Assembly (NCBI RefSeq): GCF_000009705.1
Contig: NC_003240.1
Coordinates: 30,001-62,000 of the forward strand
DNA: 32,000 nt
Source: Nostoc sp. PCC 7120 = FACHB-418
Lineage (GTDB): Bacteria > Cyanobacteriota > Cyanobacteriia > Cyanobacteriales > Nostocaceae
Reading direction: 5' to 3'
The notes under the pieces: generated by a model
The model's input: only the letters and a program-made list of their open reading frames with translations
Told to the model about the DNA's origin: nothing
Database searches by the model: none
Made by a program: the position numbers and the translations under genes
In this document: positions 1 to 32,000 of the stretch, piece after piece
Layout of the letters: each line of letters opens with the position of its first letter
How positions within the stretch are numbered: the stretch's first letter is position 1

Positions 1-9
1 TCTACCCTA

Positions 10-666
10 TTGCAAATAATAAATATTGGCATGAGTGCTAGTACAAATCATCATGTCAAAGGCATGACGATAGTTCAACTCCAAGATGGGTCTATTTCAC
101 CTGGTAAATTTGCTGCTCCCAACGAACGCGAAGCCGAAACTATCAAACGCTTTATCTCAGATAGCATGATTAAAATGTTCGGCTGGAACGGAATAATCGA
201 AGCAACAGAAAATGGCGAAAATGTCACTAAACCTGATAGGGGAATAGATATTCAAACAACAAAAAATAGTAGAAAAAAAATTCCTACTAGAGCCTGGGAA
301 GCTGCATTTGCACTATCTGAAAATCAAGATTTCCGGGCAAATTTTCTTAAGAAATTAGCAGAAATCGTTCCAAGTGGTGTATTTAACGGTGAAGTTCAAG
401 TTTCACTCGTCACCCGCCATATCTCTGAACCCAGAAAAATTAAGGATGGACAGTGGGAAGTCGATTATATTGCTACACTCGTCAGCTTTAATAGGAACGA
501 AAACCAAGGCAAAGGAATCGCCTTTAACAAAACAATCACTGTTGAAGCTGTCGATACTCCCAAGTTACCAAATAAGCCAACTGAACTCGATAAGAAAATT
601 TATTTAGTACGAGAACCAGGTTTAGAAATTACTCAAATTGTTGATTATAACCTCGGCAAGAAATAA
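10..666 (+). CDS. T4SS-operon protein, possibly VirB8/DotI(IcmL)-like; 5' end uncertain (frame open to position 1, first ATG at 31)
   Basis: Long ORF on the same strand, ending 24 nt upstream of the VirB10-like gene. Its size and position fit a VirB8-class component. No diagnostic motif recognised, so the function is contextual only. Confidence 0.4.
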   Translation: MQIINIGMSASTNHHVKGMTIVQLQDGSISPGKFAAPNEREAETIKRFISDSMIKMFGWNGIIEATENGENVTKPDRGIDIQTTKNSRKKIPTRAWEAAFALSENQDFRANFLKKLAEIVPSGVFNGEVQVSLVTRHISEPRKIKDGQWEVDYIATLVSFNRNENQGKGIAFNKTITVEAVDTPKLPNKPTELDKKIYLVREPGLEITQIVDYNLGKK

Positions 667-690
667 AAATCATTAATCAAGCATAGAACT

Positions 691-2517
691 ATGTTACAGC
701 TAGAACATGAGGCTTCCAATAAACATATATCTTCCGTAAATAGTCTTTTACCAATCGATAGTGCAGAAGAAGATGAAGTTGAAAATTCACAATTTGAGGT
801 GGTTGAAGAAGATGAAACTGAAGTAGAAGACCCCGCGTTAATCCAAACTAAACACGACTTTGTTACATCTCCCTGGTCAAGATTAGGAATTATTGGTGGT
901 GCATTCGGAGCTGGGTTTCTAGTTATATTTGTTGTCCTCAACGGCATAATGAATGGGAGTGGTAAAAACGCCAAAAAACCAGAATTAACTACTACTCCAA
1001 CTCCCACAGTTGCCGCATCTGAGAAAAAAGAAGGTGATGTTTATGCCAAGCTTGCTCTCGCCAAGCAACAGGAAGAACTTGATGCACTAAATGGTCAAGC
1101 TAACACAGAAGACAAAGAGGAGAAAAAGGAAACTACTGAAGAACAATCCAAAAACCAAGAGAAAACCCGTTCTATTCGACAACGAAGGGTAGTTGCTCAA
1201 GAAACTCCCCCTAATTCCAGAAGACGTGTATACCGAGAAGAAACACCCGAACCTGTTAGACCAACACGTAGAGTAGTGGCCTCACAGCCAATACCACCTC
1301 TACGTCCTAGCGCTCCTCTGCCAAAATTTGCCAAACAAACAGTTGCCAGCAACCAGAGTGTCGCCAAAGATCCAATAGCTGAACTCGAACGCCTGCGTAA
1401 CCTGGGTTCGGTTGGTCGAGTTGAGTATATGCTAGCCAGTACCACTGTCAGTGAACCTACAAACACGACAGTACCAGAAGTTACAGCTAAAACTGAAGAA
1501 ACATTACGCCCAGCAGAACAAAATAGCGATCGCTCTCGTCGTCGCCGTAGCCGACGCAGCGAGAATACCGAAACAGTTACCAATACCCCTAATCAAATTG
1601 AAGAACTGCGCCCGCGTTGGCAACCTGTAACCACAAACGACAGTACTCCAGAGTATAGCAATACTGATGACAAAGATAACAATCAAGCCGTGCCAGTTAT
1701 TTATAGCTTCTCGGTAAAAGAACCACAAACCATCTCAGAACTTGACAAAGAAAAGACCGTAGAATCCAGTTTTGCTAGTAATAAAGGAAACAACTCCACT
1801 CAGCAAGTCGAACAAGTTGCAAATAACTACCTGCCAGAAGAAGCACAGATACTCCAAGAAACACAACCGCAGTATCTAGTTGTCGGTTCGTTTGCAAGTG
1901 CAACCCTGGTAACTCCGCTCGTTATGCCCCAAACCAGTAATAACGCTCGTTCCCAAGAACAGACAAATACATTACGGTTTGTCGCCCGGTTGGACGAGCC
2001 GCTTTATAGCAATACTGGGGAAATAGCCATTCCCGCAGGAACACAGGTAACTATCGCTATGATTTCGGTTGATAGCACATCAGGTGTGCGTGCCGAAGTC
2101 ACGGCCATCCTCAAGGACGGAACCGAATACCCTCTATCACCTGGAACGATATCAGTCCTGGGAGAGGCGGGTTCGCCCCTAATCGCCAGACCTTACGACG
2201 ACAAGGGATCTGAAATTGCCAAATATGATGCCACATTAGGGACAATAGCTGGTCTTGCGAAAGTAGGGGAAATTATTAACCAGCCAGATGAAGAAGTCAC
2301 AGAAGATTTGCCTTTAGGTGGGACAAGAACCCGCAGCCGCAATAACAACCGGAACCTGGGAGCTGCTTTCCTTGAAGGTGCTTTTGGCAAACTTGGCGAA
2401 ACAGTCAGCAAGCGTACAGAACGTGCTACTGACGAAATCAACCGCCGTCCCAATGTTTGGTATGTGCCTAAAGACACCAAAATCACAATCAAAGTCGATA
2501 GGTCAATTAAGCTGTGA
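691..2517 (+). CDS. VirB10/TrbI-like type IV secretion protein
   Basis: 608-aa ORF with an acidic N-terminus and one TM helix (RLGIIGGAFGAGFLVIFVVL). A long Pro/Arg/Glu/Thr-rich low-complexity linker follows. The C-terminal ~210 aa (nt ~1873-2517) show a VirB10/TrbI-type pattern (IPAGTQVTIAMISVDSTSG, DGTEYPLSPGTISVLGEAGSP). This is the classic VirB10 architecture. Confidence 0.65.
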   Translation: MLQLEHEASNKHISSVNSLLPIDSAEEDEVENSQFEVVEEDETEVEDPALIQTKHDFVTSPWSRLGIIGGAFGAGFLVIFVVLNGIMNGSGKNAKKPELTTTPTPTVAASEKKEGDVYAKLALAKQQEELDALNGQANTEDKEEKKETTEEQSKNQEKTRSIRQRRVVAQETPPNSRRRVYREETPEPVRPTRRVVASQPIPPLRPSAPLPKFAKQTVASNQSVAKDPIAELERLRNLGSVGRVEYMLASTTVSEPTNTTVPEVTAKTEETLRPAEQNSDRSRRRRSRRSENTETVTNTPNQIEELRPRWQPVTTNDSTPEYSNTDDKDNNQAVPVIYSFSVKEPQTISELDKEKTVESSFASNKGNNSTQQVEQVANNYLPEEAQILQETQPQYLVVGSFASATLVTPLVMPQTSNNARSQEQTNTLRFVARLDEPLYSNTGEIAIPAGTQVTIAMISVDSTSGVRAEVTAILKDGTEYPLSPGTISVLGEAGSPLIARPYDDKGSEIAKYDATLGTIAGLAKVGEIINQPDEEVTEDLPLGGTRTRSRNNNRNLGAAFLEGAFGKLGETVSKRTERATDEINRRPNVWYVPKDTKITIKVDRSIKL

Positions 2518-3365
2518 AACTAAGAGATATAGCCGATTTTAGTTTAAGGATGCCTTGGGCGATTGCCTCTGGCACTGCGCTCCGCGCAATCGCCTTTGGT
2601 GGGTGCCTTACTATCGCCACCATGCTTGCACCAAACCAACTTGTACTAGCAAATACTATTCGTCAAGTTGCAGCGTCCCAGGTGTCAGGGGAAAATGCCC
2701 AATTGCAGACAGTTAAAGTCTGGCCCGGACATGGGGTATCAATATCGTTCTACAACACCAGAGAAATTATCAAGAAAATCTGGCTGGATGACCCATCTAG
2801 GTTTGTTTTTGATGTAGACGGATGTCTTGAGGGCTTGGGTAAGTGTTCTAGTAACAGCACGGGCGCTGGACTAATTCACATTCGCCGCATCGAGACAGTC
2901 AAAATCCCCGGTTTACCACCAGCTCCTTACGGGGCGCACATGACGGTGATTACCGAATCTGGCTCAACAAGGAAAAGCTATCACTTCCGGATTGTAGCGG
3001 GCAGTGGCACACCAGAGTACAGCCAAATTGAAATTATTGGCGACCCTCCCAGCAAACCTGAAGAAGTAAAACCAAAGGTTAGTTACACCGCATTATCTGA
3101 TAGCAGACATATAGCCAAAGGGATGCAAGTTGCTCTAAAAAACCAGTGGGTTACGACAGACAGCAAGCTCTGGAAGCGTCTGAACCAACTTGTGGAGTTG
3201 CGATCGCAAGGAGAGGAACTTGTTGTCGCCGCCAGCACCGCCGGAGTATCAATGCAATTGGTTGAAAAACTCATGCTGTTGGGTGGAAAGCGTTTGTTAG
3301 AAATACCACCACAGCGCACTAACCCTCTCACAACAACAAATCTAGGTAAATCAAGTTTTAAATAA
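2514..3365 (+). CDS. putative VirB9/TrbG/CagX-like T4SS protein
   Basis: GTG start overlaps the upstream stop (GTGA), and the N-terminus is hydrophobic. The blocks VKVWPGHGVSISFYNTREIIKKIWLDDPSRFVFDV, LIHIRRIE and MTVITESGSTRKSYHFRIV resemble the VirB9 N-domain pattern. Similarity is by eye only. Confidence 0.4.
   Translation: MKLRDIADFSLRMPWAIASGTALRAIAFGGCLTIATMLAPNQLVLANTIRQVAASQVSGENAQLQTVKVWPGHGVSISFYNTREIIKKIWLDDPSRFVFDVDGCLEGLGKCSSNSTGAGLIHIRRIETVKIPGLPPAPYGAHMTVITESGSTRKSYHFRIVAGSGTPEYSQIEIIGDPPSKPEEVKPKVSYTALSDSRHIAKGMQVALKNQWVTTDSKLWKRLNQLVELRSQGEELVVAASTAGVSMQLVEKLMLLGGKRLLEIPPQRTNPLTTTNLGKSSFK
2558..2594. repeat. GC-rich perfect 9-bp inverted repeat (GGCGATTGC-N19-GCAATCGCC) embedded in frame in the VirB9-like gene
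   Basis: Read directly from the sequence. It encodes WAIASGTALRAIAF. The local GC is much higher than in the flanks, typical of Nostoc-type small dispersed repeats. Confidence 0.6.
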
Positions 3366-3368
3366 ATA

Positions 3369-4826
3369 GTGATGTATAACGAAAATCTGGCCACTAACAA
3401 CCAAATTTTAAATCCTACACCAGAGGTAACTGCGATGCCTTCTCTACGAGACGCTGCGCGAACGGCGGGCGTAGCCATCGTACCAGTGAGAGCTGCAAGC
3501 CAGGAAACTACTCACAACAAAACCAACCGAGGGCTTGAGTACCGAATGGAAAAATTTAATAAATTACGCTACCTGATGGTTGCAGGACTTATTGCTGGGC
3601 TTGCCCTACATGGGTTAATCCGATATGGAGGTAGCTATAATATCGGCAGTCTCTTATTCGGCGAAAAAGCGGTAGCTCAAACAGTTCCATCGAAGTATTC
3701 AAATTTGAACACTTCGATAAATAAGACAAAACAAACCAAACAGCCACAGCCCGTTGCAACTAAATATGTCAATGGCGCACCTACTCCCGATTGGAGCAGT
3801 ATCACGTTTAGAAACATGAAATTTGGCGGTGCTGGCAGCGTCGAATTTCCTAATATCAAAAACCCTGGTATGAAGGAAACACGCACCTGGAGTGCTGGGC
3901 AAAGCCTTGCTGAAGTTATGGAACTGGGTGATTTTGAAGCAACTGAGTTCAATATTGAAGATTTCACGCTTGAAGATATCGCCGACATCACGGGCATTCA
4001 ACTCAAAAATGTCAAACTGTCAGATTTTGAAACACTCGATTGGCAAACACTCGAAGACCTCGCCGAAGCAATTCCTAATTTAGAAGATTCAGAAGTCGGA
4101 GCCATTCCACCAATTCAAGAACTAGTAACCAAAGTTACAGGTAGCACCGCAAGCTACCAAACTGTTGGTGAAGTGCTGGACAATTATCCCCAACTGGGAG
4201 AAGTGGAACTGAGTGAGTATGTCAAACTTGATAAATATAAACTAACCAGTATTCCTGGTATTGAGGATGCACAGCTAAAAGACTTTACTAACTGGCAAAA
4301 TACAACAATTAACAAGATTCCGGGATTAGCTGATGTACCGTTCGATCGGTTCCCCAGCGTTCCCATCCCCGATGTTAGCTTTATCGGCAAAGTAGACTTA
4401 CCCCTCGGTTCGCTTGAAAGCGGACGCTGGAAGTCAATAAGCGGTAGTTACCAAGCTGGGTTTAATGTCCCGTGCGAGAAAACGTGTGGTCACATCGAAG
4501 TTTCGGGTAGCGATATTGTGACTGGCGCACAATGGATGTCCGGTAAAGACCAAAAAGTTAAAGGCGGATTCGGCATCTTGGGCAGTCTCAACGGTGGAAA
4601 AGAACCCACAGGTCGTCACCCCTTTGGGAAATCATTTAAACAAGTCATCTGGGATATTAACGAGGCGGACGGCAGTATAACCACCGCAATGTTCTTCCGT
4701 ATTTGCAAGCGGGGGTGGGTTGACTTGGGTTGCTCGCCATACTTCATTGGCCCAGTTCCCTTCTTCACCTACCGCGAGATAGACCCAATTATCCTTGGTA
4801 CGCCCCTCACCGTACCTAAAAATTAA
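3369..4826 (+). CDS. membrane-anchored hypothetical protein in the T4SS operon (start GTG 3369 or ATG 3372)
   Basis: 485-aa ORF with a TM helix (LMVAGLIAGLALHGLIRYG). It has an acidic LED/LEDL-rich middle and a Cys-containing C-terminal domain of unknown family. It lies between the VirB9-like gene and the coupling protein gene. The GC-rich repeat-like segment at 3433-3480 is in frame. Confidence 0.6.
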   Translation: MMYNENLATNNQILNPTPEVTAMPSLRDAARTAGVAIVPVRAASQETTHNKTNRGLEYRMEKFNKLRYLMVAGLIAGLALHGLIRYGGSYNIGSLLFGEKAVAQTVPSKYSNLNTSINKTKQTKQPQPVATKYVNGAPTPDWSSITFRNMKFGGAGSVEFPNIKNPGMKETRTWSAGQSLAEVMELGDFEATEFNIEDFTLEDIADITGIQLKNVKLSDFETLDWQTLEDLAEAIPNLEDSEVGAIPPIQELVTKVTGSTASYQTVGEVLDNYPQLGEVELSEYVKLDKYKLTSIPGIEDAQLKDFTNWQNTTINKIPGLADVPFDRFPSVPIPDVSFIGKVDLPLGSLESGRWKSISGSYQAGFNVPCEKTCGHIEVSGSDIVTGAQWMSGKDQKVKGGFGILGSLNGGKEPTGRHPFGKSFKQVIWDINEADGSITTAMFFRICKRGWVDLGCSPYFIGPVPFFTYREIDPIILGTPLTVPKN

Positions 4827-4909
4827 CAAGTAAAAAGGCAATCATAGAAGAATTTATCCTCTCTAATTTTTGACTTGAAGAGGACACACTAGACAACCAA
4901 TGAAGAAAT

Positions 4910-6736
4910 ATGCAACTTCACTTCACCGCATATTTCTTCGATTTCCTCATGCAATTAACACAGATTAATATGAATAATTATCTGTTTGCAACGGCTAAAA
5001 CTAAGACAGTTAGAGAAGTAAAAGCAAACAATAAAAATAGCAATACTGACTTTAGTAAGTATACAGATAAGCTCATGTCACCTCAAGGTTTGGCACTGGC
5101 TGGGGGAATTGGCTTATTGTTGCTTTTACAGCTTTTTAGTAATGGTAAAAAAGGCAAGCTTGCTACTAGCTATTGGGGTGGAGCAAAGGAAACCGCCCAA
5201 GCTAAGAAAAAAGCTCTCAAGCAAATCGTCGCTCCTAAGTGCGATAGTGCCAGTTTATATATTGGAGTACACAAATACAATGGTCAAAAATTACCCCAGG
5301 GGAGTGGGGGAGTTCCAGTTTATATACCCGATGTTCAACGGGGAACTGCTGTAATTGGCGCACCTGGTAGTGGTAAATCATTCTCGGCTATCAACCCGAT
5401 GATTTACTCAGCAATTGACCAAGGGTTTGGTATAGTACTATACGATTTCAAGTATGCCAGTCAAGCCAAAATCGCCAGTTATGCCAAATCCAAGGGGTAT
5501 GACGTACATATCTTTGCACCAGGATTTCCTGAATCAGAGGTATGTAACCCAATCGATTTTTTACGCGACAGTAGCGATGCTGAAACCGCAAGGCAGTTAG
5601 CTACGGTAATTAACAAAAACTTCCGCCTGTTAGGTAATGCGTCTGAGGATGCCTTCTTTGGCCCCGCCGGCGACCAGTTGACGCAGGCTATTTTAATGCT
5701 AACTAAAGAGTTTGGCGACCACGCTGATATTATGACGGCTGCGGCAATACTTTCTAGCGAGAAGATGGTCGAACGCTTGATGGCAGCCGAACTAAACCCC
5801 TGGATTAGGATAGCTTTTGGTCAATTATTTAGCTCGGCTGGCTCAGAGAAAACTGTAGCGGGTATTGCTGGTAGTGCTTCATTGATGTTCACCCGGTTCA
5901 TGGCAAGGGGTACATTGGGATGCTTTGTCGGTAAAACAACCTTGCCCTTGGAGGTAAAACGCAAACAGATGATTATCTTCGGGTTAGACCGCGAACGCCG
6001 CGATGCTGTCAGCCCGCTGATGACCAGTATTCTTCACATGGTAGTTTCCCGTAGTATTGCCAAAAAACGTAAGGAAGACGGCCCATTAGTAGTGTGTCTT
6101 GACGAGTTGCCAAGTATCTTCCTTCCAGATTTATTTAGATGGCTTAACGAATCTCGTTCCGAAGGATTCTGCGGTATCCTGGGTTGGCAAAATATGGGTC
6201 AGCTTGAAAAGATTTATGGTAAAGAAATCTCTAAAGCTATCCTTGGTGCGTGCGGTACAAAATTTGTTTTTAATCCTGGCGAAGAAGAATCAGCACGATT
6301 ATTTTCTGCATATTTAGGTGAAGAGGAAATTAAATATAAACAAAAATCTCGCTCAACGGGAGGGGGTAAATCCAGTACATCTATCAGCGAACAAGAACGG
6401 ACTCGCAAGCTATTCGAGCCAGCCCAATTTCTCAAATTACCACCTGGTAAATGTCTATTTATCAACCCAGCTTATAGTAATAAAAATGAGGGTTCAGTAC
6501 CACTATTAAAAAACATCAAAATCCCCAAACAGATCATTGGATTAGAACAAGAAAATGACGCTAACTGGGATAAACTCATCAAAGAGCTTGCTAGGAAAAG
6601 TACCCAGAAAAAACCGACACAGGAAGATTTAGATTTACGAGTCAAAGAAGTCGCTCGGAAGTTTCCTATCCCACAAGCACCAGTACAAGCAGGCAATGCA
6701 CCGTTACCTGTTGATGCGTACAAGAGCTTTTTCTAA
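4910..6736 (+). CDS. virD4: type IV coupling protein (VirD4/TraG/TraD family ATPase)
   Basis: N-terminal TM segment (GLALAGGIGLLLLLQLF), Walker A VIGAPGSGKSFS and Walker B-like LVVCLDELPSI. Downstream block GWQNMGQLEKIYGKE...ILGACGTKFVFNPGEEESA is typical of T4CPs. The true start may be a downstream Met. Confidence 0.85.
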   Translation: MQLHFTAYFFDFLMQLTQINMNNYLFATAKTKTVREVKANNKNSNTDFSKYTDKLMSPQGLALAGGIGLLLLLQLFSNGKKGKLATSYWGGAKETAQAKKKALKQIVAPKCDSASLYIGVHKYNGQKLPQGSGGVPVYIPDVQRGTAVIGAPGSGKSFSAINPMIYSAIDQGFGIVLYDFKYASQAKIASYAKSKGYDVHIFAPGFPESEVCNPIDFLRDSSDAETARQLATVINKNFRLLGNASEDAFFGPAGDQLTQAILMLTKEFGDHADIMTAAAILSSEKMVERLMAAELNPWIRIAFGQLFSSAGSEKTVAGIAGSASLMFTRFMARGTLGCFVGKTTLPLEVKRKQMIIFGLDRERRDAVSPLMTSILHMVVSRSIAKKRKEDGPLVVCLDELPSIFLPDLFRWLNESRSEGFCGILGWQNMGQLEKIYGKEISKAILGACGTKFVFNPGEEESARLFSAYLGEEEIKYKQKSRSTGGGKSSTSISEQERTRKLFEPAQFLKLPPGKCLFINPAYSNKNEGSVPLLKNIKIPKQIIGLEQENDANWDKLIKELARKSTQKKPTQEDLDLRVKEVARKFPIPQAPVQAGNAPLPVDAYKSFF

Positions 6737-6822
6737 AAACTTTAAGTTTAATGACCAACTGGTTTTTATAAAGCACAGTCAGACTGTTTGAATTTATAGA
6801 TTATTTTCACCACATTTAATAT

Positions 6823-9312
6823 ATGTTTGACACCAGACACACTCAAATTAACGAATCATATTTAGGTACAGCCGATACTGCAATTCAAACAAGTCGAGAA
6901 TTAAGTAAAAGCCTCATCAATGTACTTACTAAGATAACTAAAGTAATTCTCGAAAAACTCAAAGAAGCTCAAGAAGCAAGTAAAATTGCAGTTAAAGTTG
7001 GCAAAGATATCTACAATCTTGTACCTGATGAATCTACCCCTGGTGCGTATAAATGGGAAAAGGTAGATTTAACCAGTCAAAGTATAAAAAGCAATCAAGA
7101 AACTAATATTGTGTTAATGCCCGATTTATTAGTAGAAGGTCAATACACAATAGAAACTGAACCTTTTACTAACTATCAAGCACAAACAATTGCTGCAAGA
7201 TTAGTAGAAGATGTACCCAATTTCAATAGTGATTATCAGCAAACAAGTGATAATACTCTAAAAATTACAGCTTATCTAGAGTCAGATGGTTCAGCAAAAC
7301 AAATCGTTATCTACGAACAAAATAGCGAAGGTAAATGTACAACTAATCTCGTCACTGGAATACTTACTCCAGATGAAATAATAGATGTAGCAAGTGAACC
7401 ACTAGTTAAGTTACTACCTCCATCTGCTGACATTATTAACAATCATAAAGATACAAAAGACTTATTATTTGATAACGGCAACCCAGATGTAACAAAAGTA
7501 ACTGCATCCTTAGATAAATTATCAGTAATATTGAACGAAGATAATCAACCATTAAATTCTGAAATTGTAACTACACCAGTTAACTTGGATTACGAAGAAG
7601 AGGAAGCTGCGGTAGGTTTTATAAATGATATCGACATTAGTAATCCACCCGACTTTGACTCCCCACCAGATGTTAATTATTATCAGTCTCCTGTAGTCAA
7701 AAACTATCCTGAATCAGTAGAGCAGACACTCAACGAACAATCTGAAACTAAGATTCAAGCAGTCGAATCAAATACTTCACAACAGTTACCACAAGATGAA
7801 AACAGCGAAAACAGTTCGTCTATAAATCAAGAAATTAACTTATCTGTTGAAATAGAGGTAGATGACAGGTTTGGAGATGATGTGGTCAATAATCTTCAAG
7901 AAGAAATCGCACAGTCCGAAGAAACTATTCAAATTCGACCGATAGTTACTAGTAACCATCAATCTCAAAATCAAGCTGGAGAGGAGGTAAATGAAAATGT
8001 AAATCCCAATCAGTTTTTTGCACAAGAGCCAGAGGAGCAAACGACTAATAATCGAAAAAAATATGCACCTAAGTTTACGTATCAAGATGTAGAGCCAGCA
8101 GCACAACAGTGGGCGCGTCAGGTTGAAGTACCTATTTATCAAATTAATAATAAACAAGCGCGGGAAGAACGTTACAACGGGGAAAATAAAGATATTGCTG
8201 AAACTGCGATCGCAATGTTAAAAAAATACGGCACTCTTGAACAAGATGGGTCACGTATTTACCGTAGCGATACATTTGTGATTCGCCAAGAGGAAGACAC
8301 TGTTAGCATTCACCGCCGCAGTGATGAACTATTTGGGTGGGAGAACTCTTTGATGGATTTTAAACTCAACAAAAAAGAGGAACCTAAAATCACGAAAAAG
8401 CCTACAGAGATGTTACCTGTTGAACGTCAGGAGTTTCTCATTGCGGCAGAATACTTAGGCGACAATGGCAAGCTACCTGACCTCAATAATGCCGATATCC
8501 GTGATGTAGCAAACAGCTTGGGGAGTCTTGCACCTGCCGGCACGATCAAAACGCTGGAAGTATTTAAACAAAATGAGATGTTGCACACCCTGAATAATGT
8601 CCTCATCCAGGCTGATAAGGAAGAACTTATAGTAGGTGAATTTACTATCAAGCGATCGCGCAACCCCGAAAAAAATCGAGCCAGCTTGCAATTATTTAAA
8701 ACTACCGAAGAAAAAGGTACTCAGGAACTTGTCCGGTTTGATCTAACTAAAACCGAAGCTGGCATTACCAAAGAAGTCAGCAAGATGAACATCTCTGAGT
8801 ACGACATCAACCAAATTAAGTTTATTGCCCAAAACGCCAGCAAACTCAACCTGGAACAAATTTTTGGTAATGAACAATCTACTCCCACCGCCGCATCTGC
8901 ACCCAAAGAACGAGTAATACAAGCAGTTAGCGATCTGCCTGTCACAGTTCACCCTTACATCGCCAAGGAATGGGCAAATATGGTCAAGCATGGTGGCCCT
9001 GGCTGGGGAGGGGCAATGAATCAAGGCAATGAAGAAATTCTTCAACGGATAAATGAGAACAACGGCAAGTTACCAATTGCCGACCAGAGAGAGATGTACT
9101 TCAAGATTATGACCCATAAGGCAACTGAGGCACAAAAGCAAGGAGAAACAGTCGTCGATTTTGTTCCGCTTAAAGATATTATGAATGACTTACAAGTATG
9201 GCGAGGAGAAGAAATTCGGCAGCAATATACCCCTACTGAACACATACCCTCCCCTCAAAAGCAAACTGTCGCTGCTGCACCTAAAACCAAGTCAAGAGAA
9301 GTTGAACTATAA
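6823..9312 (+). CDS. large (829 aa) acidic hypothetical protein downstream of the coupling protein
   Basis: Uninterrupted 2.5-kb ORF with coding-like composition. It has a long acidic, Asn/Gln/Glu-rich central region. No HUH/relaxase, ATPase or other motif recognised. Confidence 0.6.
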   Translation: MFDTRHTQINESYLGTADTAIQTSRELSKSLINVLTKITKVILEKLKEAQEASKIAVKVGKDIYNLVPDESTPGAYKWEKVDLTSQSIKSNQETNIVLMPDLLVEGQYTIETEPFTNYQAQTIAARLVEDVPNFNSDYQQTSDNTLKITAYLESDGSAKQIVIYEQNSEGKCTTNLVTGILTPDEIIDVASEPLVKLLPPSADIINNHKDTKDLLFDNGNPDVTKVTASLDKLSVILNEDNQPLNSEIVTTPVNLDYEEEEAAVGFINDIDISNPPDFDSPPDVNYYQSPVVKNYPESVEQTLNEQSETKIQAVESNTSQQLPQDENSENSSSINQEINLSVEIEVDDRFGDDVVNNLQEEIAQSEETIQIRPIVTSNHQSQNQAGEEVNENVNPNQFFAQEPEEQTTNNRKKYAPKFTYQDVEPAAQQWARQVEVPIYQINNKQAREERYNGENKDIAETAIAMLKKYGTLEQDGSRIYRSDTFVIRQEEDTVSIHRRSDELFGWENSLMDFKLNKKEEPKITKKPTEMLPVERQEFLIAAEYLGDNGKLPDLNNADIRDVANSLGSLAPAGTIKTLEVFKQNEMLHTLNNVLIQADKEELIVGEFTIKRSRNPEKNRASLQLFKTTEEKGTQELVRFDLTKTEAGITKEVSKMNISEYDINQIKFIAQNASKLNLEQIFGNEQSTPTAASAPKERVIQAVSDLPVTVHPYIAKEWANMVKHGGPGWGGAMNQGNEEILQRINENNGKLPIADQREMYFKIMTHKATEAQKQGETVVDFVPLKDIMNDLQVWRGEEIRQQYTPTEHIPSPQKQTVAAAPKTKSREVEL

Positions 9313-9377
9313 ATTACCCGTCACCAAGTTTGCAAAGTTGCATTGGCAATATAAAAACTTGGGTTTAGAAGTTACGC

Positions 9378-9400
9378 AAATTTACATCAGTTGTAAATTT
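9378..9400 (+). terminator. A/T-rich hairpin (AAATTTACA-N5-TGTAAATTT) after the T4SS operon; weak terminator candidate
   Basis: Perfect 9-bp inverted repeat seen in the 216-nt intergenic region. The downstream sequence is T-rich but has no clean U-tract. Confidence 0.25.
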
Positions 9401-9528
9401 CAACTCAACAAGCTTTTCATTTATTTTAATGATTAGTTTATTGTTTTAAATAACACTATATAAGGGAAAATTACTACGCAAAGCTCACGCAGATACTCAA
9501 TGTAGTATTTCAAGCGAAAAATCAAAAA

Positions 9529-10419
9529 GTGAGCTTAACATCTGAATTAAAAAATAGAAATTCACCTATAAGGGCATGGTTTGACTCTAGACTAAACCAG
9601 ACAGTTATTAAAATGATTACTAGCCATAATCAACTATTAGAAAATCAAGAAATTATCAGAGCAGTTGATGGTGTAGATTTTCCATTGGTAGGAAATGCGA
9701 TCGCCAAAGCACTTGCTAAATATTTAGGAAGCATCTATGAAGATAAAACATGGTTTACTAATTGCCTTGCTCAGGTTGGAGCCAAAGCCCTAAAAATAGA
9801 ATATGCTTTTGATTACTGCATTACAAATTCAACTTCCCTTGAAGAAGAAGCTCTAAAGTGTATGCTGCTGGGTGCATTAGAAAATTATGCGCGTAGCCGT
9901 AACGTTCATGAAATTATTCAACCTTTTCTACAAGGAGAAAAAACCCTTCAACTTGAACCAGAATACTTCAAAAAATGGCTTCCTAGTATTCAAGATACAT
10001 CTCAAATTATCGGTATTTTACCCCGTACTTGGCAAACTGTAGCTAATCAAGTGAATGGAAATATCACCTGCAATGCTTCGTACCCTTTAAGTGAATATCT
10101 TGGAGGTGCTGATTGCCAGATAATCGCTGGAAATACTCTTATTGATGTACGAACAACTGCCAAGAAGCGTCCCTTCTCTCTACAAAATTTTTACCAACAA
10201 ATTAGTTATGTTCTGCTTGATAGCAATGACACCTATCGTATCAATCAACTAGTCTGGTTTTACAGCCGCCAACAATCAGTATTCTTCTATCCCACAAACA
10301 AAATATTCCGCAACTTGCGAGCAACAAGGGAAGAATTTAAGAAAATGATTCTTGATAATTATAAAATAAATAAACTAGCAGAACACAATAGGTGTTTATA
10401 TCTTCCCCAAGAAGGATAA
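9529..10419 (+). CDS. hypothetical protein, possible PD-(D/E)xK-fold nuclease-like
   Basis: 296-aa ORF with a GTG start. The segment GGADCQIIAGNTLIDVRTTAKK resembles the D...(D/E)xK[T] core (hhDhKT) with Arg in place of Lys. The assignment is weak. Confidence 0.45.
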   Translation: MSLTSELKNRNSPIRAWFDSRLNQTVIKMITSHNQLLENQEIIRAVDGVDFPLVGNAIAKALAKYLGSIYEDKTWFTNCLAQVGAKALKIEYAFDYCITNSTSLEEEALKCMLLGALENYARSRNVHEIIQPFLQGEKTLQLEPEYFKKWLPSIQDTSQIIGILPRTWQTVANQVNGNITCNASYPLSEYLGGADCQIIAGNTLIDVRTTAKKRPFSLQNFYQQISYVLLDSNDTYRINQLVWFYSRQQSVFFYPTNKIFRNLRATREEFKKMILDNYKINKLAEHNRCLYLPQEG

Positions 10420-10423
10420 GAAT

Positions 10424-10624
10424 ATGATTCAAGATTTTCAACTTAACCCTAGTTTCAATATTTACTTTGAGGGCATGGAGTATCACGCTAAGATCCACTT
10501 TGATGATGCTTTTGAAACTGAAGCAGAAGAAATTGCAGCAAGTGATATTAGCACTCTTGCTGCTAAAGTCTCTAACCGTTGGCGGCAGTATCTTCTAAGT
10601 ATTGCAAATAAATATAAGCAGTAA
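10424..10624 (+). CDS. small acidic hypothetical protein (66 aa)
   Basis: ATG lies 4 nt after the upstream stop, and a hairpin follows at 10636-10655. No family recognised. Confidence 0.4.
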   Translation: MIQDFQLNPSFNIYFEGMEYHAKIHFDDAFETEAEEIAASDISTLAAKVSNRWRQYLLSIANKYKQ

Positions 10625-10697
10625 TCGAACAATTAGCCCTCTCCAAGCAGAGGGTTAACTTAACAAATAAAATTCAAAATTTGCTTGTTTAAATACT

Positions 10698-12116
10698 ATG
10701 AAAGTAGGTTTCTATCCAGTACTAGGTAAGAGCGATTTTGTCAGAAGCAAGGGTGAAAAAATCCCGATTTGGCAGTTGCTTGAGTATCAGCCTGCGGGCT
10801 GGCTATACTCACTCGCTACAAAAGCAGAAATTGTTCCAGATAGTCTGATTATTCATGACTGTGGGTCGTTTAACTACCGCGACCAAGATATTCCTACTCT
10901 CAACGGTAAATATGTTGATGCCCACTGGTCTATTCATAGATATCGAGAACGTTCAAAAGTTGGCGATATTATTGTTTGTCCTGACCATTTACTTGTAGGG
11001 GAAAATATTAGAGAACGGCAAGAATATAACCTTCAACAAGCAAAAACATTTATCCAACTTGCTAAAACTTATCTTCCCAATAGAATCCCCCTAGCAGTCA
11101 TCCACGGGCAGTCTCTTAGTGAACGCCTCGAAGTAGCAAAATATCTTCTGGGGCTGGGATACCGCCATCTCGGTATCGGTGGCCTTGTTCCCCAGGCGAG
11201 GGAGTATTCAACTAACTTGCACATTATCAAAACAATCACTGAGGTTGTGCGTTCACGAAGTGACTCGGAACGAGTATCGCCGTTCGCGAAGCGTGTCCGA
11301 CAGGACAAGGCGGGCGTTTCGCGATCGCACAGCGACTCCGCAGGAGTATCGCACGAGCCAAATGTTCATCTACACGTTTTTGGACTATGTTCGCCTCAGT
11401 ATGCCAAAGCTTTTACTCAGATGGGATTATCCTTTGATGGTTCAACTTTTATCCGAGAAGGACTAGGCGGTGGGATGTTCGTCAGCCACGAGGAAAAATT
11501 AATTCGGATGCCAGCTTACTGCACGCCAAAGTGCAACTGTCATGTTTGCAGGGTTCTCAACCGACATAGGATTGACCCTCGGCTAACAAACAAAGGACGG
11601 ACGCATACTATGGGAAGAATCGTCCACAACCTCAATCTGGCGATCGGCACTTACAGAAAGTTCACTCCCAAGGAAAAAATCTACCTGGTTGCTGGATGTG
11701 GCAAGCAGCTTCCCTACTCTGCTGCCGCCAAAGACTTATATTGTTCGCAGCACTTTCAAGCTGGCCGTCGCTACGTAGAAGAAAAAGAATCAAGATGGTA
11801 TATCCTGTCACCTTTACATCAAGTTCTTAACCCAGAAACAATCATCAAGCCCTACGATAAATCCCCCTATTCCTTATCTCATCAGGAACGTATACTATGG
11901 GCGCAACAAGTAGCAGAAAACCTCATACAAGTTGCATCTTTGGAAATAGAGTTTGTGTTCTTGACGGGCAAGCTTTACAGACAGGAGGTAACACCCATTT
12001 TACAAGCGAAGGGATACGAGATAAAAGTACCTATGCAGCACCTAGCGATTGGACAGCAACTTGCTTGGATAAAGAAGGAACTGGAGCAAGAAAAACAGCT
12101 TGTTTTAAATATTTAA
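10698..12116 (+). CDS. tRNA-guanine transglycosylase superfamily (DpdA-like) protein fused to a C-terminal DUF6884-like domain
   Basis: TGT hallmarks are present: IIHDCGSF (cf. DSGGF), LGIGGLVP, the Zn site CNCHVC (CxCxxC, nt 11532-11549) and then IVHNLN. The C-terminal ~140 aa are KIYLVAGCGKQ..AKDLYCSQHF..WYILSPLHQVLNPETIIKPYDKS..LTGKLYRQ..IGQQLAWI. These fit the DUF6884 pattern as I remember it. Confidence 0.7.
   Translation: MKVGFYPVLGKSDFVRSKGEKIPIWQLLEYQPAGWLYSLATKAEIVPDSLIIHDCGSFNYRDQDIPTLNGKYVDAHWSIHRYRERSKVGDIIVCPDHLLVGENIRERQEYNLQQAKTFIQLAKTYLPNRIPLAVIHGQSLSERLEVAKYLLGLGYRHLGIGGLVPQAREYSTNLHIIKTITEVVRSRSDSERVSPFAKRVRQDKAGVSRSHSDSAGVSHEPNVHLHVFGLCSPQYAKAFTQMGLSFDGSTFIREGLGGGMFVSHEEKLIRMPAYCTPKCNCHVCRVLNRHRIDPRLTNKGRTHTMGRIVHNLNLAIGTYRKFTPKEKIYLVAGCGKQLPYSAAAKDLYCSQHFQAGRRYVEEKESRWYILSPLHQVLNPETIIKPYDKSPYSLSHQERILWAQQVAENLIQVASLEIEFVFLTGKLYRQEVTPILQAKGYEIKVPMQHLAIGQQLAWIKKELEQEKQLVLNI
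11253..11360. repeat. GC-rich small dispersed repeat block inserted in frame in the TGT-like gene
   Basis: ~108 nt of high GC contain a HIP1 site (11321-11328). Two imperfect direct repeats are present: AGTGACTCGGAACGAGTATCGC and AGCGACTCCGCAGGAGTATCGC. The block encodes RSRSDSERVSPFAKRVRQDKAGVSRSHSDSAGVSHE between two conserved TGT blocks. Confidence 0.65.
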
Positions 12117-12144
12117 CCCAGCAGTAATAACACCAAAATGATTT

Positions 12145-12987
12145 ATGGAGACTACAAAGCGAGTAATTAATATAAGTGGAAAATTCGGTAGTTGGACTGT
12201 ATTAGAAAAACAAGGAAAGCAAGTATTGTGTAAGTGTGATTGTGGAATTCAAAAACTTGTCTATAGTCACACTCTCACCAATGGTCGCTCAACTAACTGC
12301 GGTTGTAAGAAAAGAAAAGAATCTATCCCAGTTGGTGCAAATTTTGGGAGACTAACAGTAATATCTGATGTAGAAGTTAAGGGGAAAAGGGGTGAACTAC
12401 TCCTCCTTACCTTATGCAGATGCGGAATCCAAAAATATGTTAGTAAAAATAGCTTAAAAAGAGGTCTTACGCAAAGTTGCGGCTGTTTGCAACGCGACAG
12501 CCTCAAGACCGATAAAACTATCCACGGTCACTGCAAAAGCCACGAGTATAACTCCTGGTTACACATCAAGCGTATCTGCTATAACAAGAACCACCATCAG
12601 TACAAATATCATGGCGGGTGTGGAATTGAAGTTGATGCATCCTGGCGTGATAATTTTACCCAATTTCTAAAAGATATGGGATTAGCACCCGAAGGAACAG
12701 TTATATCTCGTATTGATCAAGAGAGTGATTTTGCCCCCGAAAATTGTTTATGGATACCCAGAAAAGAACATTATCGTCAAATACATTTATTAAGAAGAAG
12801 AGAATTCTTTATTTCTCCAACTTTACCTAAACCAGTTGTTACCAATAGTGAGATTAATGTTTCACCAAACATTGTTCGAGCAATCATTAAAGAGCATGCA
12901 AATGGTGAAGCCAACATGAATAAACTTGCTACACAATATAAAATCAGCACTCAAGACGCAATAAATATTATCCTTCACCACGTTTAA
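12145..12987 (+). CDS. duplicated Cys-rich Zn-ribbon protein with phage-type conserved module and C-terminal HTH-like tail
   Basis: Two repeats are seen: CKCDCGIQKLVYSHTLTNGRSTNCGC and CRCGIQKYVSKNSLKRGLTQSCGC. The block HEYNSWLHIKRICYNKNHHQYKYHGGCGIEVDASWRDNFTQFLKDMGLAPEGTVISRIDQESDFAPENCLWIPRKEH follows. This matches a motif pattern (Y..W..M..RC...Y..YGGRGI.V...W..F..F..DMG..P.G.S.DRID..G.Y.P.NC.W) common in phage and plasmid ORFs. Confidence 0.6.
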   Translation: METTKRVINISGKFGSWTVLEKQGKQVLCKCDCGIQKLVYSHTLTNGRSTNCGCKKRKESIPVGANFGRLTVISDVEVKGKRGELLLLTLCRCGIQKYVSKNSLKRGLTQSCGCLQRDSLKTDKTIHGHCKSHEYNSWLHIKRICYNKNHHQYKYHGGCGIEVDASWRDNFTQFLKDMGLAPEGTVISRIDQESDFAPENCLWIPRKEHYRQIHLLRRREFFISPTLPKPVVTNSEINVSPNIVRAIIKEHANGEANMNKLATQYKISTQDAINIILHHV

Positions 12988-13006
12988 CTATCAATTTATT
13001 TTTAAT

Positions 13007-13046
13007 AAAAGTGCGCCATCAATTAAAAAGGCGCACTTTTTATTTT
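13007..13046 (+). terminator. Rho-independent terminator
   Basis: Stem AAAAGTGCGCC (13007-13017) pairs with GGCGCACTTTT (13030-13040) across a 12-nt loop. It is followed by TTTTTATTTT and lies 20 nt after the stop at 12987. Confidence 0.8.
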
Positions 13047-13350
13047 ACAACAAGCATTTAGTTTTAAAAAGTACATCAAATTGATAGTAGATTAATTACC
13101 ACAATTGTTACACACATCAGCAAGGTAGACATTGATTATGAGTGATTCAGGAAATAATCACTAATATCTAAAGTGTTGTACCTGAGTATAAAGTTTACTG
13201 CAATGAATAATATTTGCAATTTGAAACTACGTATCCATACAAATACGAAATCATTGTTCAGTAGAAAAAGTAACTAAACTTTCTACCACAGACGAAGCTA
13301 TCAATTAGCTGAACAAGCAAAGCCTCAAGTCAAAATTATAAAACTTGCAC

Positions 13351-13806
13351 ATGATAATACACAACGGCTCTTATATCTGGTTTCATGCAGGACAAACTGC
13401 TAGATGGGGAACTATAAATGCGATTAAAGCATTGCCATACCTAATGATTGCATACCAAATCGACGGACAGTGGTACAGTGACCCCGATTTTTTACCACCC
13501 AAAAATCTAGAAGTAAAACCAACAATCCCTATAAGTTCAGCAATTATTCACATACCAAAAACAACAGTTGAACTACAACCAATTGTTCAATTATGTGCGG
13601 GATTTAGGAACAAAAAAATTCATAGTCTTTGGGTGGTTAATGCTCCAGAGCAGGTATTGAAACATATCTTAGAGTGCAAGCAATGGGACAATATATCACC
13701 CAAGCAACTATTAGAAACTCTGTATGAATTAATTCTTTATGGCTACGAAGTCAAAATACTTCCCGCCAAAAAGGAAACCATATCCCCAATCGAATGGATG
13801 GAATAG
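13351..13806 (+). CDS. hypothetical protein
   Basis: ORF following a ~300-nt AT-rich non-coding region, with ATG at 13351 (TTG at 13345 in the ORF track). No family recognised. Confidence 0.5.
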   Translation: MIIHNGSYIWFHAGQTARWGTINAIKALPYLMIAYQIDGQWYSDPDFLPPKNLEVKPTIPISSAIIHIPKTTVELQPIVQLCAGFRNKKIHSLWVVNAPEQVLKHILECKQWDNISPKQLLETLYELILYGYEVKILPAKKETISPIEWME

Positions 13807-14639
13807 TAATGACTAATAGCAACCAACAACTCACACTTTACTATCCTTGTGTAGTCCAAATTCTAGATCAGTTTGTACAGACAATATCAGTTGAGTTTTG
13901 GATACAGAATCCAATAAACGACAAATGGAATTTGGTAGTCTTGAAAGATGGTGATAGCAGCAGCATGTCGGGTTATACATATGCGACAGCACCACGTAAA
14001 ATGGCATACATTAATGAAGAATATCTATCAATAGAAGCCTTTTTGCAAGCCAAAAAAGAAGAAGGTGTAGACTATCCCATTCGACATAAAAGAACTTATC
14101 TGACAGTTAAGGGTGCTGCATCTCACAAACTATTCTGGACATGGACAAATCCTCAGACCAATAAAATTGAACGCATCCATTGGCATCCTTTAGCTATAAA
14201 AGCAAAGGCAAGTGAAGATGACCAAACTGACTATTCAAATATAACTCCAGTCAAGATTGTAAATGGAAAATTAATTACACTTGAAAAGGAGAATTTACCA
14301 TCAAATAGAGCAGCTTTTTCGGAGTTTCTTGCAGACAGGGAAGAAAACCTCCGCCTTGCACTTGAAGCCCTAAAATCACCCAATCCTGATGCCGCCCTTG
14401 AACTGCTAGCCATCATGGAAGAAATATCCAAAGACTGCTTCTATGCCAGTTGGATTATGGGCAATGGATACAATTTAGCATCAATTCTTAAATCATGGGA
14501 TGGCACTAGCAACGTCAACTACGGCGGTGGGGAAATCACACAGCAACAGTTAGCACTAATGCGCGTTCTTTCTGAACTATCCCAAGGTTGGTGGTTTTGG
14601 GATGAAGATCAGGACACTGGGGTAATTTTCCAAAGTTAA
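13794..14639 (+). CDS. hypothetical protein (alternative start ATG 13809)
   Basis: 281-aa ORF overlapping or abutting the upstream stop, which suggests coupled translation. No family recognised. Confidence 0.55.
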   Translation: MDGIVMTNSNQQLTLYYPCVVQILDQFVQTISVEFWIQNPINDKWNLVVLKDGDSSSMSGYTYATAPRKMAYINEEYLSIEAFLQAKKEEGVDYPIRHKRTYLTVKGAASHKLFWTWTNPQTNKIERIHWHPLAIKAKASEDDQTDYSNITPVKIVNGKLITLEKENLPSNRAAFSEFLADREENLRLALEALKSPNPDAALELLAIMEEISKDCFYASWIMGNGYNLASILKSWDGTSNVNYGGGEITQQQLALMRVLSELSQGWWFWDEDQDTGVIFQS

Positions 14640-14715
14640 ACTTACAGGGGAATCGCCTGATTATTTGGGCTGGGAGTATTGCGATCGCTGTAAAAAATTT
14701 ATTGGTGGGTTAAAC

Positions 14716-15129
14716 TTACAATTCCATATCGCTGTTCCGAATCGGAAAAAACTGATATTGCTTTTGTTGTGCAGCAGCTATTTCTGACGGAGTATTAAAT
14801 ACAGTAGCCTTTGTACCAAGTTGGAGTTCTTGGTATAAAGGCACACCATCACCATCATTATCGCTGAGAAGAATCCTGGTCATGATATGAACAGGGGCAA
14901 CTTGCGCGAGGCGATTCACTACATTAGCAACAAACTCGTTAGATGCATCGCAGCCATCAAGATATCTAATCAACATATCAGCAGTAGCCTCACTCATTTT
15001 GGCTGGGTCTTTTACCCCCGCTTCCACAATAAAGTCATCATAAATAGCTTTCTCACTATCAGTAAAATTTTCCTTGCAAGCTTGCTGGATGATGAATTCA
15101 GCCTGCTGTTGTTGATTTAAAATTGTCAT
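14716..15129 (-). CDS. small acidic hypothetical protein with DNDGDG Ca-binding-like motif
   Basis: 137-aa ORF, the only non-IS gene on the minus strand. I count about 20 Asp/Glu versus 10 Lys/Arg. Motif LSDNDGDGVPLY is present. Confidence 0.5.
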   Translation of the reverse strand: MTILNQQQQAEFIIQQACKENFTDSEKAIYDDFIVEAGVKDPAKMSEATADMLIRYLDGCDASNEFVANVVNRLAQVAPVHIMTRILLSDNDGDGVPLYQELQLGTKATVFNTPSEIAAAQQKQYQFFPIRNSDMEL

Positions 15130-15164
15130 AGTGGTTTTTAGATATTGTTAAAGGAGTAACAAAT

Positions 15165-15407
15165 ATGACACATTATGTTTGCGATTTATATGGCAATACA
15201 AACTGGAATCTTCCAATAGAAGAAGTTGCCGCTAGAACATTCAATACAGAACAAGAAGCAGAACAATGGTTCAAAAATAAGTGTTCTGGTAACAATATTG
15301 AATTTAGTGGCTTCCATGACACTGAACGCTACGTCACCAACTGGGTTTCCTGCAACGGTAAAGAAGTTGGTGAAATCACTAAACGCCCTAGTTCCAATGA
15401 ATTCTAA
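15165..15407 (+). CDS. hypothetical protein (80 aa)
   Basis: ATG is preceded by AAAGGAG (a Shine-Dalgarno-like sequence) at 15150-15156. A hairpin follows at 15418-15446. Confidence 0.5.
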   Translation: MTHYVCDLYGNTNWNLPIEEVAARTFNTEQEAEQWFKNKCSGNNIEFSGFHDTERYVTNWVSCNGKEVGEITKRPSSNEF

Positions 15408-15417
15408 TTAGGAATTC

Positions 15418-15446
15418 AGAAAATTGTTTGTACCAGACAATTTTCT
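15418..15446 (+). terminator. 10-bp perfect hairpin (AGAAAATTGT-N9-ACAATTTTCT), possible terminator/attenuator
   Basis: Inverted repeat read directly. There is no strong U-tract downstream. Confidence 0.3.
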
Positions 15447-15470
15447 CCATCAAATTTAACTCCATATTAA

Positions 15471-16211
15471 ATGACACTCATAGACGGACAATTAATACGA
15501 GAACACGTAAAGCAAGAATGTCAAAAATACAAATCTATTTTTCAAGCATCTCAAAAAGAAGTAGCAATCATCAGATTTGAGGCTTCAGAAAATGCCAGCA
15601 ACGGACTAAGAGCTAGATACGAAGCAGCCAGAATATCAGCAGAACAAAAAGTAGCAACATTCAACGCTATTGGCATTACTCCCAATTATATTGCGCTGTC
15701 AGCCAATATTGCAGTAGAGCAATTTGACAACATTATCCAATCCATTAATGAAAATAGCAAGGTGACTGCTGCTATTGTTCAATACCCAATTCCAGCTAAG
15801 TTTACAAGTTCAATTCAGCTATTAGAACCACAAAAAGATATAGATATCGTCCGCAGACAAAGTAACAATTTCTTTGAAAGTTGTGCTACTGCTGAAGGAA
15901 TCGCCAGAATTGTTGAATCCTACGCACAAAGGGATTCCAATGTTGCAGTTGTCGGCGGAGGTGGTTTTGTAGGTAATGGTGTCATCAAATATTTAGAAGC
16001 CAGTAGAATCAGCTGTTTCTGTTTGGAAGACGGTGATGACTTGAGTAGAACTCAAGCAGCTGACATTGTGGTATCAGTCACCGGAAGACAAGGAATTTTC
16101 ACTCCTTATGTACTCCCGTCTCATCGCTTGATTGTCGATGGTGGCTTTACACCTACTGCTTCTGGTGCTGCTGGGGATGTAGATCGCAGTGCTTATACCG
16201 TTTCACTTTAA
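15471..16211 (+). CDS. divergent FolD-like (methylene-THF dehydrogenase/cyclohydrolase fold) protein, N-terminal 246 aa; gene appears split
   Basis: FolD landmarks occur in order: LIDGQ, AAIVQYPIPA, PQKDIDI, CATAEGI, VAVVGGGGFVGNGV, ADIVVSVTG, IVDGGF and GDVD. The stop TAA (16209-16211) falls exactly where the conserved ITPVPGGVGP block should soon follow. Confidence 0.6.
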   Translation: MTLIDGQLIREHVKQECQKYKSIFQASQKEVAIIRFEASENASNGLRARYEAARISAEQKVATFNAIGITPNYIALSANIAVEQFDNIIQSINENSKVTAAIVQYPIPAKFTSSIQLLEPQKDIDIVRRQSNNFFESCATAEGIARIVESYAQRDSNVAVVGGGGFVGNGVIKYLEASRISCFCLEDGDDLSRTQAADIVVSVTGRQGIFTPYVLPSHRLIVDGGFTPTASGAAGDVDRSAYTVSL

Positions 16212-16293
16212 GTTTGATACAAGTAAGTCGCAGGGGGGCAGGGGGCAGAGAGCAGAGGGAAAGAATTAAAAACCATTAATTTGTATCAATATT
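16210..16293. repeat. MITE-like insert: imperfect 13-nt terminal inverted repeats around a G-rich heptad-like core
   Basis: AAGTTTGATACAA (16210-16222) pairs with TTGTATCAATATT (16281-16293), with a perfect 9-bp core TTGATACAA/TTGTATCAA. The core is GCAGGGG GGCAGGG GGCAGAG AGCAGAG (16230-16257). Confidence 0.5.
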
Positions 16294-16296
16294 TTC

Positions 16297-16776
16297 GTGA
16301 ATTGGTATTACAGCATCCCCCAGAACATTACGCCCGTCCCTGGAGGTGTTGGCCCGATAGAAATGGCAATTTTAGCAGAACGTTTGGTAAAAATGGATTT
16401 GGGCGTAGAACTTGGGAAATGGAACTACCAGCAATTACAGCAAGAACAAATGCAACGCGCTACTATAATTGCCCCCATAGCTAGAGTGTTCTTCGCACAG
16501 CAAGCAACTGCCTATCCTCAATCCATTCGCACAGAGAGAGAAAACCTATTTGTCTTGGAAGGCAGTAACTACCAGATCCGCTTCAATAGCACCACGCAAA
16601 GTTTGATTGTTGCCAGAACCAATGAAAAGCTAACGTTAATTCGGCTATCTCTTGCAAGTAATCAAATTGAAACCGCTAGAGGTATAACAAACGAGGATGT
16701 AACAAGATGGCAACAAATTCAAGCTGCGATCGATTCAACAACAACGCAATCAAATGATAGAGGTATGGAGCTTTGA
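16297..16776 (+). CDS. FolD-like C-terminal fragment (ITPVPGGVGPIEMAIL) plus ~110-aa extension of unknown function
   Basis: The GTG-start ORF is in a different frame from 15471-16211. It begins with the FolD signature block IPQNITPVPGGVGPIEMAILAERL. Confidence 0.55.
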   Translation: MNWYYSIPQNITPVPGGVGPIEMAILAERLVKMDLGVELGKWNYQQLQQEQMQRATIIAPIARVFFAQQATAYPQSIRTERENLFVLEGSNYQIRFNSTTQSLIVARTNEKLTLIRLSLASNQIETARGITNEDVTRWQQIQAAIDSTTTQSNDRGMEL

Positions 16777-17606
16777 AATTATCAATCATCACTGCAACAT
16801 ACAATAGACCTATGCAGCTTGCATCTACTGCACTGCCAAGCATTCAAAGTCAAACTGACCGCGATTTTGAATGGATCGTCATCAATGATGGTGCTAATAC
16901 TGAGACCAGAGATATTATCACCAGCATTAGGGCAAAAGCTGATTTCCCCATCAATTACATTGAAATGGAACACCCTGACCCTTGCAGTGGCTTTGGCTTG
17001 TGCTACGCCCGTAACTTGGGACTAGATGCAGCTGGTGGTGACATTGTTTCATACCTGGACGATGACAACAGTATAGCTCCTGAATTTGTTGCCTCAATGC
17101 GGCAGTACTTTAAACAACATTCCAATATTCGATATAGCATAGCAAGACAGCAGCGCCGCCGCGATGTCATCCGCAATGGTAGTGTTGTTCGCCAAGGAAA
17201 GCCTTTTGTTTCTCCTAGCAATTGCTGCTCGCTACAGCAGCTTCTATGGCAACAAGAGATATTCGACAGCAATGGTTTCGTCCACTACCGGAGCAATGCT
17301 CCTAGATGGCACCCCCAGTTTCAAGTATTCGCAGACTACGAGTATTTGCTGCAATCTGCTTGCATCTGGGGTGAAAGTGGCTTTGGTTTCAATGACAGCA
17401 TTCTTGTTAACTATATCCAGTCGTCTATTGGTATTATTGGTAGTTCTAATTACGAGCAGTGGGCAACTGAGCTATCGCTAATTGTCACTAATCAAGCTAA
17501 CTATTCCATCCTTAAAGGCAGTATTGTTGAACGCTTAGAACAGCTTGTAGATAGTTATAGTACTAAAGCACAAATTTCATCAACGCCAAAAGCATTTGCG
17601 TTCTGA
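16773..17606 (+). CDS. family 2 glycosyltransferase (GT-A fold)
   Basis: N-terminal KLSIITATYNRP, then FEWIVINDGANT and the DxD-type YLDDDN. The TTG start overlaps the upstream stop (CTTTGA). Confidence 0.75.
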   Translation: MKLSIITATYNRPMQLASTALPSIQSQTDRDFEWIVINDGANTETRDIITSIRAKADFPINYIEMEHPDPCSGFGLCYARNLGLDAAGGDIVSYLDDDNSIAPEFVASMRQYFKQHSNIRYSIARQQRRRDVIRNGSVVRQGKPFVSPSNCCSLQQLLWQQEIFDSNGFVHYRSNAPRWHPQFQVFADYEYLLQSACIWGESGFGFNDSILVNYIQSSIGIIGSSNYEQWATELSLIVTNQANYSILKGSIVERLEQLVDSYSTKAQISSTPKAFAF

Positions 17607-17666
17607 CAATATAAAACAGAGCATCAATAGTATAGCAATAACCAAAACCACTACTTTGGACTAACG

Positions 17667-17700
17667 CCTACCTGCTAAAACAGCAAGTAGGTATCTTTTT
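17667..17700 (+). terminator. Rho-independent terminator-like hairpin abutting the helicase start codon
   Basis: CCTACCTGC (17667-17675) pairs with GCAAGTAGG (17683-17691), with one G-U pair. TATCTTTTT follows, ending at 17700, and the ATG is at 17701. Confidence 0.55.
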
Positions 17701-20421
17701 ATGAACCAGCCTGAATGGTTAGAAGCAAACAAGCAGGTTTATTCCAAAGAACATGGTGTTATACATATCGCCGCCATCATTGAGAAAAACCTTTACTTTA
17801 AAAAAGGCAGTTTAAATCAAATTATTTTCGACTGGGAGCATGAGGTAAATAGTGGTAATTTATTACCTCTAAACCAAGCACCAACAGGTAAAAGCATTCT
17901 CTACCAAGAGATAGCTGCTATACTTGATGGATCGGGAAAATTACAAAGCTGCGAAGTAATTCCTGCTCAAGAAGCTAAACTTTATCCCATCCCAGATGAT
18001 ATTCACCCTCTAGTTAAACTGGCTTTAAGTAAGTCAGGAATCACCCAACTATACTCTCATCAAGTGGAGGCATGGCAAGCTTACAAAAAAGGAAAAGATA
18101 TAATTCTCCAAACTCCTACTAGCAGTGGTAAAAGTATCTCTTTTCTCATTCCAATCATTCACGAGTGTCTAAAGGGTAAATCAGCTTTAGTATTCTTTAA
18201 CTTGAAAGCACTTGCATTTGACCAGGTAGAGAAAATACGTTCCTTTGTTAGCCACTTAGATGAAAATATTCGCCCCCAAATTCTCAATATTAATGGAGAT
18301 ATTCCTCCACAAGAGCGCAAACTACTTTACAGCAATCAACCCTCAATTTTATGCGTGACTCCTGATGTATGGAACCACGAGCTAAACAACTACCAATTCG
18401 ATTCAAATTGGGGATTTAGAGAAACAATCAGAAAACTTTCAATCATTGTCTGTGACGAAATGCACTTTTATCAAGGCATATTTGGTTCGCATTTTGCACT
18501 ACTTAATCGGCGAACTCAACTTATGATAGAATCTGTCGGCAATGATATTTCCAAATTACAGTACATCTTCGCTTCTGCAACAATTAGTAACAGCAGTGAA
18601 ATTGCCCAGAAGATATCTAATCGAGAAGAACAAAGTAATCTTGCTATTATTGACCAAAGTGGGGCAAAACGCTCGGAGATTACTTTTATTAGCCTCAAAC
18701 CACGGAACAATACATTTTACCAAACTGCCCAATTCGCAGCTATGCTCGTAAGTAAAGGCATCGTCGGGATTTGTTTCTGCGATAGTAGAGAACTAGTTAA
18801 GGTTTTAACTAATGCCATCCGTAAAGCTTTAATCGAGATGCAACTGCCCCATCTGGGAGAAAGCATCTCAGCATTTTATGGGAGCATGAAGGCAAATCAG
18901 CGTAACAAAATTATTGCAGATATACAAAGCGGGAAGGTCAAGTTCATTATATCTACAAGTGCTTTGGAAGCGGGTCTAGATATTGGGTGTATTGATGCAA
19001 CTATCGTACATAGTTACCCCGGCTCAATTCTTGCCTTTCGCCAGAGGGCAGGACGTGCGGGGAGGCAGGAAGCAGGACTATTGGTGTTTATTCCGTCGAA
19101 AAGGTCGATTATGGATTCTTACTACGCCAATTACCCAGAACGCCTTTTATCTGATCCTCCAGAAATTATCAACTTTAACCACAATTATGAAACAACTTTA
19201 GAGCAGCATATTCTCGCTTGTTGCAAGGAAAGTAAACCGACACAGGCTCAAATTGCCCGACATTTTGGTAGTTCTGGTAATGCGATCGCCCGACAGTTAA
19301 TCGGTAATAATCAACTGATCTTCAGCTACAATCAAAGACTGACAACTAATCGAAATCTCGGTTATGTCCATTCAAAAATTAAAGTTAGAGGCAACACCAA
19401 TCAAAACATCAGTTATATTAATCAAGATAGCGCAGAAGAGTTTGAGGAAAGTTCGGCATCTTCTGCACTAAGAGAAGTTTACCCTGGTGCCATATATCTT
19501 GCTCAAGATTTTGATGGCAATCCCGTACAGTATAAATCACAAGAGCTAAATTTAACCGAAGGGAAAGCAATTCTCAAGCCAATAGAGGCAACCAATTTAT
19601 TTAGTCGTCCTGAAGGAAGTCTAAATTTCGAGGAAATTAAAATTGTTGGGGAAGCCAAAATTATCAATCTTCCCCAAGGGGCTGCTAGATTTACACCTGT
19701 TTCAGCCAAAATCAAAGAAGAAATTTATGGCTACAACTTGTACAGGCTGGAACAAAAATGGACTTGCACTAATAACAGATGTCGCAACTTCAATTTAAAT
19801 TTAACTGGGCATTTACAAACTTGCCCTGCTTGTAAAATCCAACTGATTGAACGAGAATTTGTCGAACTATTGGAGGAAAATAAATACGAAGAATCACTTG
19901 CTCTTAACTACAATACATTCTGCGTCAGGGTTGAAATTAACGCTGATGCACGAAAATATTTTTCAGTTTTGGTCAAAAATCACAGAAAAGAAATACTTAA
20001 TAAACAGAAATATATTACCAATGAGGAGAAACAACTATTTGAAAGCAATGAAACCCAAATTTGCGTTCATACTCTCGCTCATCACCTTATACTCAGTTTA
20101 CCACTTGTCGAACATGGAGCAAACAGTCGAGATATAGATTTCATGTTAGTAGAAGTGCCGTCTAATACTAAGATAGTTGGCTATTTCTTTGATACTTGTG
20201 AACATGGTACAGGTATGTGTGATACCCTCATCAAGTATTTAGAGACTGCCTTTATTAAGGCAAAGTTCCTAGTCGATAATTGTCCTTGTAAATACGGCTG
20301 CTCTTCTTGTACAACAATTCAACGCTGTCCTGATGATAACGAAGCACTGTTTAAATCAGTTGGGTTATCTCTACTAAAGGAAATAATCAATCCAATAGAG
20401 ACAAGAACTATTAATCAATAG
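17701..20421 (+). CDS. DEAD/DEAH-box (SF2) helicase with internal Zn-ribbon and C-terminal DUF1998/MZB domain (MrfA/YprA/DrmB-like architecture)
   Basis: Motif I QTPTSSGKS, motif II CDEMH, motif III SATISN, motif V STSALEAGLDIG and motif VI FRQRAGRAGR are all present. There is a Zn-ribbon CTNNRC...CPAC. The C-terminal HTLAHHL...YFFDTCEHGTGMC...CPCKYGCSSCTTIQRCPDDNEAL is typical of DUF1998. Confidence 0.85.
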   Translation: MNQPEWLEANKQVYSKEHGVIHIAAIIEKNLYFKKGSLNQIIFDWEHEVNSGNLLPLNQAPTGKSILYQEIAAILDGSGKLQSCEVIPAQEAKLYPIPDDIHPLVKLALSKSGITQLYSHQVEAWQAYKKGKDIILQTPTSSGKSISFLIPIIHECLKGKSALVFFNLKALAFDQVEKIRSFVSHLDENIRPQILNINGDIPPQERKLLYSNQPSILCVTPDVWNHELNNYQFDSNWGFRETIRKLSIIVCDEMHFYQGIFGSHFALLNRRTQLMIESVGNDISKLQYIFASATISNSSEIAQKISNREEQSNLAIIDQSGAKRSEITFISLKPRNNTFYQTAQFAAMLVSKGIVGICFCDSRELVKVLTNAIRKALIEMQLPHLGESISAFYGSMKANQRNKIIADIQSGKVKFIISTSALEAGLDIGCIDATIVHSYPGSILAFRQRAGRAGRQEAGLLVFIPSKRSIMDSYYANYPERLLSDPPEIINFNHNYETTLEQHILACCKESKPTQAQIARHFGSSGNAIARQLIGNNQLIFSYNQRLTTNRNLGYVHSKIKVRGNTNQNISYINQDSAEEFEESSASSALREVYPGAIYLAQDFDGNPVQYKSQELNLTEGKAILKPIEATNLFSRPEGSLNFEEIKIVGEAKIINLPQGAARFTPVSAKIKEEIYGYNLYRLEQKWTCTNNRCRNFNLNLTGHLQTCPACKIQLIEREFVELLEENKYEESLALNYNTFCVRVEINADARKYFSVLVKNHRKEILNKQKYITNEEKQLFESNETQICVHTLAHHLILSLPLVEHGANSRDIDFMLVEVPSNTKIVGYFFDTCEHGTGMCDTLIKYLETAFIKAKFLVDNCPCKYGCSSCTTIQRCPDDNEALFKSVGLSLLKEIINPIETRTINQ

Positions 20422-20426
20422 TTAAG

Positions 20427-20461
20427 ATAATCCTATCCAGCTTGGGTAGGATTATTTTTTT
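20427..20461 (+). terminator. Rho-independent terminator
   Basis: 13-bp stem ATAATCCTATCCA / TGGGTAGGATTAT (one G-U pair) with a short loop. A T7 run follows, 6 nt after the helicase stop. Confidence 0.75.
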
Positions 20462-20476
20462 AGCAATTCAACCACA

Positions 20477-20526
20477 TACATCGCTTACGCACAAGATTGA
20501 TGAAAGTTTTGAGAATAAGCGATGTA
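20477..20526 (+). promoter_or_regulatory. 11-bp perfect inverted repeat whose right arm contains the ATG of the 20522 gene
   Basis: TACATCGCTTA (20477-20487) pairs with TAAGCGATGTA (20516-20526), separated by a 28-nt spacer. Confidence 0.4.
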
Positions 20527-21268
20527 CGTCGAACTATTAGCTGATTCACATCCAAACCCTAAAAAATTTCAAATTATTCACGCACCATCATTTTTACTTA
20601 CAGAAACAAATTTTCAAATAGGAGATTTTGTCGAGTCGAACAATATTGATTTTATTATCAATCATGCTGTAAATCTAGGGTATCAGGTGAAAATATCTCA
20701 TCCTGAAACTCAACAATATAATAAATATCCTCTTCCCAAAATCAGTGATGAACTAGCCGATTTGATAATTAATTATCCATCAGACTTAACACTGCGAACT
20801 AATGGGATGGTTTTTGAACAAAGGGCATATTTAATGTCTAAAGTTTACGATGAAGTGTGCCAAAACCTTGAATCAAAAGCTCTTTTAAGAGAAGCTGAGT
20901 ATTGGCTGATAAATTACGCACGAGAAGTAATTGCCAAACAATGTCATTACTTACCAGATATCCTAATAAAATTAGATAACCCAACTGTGAGAGCAATGGC
21001 AATAGATACACTCATGCTCTGGCAACCAGATTGGAACAAGGCTATCTCTCAATATAGAGGAAGTAGATTTGAGGCTGGCAATAATGAGTTTGAGGTTATC
21101 AGCTACTATCACAATCAAAAAAAGAAGGGGAGGGAGGGAATAATGGTACTGTGCAAGGTAACAAAAACCATGAATAACTATCTTGAATTTCCTACCTTTC
21201 CTTGCAATGCAAACTGTACTCTTGGGACTTATCAAGTCGAAAATGCACTTAACCAAAGGTTGGCTTAA
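20522..21268 (+). CDS. hypothetical protein (248 aa)
   Basis: Clean ORF between the helicase terminator and the next gene. No family recognised. Confidence 0.55.
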   Translation: MYVELLADSHPNPKKFQIIHAPSFLLTETNFQIGDFVESNNIDFIINHAVNLGYQVKISHPETQQYNKYPLPKISDELADLIINYPSDLTLRTNGMVFEQRAYLMSKVYDEVCQNLESKALLREAEYWLINYAREVIAKQCHYLPDILIKLDNPTVRAMAIDTLMLWQPDWNKAISQYRGSRFEAGNNEFEVISYYHNQKKKGREGIMVLCKVTKTMNNYLEFPTFPCNANCTLGTYQVENALNQRLA

Positions 21269-21296
21269 AACATAATCACCATCTGAAATATTAATT

Positions 21297-21521
21297 ATGG
21301 ACGAGCAACAAATCAACTATTTCATAACAGGTATTTGTACATTTCACTGGAATGCTGATTTTTATAAATTCTGTCAAGTCTGCAACTTTGACCCTAACCA
21401 CACCTATTCAAAAGAGAAATGGCAGCAGTGGCAACAATTTGTATCCGGTATTAAAGCGTTTGACCACAATACACTTGTTAAGCTACTTGAAGCTGGCCAT
21501 CAATTAGCACGACAGTCATAA
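21297..21521 (+). CDS. small hypothetical protein (74 aa), Cys/His/Trp-rich
   Basis: ORF with an ATG start in an otherwise non-coding gap. No family recognised. Confidence 0.4.
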   Translation: MDEQQINYFITGICTFHWNADFYKFCQVCNFDPNHTYSKEKWQQWQQFVSGIKAFDHNTLVKLLEAGHQLARQS

Positions 21522-21550
21522 TCTCAAACCACTACGGTTACTAACGCACT

Positions 21551-21595
21551 CGTGCATGAATTATCGAAGTAATTAGCCACATGAATTCATGCACG
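21551..21595 (+). promoter_or_regulatory. 12-bp perfect inverted repeat whose right arm contains the Prim-Pol start codon
   Basis: CGTGCATGAATT (21551-21562) pairs with AATTCATGCACG (21584-21595). The right arm is also part of the local palindrome CATGAATTCATG. The ATG is at 21589. Confidence 0.45.
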
Positions 21596-22587
21596 CCCAA
21601 ATCCGTCATTTGGTATCTTCGCTTGACAACCTACCCGAAGAATGGCGAATCGTCCCTACCTTTGGTAAACGTCCTTTAGGAAAAGAATGGGAAAAAAATA
21701 CTTACTCTCCCAAAGAACTACAAACTGAACTTGTCCGCCGCCGATTAAAATTTTGGACAAATAACAGACTTATCACACCCACTGGTGTAGCCTTGGTTTG
21801 CGGTTTCAATCATCCTCAAGGGTACTTAGTAGCTATTGACTGCGATGGGGAAACATCCTGGCGACACATCATCCAAATTAACGAACACCTAGAACCAAAA
21901 GAACTTAACCAGCTAACACCCGCCGAAACACGCGATACTCCTATGGAGTCGTTACACGATCGCGCTCAAAAATACCTTCCTCCCACAATTGCATTTACCT
22001 CTGGGAGGAAATATCGCAGCCAACGCTTATACCTCATTCCCAAATCAAAAGCTTGGGAAGTAAAATCTCGCAAAATCAAAACTGGAAAGGACGAACACCT
22101 GGAATTTCGAGGCAAAAACCTAGCTTCAATCCTTCCCCCGTCCTTTCATCCAGAAGGTAGAAATTACAGATGGCTTCCCGGCTGTAGTCCATCTGAACGC
22201 CAAATAGAAATAGCTCCCGATTGGGTAATTGCCCAAATGCTTGCCAAACAGGAGAAAACAAGAAAGTTTAACCTACTCAAAGAAAAATATAACCGCAGAT
22301 ATGGGGTAGACAGGTACGCTCATTTAATTCCCTCAATAGAATCCAATATTCAAACCGCACTTGTGCTACTCGAAGTTATCCACCCTCGGTTTGCAGATGA
22401 TTACCATTCGTGGATTCAAGTCGGGATGGCACTCAAGAGTGTTAGTCCCATTTTATTTAAAGCATGGGACACCTGGAGCCAACTTTCTCCTAAGTACAAA
22501 CCAGGCGAATGCGCCTACAAATGGCAGTCTTTCAAAAAGACAGGTATTACTATCCGCACCTTATTTAGATTAGCCAATCTCTCTTAA
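21589..22587 (+). CDS. bifunctional DNA primase/polymerase (Prim-Pol, AEP family) with PriCT-2 C-terminal domain; likely plasmid replication initiator/primase
   Basis: Catalytic VAIDCDGE (DxD) and LPPSFHPEGRNYRW (the conserved sxH..G..Y.W block). The C-terminal YHSWIQVGMALKS...WDTWSQ...YKPGECAYKWQSF fits PriCT-2. Confidence 0.8.
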   Translation: MHAQIRHLVSSLDNLPEEWRIVPTFGKRPLGKEWEKNTYSPKELQTELVRRRLKFWTNNRLITPTGVALVCGFNHPQGYLVAIDCDGETSWRHIIQINEHLEPKELNQLTPAETRDTPMESLHDRAQKYLPPTIAFTSGRKYRSQRLYLIPKSKAWEVKSRKIKTGKDEHLEFRGKNLASILPPSFHPEGRNYRWLPGCSPSERQIEIAPDWVIAQMLAKQEKTRKFNLLKEKYNRRYGVDRYAHLIPSIESNIQTALVLLEVIHPRFADDYHSWIQVGMALKSVSPILFKAWDTWSQLSPKYKPGECAYKWQSFKKTGITIRTLFRLANLS

Positions 22588-22589
22588 TC

Positions 22590-23072
22590 ATGAGTAATAA
22601 AACATCACCTGACAAGAATGTAACTGGCTTTGAAGATAACTATAGCAGTAAACATCTTAATCCTGATATTCAGGACTATTTAAATTTAGAAGAAACATTA
22701 GATGAATCAGTAAATACTGAAGTTACAAGTCAAGATTCATCTAGCGGGATAACTTTAACCAAAACCGCCATAATAACAATTCAGTTAACACCAAATTCTG
22801 AAAAAGCAATTATCTCAATTGGAATTCAAGATGCACCTCCGATTATTAAGATAATTCCTCTAGCTGAGATTAAATCTCAGCCTATTATAAATAACTGGCT
22901 AAATGATTTAGAAAAATCTCTTCCACAAATGTTAAATATCTGCAAACAAAGGATGGTAAAGCAGGCTACAGAGCAGAATCAACAAGAACAATCCAGACAA
23001 GTACAAAAGCGTAACCTACCTGAAGATAAAGATAAAAAACCTGCGCCTAACAACCAACTGTCACTATTTTAA
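22590..23072 (+). CDS. PRTRC protein E-like hypothetical protein ending in beta-clamp-binding consensus QLSLF
   Basis: Starts 2 nt after the primase stop. Central block AIITIQLTPNSEKAIISIGIQDAPPIIKIIPL, a basic/Gln-rich tail, and the C-terminus NNQLSLF* (nt 23055-23072). Confidence 0.55.
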   Translation: MSNKTSPDKNVTGFEDNYSSKHLNPDIQDYLNLEETLDESVNTEVTSQDSSSGITLTKTAIITIQLTPNSEKAIISIGIQDAPPIIKIIPLAEIKSQPIINNWLNDLEKSLPQMLNICKQRMVKQATEQNQQEQSRQVQKRNLPEDKDKKPAPNNQLSLF

Positions 23073-23077
23073 TTACC

Positions 23078-23500
23078 ATGAAGTACATTGCTATTATCGA
23101 AGGGCAAGAAATTCCTCTTGATGAGGCGATCGCCCAGGATGACAATACACTCAAAACAGCGATTAGCGTCTACTTTCCAGAGTATGCTAATGCCGAAATT
23201 GAACGACAAACAACTGATGATACAGTTTCAATTCGTTTGGTAAAAAAGGCAGGTACTAAGGGAAATAAATTTAGAGAATTGAAAAACTGTTTTGAAGAAA
23301 TAAATCCTGCACTAAAGTTAGGATGGCAGATAAAGCTTTTAGAGATAAACAGTCAAATTAGTCTCGAAAGTTTAATTACTTTACAACCTGAGATAGATAA
23401 AGCTATCAAGCTCGGTCAATCTTGGGAAACCTATAGCGAAAAAGTTGCTCAAAGCCTTAAACAGCAACCTGCTATTACGAGTAAATATCCTGTAGTTTAA
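23078..23500 (+). CDS. prokaryotic ubiquitin-like (Prok_Ub / PRTRC protein C-like) beta-grasp domain with ~78-aa C-terminal extension
   Basis: The first 62 aa are MKYIAIIEGQEIPLDEAIAQDDNTLKTAISVYFPEYANAEIERQTTDDTVSIRLVKKAGTKG. These match the remembered PRTRC_C pattern (..YPE...A.I......v.Y.F....GTKG). The ORF then continues for another 78 aa. Confidence 0.6.
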   Translation: MKYIAIIEGQEIPLDEAIAQDDNTLKTAISVYFPEYANAEIERQTTDDTVSIRLVKKAGTKGNKFRELKNCFEEINPALKLGWQIKLLEINSQISLESLITLQPEIDKAIKLGQSWETYSEKVAQSLKQQPAITSKYPVV

Positions 23501-23543
23501 TCACAAATTTATGGCCGCTATAATTCGTAGCGGCTGATTAATT

Positions 23544-24272
23544 ATGCTTGGCAACATCCACTCATTCAAAATACCCATTACTTGTATAACAGCAATTAAT
23601 TATCTAGAAAATCTTTCCGAACAAGTAAATATTTTAAGCCTGTATCAAAAATTATTTCCAGAAAAATGGTTAGAATCAACTATTCCTATTAATAAACAAT
23701 CACATCCATCAAGTGCTTACCTAGATAGAGAAATTGAATTTATTAACCTAGTGAATGAAAATCTATTCCCAGTAGAATATATCGATGAAATCGAGTTTAA
23801 TTCTGAACGTGATAGTATTCTAGTTTCGCCACAAAGACTTGAGTGGTGGAATGAAGATTTTGAAGAACTGGTATACTCGGAGAAGTTCCTACTGTCATTG
23901 ATGGGGCAAGGGTACAATATCAGCCAATGGAAACTAAATTTTGGTTTTACTCCTGATTACATTGCTCCAGCAGAAGAAATTTACTTCGAGAAATTCGTAA
24001 AGCTGTGTCGTCGTTACAAAAATCCCCTGCAATATTTAGATATAGCCATACAAATTATAGATTACTCAACTGAAAATATTTGGCTAGATATTACGTGTGA
24101 AACAAGCGATTGGCTGGACTGGACTTATGAGAATATCGTATTTCTCGCTCAAAAGTGGCAAGAAGCCGTCTCGATGATGGAGAAATCAAATGAGGTTAGC
24201 CATTTGTTAGAAACATCTCTTTCTGCTCGAAAAGCAGCAGTAAAAATTTGGAACCAAGCATCAAAAGCATGA
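23544..24272 (+). CDS. hypothetical protein in the position of PRTRC protein F
   Basis: 242-aa acidic ORF. Its stop overlaps the start of the E2-like gene (ATGA at 24269-24272). A hairpin GCCGCTA-N7-TAGCGGC lies just upstream at 23514-23534. No motif recognised. Confidence 0.5.
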   Translation: MLGNIHSFKIPITCITAINYLENLSEQVNILSLYQKLFPEKWLESTIPINKQSHPSSAYLDREIEFINLVNENLFPVEYIDEIEFNSERDSILVSPQRLEWWNEDFEELVYSEKFLLSLMGQGYNISQWKLNFGFTPDYIAPAEEIYFEKFVKLCRRYKNPLQYLDIAIQIIDYSTENIWLDITCETSDWLDWTYENIVFLAQKWQEAVSMMEKSNEVSHLLETSLSARKAAVKIWNQASKA

Positions 24273-24991
24273 ATGTAGATACAAATATATTACCAATAAT
24301 TAACTTAGAAAATATCTCCCAAATTCTGCTAGCCAATATTCCCCAAGATGATTTACTAGGGCAGTTAATTATCCTCAAAGGACAGTTTATTTTAGTCGAA
24401 CGCGAAGGCAAAGAGTCTAAATACAAATTCTTGTCTCCTGAAGCAGTAGAGAAAGCCTTCACAAGTAAAACTGCCGCATCTGGATGGCTTTCTAGCAACA
24501 CAATTTGGTGGGGTAAAAATCCAGAGGGAGAGGCCATTATTCAGTTTTACTCTCCCCAAAAATATCAAATTCAAATTATGGGACAGGAAACTGAAGTAAT
24601 TACTGTCCCTATGCCTGCATTCCTATTTGCTGGATGCGGTAGTAGATATTACCTGTGGGCAGTTAAAGGGAGGGTATTTAAACCAGACGCACAACTGTAC
24701 AAGCCCCCTCTACCTAACGTTTGGGAAGATTCTAGCATTTGCTTTGGGGGAAATTCTCTCAGTATGTGCAGTGCTGCAACCATAAGCCAAGTTTGGGATC
24801 TGTTCTGGAAATCACCTTTTAACAAGGACTTATCTCAAGGCAAGTCAAAAACTCATCCTGATAATATCTGCAATCAACTAATCAAATTACACGAATCTAA
24901 AGCTAAATCCTACCCTTCAAGTGACCTTGTTCCCGTTCATAGCTGGAAAGTCACAACCCCAGAAGACATTATCAATCATTTGTTCAGTTAA
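24269..24991 (+). CDS. E2/UBC-like protein (PRTRC protein B-like), candidate catalytic Cys in PPLPNVWEDSSICFGGN
   Basis: ATG at 24269 overlaps the upstream TGA (the ORF track gives TTG at 24248). Motif LPNV-x6-IC resembles the E2 HPN...C active-site spacing. The Cys codon is at 24740-24742. Confidence 0.5.
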   Translation: MNVDTNILPIINLENISQILLANIPQDDLLGQLIILKGQFILVEREGKESKYKFLSPEAVEKAFTSKTAASGWLSSNTIWWGKNPEGEAIIQFYSPQKYQIQIMGQETEVITVPMPAFLFAGCGSRYYLWAVKGRVFKPDAQLYKPPLPNVWEDSSICFGGNSLSMCSAATISQVWDLFWKSPFNKDLSQGKSKTHPDNICNQLIKLHESKAKSYPSSDLVPVHSWKVTTPEDIINHLFS

Positions 24992-24993
24992 CA

Positions 24994-25590
24994 ATGAATC
25001 CTTTTATCGGCTATCACCTCGCTACAAGTAATAACTTTCCTCCCTACAGTCAAAAACTCCAGGAATACTGGCTGGCAGCAAATGGGCTTTTCTTGCGATC
25101 GCATCGTCGCGAGTTAGAGGTTTGCTTGCAACTGTCTCAAACTCAAGTTGCTGGACTCCAACCCCTTGAACCCTACTTCCGTCTGAAAGTCCCAAAAGTT
25201 CCTTGCCAAGCGATCGCCGAGATTATCAATGCTGCTAGTATCAACCCCCAACAGGAAATCCTATTCTACTTGGGAGTGACAAACGACCAATGGTGGTGTC
25301 ACACACCACTGCAAACTGCGTCCTCTACTCACGTCTTATCTTTAGAAAGCGCACTTGATAAAAGCTATACAGATGGCTTGGTAGAAATGCACAGTCATGG
25401 AACTCTAGCTGCTTATCCTTCAAGTGCAGACAATCAGGAAGAAAAAGGCAAATTTCGAGTGTTCGCAATCATTGGCACGCTGAATAACATTCCCACAATT
25501 TATACCCGCATCGGGATATACAATCACTTTTTCGACATCAACCCCAATCAAATATTTGAACTGCCCCCACAGGTAAAATGCTTGAATTAA
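24994..25590 (+). CDS. JAB/MPN (JAMM) metallopeptidase (PRTRC protein A-like)
   Basis: Perfect JAMM motif HSHGTLAAYPSSAD (HxHx7Sx2D, nt 25390-25431). An upstream Glu candidate lies in QQEILFY. Confidence 0.8.
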   Translation: MNPFIGYHLATSNNFPPYSQKLQEYWLAANGLFLRSHRRELEVCLQLSQTQVAGLQPLEPYFRLKVPKVPCQAIAEIINAASINPQQEILFYLGVTNDQWWCHTPLQTASSTHVLSLESALDKSYTDGLVEMHSHGTLAAYPSSADNQEEKGKFRVFAIIGTLNNIPTIYTRIGIYNHFFDINPNQIFELPPQVKCLN

Positions 25591-26369
25591 CTACTTACCA
25601 ACAAGCTTTACCCGTCTTACCTCGCAATCATACTCGTATCAACTTTGTTTTAGTGGGAGTAGGAGGAACAGGCGGGTTTCTTGCAGAAGATTTATGTCGA
25701 ATTATTCTGCAACTCCAGCGCACTAGGAAAGAAATTAACTTTGCGATCGTTGATGGCGATACTGTCGAACTCAAAAATATCAGCCGCCAAAATTATCAAC
25801 AAGCTGAAATTGGACTACCAAAGGCAGAAACACTGGCTGCAAGATGCAGTGCCAAGTATGGAATAGAGATTACAGCCGTTTGCGACTGGTTTGAAGAAGA
25901 CATGATTCGCACAGCCAGTTGGTGGAATACCCTAACGGTAATTATTGGCTGTGTAGATAACAGCACAGCCAGGAGCAAAATTCACTCTGTTCTCAAAATC
26001 AACAGTGCAAATGAGCCAGCATCTCTATTTTGGCTGGATTGTGGAAACAGCAACTACTCTGGACAAGTAGTAATTGGAACGCACTCTAATTTTGATATAG
26101 TCCAAGCTTCCAATAACCCAGACAAACCTCAATTCTGGTTGCATCTTCCCTCCCCGGTGCTGGTTCACCCAGAACTGCTACTTCCTCAGCCAGAAGAACT
26201 TAGCGACAACAATCTTTCATGTGCAGAAATCCAAGCACGGAATTATCAATCACTATTCGTCAATAAAATGACGAGTGCGATCACAGCCCAGTATCTACTA
26301 GAATTAACCCTCACTGGGGGGTTGAAAAAGTTCGCTAGTACACCTCGGCGTAAATCAGCAGACCATTAA
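25578..26369 (+). CDS. ThiF/MoeB/E1-like adenylyltransferase (PRTRC ThiF-like), 3' end disrupted by IS insertion at 26337/26338
   Basis: Rossmann loop LVGVGGTGGF, then VDGDTVELKNISRQNY and GCVDNSTARSKI. The last 9 codons (TPRRKSADH*) are IS-derived. The native 31-codon tail is found at 28982-29079. Confidence 0.8.
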   Translation: MLELTTYQQALPVLPRNHTRINFVLVGVGGTGGFLAEDLCRIILQLQRTRKEINFAIVDGDTVELKNISRQNYQQAEIGLPKAETLAARCSAKYGIEITAVCDWFEEDMIRTASWWNTLTVIIGCVDNSTARSKIHSVLKINSANEPASLFWLDCGNSNYSGQVVIGTHSNFDIVQASNNPDKPQFWLHLPSPVLVHPELLLPQPEELSDNNLSCAEIQARNYQSLFVNKMTSAITAQYLLELTLTGGLKKFASTPRRKSADH

Positions 26370-26427
26370 ATAGCCAAAACTTTGCCCTTATATGTCCACT
26401 TAAAAGGTTTAGCCATTGTTTTATTAA
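26366..26427 (-). pseudogene. displaced last 19 codons of the IS630 transposase (NKTMAKPFKWTYKGKVLAI*)
   Basis: Translated by hand from the minus strand. It is contiguous with FIDYF once 26428-27743 is removed. Confidence 0.75.
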
Positions 26428-27740
26428 GAGAACTGCACAGAATGATTGATCCTATGATCAGAGAAAGATAATTTCAGTGTGCAGCCTACCTCATGTCTCC
26501 AAAATCTATCATTCAACTCACAGAGAACCTAAAATCTCTTTACATCAAAACAGCGAAAAAACTCAAGGGAAGCGACCGACGACAATTCATGGCAGAAGTG
26601 GTCAAAGGTTTGGGAATTGGTGGACAGACTTTAGTAGAACGCGAGTTGGGATGGAATAGGCGTACTATCCGTAAAGGGATGCAGGAGTTGGAGAGTGGCA
26701 AGCCTTTTATTGATGGTTTTGAGCGTAGTGGACGTAAGCGGGTGGAAACAAAATTACCAAACTTGTTGGAGGATATTAAATCGTTAGTAGACCCACAAAC
26801 TCAAACTGACCCCAGTTTTAAGAGTACACGCTTATATACACGCATGACGGCAAGTGTTGTACGTCGTCAACTAATTGAACAATTTGGTTACAGTGACAAA
26901 GAACTACCTTCATCAGAGACAATTCGACGACGATTGAATGATTTGGGTTATACCTTAAAACGAGTTCTGAAAACCAAGCCTATCAAGAAGATTCCAGAAA
27001 CAGAAGCCATTTTTGAACAAGTCGAGCAAATTAATACTGAAGCTGATAATGACCCTCATACTCTCCGGATCTCCATTGATGCGAAGGTGGCAGTCAAGAT
27101 TGGAGAGTTTGACCGAGGTGGTAAAACTCGAATCCCAACTACCTCATTAGACCACGACTTTCCGACCGAGATGACTCTGATTCCCTACGGCATTTTTATA
27201 CCTGAGTACAACGAGTTATTTTTATTTTTCGTTTCTTCCAAATTAACTGCTGATTGTATTGTTGACTTGCTTGAAAGCTGGTGGCAAAATGTCAAACACC
27301 GATTTGCTCATATTCAAAAACTGGTAATTAATCAAGATAATGGACCGGAAAATCATTCTCGTCGCACTCAGTTTATGAAGCGGGTTGTAGATTTTAGCAC
27401 ATCATCTCAACTGACGTTACAACTTGCTTATTATCCGCCGTATCATAGCAAATACAACCCAATAGAACGTTGCTTTGGTTGGTTAGAACAGCATTGGAAT
27501 GGTAGTTTACTTGACACCGTTGAGACCGTACTGAATTTCGCCCAAACTCTCACATTTAAGGGTAAAAATCCGGTTGTCACACTGGTAGAAAAAGTTTACT
27601 CCACAGGAGTTAAACTTACAACTTCAGCTATGGAAGAAATTGAAACCCAGATTAACCGCCTCCCCAATCTCAAAAAATGGTTTGTGGAAATTTTTGCTAA
27701 ACCAGCATAGCTATTGGATCATCTTTTTTGTGGAGTTCTC
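26428..27740 (+). mobile_element. ISAzo13-family insertion sequence nested inside the IS630 transposase gene, TAA target duplication
   Basis: Ends are GAGAACTGCACA (26428-) and TGTGGAGTTCTC (-27740). TAA sits at 26425-27 and 27741-43. Removing the element restores the IS630 ORF ...FIDYF|NKTMAKPFKWTYKGKVLAI*. Confidence 0.8.
26493..27710 (+). CDS. ISAzo13-family DDE transposase
   Basis: 405-aa intact ORF. The N-terminal region ([36 protein letters not shown]) and the DDE region (ISIDAK...[11 protein letters not shown]...[17 protein letters not shown]) fit the family as I remember it. Confidence 0.8.
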
Positions 27741-28365
27741 TAAAGTAGTCAATAAATTTGAGGATTCGATTTTTCAAATCATCTTGACTGAGGAAACTGG
27801 CTCTTCTGAGTAACTTGCGAACCAAAATACTGAACCAAATCTCAATTTGATTGAGCCACGAAGAATGTTTGGGTGTGTAATGAAACACAATTCGGTGTGC
27901 TGGGTCACTCAAAAAAGTAGTGCGGGATTTCATTGATTTAAGGATACCACTTTCTCCCTTTATACCCAGGTCAAGATTCAAACCTTCTTTTTCTGCAACT
28001 AAACGAACTAGAGACTCAGACTGATGAGTGTTCAAGCAGTCCATAATGAGATGCCATTTTTTAGCCTGGGTATCAGTTTCAATTGTTCGACGAATATGAA
28101 GAGCAAAATCAATTTCTGTTCTGGTATCTGAACAAGTCGGCTCGACAATTTGACCTGTGGCAACATCGAAGCTGGCAATTAAGCTTTGTGTACCGTGACG
28201 AATATACTCAAATTCCCTTCTTTCGACTTTGCCTGGTCGCATTGGCAAGTCTTTTTCTAATCGCTCAGTAGCTTGAATACCTGTCATTTCATCAATCGAT
28301 ATTGTCCGTTCCCCCTTTATATGACGTTCGATTGCACTGATGTATAAACCAGTAATATCTTCCAC
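27697..28365 (-). pseudogene. IS630-family transposase, DDE catalytic part (orfB), C-terminus replaced by the ISAzo13 junction
   Basis: DDE_3-type blocks [11 protein letters not shown] and [12 protein letters not shown]...[19 protein letters not shown] are present. Homology stops at FIDYF (~27744), and the following [14 protein letters not shown] is read from the ISAzo13 end. Confidence 0.75.
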
Positions 28366-28913
28366 CTTTGCATCAAATTCTTCATCTTGAGGGGGGGGGT
28401 TAACCAGTAGCGGCTCTGGTGGGGTTTAAGTTCTGCTTCTTCAAGTAATCTTCCCAGATGGCGAATAGATATGCTTTCAATAATTCCTTGTTTGATGATT
28501 TCGTCCGTTAGTTCTCTTACCGTCCAATGACTTATTGGTCTTCCGTAATCGGATGGTGGAGAACAAGCTAATGCAAACAACTCGATTACTTGTTCCATAC
28601 TAAACTTTGGGCGTGCGCCAACACGCTCAGAGTCTTGTAATCTTTGCTCAATTAATAATTCTTTCCCCTCAGTTTCTAACCATCGGTTTCGCCATAAACG
28701 CGCCGTTTGCCGATTGACATCTAAATTTCGGGCAATTTCACGATGATTTTGACCCTCTGATGCCATGAGAATTATTTTGGCTCGTAGTGCTATCTGTTGC
28801 GGCGTGTTGTGTCTGTTTATCAACTTTTGGAGTTGATCTCGTTCGCCATCGCTTAAATTTAATATTTTAGGAGTTAATCTAGCCACACCCTGATTCCTTG
28901 ATCCGTAACCCAA
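28317..28913 (-). pseudogene. IS630-family transposase, N-terminal HTH part (orfA)
   Basis: Contains the helix-turn-helix / homeodomain-like regions typical of IS630/Tc1. It ends just after a C9 tract (plus-strand G9 at 28390-28398), where the reading frame shifts. Confidence 0.75.
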
Positions 28914-28981
28914 AACGGGTTTTAACTTGATTATTTATTCTCCCACCAATATGGTCTGTTTATTTACGCCGACCTGTACTA

Positions 28982-29079
28982 GTTATTTTGACCTCACAGC
29001 AATGTCAACCCGAAGTTTATATACAAGCATTGACCAACTCAAAAAATACTATATTCTGCAAACAAATTACCACAAATAG
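28982..29079 (+). other. displaced native 3' end of the ThiF/E1-like gene (…S)YFDLTAMSTRSLYTSIDQLKKYYILQTNYHK*
   Basis: This segment is in frame with 25578-26337 after in-silico excision of 26338-28981. The restored ORF would be 285 aa. Confidence 0.7.
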
Positions 29080-29123
29080 CTTACGCAAATATATCCCAAA
29101 AACTAAATTTGGGATATATTTTT

Positions 29124-29807
29124 ATGAATCGATTTAATCACAAAACACTTGAACTAGTCGAACAAAATCCAGAATGTTTATCAACGATAAATTATCGAAA
29201 TTTAACTGTCAAAAGTGAATCTGAAGTTGCTGGCGGTCAGTTTCACCTACTCATGCAACAAATTGGGTTAGGGCTACCAGTCGAAGCTTTATTGAAGGCA
29301 TACCCCCAAATTAATAACTGGGTCGATAAGGTAAAAACTTTTCTAAATATTCCTGGCAACAAACAATGGAACGCCCAACTTCAATATTTATACCACGACA
29401 TTCTTCTCTACAGCGAGTGCGATCTCATTATCTACGGTGAAAATCAAGTAGTTGGGTTTGACTGGACAATTCAAAAACCTCCTAAATTTGAAATTCTTGA
29501 GAGAAAATGGCAAACCCAGTTGAGGTTATTTCTCCTATACGAACAAACTGGAATCCCATTGGAGCAAATTAGCCTGGTTTACTTGTTCGTTAACACTGAT
29601 AGTATTTACCAGTTTACTTATTCTGAAGATAAACATTTGAATTTCAAAGCCCGGCTAGAAGAAACACTCGCGCCTTTTGTAGAAGATGATAAGGAGAAAA
29701 AACTTTTAACCCACAAAATGACCCCTCAAGAAGCACATGATAAATGGCTAGCAAAAGAAATATCAACTATGGAATATTTAGCAGCAATTCCTGAAGTTGA
29801 GATATGA
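29124..29807 (+). CDS. hypothetical protein, possible PD-(D/E)xK (RecB/Cas4-like) nuclease fold
   Basis: ATG at 29124 (the ORF track gives TTG at 29109). GGQFHLLMQQ, then ECDLIIYGENQVVGFDWTIQK, resemble the H...D...(D/E)xK arrangement. The assignment is weak. Confidence 0.45.
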   Translation: MNRFNHKTLELVEQNPECLSTINYRNLTVKSESEVAGGQFHLLMQQIGLGLPVEALLKAYPQINNWVDKVKTFLNIPGNKQWNAQLQYLYHDILLYSECDLIIYGENQVVGFDWTIQKPPKFEILERKWQTQLRLFLLYEQTGIPLEQISLVYLFVNTDSIYQFTYSEDKHLNFKARLEETLAPFVEDDKEKKLLTHKMTPQEAHDKWLAKEISTMEYLAAIPEVEI

Positions 29808-30151
29808 ATCCAACAGAATTAAATATCACGAAAATCGAACTCACTCCTAACAGTGGTTGGACGCTCAATATTCTCTCGCGTCGGGTAGCGACTATTACCG
29901 ACCCCTTGGGAAATAGAAAAACCAGCTATTTCGGGTTCGATACCAAAGAACAAGCCGAAAAGTTTAGAGATTGGCTTGTCAGAAAAAACAAATGTAGTAG
30001 TGCAGTTATCCGTCACTCAGAACGATTAGCTACTGAATGGGAGGTAAAAGCTTGGAATGTTCCAACCTCCCTAATTCTTGAATGCGCCGTCAAAGATTTA
30101 AAGGAATCAAGCAATGCAACTATCTCTACTAAATCTACCCTACAACGATGA
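29804..30151 (+). CDS. hypothetical protein (115 aa)
   Basis: ATG overlaps the upstream stop (ATGA at 29804-29807). No family recognised. Confidence 0.5.
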   Translation: MNPTELNITKIELTPNSGWTLNILSRRVATITDPLGNRKTSYFGFDTKEQAEKFRDWLVRKNKCSSAVIRHSERLATEWEVKAWNVPTSLILECAVKDLKESSNATISTKSTLQR

Positions 30152-31169
30152 TAATTCACCCATAGCAGATATTTTTAATATTCCTAACTTAGAAAAAGCA
30201 GAATTCCTCCGTAATTTAGCTGCTTCCATGCAGCCAACAATCGACCAAAAGAAAAATCCTGCAATTGGAAATCAAAGGGTAACAAAGCGTCGTAAAACTA
30301 TAGTCCAAGGGATAATTCAAGAAGGAATTGAACTTGAGATTATCCAGTCTTGGTTATTTGCGATCGCACAAATGTGGGAAACAGGAAATATCCCATTAAT
30401 ACTACGCGGTATATCTCACAAATCGCAAGTAGAAGCCCTATTTAGGATTTCCCAAATGGGAGAAACAATTCAGAAAGTCCACGAAAAATTGGCAGGCGAA
30501 TATTACCAAGACTGGGTAAAGTCTTTAAGTCGCGCCGGATTACATACACCAAGCGAAATCATATCCGCAATAACAGAAATTCAACAGGTAGTAAAACCTG
30601 AAGCAATTGATACTACTAAGGAACTACTCAATAAGCTTGAGTTAGAAATCATTGACATGAAAGATGAAGATTTCTTCCCTACTCCTAAACTAGTCTGTCA
30701 ACGGCTTATTCAACTGGCAGATATTAAACCAAATTGGCAAATTTTAGAGCCTAGTGCTGGTAGTGGAAATATTGCTGAGTATATCACTAATACCTACCCT
30801 AATGTTCAACTAGAGGTGGTTGAGATTAATTACGATTTACGACAAATTCTAGAACTCAAAGGATTTAATCTCGTAGGGAAAAACTTTCTGGAGTTTAACC
30901 CCAGTCATTTATACAATGCCTGTATCATGAATCCTCCATTTTGTGAACTTGTCCAACATATCTACCAGGCTTGGAAGTTACTCGTAACAGGTGGTGTATT
31001 AGTTTCAGTTATACCTGAATCAGTTTTCTTCAATCGTAAGTACAAAACCTTCAAAGGCTGGCTACAAGCCAATAATAGCTATGTAGAAATGGTAGATAAA
31101 GATGCCTTTTTGAGTTCAAATAACCCTACGAATGTAGCTACCAGAATCATTAAACTCATTAAACCATAG
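30114..31169 (+). CDS. class I SAM-dependent methyltransferase with (D/N)PP(Y/F) motif, probable orphan N6-adenine DNA methyltransferase
   Basis: Motif I ILEPSAGSGNIAEY and motif IV CIMNPPF lie ~65 aa apart. The ~200-aa N-terminal region is of unknown family. Confidence 0.7.
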   Translation: MQLSLLNLPYNDDNSPIADIFNIPNLEKAEFLRNLAASMQPTIDQKKNPAIGNQRVTKRRKTIVQGIIQEGIELEIIQSWLFAIAQMWETGNIPLILRGISHKSQVEALFRISQMGETIQKVHEKLAGEYYQDWVKSLSRAGLHTPSEIISAITEIQQVVKPEAIDTTKELLNKLELEIIDMKDEDFFPTPKLVCQRLIQLADIKPNWQILEPSAGSGNIAEYITNTYPNVQLEVVEINYDLRQILELKGFNLVGKNFLEFNPSHLYNACIMNPPFCELVQHIYQAWKLLVTGGVLVSVIPESVFFNRKYKTFKGWLQANNSYVEMVDKDAFLSSNNPTNVATRIIKLIKP

Positions 31170-31249
31170 TGTACTACAAGCGCATGGCATACTGCCAAAT
31201 TGATAAAACTAAATATGTCACGTATATTTTCCCTATATGGGGACAATAT

Positions 31250-31387
31250 ATGAGATACAAAATCCTTACACAGCAAGAGTTAGAAGTAGCACTCAATAAG
31301 TGCAAGCTTGCTGGTTGGAAGGTCAGTAATATCACCAAACTTAGTAATAAAATGCTTGAAATCAAACCCCAACGAACAAGGAGATAA
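31250..31387 (+). CDS. small hypothetical protein (45 aa; longer GTG-start version 31169-31387 less likely)
   Basis: ATG at 31250 is preceded by GGGGA. This is a short ORF and weakly supported. Confidence 0.3.
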   Translation: MRYKILTQQELEVALNKCKLAGWKVSNITKLSNKMLEIKPQRTRR

Positions 31388-31389
31388 AT

Positions 31390-31677
31390 ATGGCAATTGA
31401 AACTATTGCTTCTTATAGATTTATTCCTGGTAAAGACAGTCAAATAACCAGTTATGGATCTCCTGAAGAACAAACAGTCGCAATTCATAATTCAAGCATG
31501 GCATCTGTGTCACTGACTTTCACAACTGAAAACACATCTGTTCTTAGACAAATTATCATCAGTCTTCAGCAAATATACCAGACACTTATAAATACTAAAA
31601 CTGAAATTATTCAGGAAGATAATTGCATTGACAGCTTTACAAACTTAAGGGGAGAGTGTGATGAAAAGTTTATCTAA
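31390..31677 (+). CDS. hypothetical protein (95 aa)
   Basis: ATG lies 2 nt after the previous stop and is preceded by AAGGAG. A strong terminator follows. Confidence 0.5.
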   Translation: MAIETIASYRFIPGKDSQITSYGSPEEQTVAIHNSSMASVSLTFTTENTSVLRQIIISLQQIYQTLINTKTEIIQEDNCIDSFTNLRGECDEKFI

Positions 31678-31702
31678 ATAACTAAGCATCAATCAATCTT
31701 TT

Positions 31703-31736
31703 AAGTCGTCTTAATAACAGACGACTTTTATTTTTT
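31703..31736 (+). terminator. Rho-independent terminator
   Basis: AAGTCGTCT (31703-31711) pairs with AGACGACTT (31719-31727) across a 7-nt loop. TTATTTTTT follows. Confidence 0.8.
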
Positions 31737-31788
31737 ACAACGACTTTTTGCTTTACGCATTAAATATTGATTTCCATTAATTAAAATT

Positions 31789-32000
31789 ATGGCAAGGAAT
31801 CAAACAAAGCCTACTAATTCTGCTACTGAAGAAAGCACAGTATCCCAGTCTGAACCCCCTGAACAAACAGTTCAGAATAGTACAAACATACAAAAGCGTA
31901 AATTAGCTATTTCTAAATTTGCAAATCCTGAGTACAATGCGCCGATTAGTAACATCTGCATCTGCCAAGTCATTAACCACATGGAAGCAGAAAAAGTCGG
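31789..32000 (+). CDS. hypothetical protein, 5' partial (runs off the window)
   Basis: ATG at 31789 opens a frame with no stop for 70 codons to the window end (MARNQTKPTNSATEES...). The function is not assignable. Confidence 0.4.
   Translation, partial: MARNQTKPTNSATEESTVSQSEPPEQTVQNSTNIQKRKLAISKFANPEYNAPISNICICQVINHMEAEKV

Follow-up and report, generated by a model that had tools for sequence, protein, structure and literature searches.

The gene at 10698–12116 of the DNA analysed here (the window: 32,000 nucleotides of Nostoc sp. PCC 7120 = FACHB-418, contig NC_003240.1, positions 30,001 to 62,000) encodes a single 472 amino acid polypeptide in which a DpdA-like transglycosylase domain is followed by a DUF6884/DpdC-family domain, and we propose with moderate confidence that it is a self-contained enzyme performing 7-deazaguanine modification of DNA in two steps, whose plasmid-borne mark is a likely shield. 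This gene, and all other features given below with coordinates, lie on the + strand. An earlier note on this DNA had placed an open reading frame here and read it as a TGT/DpdA-like enzyme fused to a DUF6884-like domain; the frame is present as claimed, and the reading of a DpdA-like, not tRNA-type, transglycosylase fused to DUF6884 is borne out by hidden Markov models, PDB and fold comparisons, and a tree. On these assignments the product is a predicted DpdA–DpdC-like fusion, rather than a DpdA without DpdC and, because DpdC is assigned to the DUF6884 family, it is predicted to combine in one protein the enzymes for the first and last steps of Dpd modification.

The protein is 96% identical to a homologue (P0001), and its AlphaFold model (AF2) has a pLDDT of 85. 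Searching with the fusion as query returned ~1,150 representatives at E<=1e-10, and among the best 150 of these, proteins with DUF6884 only were in the majority. In public annotation the fusion is named either ‘DUF6884 domain-containing’ or ‘hypothetical’, with the transglycosylase domain overlooked, and the orthologue on T. variabilis plasmid C (WP_011316853.1) is merely a ‘DUF6884 domain-containing protein’. Within the literature that we searched there was no description of a TGT-DUF6884 fusion or of plasmid-borne DpdA anti-restriction, and an earlier mention of a DpdA-DpdC fusion is possible, for example in the original 2016 PNAS Dpd paper.

The N-terminal domain (10698–11672; residues 1–325) is a short, DpdA-like TGT fold. 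It matched the NCBIfam DpdA profile with E=1.4e-13, although over residues 48–184 only and with 50.4 bits against the NF041059 equivalog cut-off of 200, and likewise matched the PADLOC DpdA model (E=8.6e-14), while the sole match in a PDB sequence search was DpdA, 7ui4 (E=7.7e-7). The TGT landmarks quoted in the earlier note were located at residues 53–58 (HDCGSF), 158–165 (LGIGGLVP), 279–284 (CNCHVC) and 310–312 (HNL), and the DpdA profile and PDB matches rule these motifs out as chance resemblances. The Pfam TGT family (PF01702) scored below its gathering threshold (14.7 bits versus 26.3; E=0.017); a precomputed PF01702 match is present on more distant fusion homologues. Comparing the AlphaFold model with the PDB using Foldseek again gave 7ui4 as the top match (E=9.6e-11), then ArcTGT and bTGT, with ranks 1–36 all being DpdA, ArcTGT, bTGT or QTRT1, each at a probability of 1.00, and the domain forms the TIM barrel of the TGT fold. 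In a neighbour-joining tree, which included no phage DpdA sequences, the domain was sister to bacterial DpdA (bDpdA) and distant from E. coli Tgt. The clade to which it is assigned consists of short TGTs (~290 residues) and is placed by sequence as sister to bDpdA and far from tRNA Tgt.

The TGT fold and a complete catalytic apparatus are also common to tRNA enzymes, and the fusion might therefore be a tRNA-guanine transglycosylase paralogue that benefits the plasmid through a queuosine- or archaeosine-like tRNA modification. We consider this very unlikely, as the sequence matched DpdA but neither a tRNA-TGT model of NCBIfam nor a TGT chain in the PDB, and its place in the tree is beside bDpdA. 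Furthermore, the fusion partner is a domain of a DNA-acting family, the ~290 residue domain is shorter than both bDpdA (416 residues) and E. coli Tgt, and it lacks an added RNA-binding domain like the PUA domain found in archaeal TGT. Among phages, PHROGs gave no match on residues 1–325, and a tblastn search of 50,697 phage records with the N-terminal domain and bDpdA yielded one weak match only, to a bDpdA-like metagenomic phage gene. Foldseek matches in a viral library included uncharacterised TGT-like proteins of Vibrio phage nt-1 and Cellulophaga phage phiST, and phage TGT-like proteins resemble the N-terminal domain at the fold level only.

In DpdA of Salmonella enterica serovar Montevideo (S. 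Montevideo), D95 acts as the general acid/base, D130 in base recognition and D256 as the nucleophile, and these residues, together with H181/G182, G206/G207 and the Zn site, have been shown or proposed to be essential (PMC10164549). The counterparts of the active-site residues in the fusion are D54, D96, D247, H136/G137 and G161/G162. Asp54 (10857–10859), in the HDCGSF motif, aligns with GDCGAF of 7ui4 and is equivalent to Asp95, and Asp247 (11436–11438), in SFDGST, is equivalent to the nucleophile Asp256 in SIDSTT, an alignment which falls in a sub-threshold segment. Asp96 (10983–10985), in a PDH motif, is the proposed equivalent of Asp130 (LDH in 7ui4), assigned by manual inspection with the printed alignment shifted by a 3-residue gap. 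The Zn site is formed of Cys279-x-Cys281-x-x-Cys284 and His310 (11532–11627), compared with KCECNIC in 7ui4, and the pocket loop GG(L/M)VP agrees with DpdA. Across an alignment of 17 homologues, with identity as low as 35%, we found D54, D96, D247, H136/G137, G161, C279/C281/C284 and H310 to be invariant; a loss of catalytic Asp residues, an outcome raised in the earlier note, was not seen.

Within this domain lies a variable, predicted-disordered insert (11253–11363; residues ~186–222) that is found in the Nostoc clade only. It holds an imperfect direct repeat of 37 nt together with a HIP1 site, and the repeats and the sequence GCGATCGC were seen here. This GC-rich, repeat-bearing segment breaks the sequence of the TIM barrel, and IS insertion has removed the gene from some plasmids, both of which would fit a gene in decay, inactivated when the repeats were inserted. 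However, the insert is in frame, varies from 0 to ~54 residues among homologues, and appears in the model as a disordered loop (pLDDT <50 across residues 189–220) between helix 170–190 and strand 224–227, with the surrounding domains confidently folded. The open reading frame is also unbroken in >30 genomes with every catalytic residue invariant, and we regard decay as highly improbable.

The C-terminal domain (11679–12077; residues 328–460) belongs to DUF6884, a DpdC-family domain with a YaaA-like fold, as the earlier note had suggested. PF21818 matched residues 328–460 with E=9.1e-42 and 142.8 bits against a gathering score of 30, covering all profile positions (1–135 of 135), PADLOC PDC-M57A also matched (E=3.6e-30), and a phage DUF6884 protein was matched in the Foldseek viral library (TM 0.70, rmsd 1.4). 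DUF6884 has been assigned to dpdC in the GATOR-GC preprint, and DpdC turns preQ0-DNA into ADG-DNA, an activity shown only for S. Montevideo DpdC. The PADLOC DpdC models did not match our C-terminal domain at E<=1, and aligning its profile with Enterobacter DpdC using hhalign gave only E=3e-4 with a probability of 40%. A resemblance was seen in the other direction: a bona fide DpdC (PADLOC E=6e-142) contains both DUF6884 motifs, CxxxK and LSAxxG, and gave sub-threshold matches to DUF6884 (6e-5) and PDC-M57A (1.7e-3). The earlier claim that the window holds no dpdB, dpdC or queC/D/E genes stands for dpdB, whose product is a DGQHR/ParB-like ATPase, and the que genes, none of which were detected in scans of window ORFs of at least 90 residues with Pfam, NCBIfam or PADLOC, but not for dpdC, since DpdC has been assigned to DUF6884.

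The two motifs just named define conservation in DUF6884, which Pfam curators model as a DNA-binding, base-flipping domain of YaaA-like fold (PMC11701544). Both were present in 83 of the ~100 stand-alone DUF6884 domains that we retrieved, with CxxxK in nearly all, and both are canonical in non-cyanobacterial fusions. In a motif census, however, every one of the Nostocales fused sequences (32/32) carried clade-specific variants, with GCGKQ (11694–11708; residues 333–337) replacing CxxxK and LSPLHQ (11805–11822; residues 370–375, also seen by alignment) replacing LSAxxG. Because both motifs are remodelled in this clade, its final product and any nitrile hydratase activity are uncertain. The Nostocales domain might instead be a DNA-binding and base-flipping helper that replaces DpdB, offers the target guanine to the transglycosylase domain and has no nitrile hydratase activity, in which case the product would be dPreQ0 only or a non-ADG derivative. 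This would agree with the altered motifs, with the curators’ model and with the absence of DpdB among the window ORFs scanned, and the domain is missing from close stand-alone short TGTs (P0035, P0036 and P0044). Conversely, the Cys and Lys are kept in the loop of the first motif, the L-S of the second is invariant, and phage DpdAs work without a helper. Likewise, the C-terminal domain is more conserved across loci than the N-terminal domain and is therefore under selection, and we judge a pure helper role to be possible but rather unlikely. As stand-alone DUF6884 proteins are frequent on plasmids without a nearby TGT, the family has no inherent link to preQ0.

MOBP/MPF_T plasmids of Tolypothrix, Trichormus and Nostoc match the window with 96% identity, in keeping with the conjugative element described in the earlier note, and a plasmid or mobile-element setting, with T4SS, SSB, PcfJ, ParAB or integrases, was found at every locus examined. 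The dpdD-dpdK restriction genes were not found in the window; a generic DEAD/MZB helicase ~5.6 kb downstream of the fusion has BrxHI and SngC as its best PADLOC matches, with those to DpdF and DpdJ being weak. With no que genes in the window, the enzyme would require the host preQ0 pool, which supports a suggestion already made in the earlier note. Scanning the window and six related loci with Rfam gave no preQ1 riboswitch or other RNA at the gathering score, and the lone match at E<1 was a spurious snoRNA. More distant fusion homologues have either QueC, which passes the TIGR00364 cut-off, together with a Vut_1/YhhQ protein (a preQ0 transporter type) downstream, or Vut_1 alone; queC and yhhQ beside these homologues lend indirect support to guanine-to-preQ0 exchange in double-stranded DNA. 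In the short TGT family, fusions in both domain orders are found (P0068 and P0054).

The fusion lies in a block of co-oriented genes with short gaps, and at its end there is an intrinsic terminator (13007–13046) that had been predicted in the earlier note. It has an 11-bp stem and a U run (dG −16.4 kcal/mol, z=−6.1), and its 12-nt loop hairpin was missed by a simple terminator scan and confirmed by direct folding. Upstream, orf296 (9529–10419) is restricted to cyanobacteria and its C-terminal half is PD-(D/E)xK nuclease-like (D195, D206-x-R208, QQxxY227), with weak PD-(D/E)xK matches in PADLOC and no match in Pfam, NCBIfam or the PDB. A 66 residue ORF of unassigned function (10424–10624) is conserved in the Nostocales block with 81–97% identity across ~25 loci and 52% in one further locus (L051), and has no family match in Pfam, NCBIfam, PADLOC or PHROGs. 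Starting 28 nt downstream of the fusion is an HNH-like gene (12145–12987) encoding 280 residues with two Zn-ribbon repeats, the core of which matched phrog_374, annotated as an HNH endonuclease, at 1e-48. Its model (pLDDT 89) gave no PDB fold match at E<0.001, and a PDB sequence search was likewise empty. By eye, its C-terminal helical domain looks HTH-like, and its core has (S/I)RID at the expected catalytic His position.

This arrangement could mean that orf296, the 66 residue ORF, the fusion and the HNH-like gene form a compact Dpd-like restriction-modification or addiction system, in which the fusion marks self and a flanking nuclease-like protein cuts unmarked DNA. bDpdA, the nearest characterised relative, functions in a restriction-modification system, orf296 has invariant nuclease-like residues and adjoins short TGT genes in two distinct gene orders, and one distant fusion adjoins a HerA-like ATPase and a UvrD helicase. 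The HNH-like gene, with its match to PHROG HNH families, is also conserved beside the fusion in other loci (L004 and L005) and is still adjacent where fusion identity is only 48%. However, on plasmids of Aulosira laxa NIES-50 and Scytonema NIES-4073, orf296 and the HNH-like gene are still full-length although a transposase has taken the place of the fusion, and in Chlorogloea and Brasilonema (L011 and L012) the HNH-like gene stands alone, with no fusion. In Iningainema the orf296 homologue and the fusion are on separate contigs, distant fusions lack both neighbours, and the (S/I)RID reading and the missing PDB nuclease match also count against the system. We therefore think such a system improbable. 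The nuclease-like genes on either side are frequent but not obligate partners of the fusion, since both survive on plasmids in which it has given way to a transposase, and an obligate role for the HNH-like gene was rejected. The single module suggested in the earlier note is only partly right: the fusion often has orf296 and the HNH-like gene next to it, but each is also found without it.

Returning to the two-step enzyme, we infer that its substrate is DNA and propose the following mechanism. The N-terminal domain would act as a minimal DpdA-type guanine transglycosylase, with Asp247 as nucleophile and Asp54 as acid/base, and would replace particular guanines of double-stranded DNA with preQ0 supplied by the host's queuosine pathway. 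The DUF6884 domain would then act on this new base, the simplest reaction being hydration of its nitrile to an amide (dADG); alternatively, the remodelled domain may make another derivative or just bind and flip the base. S. Montevideo DpdA requires DpdB, whereas in E. coli phage DpdAs place preQ0 in plasmid DNA unaided, drawing on the host's supply (PMC6884629, PMC10516641), and the DpdB ATPase would be dispensable here as it is with the phage enzymes. The mark would most likely protect the DNA of large Nostocales conjugative plasmids from restriction or other DNA-sensing defences. This anti-restriction role is plausible, although low-density dPreQ0 or dADG leaves common restriction enzymes unblocked (PMC6884629), which weakens a simple form of it. 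A more speculative extension, which we hold only tentatively, is that the short TGTs are an undescribed DpdB-independent DpdA subfamily, repeatedly fused to DUF6884 in both orders, and that a non-dADG derivative, made by the remodelled DUF6884 active site on Nostocales plasmids, lets these evade the many restriction systems of filamentous cyanobacteria during conjugation; on this reading it would be the first 7-deazaguanine DNA modification known to serve a plasmid against host defences.

In the literature that we searched, modification of DNA with 7-deazaguanines has been described in phages, where it is anti-restriction, and in large chromosomal Dpd restriction-modification islands. If our proposal is true, a single-gene version on conjugative plasmids would add a third class of mobile element to those that use this chemistry. 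It would also offer a minimal DpdB-free enzyme for mechanistic and biotechnological work and, through action on a DpdA product, a functional anchor for the large uncharacterised DUF6884 family. Strains that carry the gene, among them T. variabilis ATCC 29413 and Tolypothrix/Fremyella PCC 7601, are in culture and open to genetic work, which makes the prediction directly testable.

Of the known systems, the Dpd module of S. Montevideo (DpdA, DpdB and DpdC; PDB 7UI4; PMC10164549) shares with the fusion the TGT fold, the three Asp residues, the His-Gly pair, the Gly-Gly loop and the Zn site, and likewise has a DpdC-family (DUF6884-related) domain and preQ0 from the queuosine pathway as the expected substrate. 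Unlike that module, both predicted activities here are on one 472 residue polypeptide, the TGT domain has ~290 residues rather than 416 with ~25% identity, and there is neither a DpdB ATPase nor a DpdD-K restriction operon. The setting is also a conjugative plasmid and not a chromosomal island, and the DpdC-family motifs are remodelled. Another parallel is WP_331711066.1 (714 residues; PGAP name DpdA) on pNOS3756_2 of Nostoc sp. NIES-3756, also a DUF6884/DpdC-like and DpdA fusion on a cyanobacterial plasmid, whose N-terminal domain matches the DUF6884, PDC-M57A and DpdC models alike. Its domain order is reversed (DUF6884-bDpdA), however, with a canonical bDpdA of full length (PADLOC 1e-127) as the TGT part and the canonical motifs CxxxK and LSAxxG, and it lies beside DEAD/DEAH helicases and another TGT. 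Phage DpdA1-DpdA4 (PMC6884629, PMC10516641) are likewise DNA transglycosylases on mobile elements, stand-alone and DpdB-free, which can draw on host preQ0 and give protection from restriction when modification is dense, but their further chemistry uses Gat-QueC, ArcS, QueF, DpdL, DpdM or DpdN and not DUF6884. Finally, the C-terminal domain is a full-length member of DUF6884/YfjM, the PADLOC candidate PDC-M57A, by both HMM and fold; typical DUF6884 proteins are stand-alone, have ~140 residues with CxxxK and LSAxxG, and are often beside GIY-YIG nucleases, whereas the domain described here is fused to a transglycosylase and has both motifs altered.

The 472-aa fusion protein can be read as a putative pathway for DNA 7-deazaguanine modification (Dpd) in one DpdB-less protein, from a distinct clade of short transglycosylases (TGTs) found on conjugative plasmids and with an apparently altered DpdC-family active site. 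An earlier note had placed its ORF at 10698-12116 (+), where it is present, and all four TGT motifs described for it were found (HDCGSF, aa 53-58; LGIGGLVP, 158-165; CNCHVC, 279-284; HNL, 310-312), as was the C-terminal DUF6884 domain proposed there, which PF21818 matches over its full length (aa 328-460, profile 1-135 of 135, E=9.1e-42). The generic Pfam TGT model stayed below its cut-off on the fusion (14.7 bits; threshold 26.3), and the N-terminal part was matched by the DpdA models of NCBIfam (NF041059, E=1.4e-13) and PADLOC (8.6e-14). A sequence search of the PDB returned a single chain, 7ui4, the S. Montevideo DNA-guanine transglycosylase DpdA (E=7.7e-7), and this was also the top fold match (E=9.6e-11) of an AlphaFold2 model that drew on 17 homologues (mean pLDDT 85), with archaeosine TGT, bacterial TGT and QTRT1 ranking next; by both measures the domain is a DpdA-like member of the TGT superfamily. 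The only disordered stretch of any length in the model is aa 189-220. An in-frame GC-rich insert in the gene (11253-11363) contains short inverted repeats, an imperfect direct repeat of 37 nt and a HIP1 site (GCGATCGC); it varies from 0 to ~54 aa among Nostoc-clade homologues, is modelled as disordered and resembles a small dispersed repeat of the cyanobacterial kind that the coding region tolerates.

S. Montevideo DpdA depends on Asp95 as acid/base and on Asp256 as nucleophile, and its base pocket is formed by Asp130, His181, Gly182, Gly206 and Gly207 (PMC10164549). Mapped onto that enzyme, the fusion has D54, D247, D96 (an equivalence assigned by manual inspection), H136/G137 and G161/G162, with C279, C281, C284 and H310 as zinc ligands, and its pocket loop reads GGLVP versus GGMVP in DpdA. 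Apart from G162 these residues, including the catalytic Asp residues, are invariant across 17 aligned fusion homologues down to 35% identity. Searching 1.84 billion representative proteins gave 3,819 relatives at E<=0.001. Among 189 relatives retrieved, 55 have both domains (fragments included), about 30 are stand-alone TGT-like proteins of ~290 aa and two have the reverse order, DUF6884 then TGT (P0068, P0054), while full-length fusions number about a dozen among the 50%-identity representatives retrieved. A rough neighbour-joining tree, without support values and with a single tRNA-TGT outgroup, places this short-TGT family, in which fused and stand-alone members are intermixed, as sister to bacterial DpdA (bDpdA) and distant from E. 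coli Tgt; no clustering with tRNA-specific enzymes was seen.

DpdC, which converts preQ0-DNA to ADG-DNA without needing DpdA or DpdB, was at first likened to DUF328/YaaA (PMC5699537). Pfam curators describe DUF6884 as a YaaA-related fold that bears the motifs CxxxK and LSAxxG and a cleft predicted to bind DNA and flip bases (PMC11701544), and a recent genome-mining (GATOR-GC) preprint assigns it to dpdC. In a dpd island of Enterobacter, a bona fide DpdC (PADLOC E=6e-142) is encoded upstream of dpdA; it matches DUF6884 (6e-5) and the PADLOC candidate family PDC-M57A (1.7e-3) at sub-threshold levels and has both motifs, as TCTNGK just upstream of its annotated start and as ILSAGLG. A 714-aa protein named DpdA by PGAP on Nostoc sp. 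NIES-3756 plasmid pNOS3756_2 joins DUF6884 to a canonical bDpdA, and its N-terminal domain is matched at similar levels by the DUF6884, PDC-M57A and DpdC models. DpdC models did not match the C-terminal domain of our fusion, and its profile aligned with DpdC at only E=3e-4; it would therefore be a DpdC superfamily member and not an orthologue of DpdC. The earlier statement that the window has no dpdB or dpdC thus stands for DpdB, with no DpdB-like protein among the scanned ORFs, but probably not for DpdC, since a putative DpdC-family domain sits in the fusion itself.

We compared the motifs in about 150 DUF6884 domains. CxxxK and LSAxxG are both unchanged in 83 of ~100 stand-alone members and kept in all but three of ~20 fused members from outside the Nostocales, whereas the 32 fused Nostocales-clade sequences, the window's included, all have GCGKQ, with the Cys one position later and the Lys one earlier than in CxxxK, and LSPL(H/Y)x. 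Because this change holds throughout the clade, from 96% to 48% identity, and the C-terminal domain is better conserved than the N-terminal domain at every locus compared, the alignments indicate a domain that is selected for yet remodelled at its putative active site. Its product may still be ADG or may be another compound, or the domain may solely handle DNA.

Distant fusions of the same order (32-37% identity) were found on short metagenomic contigs. For one of them (L008, L009) a Vut_1/YhhQ-type queuosine-precursor transporter gene directly follows the fusion, and for another (L010) QueC, which exceeds the TIGR00364 equivalog cut-off, and Vut_1 follow it. These neighbours tie relatives of the fusion to preQ0 supply, and no other independent evidence speaks as strongly for a family that handles 7-deazaguanines. 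The lack of DpdB and of que genes has precedent, since phage DpdAs expressed alone in E. coli draw on the host pool to put dPreQ0 into plasmid DNA (PMC10516641, PMC6884629). The protein combines a DpdA-like fold, a complete catalytic apparatus and a probable DpdC-family domain in one chain, and we propose that its N-terminal domain would replace guanine in dsDNA with preQ0 made by the host, using the DpdA double-displacement mechanism, with the C-terminal domain next working on the inserted base, no ATPase being required, and the mark protecting the plasmid DNA. Anabaena and Nostoc strains strongly restrict incoming conjugal DNA (AvaI, AvaII, AvaIII), which would give a protective gene a selective rationale. 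Protection is the weakest step of the proposal, as common restriction enzymes are not blocked when dPreQ0 or dADG is present at low density (PMC5699537, PMC6884629).

The assignment to a conjugative element holds, as the window is 96% identical to MOBP, MPF_T plasmids of 215-300 kb from Tolypothrix PCC 7601/7712, Microchaete, Nostoc and Trichormus variabilis ATCC 29413, whose orthologues of the fusion carry no annotation beyond 'DUF6884 domain-containing protein' or 'hypothetical protein'. The whole block from the T4SS coupling protein (T4CP) to the gene downstream of the fusion also occurs, at 96-97% identity, in Calothrix brevissima NIES-22 (AP018207.1 4629961-4647376), within an 8.5-Mb 'nearly complete genome' record and not a plasmid, which may reflect either integration or a join made during assembly. 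In the window, TrbI/VirB10 and the T4CP lie upstream of the fusion, and QueC, QueD, QueE and FolE were absent from the scanned ORFs, in agreement with the earlier reading for queC/D/E. Downstream, a FolD-like gene (methylene-THF dehydrogenase/cyclohydrolase; 15471-16776) next to a GT2 glycosyltransferase gene is split into two ORFs by a ~112-bp insertion and is probably disrupted, judging by an intact 396-aa counterpart on the Tolypothrix PCC 7712 plasmid (L015:26761-27951). An intact 906-aa DEAD/Helicase_C/MZB (MrfA Zn-binding) helicase (17701-20421) has BrxHI and SngC as its best PADLOC matches; its Tolypothrix PCC 7712 orthologue is split by an IS701 transposase. Further on come a primase-polymerase gene, a cassette of E2 (Prok-E2_D), JAB deubiquitinase-like and ThiF/E1-like genes (24248-26369) resembling a PRTRC-type ubiquitin-like system, and two back-to-back insertion sequences (26493-28913), with an ISAzo13-type DDE transposase (+) and an IS630-like HTH and DDE_3 transposase (-).

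The proposal that the fusion and its neighbours form one module was upheld in part. About 25 Nostocales loci share the order T4CP, 829-aa protein, orf296 (9529-10419, +), orf66 (10424-10624, +), fusion and 280-aa HNH-like gene (12145-12987, +). The last starts 28 nt past the fusion, adjoins it even where fusion identity drops to 48%, and is followed by the terminator described earlier (13007-13046), an 11-bp stem (dG -16.4 kcal/mol, z=-6.1) and a U run. A perfect 6-bp GC-rich hairpin (CCCTCT...AGAGGG, 10637-10654) sits in the 73 nt that separate orf66 from the fusion, with no T run after it on the + strand. The HNH-like protein contains two Zn-ribbon repeats, and its core, which matches PHROG HNH endonuclease families (phrog_374, 1e-48), has (S/I)RID, as read by eye, at the expected catalytic His position; a PDB fold search with its confident model gave nothing significant. 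Orf296 is confined to cyanobacteria and has invariant PD-(D/E)xK-like residues (D195, D206-x-R208, QQxxY227), with an invariant Arg in place of Lys; it precedes fused genes and comes after stand-alone short TGT genes, these beside SSB. Each neighbour also occurs without the fusion: the HNH-like gene directly follows the 829-aa homologue in Chlorogloea and stands alone on Brasilonema pBOCT2, the orf296 homologue and fusion of Iningainema are on different contigs, and on plasmids of Aulosira laxa NIES-50 and Scytonema NIES-4073 a transposase has taken the fusion's place. Neither gene is an obligate partner of the fusion. Both remain full-length on the last two plasmids, which argues against a classical scheme in which the neighbours kill cells lacking the modification.

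Overall, the earlier observation was confirmed and its interpretation supported in part. A literature search, with the 2016 PNAS dpd-cluster paper outside its reach, found no TGT-DUF6884 or DpdA-DpdC fusion and no DpdA on conjugative plasmids.

Elsewhere, short TGT genes neighbour SSB, PcfJ, ParA/ParB, integrases, a Dam-like methyltransferase, or a HerA-like ATPase with UvrD helicase, so the family travels on mobile elements in varied company. Stand-alone DUF6884 genes directly adjoin GIY-YIG nuclease genes on cyanobacterial and haloarchaeal plasmids (L017:4042-5369; plasmid hits H40, H41), a recurrent pair that may be the PADLOC candidate system PDC-M57. On pNOS3756_2 (L003:7849-16366), the 714-aa protein, in reverse order and with canonical motifs, has two DEAD/DEAH helicases and another TGT, of 315 aa, downstream of it and no DpdB annotated at the locus, apparently a separate compact form of dpd in cyanobacteria. 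In a Proteobacteria MAG (L056:446-9072), the genes after a distant TGT-DUF6884 fusion encode, in order, an unknown protein of 406 aa, a HerA-like (DUF87) ATPase, a further unknown protein of 569 aa and a UvrD helicase. The arrangement is reminiscent of the HerA/FtsK-TGT systems, which were reported without DpdC homologues (PMC12839542).

What the first reader, a model, noticed from the sequence alone, without database searches (positions are those of the whole stretch)
21589..26369. Plasmid-borne ubiquitin-like conjugation cassette (Ubl, E2-like, JAB, E1-like; PRTRC-type) coupled to a Prim-Pol replication gene in a cyanobacterial element
Six co-directional ORFs (22590-26369) follow the primase. 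Gaps are 2-43 nt or the ORFs overlap (ATGA at 24269-24272; a 13-nt overlap at 25578-25590). Four things are seen directly. (i) 23078-23500 starts with a 62-aa segment ending ...VYFPEYANAEIERQ..VSIRLVKKAGTKG, which is the prokaryotic ubiquitin / PRTRC protein C pattern. (ii) 24269-24991 carries LPNVWEDSSICFGGN, reminiscent of the E2 HPN-to-Cys active site. (iii) 24994-25590 has a perfect JAMM motif HSHGTLAAYPSSAD. (iv) 25578-26369 has GVGGTGG, DGDTVELKNISRQ and CVDNSTAR, the ThiF/MoeB/E1 adenylation signature. Gene sizes and order (E-like, C, F-like, B, A, ThiF) parallel the proteobacterial PRTRC (ParB-related, ThiF-related) cassette defined only computationally (TIGRFAM PRTRC models; Iyer/Burroughs/Aravind Prok_Ub, Prok-E2 and Prok-JAB families). 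To my knowledge the function of that cassette is unknown. Here the ParB position is occupied by a Prim-Pol primase and the host is cyanobacterial. Related E1/E2/JAB modules (CBASS Cap2/Cap3, Bil) act in phage defence. A replication-linked plasmid version could instead tag replication, partition or host defence proteins during establishment. That functional idea is inference.
Basis: partly seen in the sequence, partly recalled or inferred. Interest (0 to 1): 0.85.

Follow-up and report, generated by a model that had tools for sequence, protein, structure and literature searches.

The report
Plasmid ubiquitin-like tagging cassette, clamp-linked
A cyanobacterial conjugative plasmid carries a real but untested ubiquitin-like protein-tagging operon of a type first described computationally in 2006; one of its small proteins ends in a textbook DNA-sliding-clamp-binding motif, and this copy's activating enzyme gene is broken by a transposon.

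Summary
Pfam recognises Prim-Pol+PriCT_2, Prok-E2_D (1.7e-47), Prok-JAB and ThiF. The proposed Ubl gets no HMM hit, but profile-profile comparison links its first 64 residues to PRTRC protein C/Prok_Ub (E 1.4e-6; shuffled null max 14.3 vs 37.5), and an AF2 model shows a β-grasp-like core.

Gene order matches canonical PRTRC (pHG1: ParB-E-C-F-B-A-ThiF), with Prim-Pol in the ParB slot. The "E-like" and "F-like" genes are positional analogues only; no homology was detectable.

Three points appear new:
1. The Ubl is made as a precursor, G-T-K-G followed by a 78-aa tail.
2. The upstream protein ends in QL[STKN]LF, the β-clamp-binding consensus, in all 54 loci. The only other ORFs ending this way are the plasmids' polymerase.
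3. p4 belongs to a large family with no Pfam match.

The operon class is not new. Iyer et al. 2006 (row 6d) already list Anabaena variabilis, whose plasmid C carries this cassette at 96% identity. The window's E1 is truncated by a 2.64-kb IS block. Function is still untested; a replisome or establishment role is inferred.

The parts
17701..20421 (+). DEAD/DEAH helicase with C-terminal MrfA-type Zn-binding (MZB) domain. Conserved upstream neighbour of the cassette.
   Evidence: Pfam DEAD 2.4e-24, Helicase_C 5.7e-19, MZB 5.5e-09. Syntenic in Nostocales loci. pHG1 PRTRC also has a helicase-related gene upstream.
20522..21521 (+). Two conserved hypothetical genes (248 aa at 20522-21268; 74 aa at 21297-21521) between the helicase and Prim-Pol.
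   Evidence: No family hits. The 248-aa gene is syntenic in the Nostocales-type loci (42-98% identity); the 74-aa gene was not detected in about a third of them, including all of the ~55-65%-identity clade.
21589..22587 (+). Prim-Pol (AEP) primase-polymerase with a PriCT-2 domain. Occupies the slot held by ParB in canonical PRTRC.
   Evidence: Pfam Prim-Pol 3.6e-25 and PriCT_2 7.6e-24. PHROG DNA primase 6.2e-23. A 2-nt gap separates it from the next gene. Position compared with pHG1.
22590..23072 (+). p2: 160-aa protein with a small conserved core, a low-complexity linker and a C-terminal tip. Positional analogue of PRTRC-E; proposed β-clamp-binding adaptor.
   Evidence: No HMM hit. hhalign versus the PRTRC-E slot gives E 0.15. 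The only invariant columns in 14 diverse orthologues are Q156, L159 and F160.
23055..23069 (+). QLSLF-COOH: consensus β-sliding-clamp-binding motif at the extreme C-terminus of p2.
   Evidence: Of 1555 ORFs of at least 80 aa, 56 end in QLxLF. 54 of these are the p2-slot gene of 54 sequences (the window and 53 loci). The other 2 are the plasmids' PolA-like/exonuclease gene. The consensus is QL[S/D]LF or QxxLF (PMC12309361).
23078..23263 (+). Ubl domain of p3 (residues 1-62), ending in K-A-G-T-K-G. Homologous to the PRTRC-C slot proteins, which Pfam calls Prok_Ub where checked.
   Evidence: hhalign versus 8 PRTRC-C slot proteins: Prob 90.5, E 1.4e-6, score 37.5, against a shuffled null of 8.6±1.9 (max 14.3). 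The AF2 model has a ββαββ core with block-mean pLDDT 75-84 over residues 1-50. The Foldseek hits aligned to this domain are β-grasp/UBL proteins but are not significant.
23264..23500 (+). C-terminal 78-aa extension of p3: a disordered linker followed by three helices. Predicted propeptide, removed after G62.
   Evidence: AF2: residues 59-72 have pLDDT below 50, and helices span 77-128. A tail of 78-97 aa is present in all 13 full-length family members. Six of 8 canonical PRTRC-C proteins end exactly at the aligned Gly.
23514..23534 (+). Conserved palindrome or hairpin, GCCGCTA-N7-TAGCGGC, in the only sizeable intergenic gap of the cassette.
   Evidence: Found by the terminator-like scan. The stem is invariant in 8 loci while the loop and flanks vary. 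It is unique in the window, with 0 expected by chance.
23544..24272 (+). p4: 242-aa predicted α-helical protein of a large family with no Pfam match. Positional analogue of PRTRC-F (alpha-hel2); proposed specificity or E3-like factor.
   Evidence: 435 cluster representatives at E<=1e-3. 0 of 57 members hit Pfam. No similarity to PRTRC-F or the Manganitrophus F-slot protein. P39 and D182 are invariant; E63, E65, T176 and W193 are nearly so. The AF2 model is unusable, pLDDT 44.
24269..24991 (+). E2-like protein (Prok-E2 family D). The catalytic Cys158 codon is at 24740-24742, within L-P-N-x7-C-F-G.
   Evidence: Pfam Prok-E2_D 1.7e-47. PRTRC_B 66.3 bits, below the 131.45 cut-off. P147, N150, C158 and G160 are invariant in 15/15.
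24994..25590 (+). JAB/JAMM metallopeptidase with an N-terminal JAB-N-like region. E88 codon at 25255-25257; H-S-H-x7-S-x2-D at 25390-25431.
   Evidence: Pfam Prok-JAB 7.4e-12; weak DUF2016 hit at residues 14-52; PRTRC_A 44.9 bits, below the 101.8 cut-off. JAMM residues are invariant in 11/11.
25578..26339 (+). E1-like ThiF-family adenylating enzyme, native codons 1-254. Includes GxGGxG (25656-25673), D127 and the invariant S214-C215 (Cys codon 26220-26222).
   Evidence: Pfam ThiF 3.1e-17. PRTRC_ThiF 125.4 bits, below the 144.75 cut-off. Collinear with the intact 285-aa E1 of relatives up to 26339. Invariant residues.
26340..28980 (.). 2.64-kb IS block inserted in the E1 3' end. It carries an ISAzo13-family transposase (26493-27710, +) and an IS630-like transposase in two ORFs (28913-27697, -). 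It has ~27-bp imperfect terminal inverted repeats and sits in a CTAG target with a TA duplication. It adds 9 foreign codons plus a stop (to 26369).
   Evidence: ISAzo13 1.5e-109 and DDE_Tnp_ISAZ013 1.5e-99. Junctions mapped by blastn against L001 and by alignment. No PLSDB plasmid shares the junction.
28981..29079 (+). Displaced 3' remnant of the E1 gene (last ~31 codons plus stop).
   Evidence: Window 28981-29232 aligns to nt 760-1011 of the stretch of L001 that starts at the E1 start codon (the 858-nt E1 gene plus downstream sequence), at 97% identity. The ORF ending at 29079 reads ...SYFDLTAMSTRSLYTSIDQLKKYYILQTNYHK.
29109..31169 (+). Conserved downstream neighbours: 232-aa and 115-aa hypothetical proteins and a gene that RefSeq calls a type I R-M subunit M in relatives. 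DUF5895, dnaN, dnaX, exonuclease/PolA-like and holA follow in relatives.
   Evidence: Synteny. Annotation of L001 and L002. Replisome genes mapped.

Best explanation
This is a divergent cyanobacterial/Chloroflexi clade of the PRTRC operon class (Iyer 2006 'type 6d'). It is a self-contained ubiquitin-like protein-conjugation module carried in the transfer and replication backbone of large conjugative plasmids.

**Proposed mechanism.**
1. p3 is translated as a pro-Ubl: a β-grasp domain, then ...K-A-G-T-K-G62, then a 78-aa helical propeptide.
2. The JAMM peptidase cuts after G62 to expose the C-terminal glycine, and later reverses conjugates.
3. The single-domain ThiF-type E1 adenylates that glycine. 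It probably also forms a thioester on the invariant Cys215.
4. The Ubl passes to Cys158 of the Prok-E2_D protein and then to lysines of target proteins. The conserved α-helical p4 probably helps as a specificity or E3-like factor.
5. p2 is a small protein whose only invariant feature is a C-terminal QLSLF. It tethers the machinery, or presents its target, at the β sliding clamp. The system therefore acts on the plasmid's replisome or on newly primed DNA, for example during establishment after transfer, alongside the co-transcribed Prim-Pol and helicase.

**Shown versus inferred.**
- Shown here: the domain identities, the catalytic residues, the Ubl homology and precursor architecture, the synteny, the motif conservation and the IS break.
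- Inferred: cleavage at G62, thioester relay, p4's role, clamp binding and the biological purpose.

In this window the E1 has lost its last 31 residues to an IS insertion, so this copy is probably inactive.
For: **Enzymes.** Curated HMM hits. Invariant catalytic residues across cyanobacterial and PRTRC-labelled loci.

**Ubl.** hhalign to the PRTRC-C slot proteins gives E 1.4e-6, score 37.5, versus a null maximum of 14.3. The β-grasp-like core has block-mean pLDDT 75-84 and the linker around G62 is disordered. The Foldseek hits aligned to that domain are UBL/β-grasp proteins, including the bacterial Ubl 8tyx_A.

**Processing.** Six of 8 canonical PRTRC-C proteins end exactly at the aligned Gly. 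The two with tails sit in loci that have a JAB gene, and the four loci without a JAB all have free-Gly Ubls. All 13 full-length p3 homologues carry 78-97-aa tails, and a JAB gene follows the E2 in the window, in the seven diverged loci aligned, and by tblastn in every other locus that extends past the E2.

**Operon.** Gaps or overlaps are at most 5 nt apart from one 43-nt gap. The order p2-p3-p4-E2-JAB-E1 is conserved down to 29-38% identity in Chloroflexi, and it parallels pHG1's E-C-F-B-A-ThiF.

**Clamp link.** QL[STKN]LF-COOH is found in the p2 slot of 54 sequences (the window and 53 loci). Q156, L159 and F160 are the only invariant columns in p2. Among 1555 ORFs the only other ones with this ending are the plasmids' own PolA-like/exonuclease. 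The motif equals the published CBM consensus and the PolC C-terminal CBM.

**Replication and transfer context.** Prim-Pol and a helicase lie upstream. DUF5895, dnaN, dnaX, exonuclease/PolA and holA lie downstream. In Leptolyngbya the cassette sits between dnaN and holA. It sits next to a relaxase in L060 and L069. T4SS and T4CP genes are in the window.
Against: - No biochemical data exist for any PRTRC or 6d system.
- The Ubl fails the Pfam and NCBIfam models directly. Its Foldseek matches are not significant (best E 0.085).
- Clamp binding rests on a five-residue motif only. Canonical PRTRC-E proteins mostly lack it; the 8 C-termini seen include only ...ASLF...FNLFA and ...ASLL as near-matches. 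So the clamp link may be clade-specific, or the motif may bind another partner.
- p4 has no fold assignment.
- Prim-Pol and dnaN linkage is absent in several distant loci.
- The E1 is a short ThiF/MoeB-type enzyme without a separate CYS domain, so a thioester on C215 is assumed, not shown.
- This copy's E1 is truncated.
Confidence: 0.55

Rival explanations
1. Anti-defence or establishment effector. The cassette is expressed early in the recipient and tags host defence or SOS proteins, or protects plasmid proteins, rather than acting on the replisome. The QLSLF tip is incidental or recruits something else.
For: The cassette sits beside relaxase/Gp157 in L060 and L069 and between the T4SS/T4CP module and a gene RefSeq calls a type I R-M M subunit, with no cognate R or S subunit gene annotated in the stretch examined. 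Orphan methylases and other establishment genes are typical of plasmid leading regions (PMC11541004). PRTRC loci neighbour ParB, PAPS-reductase-family, DUF932 and Ref-nuclease genes.
Against: oriT and transfer polarity were not determined here. The leading-region survey does not mention ubiquitin or JAB. The absolute conservation of a clamp-binding consensus on p2 is not explained by this reading.
Confidence: 0.2
2. Anti-phage or anti-MGE defence system carried by the plasmid. It would work like Bil or CBASS Cap2/Cap3, with the Ubl conjugated to invader proteins.
For: The E1 weakly resembles CBASS E1-E2 fusions in PADLOC (1.5e-08 and weaker) and a 6A-MBL Cap2 model. The upstream helicase resembles BrxH, DrmA and DruE helicases. 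AbiEii is adjacent in L069. The experimentally characterised bacterial Ubl systems described in the papers read here (type II CBASS, Bil) act in anti-phage immunity; the functions of other operon families are stated to be unknown.
Against: No PADLOC model hits the E2, JAB, p2 or p4. The single hit to p3 is a CRISPR 'accessory' candidate. The cassette keeps a fixed position in the plasmid backbone across relatives of 55-97% identity, rather than sitting in a variable island. It is translationally coupled to Prim-Pol, or to ParB in PRTRC. No effector or sensor gene is evident.
Confidence: 0.15
3. ThiS/MoaD-type sulfur-carrier pathway. The E1 adenylates the small protein for thiocarboxylate formation, not for protein conjugation.
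For: The E1 is a short single-domain ThiF/MoeB-like enzyme. ThiF and MoeB models hit it weakly (3.3e-10 to 6e-05).
Against: A dedicated E2 with invariant Cys and a JAMM peptidase are always present. No rhodanese, sulfurtransferase or cofactor-biosynthesis genes are in the neighbourhood. The setting is a mobile element.
Confidence: 0.03
4. In this particular window the cassette is a decaying relic. The IS insertion has inactivated the E1, so nothing is conjugated in this strain.
For: The E1 loses 31 C-terminal residues, including a segment (F-A-x-Y-F...) conserved across the cyanobacterial loci, and gains 9 foreign residues. Other relatives have IS hits in the same module: the helicase is split by IS701 in PCC 7712, and Prim-Pol is interrupted by ISKra4 in PCC 7601.
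Against: All adenylation and Cys motifs lie upstream of the break. The other six genes are intact and 87-99% identical to relatives. The allele is private, hence recent. Class-level function is unaffected.
Confidence: 0.6

Closest known systems
PRTRC system (TIGRFAM/NCBIfam 'ParB-related, ThiF-related cassette'), equal to Iyer/Burroughs/Aravind 2006 operon type 6d. Exemplar: Cupriavidus necator pHG1.
   Same: Same gene order and similar sizes: [DNA-binding/processing gene]-E-C-F-B-A-ThiF. The E2 is Pfam Prok-E2_D. The JAB and E1 have PRTRC_A and PRTRC_ThiF as their best NCBIfam models. The Ubl is homologous to the PRTRC-C slot proteins, with the G-x-K-G motif in register. Both are on conjugative plasmids or ICEs. 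Iyer 2006 already lists Anabaena variabilis and PCC 7120 under 6d.
   Different: All three NCBIfam scores are below their curated cut-offs. ParB is replaced by Prim-Pol. The E-slot and F-slot proteins show no detectable homology to PRTRC_E or alpha-hel2. The Ubl carries a 78-aa C-terminal propeptide instead of ending at Gly. The E-slot protein ends in a β-clamp-binding consensus. The E2 lacks the His after the Cys (K186 at that position), and the JAB-N Trp is not conserved.
Bil (BilABCD) bacterial ISG15-like/ubiquitination defence system
   Same: It has separate Ubl, E2, JAB-type peptidase and E1 genes, and bona fide conjugation has been shown for it (10.1101/2023.09.26.559546). The bacterial Ubl-DUB structure 8tyx_A is among the nearest Foldseek neighbours of the p3 model (prob 0.80).
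   Different: The Bil E1 has tandem inactive and active adenylation domains plus a mobile CYS domain, and carries a Pfam Prok-E2_C region. The E1 here is a 285-aa single-domain enzyme. The E2 is family D. Bil has no p2 or p4 equivalents, and it is a defence system rather than part of a plasmid backbone.
Type II CBASS Cap2/Cap3
   Same: E1, E2 and JAB chemistry in bacteria. There are weak E1 similarities to PADLOC E1-E2 models.
   Different: Cap2 is an E2-E1 fusion that conjugates the CD-NTase. No CD-NTase or effector is present here, whereas a dedicated Ubl is.
β-clamp-binding proteins with C-terminal CBMs (e.g. PolC QLSLF-COOH; consensus QL[S/D]LF or QxxLF)
   Same: p2 ends in exactly QLSLF after a disordered linker. 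The plasmid's own PolA-like enzyme ends the same way.
   Different: p2 has no recognisable polymerase or repair domain. Binding is untested.
Eukaryotic PCNA ubiquitylation/SUMOylation (Rad6-Rad18, Ubc9); analogy only, from general knowledge
   Same: A Ubl-conjugation machinery physically coupled to the sliding clamp.
   Different: There is no homology of the adaptors. Clamp modification here is pure hypothesis.
ThiS-ThiF / MoaD-MoeB sulfur carriers
   Same: A β-grasp protein with a C-terminal Gly, activated by a single-domain ThiF-type E1.
   Different: The presence of an E2 and a JAB, the mobile-element context, and the absence of sulfur-transfer partners.

Membership tests
PRTRC system (NCBIfam/TIGRFAM) | ThiF-family E1 scoring above the TIGR03736 trusted cut-off (144.75 bits) | tested here: not met
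   125.4 bits, E 2.2e-36. It is by far the best E1 model but falls below the cut-off.
PRTRC system (NCBIfam/TIGRFAM) | PRTRC_B E2-like protein (TIGR03737, cut-off 131.45) | tested here: not met
   66.3 bits. However, Pfam Prok-E2_D scores 161.7 bits against a cut-off of 25.
PRTRC system (NCBIfam/TIGRFAM) | PRTRC_A JAB protein (TIGR03735, cut-off 101.8) | tested here: not met
   44.9 bits. Pfam Prok-JAB scores 45.6 bits against a cut-off of 25.
PRTRC system (NCBIfam/TIGRFAM) | PRTRC_C / Prok_Ub small Ubl ending in Gly | tested here: inconclusive
   No HMMER hit to TIGR03738 or PF14454. Profile-profile homology gives E 1.4e-6 with the Gly motif in register. The Gly is internal here, followed by a 78-aa tail.
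PRTRC system (NCBIfam/TIGRFAM) | PRTRC_E protein (TIGR03741/PF19556) | tested here: not met
   No hit. hhalign E 0.15. The slot is positional only.
PRTRC system (NCBIfam/TIGRFAM) | PRTRC_F / alpha-hel2 protein (PF14456) | tested here: not met
   No hit for p4 or for 57 family members. hhalign E 0.57-0.59.
PRTRC system (NCBIfam/TIGRFAM) | Adjacent PRTRC ParB-family gene | tested here: not met
   Prim-Pol+PriCT_2 occupies the slot.
PRTRC system (NCBIfam/TIGRFAM) | Gene order E-C-F-B-A-ThiF on a mobile element | tested here: met
   The order is the same as in pHG1, Rhizorhabdus and Manganitrophus. The setting is a conjugative plasmid.
Iyer et al. 2006 operon type 6d | [quoted passage not shown] | tested here: met
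   All five are present. The paper lists 'Avar' and 'Ana'.
Iyer et al. 2006 operon type 6d | E2 with an 'absolutely conserved histidine' C-terminal to the Cys | tested here: not met
   At the position of pHG1's S-A-F-T-H the window has S-P-F-N-K (K186). No His is invariant in the 15-sequence alignment.
Iyer et al. 2006 operon type 6d | JAB-N domain with conserved Arg and Trp | tested here: inconclusive
   There is a weak DUF2016 hit at residues 14-52 (E 0.015). An Arg is roughly conserved, but the Trp seen in the PRTRC sequences is not conserved in the cyanobacterial ones.
Pfam Prok-E2_D (PF14460) | Score above the gathering threshold, with the catalytic Cys | tested here: met
   161.7 bits against 25. 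C158 is invariant.
JAMM/MPN+ metallopeptidases | E...H-x-H-x7-S-x2-D active site | tested here: met
   E88, H133, H135, S143 and D146 are invariant in 11/11.
β-clamp-binding proteins | QL[S/D]LF or QxxLF motif in an accessible region | tested here: met
   QLSLF-COOH follows a low-complexity linker and is conserved in the p2 slot of 54 sequences (the window and 53 loci).
β-clamp-binding proteins | Physical binding to DnaN | not testable with these tools
   This needs a pull-down or fluorescence-polarisation assay, or a complex prediction.
Bil system | E1 with IAD+AAD+CYS architecture and a Prok-E2_C region | tested here: not met
   The E1 is 285 aa with a single ThiF domain.
Type II CBASS | CD-NTase plus Cap2 E2-E1 fusion | tested here: not met
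   E2 and E1 are separate genes, and no CD-NTase is in the window.

The most novel reading that the evidence does not exclude
The cassette is a clamp-directed ubiquitin-like system. p2 docks on the β sliding clamp through its QLSLF tip. The E1/E2/p4 machinery then conjugates the processed Ubl to the clamp itself or to clamp-bound replisome or repair proteins, and JAB reverses the modification. That would make it a bacterial, plasmid-encoded functional analogue of PCNA ubiquitylation/SUMOylation. The plasmid would use it to switch polymerases or to license its own Prim-Pol-primed replication during establishment.
Probability: 0.2. Interest if true: 0.9.

Novelty: new variant of a known kind. 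Interest (0 to 1): 0.55.

Why it matters
PRTRC/type-6d cassettes are widespread on conjugative plasmids and ICEs. They have been annotated since 2006, but no paper reporting a tested function was found in the library searched. The cyanobacterial/Chloroflexi variant offers three concrete, testable handles that the canonical form does not make obvious.

1. **A defined processing site.** The pro-Ubl has a specific site (after G62) that a JAB cleavage assay can test directly.
2. **A candidate cellular address.** The β sliding clamp is suggested by an invariant consensus motif, and the plasmid's own polymerase ending in the same motif serves as an internal control.
3. **A large unannotated family.** p4, with at least 435 clusters, replaces alpha-hel2 in the specificity slot.

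If the clamp link holds, it would show that coupling Ubl conjugation to the sliding clamp is not a eukaryotic invention. It would also give a first function to a whole class of mobile-element operons. If it fails, the locus is still a clean, compact model: six genes, with intact copies in culturable Anabaena and Tolypothrix strains, suitable for bacterial E1-E2-JAB biochemistry outside the defence context.

Tried and rejected
- **Direct HMM identification of p2, p3 and p4.** Pfam, NCBIfam and PHROGs gave nothing meaningful. The PADLOC 'C3a152 Type III-C specific' hit to p3 (1.9e-22) was set aside. It is a CRISPR-accessory candidate family with no mechanistic content, probably built from these same cyanobacterial plasmid genes.
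- **Foldseek of the p3 model against the PDB.** No match reached E<=1e-3. I used it only as weak fold-class support.
- **AF2 of p4.** Mean pLDDT was 44, so the model is unusable. I ran no further search on it.
- **Homology of p2 to PRTRC-E and of p4 to PRTRC-F.** Negative by hhalign, including with the 57-sequence p4 profile and the Pfam scan of the family.
- **PDB sequence searches.** p2, p4 and the E2 profile gave nothing credible. The E1 gave only marginal ThiF-fold hits.
- **Promoter and terminator scan.** Counts were not above the shuffled expectation. Only the conserved 23514-23534 palindrome was kept, as an observation.
- **RNA-structure reading of that palindrome.** The stem is invariant, so there is no covariation evidence. 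Left open.
- **Sulfur-carrier interpretation.** Rejected on gene content.
- **CBM as a general property of PRTRC-E.** Not supported by the 8 canonical C-termini examined.
- **Literature.** Searches for experimental work on PRTRC, Prok-E2_D or Prok_Ub found none.

Full report
**1. Observation**

- Prim-Pol, 21589-22587
- p2, 22590-23072
- p3, 23078-23500
- p4, 23544-24272
- E2, 24269-24991
- JAB, 24994-25590
- E1, 25578-26369

The gaps are 2, 5, 43 and 2 nt. There is an ATGA overlap (p4/E2) and a 13-nt overlap (JAB/E1). All quoted peptide motifs are present.

Curated models confirm four of the identities:

| Gene | Pfam model | E-value |
|---|---|---|
| Prim-Pol | Prim-Pol, PriCT_2 | 3.6e-25, 7.6e-24 |
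| E2 | Prok-E2_D | 1.7e-47 |
| JAB | Prok-JAB | 7.4e-12 |
| E1 | ThiF | 3.1e-17 |

In NCBIfam the best models are PRTRC_B (66 bits), PRTRC_A (45 bits) and PRTRC_ThiF (125 bits). Each is below its curated cut-off of 131, 102 and 145 bits respectively. p2, p3 and p4 have no significant Pfam, NCBIfam or PHROG hit.

**2. Replicon and conservation**

The 4.8-kb region is 89-97% identical to ten 215-300-kb conjugative (MOBP/MPF_T) plasmids of Nostoc, Tolypothrix, Trichormus/Anabaena, Scytonema and relatives. The window also encodes TrbI/VirB10 (691-2517) and a VirD4/TraG coupling protein (4910-6736).

In intact relatives the neighbourhood runs as follows:
- upstream: helicase, 248-aa gene, 74-aa gene, Prim-Pol
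- the cassette
- downstream: 227-aa gene, 115-aa gene, a gene annotated as a type I R-M M subunit, DUF5895, dnaN, dnaX, exonuclease/PolA-like, holA

A genome-wide scan with an E2 profile gave 54 loci. tblastn shows the order p2-p3-p4-E2-JAB-E1 in every locus that is long enough. This includes Chroococcidiopsis, Coleofasciculaceae and Floridaenema, and at 29-38% identity Chloroflexi. Prim-Pol is immediately upstream only in Nostocales, Chroococcidiopsis and one Coleofasciculaceae locus. It lies 3.8 kb away in L051 and is absent in L050 and L055 and in L059-L061 and L069.

**3. The E1 gene is broken in this copy**

The window is collinear with the intact 858-nt E1 of relatives up to 26339. It resumes at 28981. 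Between these points lies a 2.64-kb block. It has imperfect terminal inverted repeats of about 27 bp and sits in a CTAG target with a TA duplication. It carries an ISAzo13-family transposase (26493-27710) and an IS630-like transposase on the other strand.

The E1 loses its last 31 residues. This segment is conserved across the cyanobacterial loci. It gains 9 foreign residues instead. No plasmid in PLSDB shares this junction, so the lesion is private and presumably recent. All catalytic motifs lie upstream of the break.

**4. Is p3 a Ubl?**

Yes, by remote homology.

*Family.* The p3 family is narrow. It has 23 close homologues, all cyanobacterial, plus diverged copies in the loci above.

*Structure.* An AF2 model has mean pLDDT 68.8. 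It shows a ββ-α-ββ core over residues 2-55 (block-mean pLDDT 75-84 over residues 1-50). A disordered segment spans 59-72 and includes A-G-T-K-G62. Three helices span 77-128. Foldseek finds nothing significant; the best E is 0.085. The hits that align to this core are β-grasp proteins: ubiquitin/UBL domains, protein L/G and the bacterial Ubl 8tyx_A.

*Decisive evidence.* A profile of 15 p3-slot proteins was aligned to a profile of 8 PRTRC-C slot proteins. This gave Prob 85.6%, E 5.6e-6. The other eight pairings among p2/p3/p4 and E/C/F gave E >= 0.07. Using the N-domain only, the score is 37.5 (E 1.4e-6). For comparison, 100 column shuffles gave 8.6±1.9 with a maximum of 14.3, and the reversed control gave 13.4.

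*Motif register.* The alignment puts p3's L-V-K-K-A-G-T-K-G in register with the C-terminal ...R-A-x-G-T-K-G of PRTRC-C. Pfam calls the two PRTRC-C proteins that were scanned Prok_Ub (pHG1 1.6e-27; Manganitrophus 4.5e-22).

**5. Precursor architecture**

Six of eight canonical PRTRC-C proteins end exactly at that glycine. The two that do not are pHG1 (+5 aa) and Manganitrophus (+64 aa), and both loci have a JAB gene. The four loci with no gene between E2 and E1 all have free-Gly Ubls.

In contrast, all 13 full-length p3-family proteins keep the Gly motif internally, followed by a 78-97-aa tail. A JAB gene follows the E2 in the window and in each of the seven diverged loci aligned, and tblastn finds one in every other locus that extends past the E2. 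I infer that p3 is a pro-Ubl matured by the JAMM peptidase after G62. This follows the logic Iyer et al. proposed for JAB-associated Ubl fusions.

**6. Catalytic competence of the enzymes**

Across the cyanobacterial and PRTRC-labelled loci together, the following are invariant unless a count is given:
- E2: P147, N150, C158, G160 (15/15)
- JAB: E88, H133, S134, H135, S143, D146 (11/11)
- E1 (15 loci): GxGGxG, D59, N67, R70, K82, R89, D127, R132, D154, G156, N157, S214-C215 and Q224 (all 15/15); D61 and Q71 (14/15)

The conserved E1 cysteine suggests an E1 thioester, but this is not shown.

Two features that Iyer et al. gave for type 6d are not kept in the cyanobacterial clade. The window has K186 where PRTRC E2s have a His after the Cys, and the JAB-N Trp is not conserved.

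**7. p2 and the sliding clamp**

p2 has no detectable relationship to PRTRC-E. In 14 orthologues at 16-63% identity, the only invariant columns are Q156, L159 and F160, at the extreme C-terminus after a low-complexity linker of variable length.

I scanned all 1555 ORFs of at least 80 aa, in six frames, in the window and loci L001-L061. Of these, 56 end in QLxLF:
- 54 are the gene immediately upstream of the Ubl, one each in the window and 53 loci. This includes the Chloroflexi loci, where tblastn had not recognised a p2 homologue.
- The other two are the plasmids' own PolA-like/3'-5' exonuclease gene.

QL[S/D]LF (more generally QxxLF) is the published β-clamp-binding consensus, and QLSLF-COOH is the PolC clamp-binding motif (PMC12309361). 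The polymerase acts as an internal positive control. The plasmids encode their own dnaN, dnaX and holA nearby, and in Leptolyngbya the cassette sits between dnaN and holA.

Clamp binding itself is inference. Canonical PRTRC-E tails mostly lack the motif.

**8. p4**

p4 occupies the slot of PRTRC-F (Pfam alpha-hel2, 2e-108 in pHG1), but the two are unrelated at any sensitivity I could reach. An exhaustive HMMER search finds 435 cluster representatives at E <= 1e-3. None of 57 sampled members matches Pfam.

P39 and D182 are invariant. E63, E65, T176 and W193 are nearly so. The AF2 model, built from the shallow alignment, failed with pLDDT 44 and shows mostly helices. A distant member (P0062) again sits just before Prok-E2_D, a 209-aa gene and ThiF, downstream of NikA/MobC-relaxase-Gp157. 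Its role as a specificity or E3-like factor is a guess.

**9. What it most likely does**

The biochemical skeleton is well supported by homology and invariant residues: pro-Ubl, JAB maturation, E1 adenylation, E2 thioester, then a lysine conjugate that JAB can reverse.

The biological address is less certain. Three things favour action at the plasmid replisome or during establishment:
- the fixed position in the transfer and replication backbone
- translational coupling to Prim-Pol (to ParB in PRTRC)
- the clamp-binding tip on p2

An anti-defence role in the recipient and a Bil/CBASS-like defence role remain possible. Neither explains the p2 motif, and PADLOC does not recognise the system. A sulfur-carrier role is excluded by gene content.

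**10. Novelty**

The operon class is known. Iyer et al. 2006 describe it as type 6d and list 'Ana' and 'Avar'. TIGRFAM named the proteobacterial form PRTRC. RefSeq already labels the E2, JAB and E1 on these plasmids.

No experimental study was found. The sequence searches run against the PDB found no solved structure related to p2, p4 or the E2, and only marginal ThiF-fold matches for the E1.

Four things appear new:
- recognition of a distinct clade in which ParB, E and F are replaced by Prim-Pol, p2 and p4
- the pro-Ubl architecture
- the invariant clamp-binding consensus on p2
- the size of the p4 family, which has no Pfam match

I rate it a new variant of a known, uncharacterised kind. Interest is moderate (0.55).

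Noticed in passing
window 23514-23534 (+): The palindrome GCCGCTA-N7-TAGCGGC sits in the 43-nt gap between the Ubl gene and p4. Its stem is invariant in 8 loci, down to ~58% protein identity, while the loop and flanks drift. It is unique in the window. It could be an intra-operon attenuator or mRNA stabiliser that raises p2 and Ubl levels relative to the enzymes, or a protein-binding site. There is no covariation evidence.
   Followed up: partly
window 26340-28980: Nested or composite IS block: an ISAzo13-family transposase (+) and an IS630-like transposase in two ORFs (-). It has ~27-bp imperfect TIRs and a CTAG/TA target. The allele is private, as no PLSDB plasmid shares the junction.
   Followed up: partly
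L002 6720-10833; Tolypothrix PCC 7601 plasmid (H2): Sister plasmids carry independent IS hits in the same module. The helicase is split by IS701 in PCC 7712. Prim-Pol is interrupted by an ISKra4 element in PCC 7601. This suggests frequent IS attrition of the region in culture-collection strains.
   Followed up: no
window 23078-23500: The PADLOC model C3a152 ('Type III-C specific' CRISPR accessory candidate) matches the Ubl precursor at 1.9e-22. That candidate family is probably this plasmid Ubl, picked up by neighbourhood association rather than by a CRISPR function.
   Followed up: no
L001 26985-27920; L002 24726-26543: The plasmid-encoded PolA-like/3'-5' exonuclease protein ends in ...KRQLSLF. 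It is the only other ORF with this ending among the 1555 scanned. This implies that the plasmid replisome uses canonical clamp-binding tips.
   Followed up: partly
L049 1831-3507; L050 1638-3314 and 3362-4249; L051 12219-13868; L055 3964-4569; window 10698-12116: Distant cassette loci repeatedly carry a classic AAA ATPase of about 550-560 aa (PF00004), WGR-domain proteins (one with PARP_reg) and DUF6884 nearby. DUF6884 is also in the window. There may be a functional link between an AAA unfoldase and Ubl-tagged substrates, but this was not examined.
   Followed up: no
L058, L064, L066, L067: Four PRTRC-type loci have no JAB gene between E2 and E1, and in each the Ubl ends in a free Gly. The JAB may therefore be dispensable when no precursor processing is needed.
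   Followed up: partly
L063 5185-5583 (Candidatus Manganitrophus plasmid): A bona fide PRTRC_C (74 bits, above the cut-off) carries a 64-aa C-terminal extension, and its F-slot protein (272 aa) does not match alpha-hel2. This makes it an architectural intermediate between canonical PRTRC and the cyanobacterial clade.
   Followed up: partly
window 15471-16776: The FolD-like gene (one 1191-nt CDS in relatives) appears as two ORFs here: 246 aa at 15471-16211 and 159 aa at 16297-16776. It may be another disrupted gene in this copy.
   Followed up: no
window 691-6736: Conjugation genes TrbI/VirB10 (691-2517) and a VirD4/TraG-type coupling protein (4910-6736) lie upstream, separated from the cassette by about 11 kb of mostly unannotated conserved genes.
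   Followed up: no

Follow-up and report, generated by a model that had tools for sequence, protein, structure and literature searches.

The question raised by this locus is why a small ubiquitin-like protein (Ubl) should be encoded together with 78 residues that follow the glycine which an E1 enzyme would have to adenylate. In the window, meaning the whole 32-kb stretch of DNA that was analysed, the open reading frame (ORF) at 23078..23500 (+ strand; ATG start, stop TAA at 23498-23500) encodes a protein of 140 aa in which a Ubl is fused to a helical domain. The earlier note had described this frame as reading through Gly62 (codon GGA, 23261-23263) into a further 78 aa with neither a stop nor a frameshift, and our analysis confirms it: the extension runs in frame from N63 to V140 (NKFRELKNCFEEINPALKLGW...SKYPVV). 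No in-frame start codon was found directly after Gly62 in this ORF, which makes independent translation of the second half impossible. Two explanations had been offered for the arrangement, namely cleavage after Gly62 by a JAB peptidase, or a cargo or effector domain that stays attached, and the comparative evidence favours the first. We consider that the ORF probably encodes a precursor-type fusion of two cassette components, which the JAB peptidase would separate after Gly62. What has been joined, judging from the comparison of related loci, is most likely a pair of neighbouring cassette genes from a PRTRC-like system for Ubl conjugation that resides on a conjugative plasmid of cyanobacteria.

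Homologues that match over the full length, of 140-145 aa and with 58-96% identity, are present in many genomes and plasmids of Nostocales, and a plasmid of A. variabilis holds a copy of the ORF at 94% identity. A profile search of 1.84 billion representatives, with clusters defined at the 50% identity level, retrieved 360 clusters at E<=1e-3, of which 174 reach E<=1e-10; most of the 360 are of 137-160 aa and matched from end to end. A sequencing artefact can be ruled out, since the continuous ORF is widely conserved both in the close homologues and in hundreds of clusters. Among the 150 best representatives of the 360 clusters, 140 carry the Ubl and the C-terminal domain (C-domain) in one chain, composed of a beta-grasp Ubl, a variable linker and a helical domain of ~65 aa. 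The named members of the family belong to Cyanobacteria and Acidobacteriota (Pyrinomonadaceae, Blastocatellia). Neither the 140-aa protein nor either of its halves has a significant match in Pfam, NCBIfam or PHROGs; the sole strong match of the whole protein (E=1.9e-22), to the PADLOC model PDLC01077 ('C3a152, Type III-C specific'), is functionally uninformative.

The ORF is part of a co-directional row of genes, which begins with a DEAD/MZB helicase, a 248-aa protein, a 74-aa ORF (21297-21521, with no family match) and a Prim-Pol protein, and continues with a 160-aa protein, the Ubl fusion, a 242-aa protein, a Prok-E2_D protein, a Prok-JAB protein and a ThiF-type E1. TrbI and a type IV coupling protein are encoded upstream of this cassette. 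The window is part of a cyanobacterial conjugative element, and its region 20500-26339 has 96-97% identity to conjugative plasmids of 215-300 kb from Tolypothrix, Trichormus (Anabaena) variabilis, Nostoc and Scytonema. By its ORF and by synteny, the 160-aa protein (22590..23072, +) occupies the PRTRC_E position, where related loci have a gene of 138-315 aa; it has no Pfam or NCBIfam match. The 242-aa protein (23544..24272, +) has, by synteny, the place of PRTRC_F (the alpha-helical protein in operon type 6d) and matches neither PF14456 nor TIGR03742, whereas PRTRC_F of pMOL28 matches PF14456 at 5.5e-109. The E2-like protein (24248..24991, +) matches Prok-E2_D (PF14460) at 1.9e-47, and its Cys165 (nt 24740-24742) is invariant in our E2 alignment (A5). 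The JAB/JAMM metallopeptidase gene (24994..25590, +) is genuine (PF14464 at 7.4e-12; Glu88 at 25255), with an intact motif, HSHGTLAAYPSSAD (nt 25390-25431), that fits H-x-H-x7-S-x2-D and is conserved in six divergent orthologues; it had been described as adjacent to the Ubl ORF, but it lies two genes downstream and is not its immediate neighbour. The E1-like ThiF adenylyltransferase (25578..26339, +; PF00899 at 3e-17, GVGGTGG loop at 25656-25676) comprises residues 1-253 and is cut off by an insertion sequence (IS).

This gene content corresponds to the PRTRC cassette, the operon type 6d of Iyer, Burroughs and Aravind (2006), whose sequences have been known since that year and which is common on conjugative plasmids and integrative and conjugative elements; the passages of that paper on type 6d list Anabaena variabilis among the hosts (PMC1779556). 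The models that define the system are TIGR03734-03742 and the Pfam families Prok_Ub, alpha-hel2, Prok-E2_D and Prok-JAB, and its canonical order, as in pMOL28 of C. metallidurans, is ParB-E-C-F-B-A-ThiF. As in the same type 6d passages (PMC1779556), the window has the order E-position gene, Ubl, helical protein, E2, JAB, ThiF-type E1 on conjugative plasmids, and its Ubl has a conserved glycine. Unlike canonical PRTRC systems, all four NCBIfam PRTRC matches in the window fall under their cut-offs: PRTRC_C (TIGR03738) with 12.7 bits against 45.95, PRTRC_B (TIGR03737) for the E2 with 66 bits against the equivalog cut-off of 131, PRTRC_A (TIGR03735) for the JAB protein with 45 bits, and PRTRC_ThiF (TIGR03736) for the E1 with 125 bits against 145. 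Also unlike canonical type 6d, the Ubl lacks a PF14454 match and the 242-aa protein a PF14456 match, and a Ubl fused to a helical domain is not mentioned in the 2006 passages on type 6d (PMC1779556). ParB, present in canonical PRTRC loci and in our locus L011, was not found among the sense-strand ORFs of at least 110 aa in the 32-kb window, and its gene may lie outside it. The gene order thus matches PRTRC while the NCBIfam scores stay below the cut-offs, so that we regard the cassette as PRTRC-like and not canonical. In the literature searched we found no report on the function of the type 6d/PRTRC cassette, and no description of a Ubl and helical-domain fusion in type 6d systems.

The identification of residues 1-62 (23078..23263, +) as a ubiquitin-like beta-grasp domain is based on the AF2 fold and on profile matches. 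In the AF2 model of the 140-aa protein (mean pLDDT 84.5, pTM 0.44, from a 56-sequence alignment), this part has strands at 2-7, 10-14, 40-46 and 49-55 and helices at 16-19 and 22-30, a beta-beta-alpha-beta-beta arrangement within residues 1-55; the pTM is compatible with two domains without a fixed relative orientation. Foldseek against the PDB returned nothing at E<=0.001 for the full model, and its weak top matches are ubiquitin-like domains, including BilA. Direct sequence matches are weak as well. The Ubl half has no match to PF14454 (Prok_Ub), and TIGR03738 matches it at E=0.11, in an alignment that reaches the last profile position, which pairs with Gly62. Our Ubl HMM, built from the family of the 140-aa ORF, matches the annotated PRTRC_C proteins of Cupriavidus (CH34), Caballeronia, Hydrogenophaga and Burkholderia at ~1e-7 to 1e-6, and the family member P0238, which carries PF14454, finds by tblastn canonical genes for 'PRTRC system protein C' as well as the copy of the ORF in Tolypothrix. 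This HMM bridge and the predicted fold support the assignment of residues 1-62 as a Ubl, next to direct matches that are weak and a Foldseek result that is non-significant.

The GTKG motif at residues 59-62 (23252..23263, +) is the predicted site of JAB cleavage and of E1 adenylation, after Gly62 (nt 23263), on grounds of conservation. Throughout the family, G-x-K-G shows little or no variation: our alignments A1, A3 and A4 have invariant G59, K61 and G62, which in A2 are conserved at 90% or more, and glycine occupies both positions 59 and 62 in 113 of the 114 rows of the diverse alignment. The positions conserved at 90% or more in these 114 diverse sequences include K56, G59, K61 and G62 and, in the second half of the protein, L68, N76 and L127. 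Between the two domains, residues 63-75 (23264..23302, +) form a variable linker with indels and low pLDDT. A 5-aa indel separates close homologues; the spacing from the glycine to the NPA sequence ranges from 13 to 140 residues (median 17) among the best family representatives; and the pLDDT drops to 66-74, the lowest in the AF2 model. Different residues follow the junction glycine, in most cases small or polar ones (A, N, G, S or T).

The rest of the extension consists of the helical C-domain (residues 76-128) and an extended tail (residues 129-140), encoded together at 23303..23497 (+) and delimited by the AF2 model and by conservation. In the full-length model the helices span residues 77-90, 96-101 and 103-128, so that residues 76-128 are predicted to be a small helical bundle; modelled alone by AF2, the extension is again a helical domain, with a pLDDT of 87.8. 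Foldseek against the PDB with the C-domain alone returned nothing at E<=0.001, the weak top matches being generic helical proteins, and the C-domain is named neither in the Pfam and NCBIfam models that we searched nor in the type 6d passages of the 2006 description (PMC1779556). It does not appear to be a hidden N-terminus of canonical PRTRC_F, on which the C-domain HMM gave no match. The same HMM did not match the long extensions of canonical PRTRC_C either (E above 0.03), which resemble the domain only loosely, in their aromatic C-terminal tail. A P-x-G-F tail is conserved at the end of most family members, and the JAB-cleavage model does not account for it. DnaN genes near four cassettes (L001, L005, L006 and L112) led us to consider the P-x-G-F tail as a candidate beta-clamp-binding motif; the tail lacks the pattern of the clamp-binding consensus, Q-L-x-L-F.

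The same two parts are found as separate genes in other elements. A stand-alone C-domain gene of 74-84 aa is present in loci L008-L012, L096, L101 and L105, and three finished plasmids illustrate how it is separated from the Ubl: in Planktothrix agardhii p1, the Ubl gene ends in ...NGSKG and the C-domain gene, which ends in ...IPTGF, begins 2 nt past the stop; in Oscillatoria PCC 7112, the Ubl gene ends in ...GSKGVK and the C-domain is the next gene; and in Pseudanabaena ABRG5-3, the Ubl gene ends in ...GTKGAT and the C-domain gene overlaps it by ATGA. The split is likewise present in L011, in L096 (where the Ubl is a PF14454 member) and in L105, and in further stand-alone Ubls of the family the glycine is the last residue or is followed by 1-12 more. 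Two family members, P0087 and P0115, consist of five Ubl units arranged head to tail, each closed by AGTKG, and locus L013 has the same five units as separate genes, beside the E2, the JAB peptidase and the E1. Other Ubls (P0123, P0132 and P0166) are fused to unrelated C-terminal regions. Since the fused, split and poly-Ubl forms all break at the GxKG glycine, this residue is a recurrent module boundary, and the split genes indicate that the C-domain is a component of the cassette and not a mere propeptide. The proposal that the extension is a cargo or effector that stays attached is disfavoured by this comparison. As far as sequence comparison indicates, conservation marks the extension as a component of the cassette itself, more than a propeptide or an arbitrary cargo.

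The statement that PRTRC-type Ubls end at or just after the GTKG glycine proved correct for many annotated PRTRC_C proteins, in which 0-9 residues follow the glycine (none in D. gobiensis and Sulfuricystis, 3 in B. vietnamiensis, 5 in C. metallidurans CH34 and 9 in Caballeronia), but not for those that carry 37-70 extra residues: 37 in Ca. Manganitrophus, 69 in Hydrogenophaga (ending in FGIWG) and ~70 in Polaromonas (ending in FGFWG). In Sulfuricystis, the Ubl gene is followed by a separate 74-aa gene whose product ends in IVPPCF. The earlier note had also reasoned that a precursor would be contradicted by homologues that generally carry the extension with no conserved glycine at the junction; only half of this combination was found, as the extension is general among the homologues but the junction glycine is conserved.

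Special attention was given to the relationship between the JAB gene and the end of the Ubl. HMMs for the Ubl, C-domain, E2, JAB and E1 were run on stop-to-stop translations of ~100 cassettes, a sample composed of 80 species-level genome loci anchored on the E2 gene together with plasmid, metagenome (2) and viral (2) loci. In all nine loci that lack JAB, the Ubl stops exactly at the glycine; in these loci the E2 gene is directly followed by E1, with no JAMM motif in any frame. They represent four lineages: the Planktothrix type (L009, L019, L024 and L025), L011 with L012, L095, and L101 with L102. The E1 of L011 and L012 is split and may be a pseudogene. The cassettes that contain JAB make up ~17 sequence types, and in 16 of the 17 the Ubl is extended, either by a tail of 1-9 aa or by a fused part of 37-103 aa; the exception is Sulfuricystis, in which a Ubl ending in GTKG occurs together with a JAB gene. 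A near-minimal pair, with the same gene order and closely similar Ubls, is provided by Oscillatoria, with JAB and a GSKGVK end, versus Planktothrix, without JAB and with a GSKG end. At the lineage level, the association has a Fisher p of ~8e-4, which is a rough value without phylogenetic correction. The surveyed loci are phylogenetically non-independent, and the loss of JAB rests on four lineages only.

That cassettes without JAB encode a Ubl already ending at the glycine argues that exposing this glycine is an essential job of the peptidase. Such a pattern is what one expects from these gene contents if glycine exposure were an essential JAB function and deconjugation an additional one, and the Sulfuricystis Ubl, which ends at the glycine despite the presence of JAB, suggests that the peptidase has at least one further role. 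Under the proposed mechanism, the JAB/JAMM peptidase of the cassette would cut the peptide bond behind Gly62. The cut would expose the glycine carboxylate, which the ThiF-type E1 would have to adenylate before the Ubl could be transferred to Cys165 of the E2, and it would free the helical protein in an equimolar amount, to act as a separate component of the system. Cleavage, the identity of the protease, conjugation and any role of the released domain are inferred. Four observations favour a cut by JAB after Gly62: the invariance of G-x-K-G, the variable linker that follows it, the breaks between modules at the glycine, and the JAB-less Ubls that end there. The mechanism makes a testable prediction, a JAB cut at the G62|N63 bond.

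An alternative that we judge improbable is that the fusion stays whole, with the beta-grasp domain as a non-conjugated module that tethers the helical domain to E1, E2 or JAB, much as the integral UBL domains of eukaryotes do, while the enzymes act elsewhere or only in relatives with a free Ubl. Most members have the fused architecture, a sign that keeping the parts joined may be of advantage, and AF2 shows two well-folded domains. However, an invariant internal G-x-K-G is hard to explain if the chain is never opened there, the split genes show the parts working as separate chains, the Ubl of systems that lack JAB always has its glycine free at the end, and every unit of the poly-Ubl proteins keeps the motif.

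Less probable still, E1 could activate the extreme C-terminus, that is, the P-x-G-F tail, in the way that Cap2 acts on CD-NTase tails, and the internal GTKG would then be a structural relic. A GF end is found in 113 of the 143 representatives that contain the C-domain, and aromatic tails (FGIWG, FGFWG, SGF and PPCF) close the extensions of canonical PRTRC_C as well. The clade of the 140-aa ORF, however, ends in KYPVV or KYPVL, without a glycine, and keeps GTKG invariant; in the split systems the tail belongs to a protein with no beta-grasp domain; and the GxKG glycine closes both the canonical Ubls and the TIGR03738 model. An accidental read-through, by which a lost stop, a frameshift or an assembly error would have joined two genes here only, might be suspected from the split arrangement on other plasmids and from a near-identical gene that appears as two ORFs (P0221 and P0224) in one Logan assembly, but it is refuted by the presence of the same ORF, at 58-98% identity, in dozens of independent genomes and finished plasmids and, more widely, in hundreds of clusters.

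The conserved C-domain is an addition to the cassette: a helical component that is either part of the Ubl chain or the product of the gene that comes next. We suggest, quite tentatively and as a reading that we would not expect to hold, that it might be an unrecognised core subunit of type 6d/PRTRC-like cassettes, acting as an adaptor, E3-like or for target recognition, or as a regulator whose docking relies on its conserved C-terminal tail. If this were true, fusion to the Ubl would turn JAB cleavage into a zymogen-like switch that delivers modifier and adaptor 1:1, and, together with the fivefold poly-Ubl, all three architectures of eukaryotic ubiquitin genes, along with the dependence of these on a processing peptidase, would already be present on bacterial mobile elements.

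A Ubl precursor processed by a JAMM protease is of a known kind, and the JAB-cleavage mechanism itself will not surprise specialists. What our study adds is the helical component, the series of fusion, fission and poly-Ubl forms, and the rule that relates JAB loss to the Ubl end. The features of a JAB precursor that are present here are the 78 residues after the glycine and an intact JAB motif in the same operon, which co-varies with the Ubl end. In the Bil system, the JAB peptidase BilC cuts after the BilA glycine and exposes it for adenylation (Chambers et al., 10.1101/2023.09.26.559546). The window operon shares with BilABCD genes for a Ubl, an E2, a JAB peptidase and an E1; whereas E. aridi BilA loses a single residue, the piece beyond the glycine of the window Ubl is a folded, conserved domain. 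The E1 of Bil is pseudodimeric, with two domains, its E2 is of a different family, and Bil is a phage-defence system, all of which set it apart from the window cassette. JAMM/MPN+ proteases (DR0402 of Deinococcus and HvJAMM1) cleave linear MoaD-MoaE fusions and produce a Gly at the C-terminus (PMC8832034). There too a beta-grasp protein is joined through its C-terminal glycine to a partner of its own pathway, and JAMM cleavage activates both; however, MoaD-MoaE belongs to a sulphur-carrier pathway, which involves neither an E2 nor protein conjugation, and the function of MoaE is known. In eukaryotes, the genes for ubiquitin specify fusions and polyubiquitin (PMC11354881). Like Ub-L40, Ub-S27a and polyubiquitin, the family described here has a Ubl with a short tail, a fusion to an unrelated protein of ~80 aa and a head-to-tail poly-Ubl, with the breaks at the terminal glycine. 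Unlike the eukaryotic precursors, with which there is no sequence relationship beyond the fold, the expected processor would be a JAMM metalloprotease encoded in the operon. Such bacterial counterparts of the ubiquitin-fusion and polyubiquitin genes bear on the origin of ubiquitin gene organisation.

It is important to consider that the E1 gene of this replicon is interrupted, although the genes for the Ubl fusion, E2 and JAB are intact in the window. Homology of the E1 to its intact relatives ends at codon S253 (nt 26339), and the last 31 codons are displaced. An intact E1 allele is present in a close relative, the Tolypothrix PCC 7712 plasmid NZ_CP063786.1. The conjugation cascade may be inactive in this replicon, and for the window copy processing of the precursor may still occur whereas conjugation may not. 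The interruption is caused by an IS block of ~2.6 kb (26340..28978), recognised by its transposase ORFs (DDE_Tnp_ISAZ013 at 26493-27710, +; HTH/DDE ORFs at 27697-28913, -) and by the imperfect inverted repeats at its ends, with CTAGT on either side (26335-26339 and 28979-28983). Beyond it, at 28984..29079 (+), lies the displaced 3' end of the E1 gene, YFDLTAMSTRSLYTSIDQLKKYYILQTNYHK up to the stop (YFDLTAMSTRSLY...NYHK), which matches the C-terminus of the intact E1 in loci L049, L054 and L061.

The fused family already has a profile, since residues 3-118 of the Ubl fusion (window 23078-23431) are matched by the PADLOC model PDLC01077 ("C3a152, Type III-C specific"; E=1.9e-22), an entry that is grouped with the putative accessory clusters of CRISPR type III and is listed without a function. 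At the end of the C-domain, the helical domain found fused to the Ubl or as a separate gene, a ...P-x-G-F carboxy-terminus is conserved across the family (113 of 143 C-domain proteins), as exemplified by the genes at 5180-5434 of the related cassette locus L009 and 990-1244 of L096. In the clade of the window, this tail is replaced by KYPVV or KYPVL, and the extensions of canonical PRTRC_C, the annotated Ubl of standard PRTRC cassettes, have the tails FGIWG, FGFWG, SGF or PPCF.

Multiplied forms of the Ubl were also identified: the related locus L013 (1055-1944) carries the unit as five separate genes in tandem, and in the proteins P0087 and P0115 the same unit is repeated five times, head-to-tail, in a single poly-Ubl ORF. 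The AGTKG motif is kept in every unit of both kinds of array, which in this respect resemble eukaryotic polyubiquitin.

The E1 (ThiF) gene of the window (25578-29079) is split past codon 253 by an IS (about 26340-28978, flanked by CTAGT) whose + strand encodes a DDE_Tnp_ISAZ013 transposase and whose - strand carries HTH/DDE ORFs; the final 31 codons lie beyond it, at 28984-29079. The E1 is uninterrupted in close relatives. In a cassette without JAB (L011 8051-8985; also L012), the E1 consists of two ORFs of 190 and 89 aa in two independent metagenome contigs. This arrangement may reflect either a pseudogene with a frameshift or a genuine split.

Regarding neighboring genes, element-encoded DnaN (beta-clamp) homologues occur beside or close to the cassette in distant lineages (L001 14537-16423, alongside a clamp-loader-like AAA+ gene; L005 1142-2335; L006 6245-7390; L112 2516-3643), and one of these loci is a canonical PRTRC locus. 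On the Oscillatoria PCC 7112 plasmid (L008 8608-10425), the two genes directly downstream of the cassette run on the opposite strand and form a CBASS-like pair: one encodes a DncV-like nucleotidyltransferase, the other a SAVED-domain protein. In the window itself, the gene row of the conjugative element that holds the cassette also includes, at 10698-12116 and 15471-17606, a DUF6884 protein, a FolD-like methylene-THF dehydrogenase/cyclohydrolase homologue and a family 2 glycosyltransferase.
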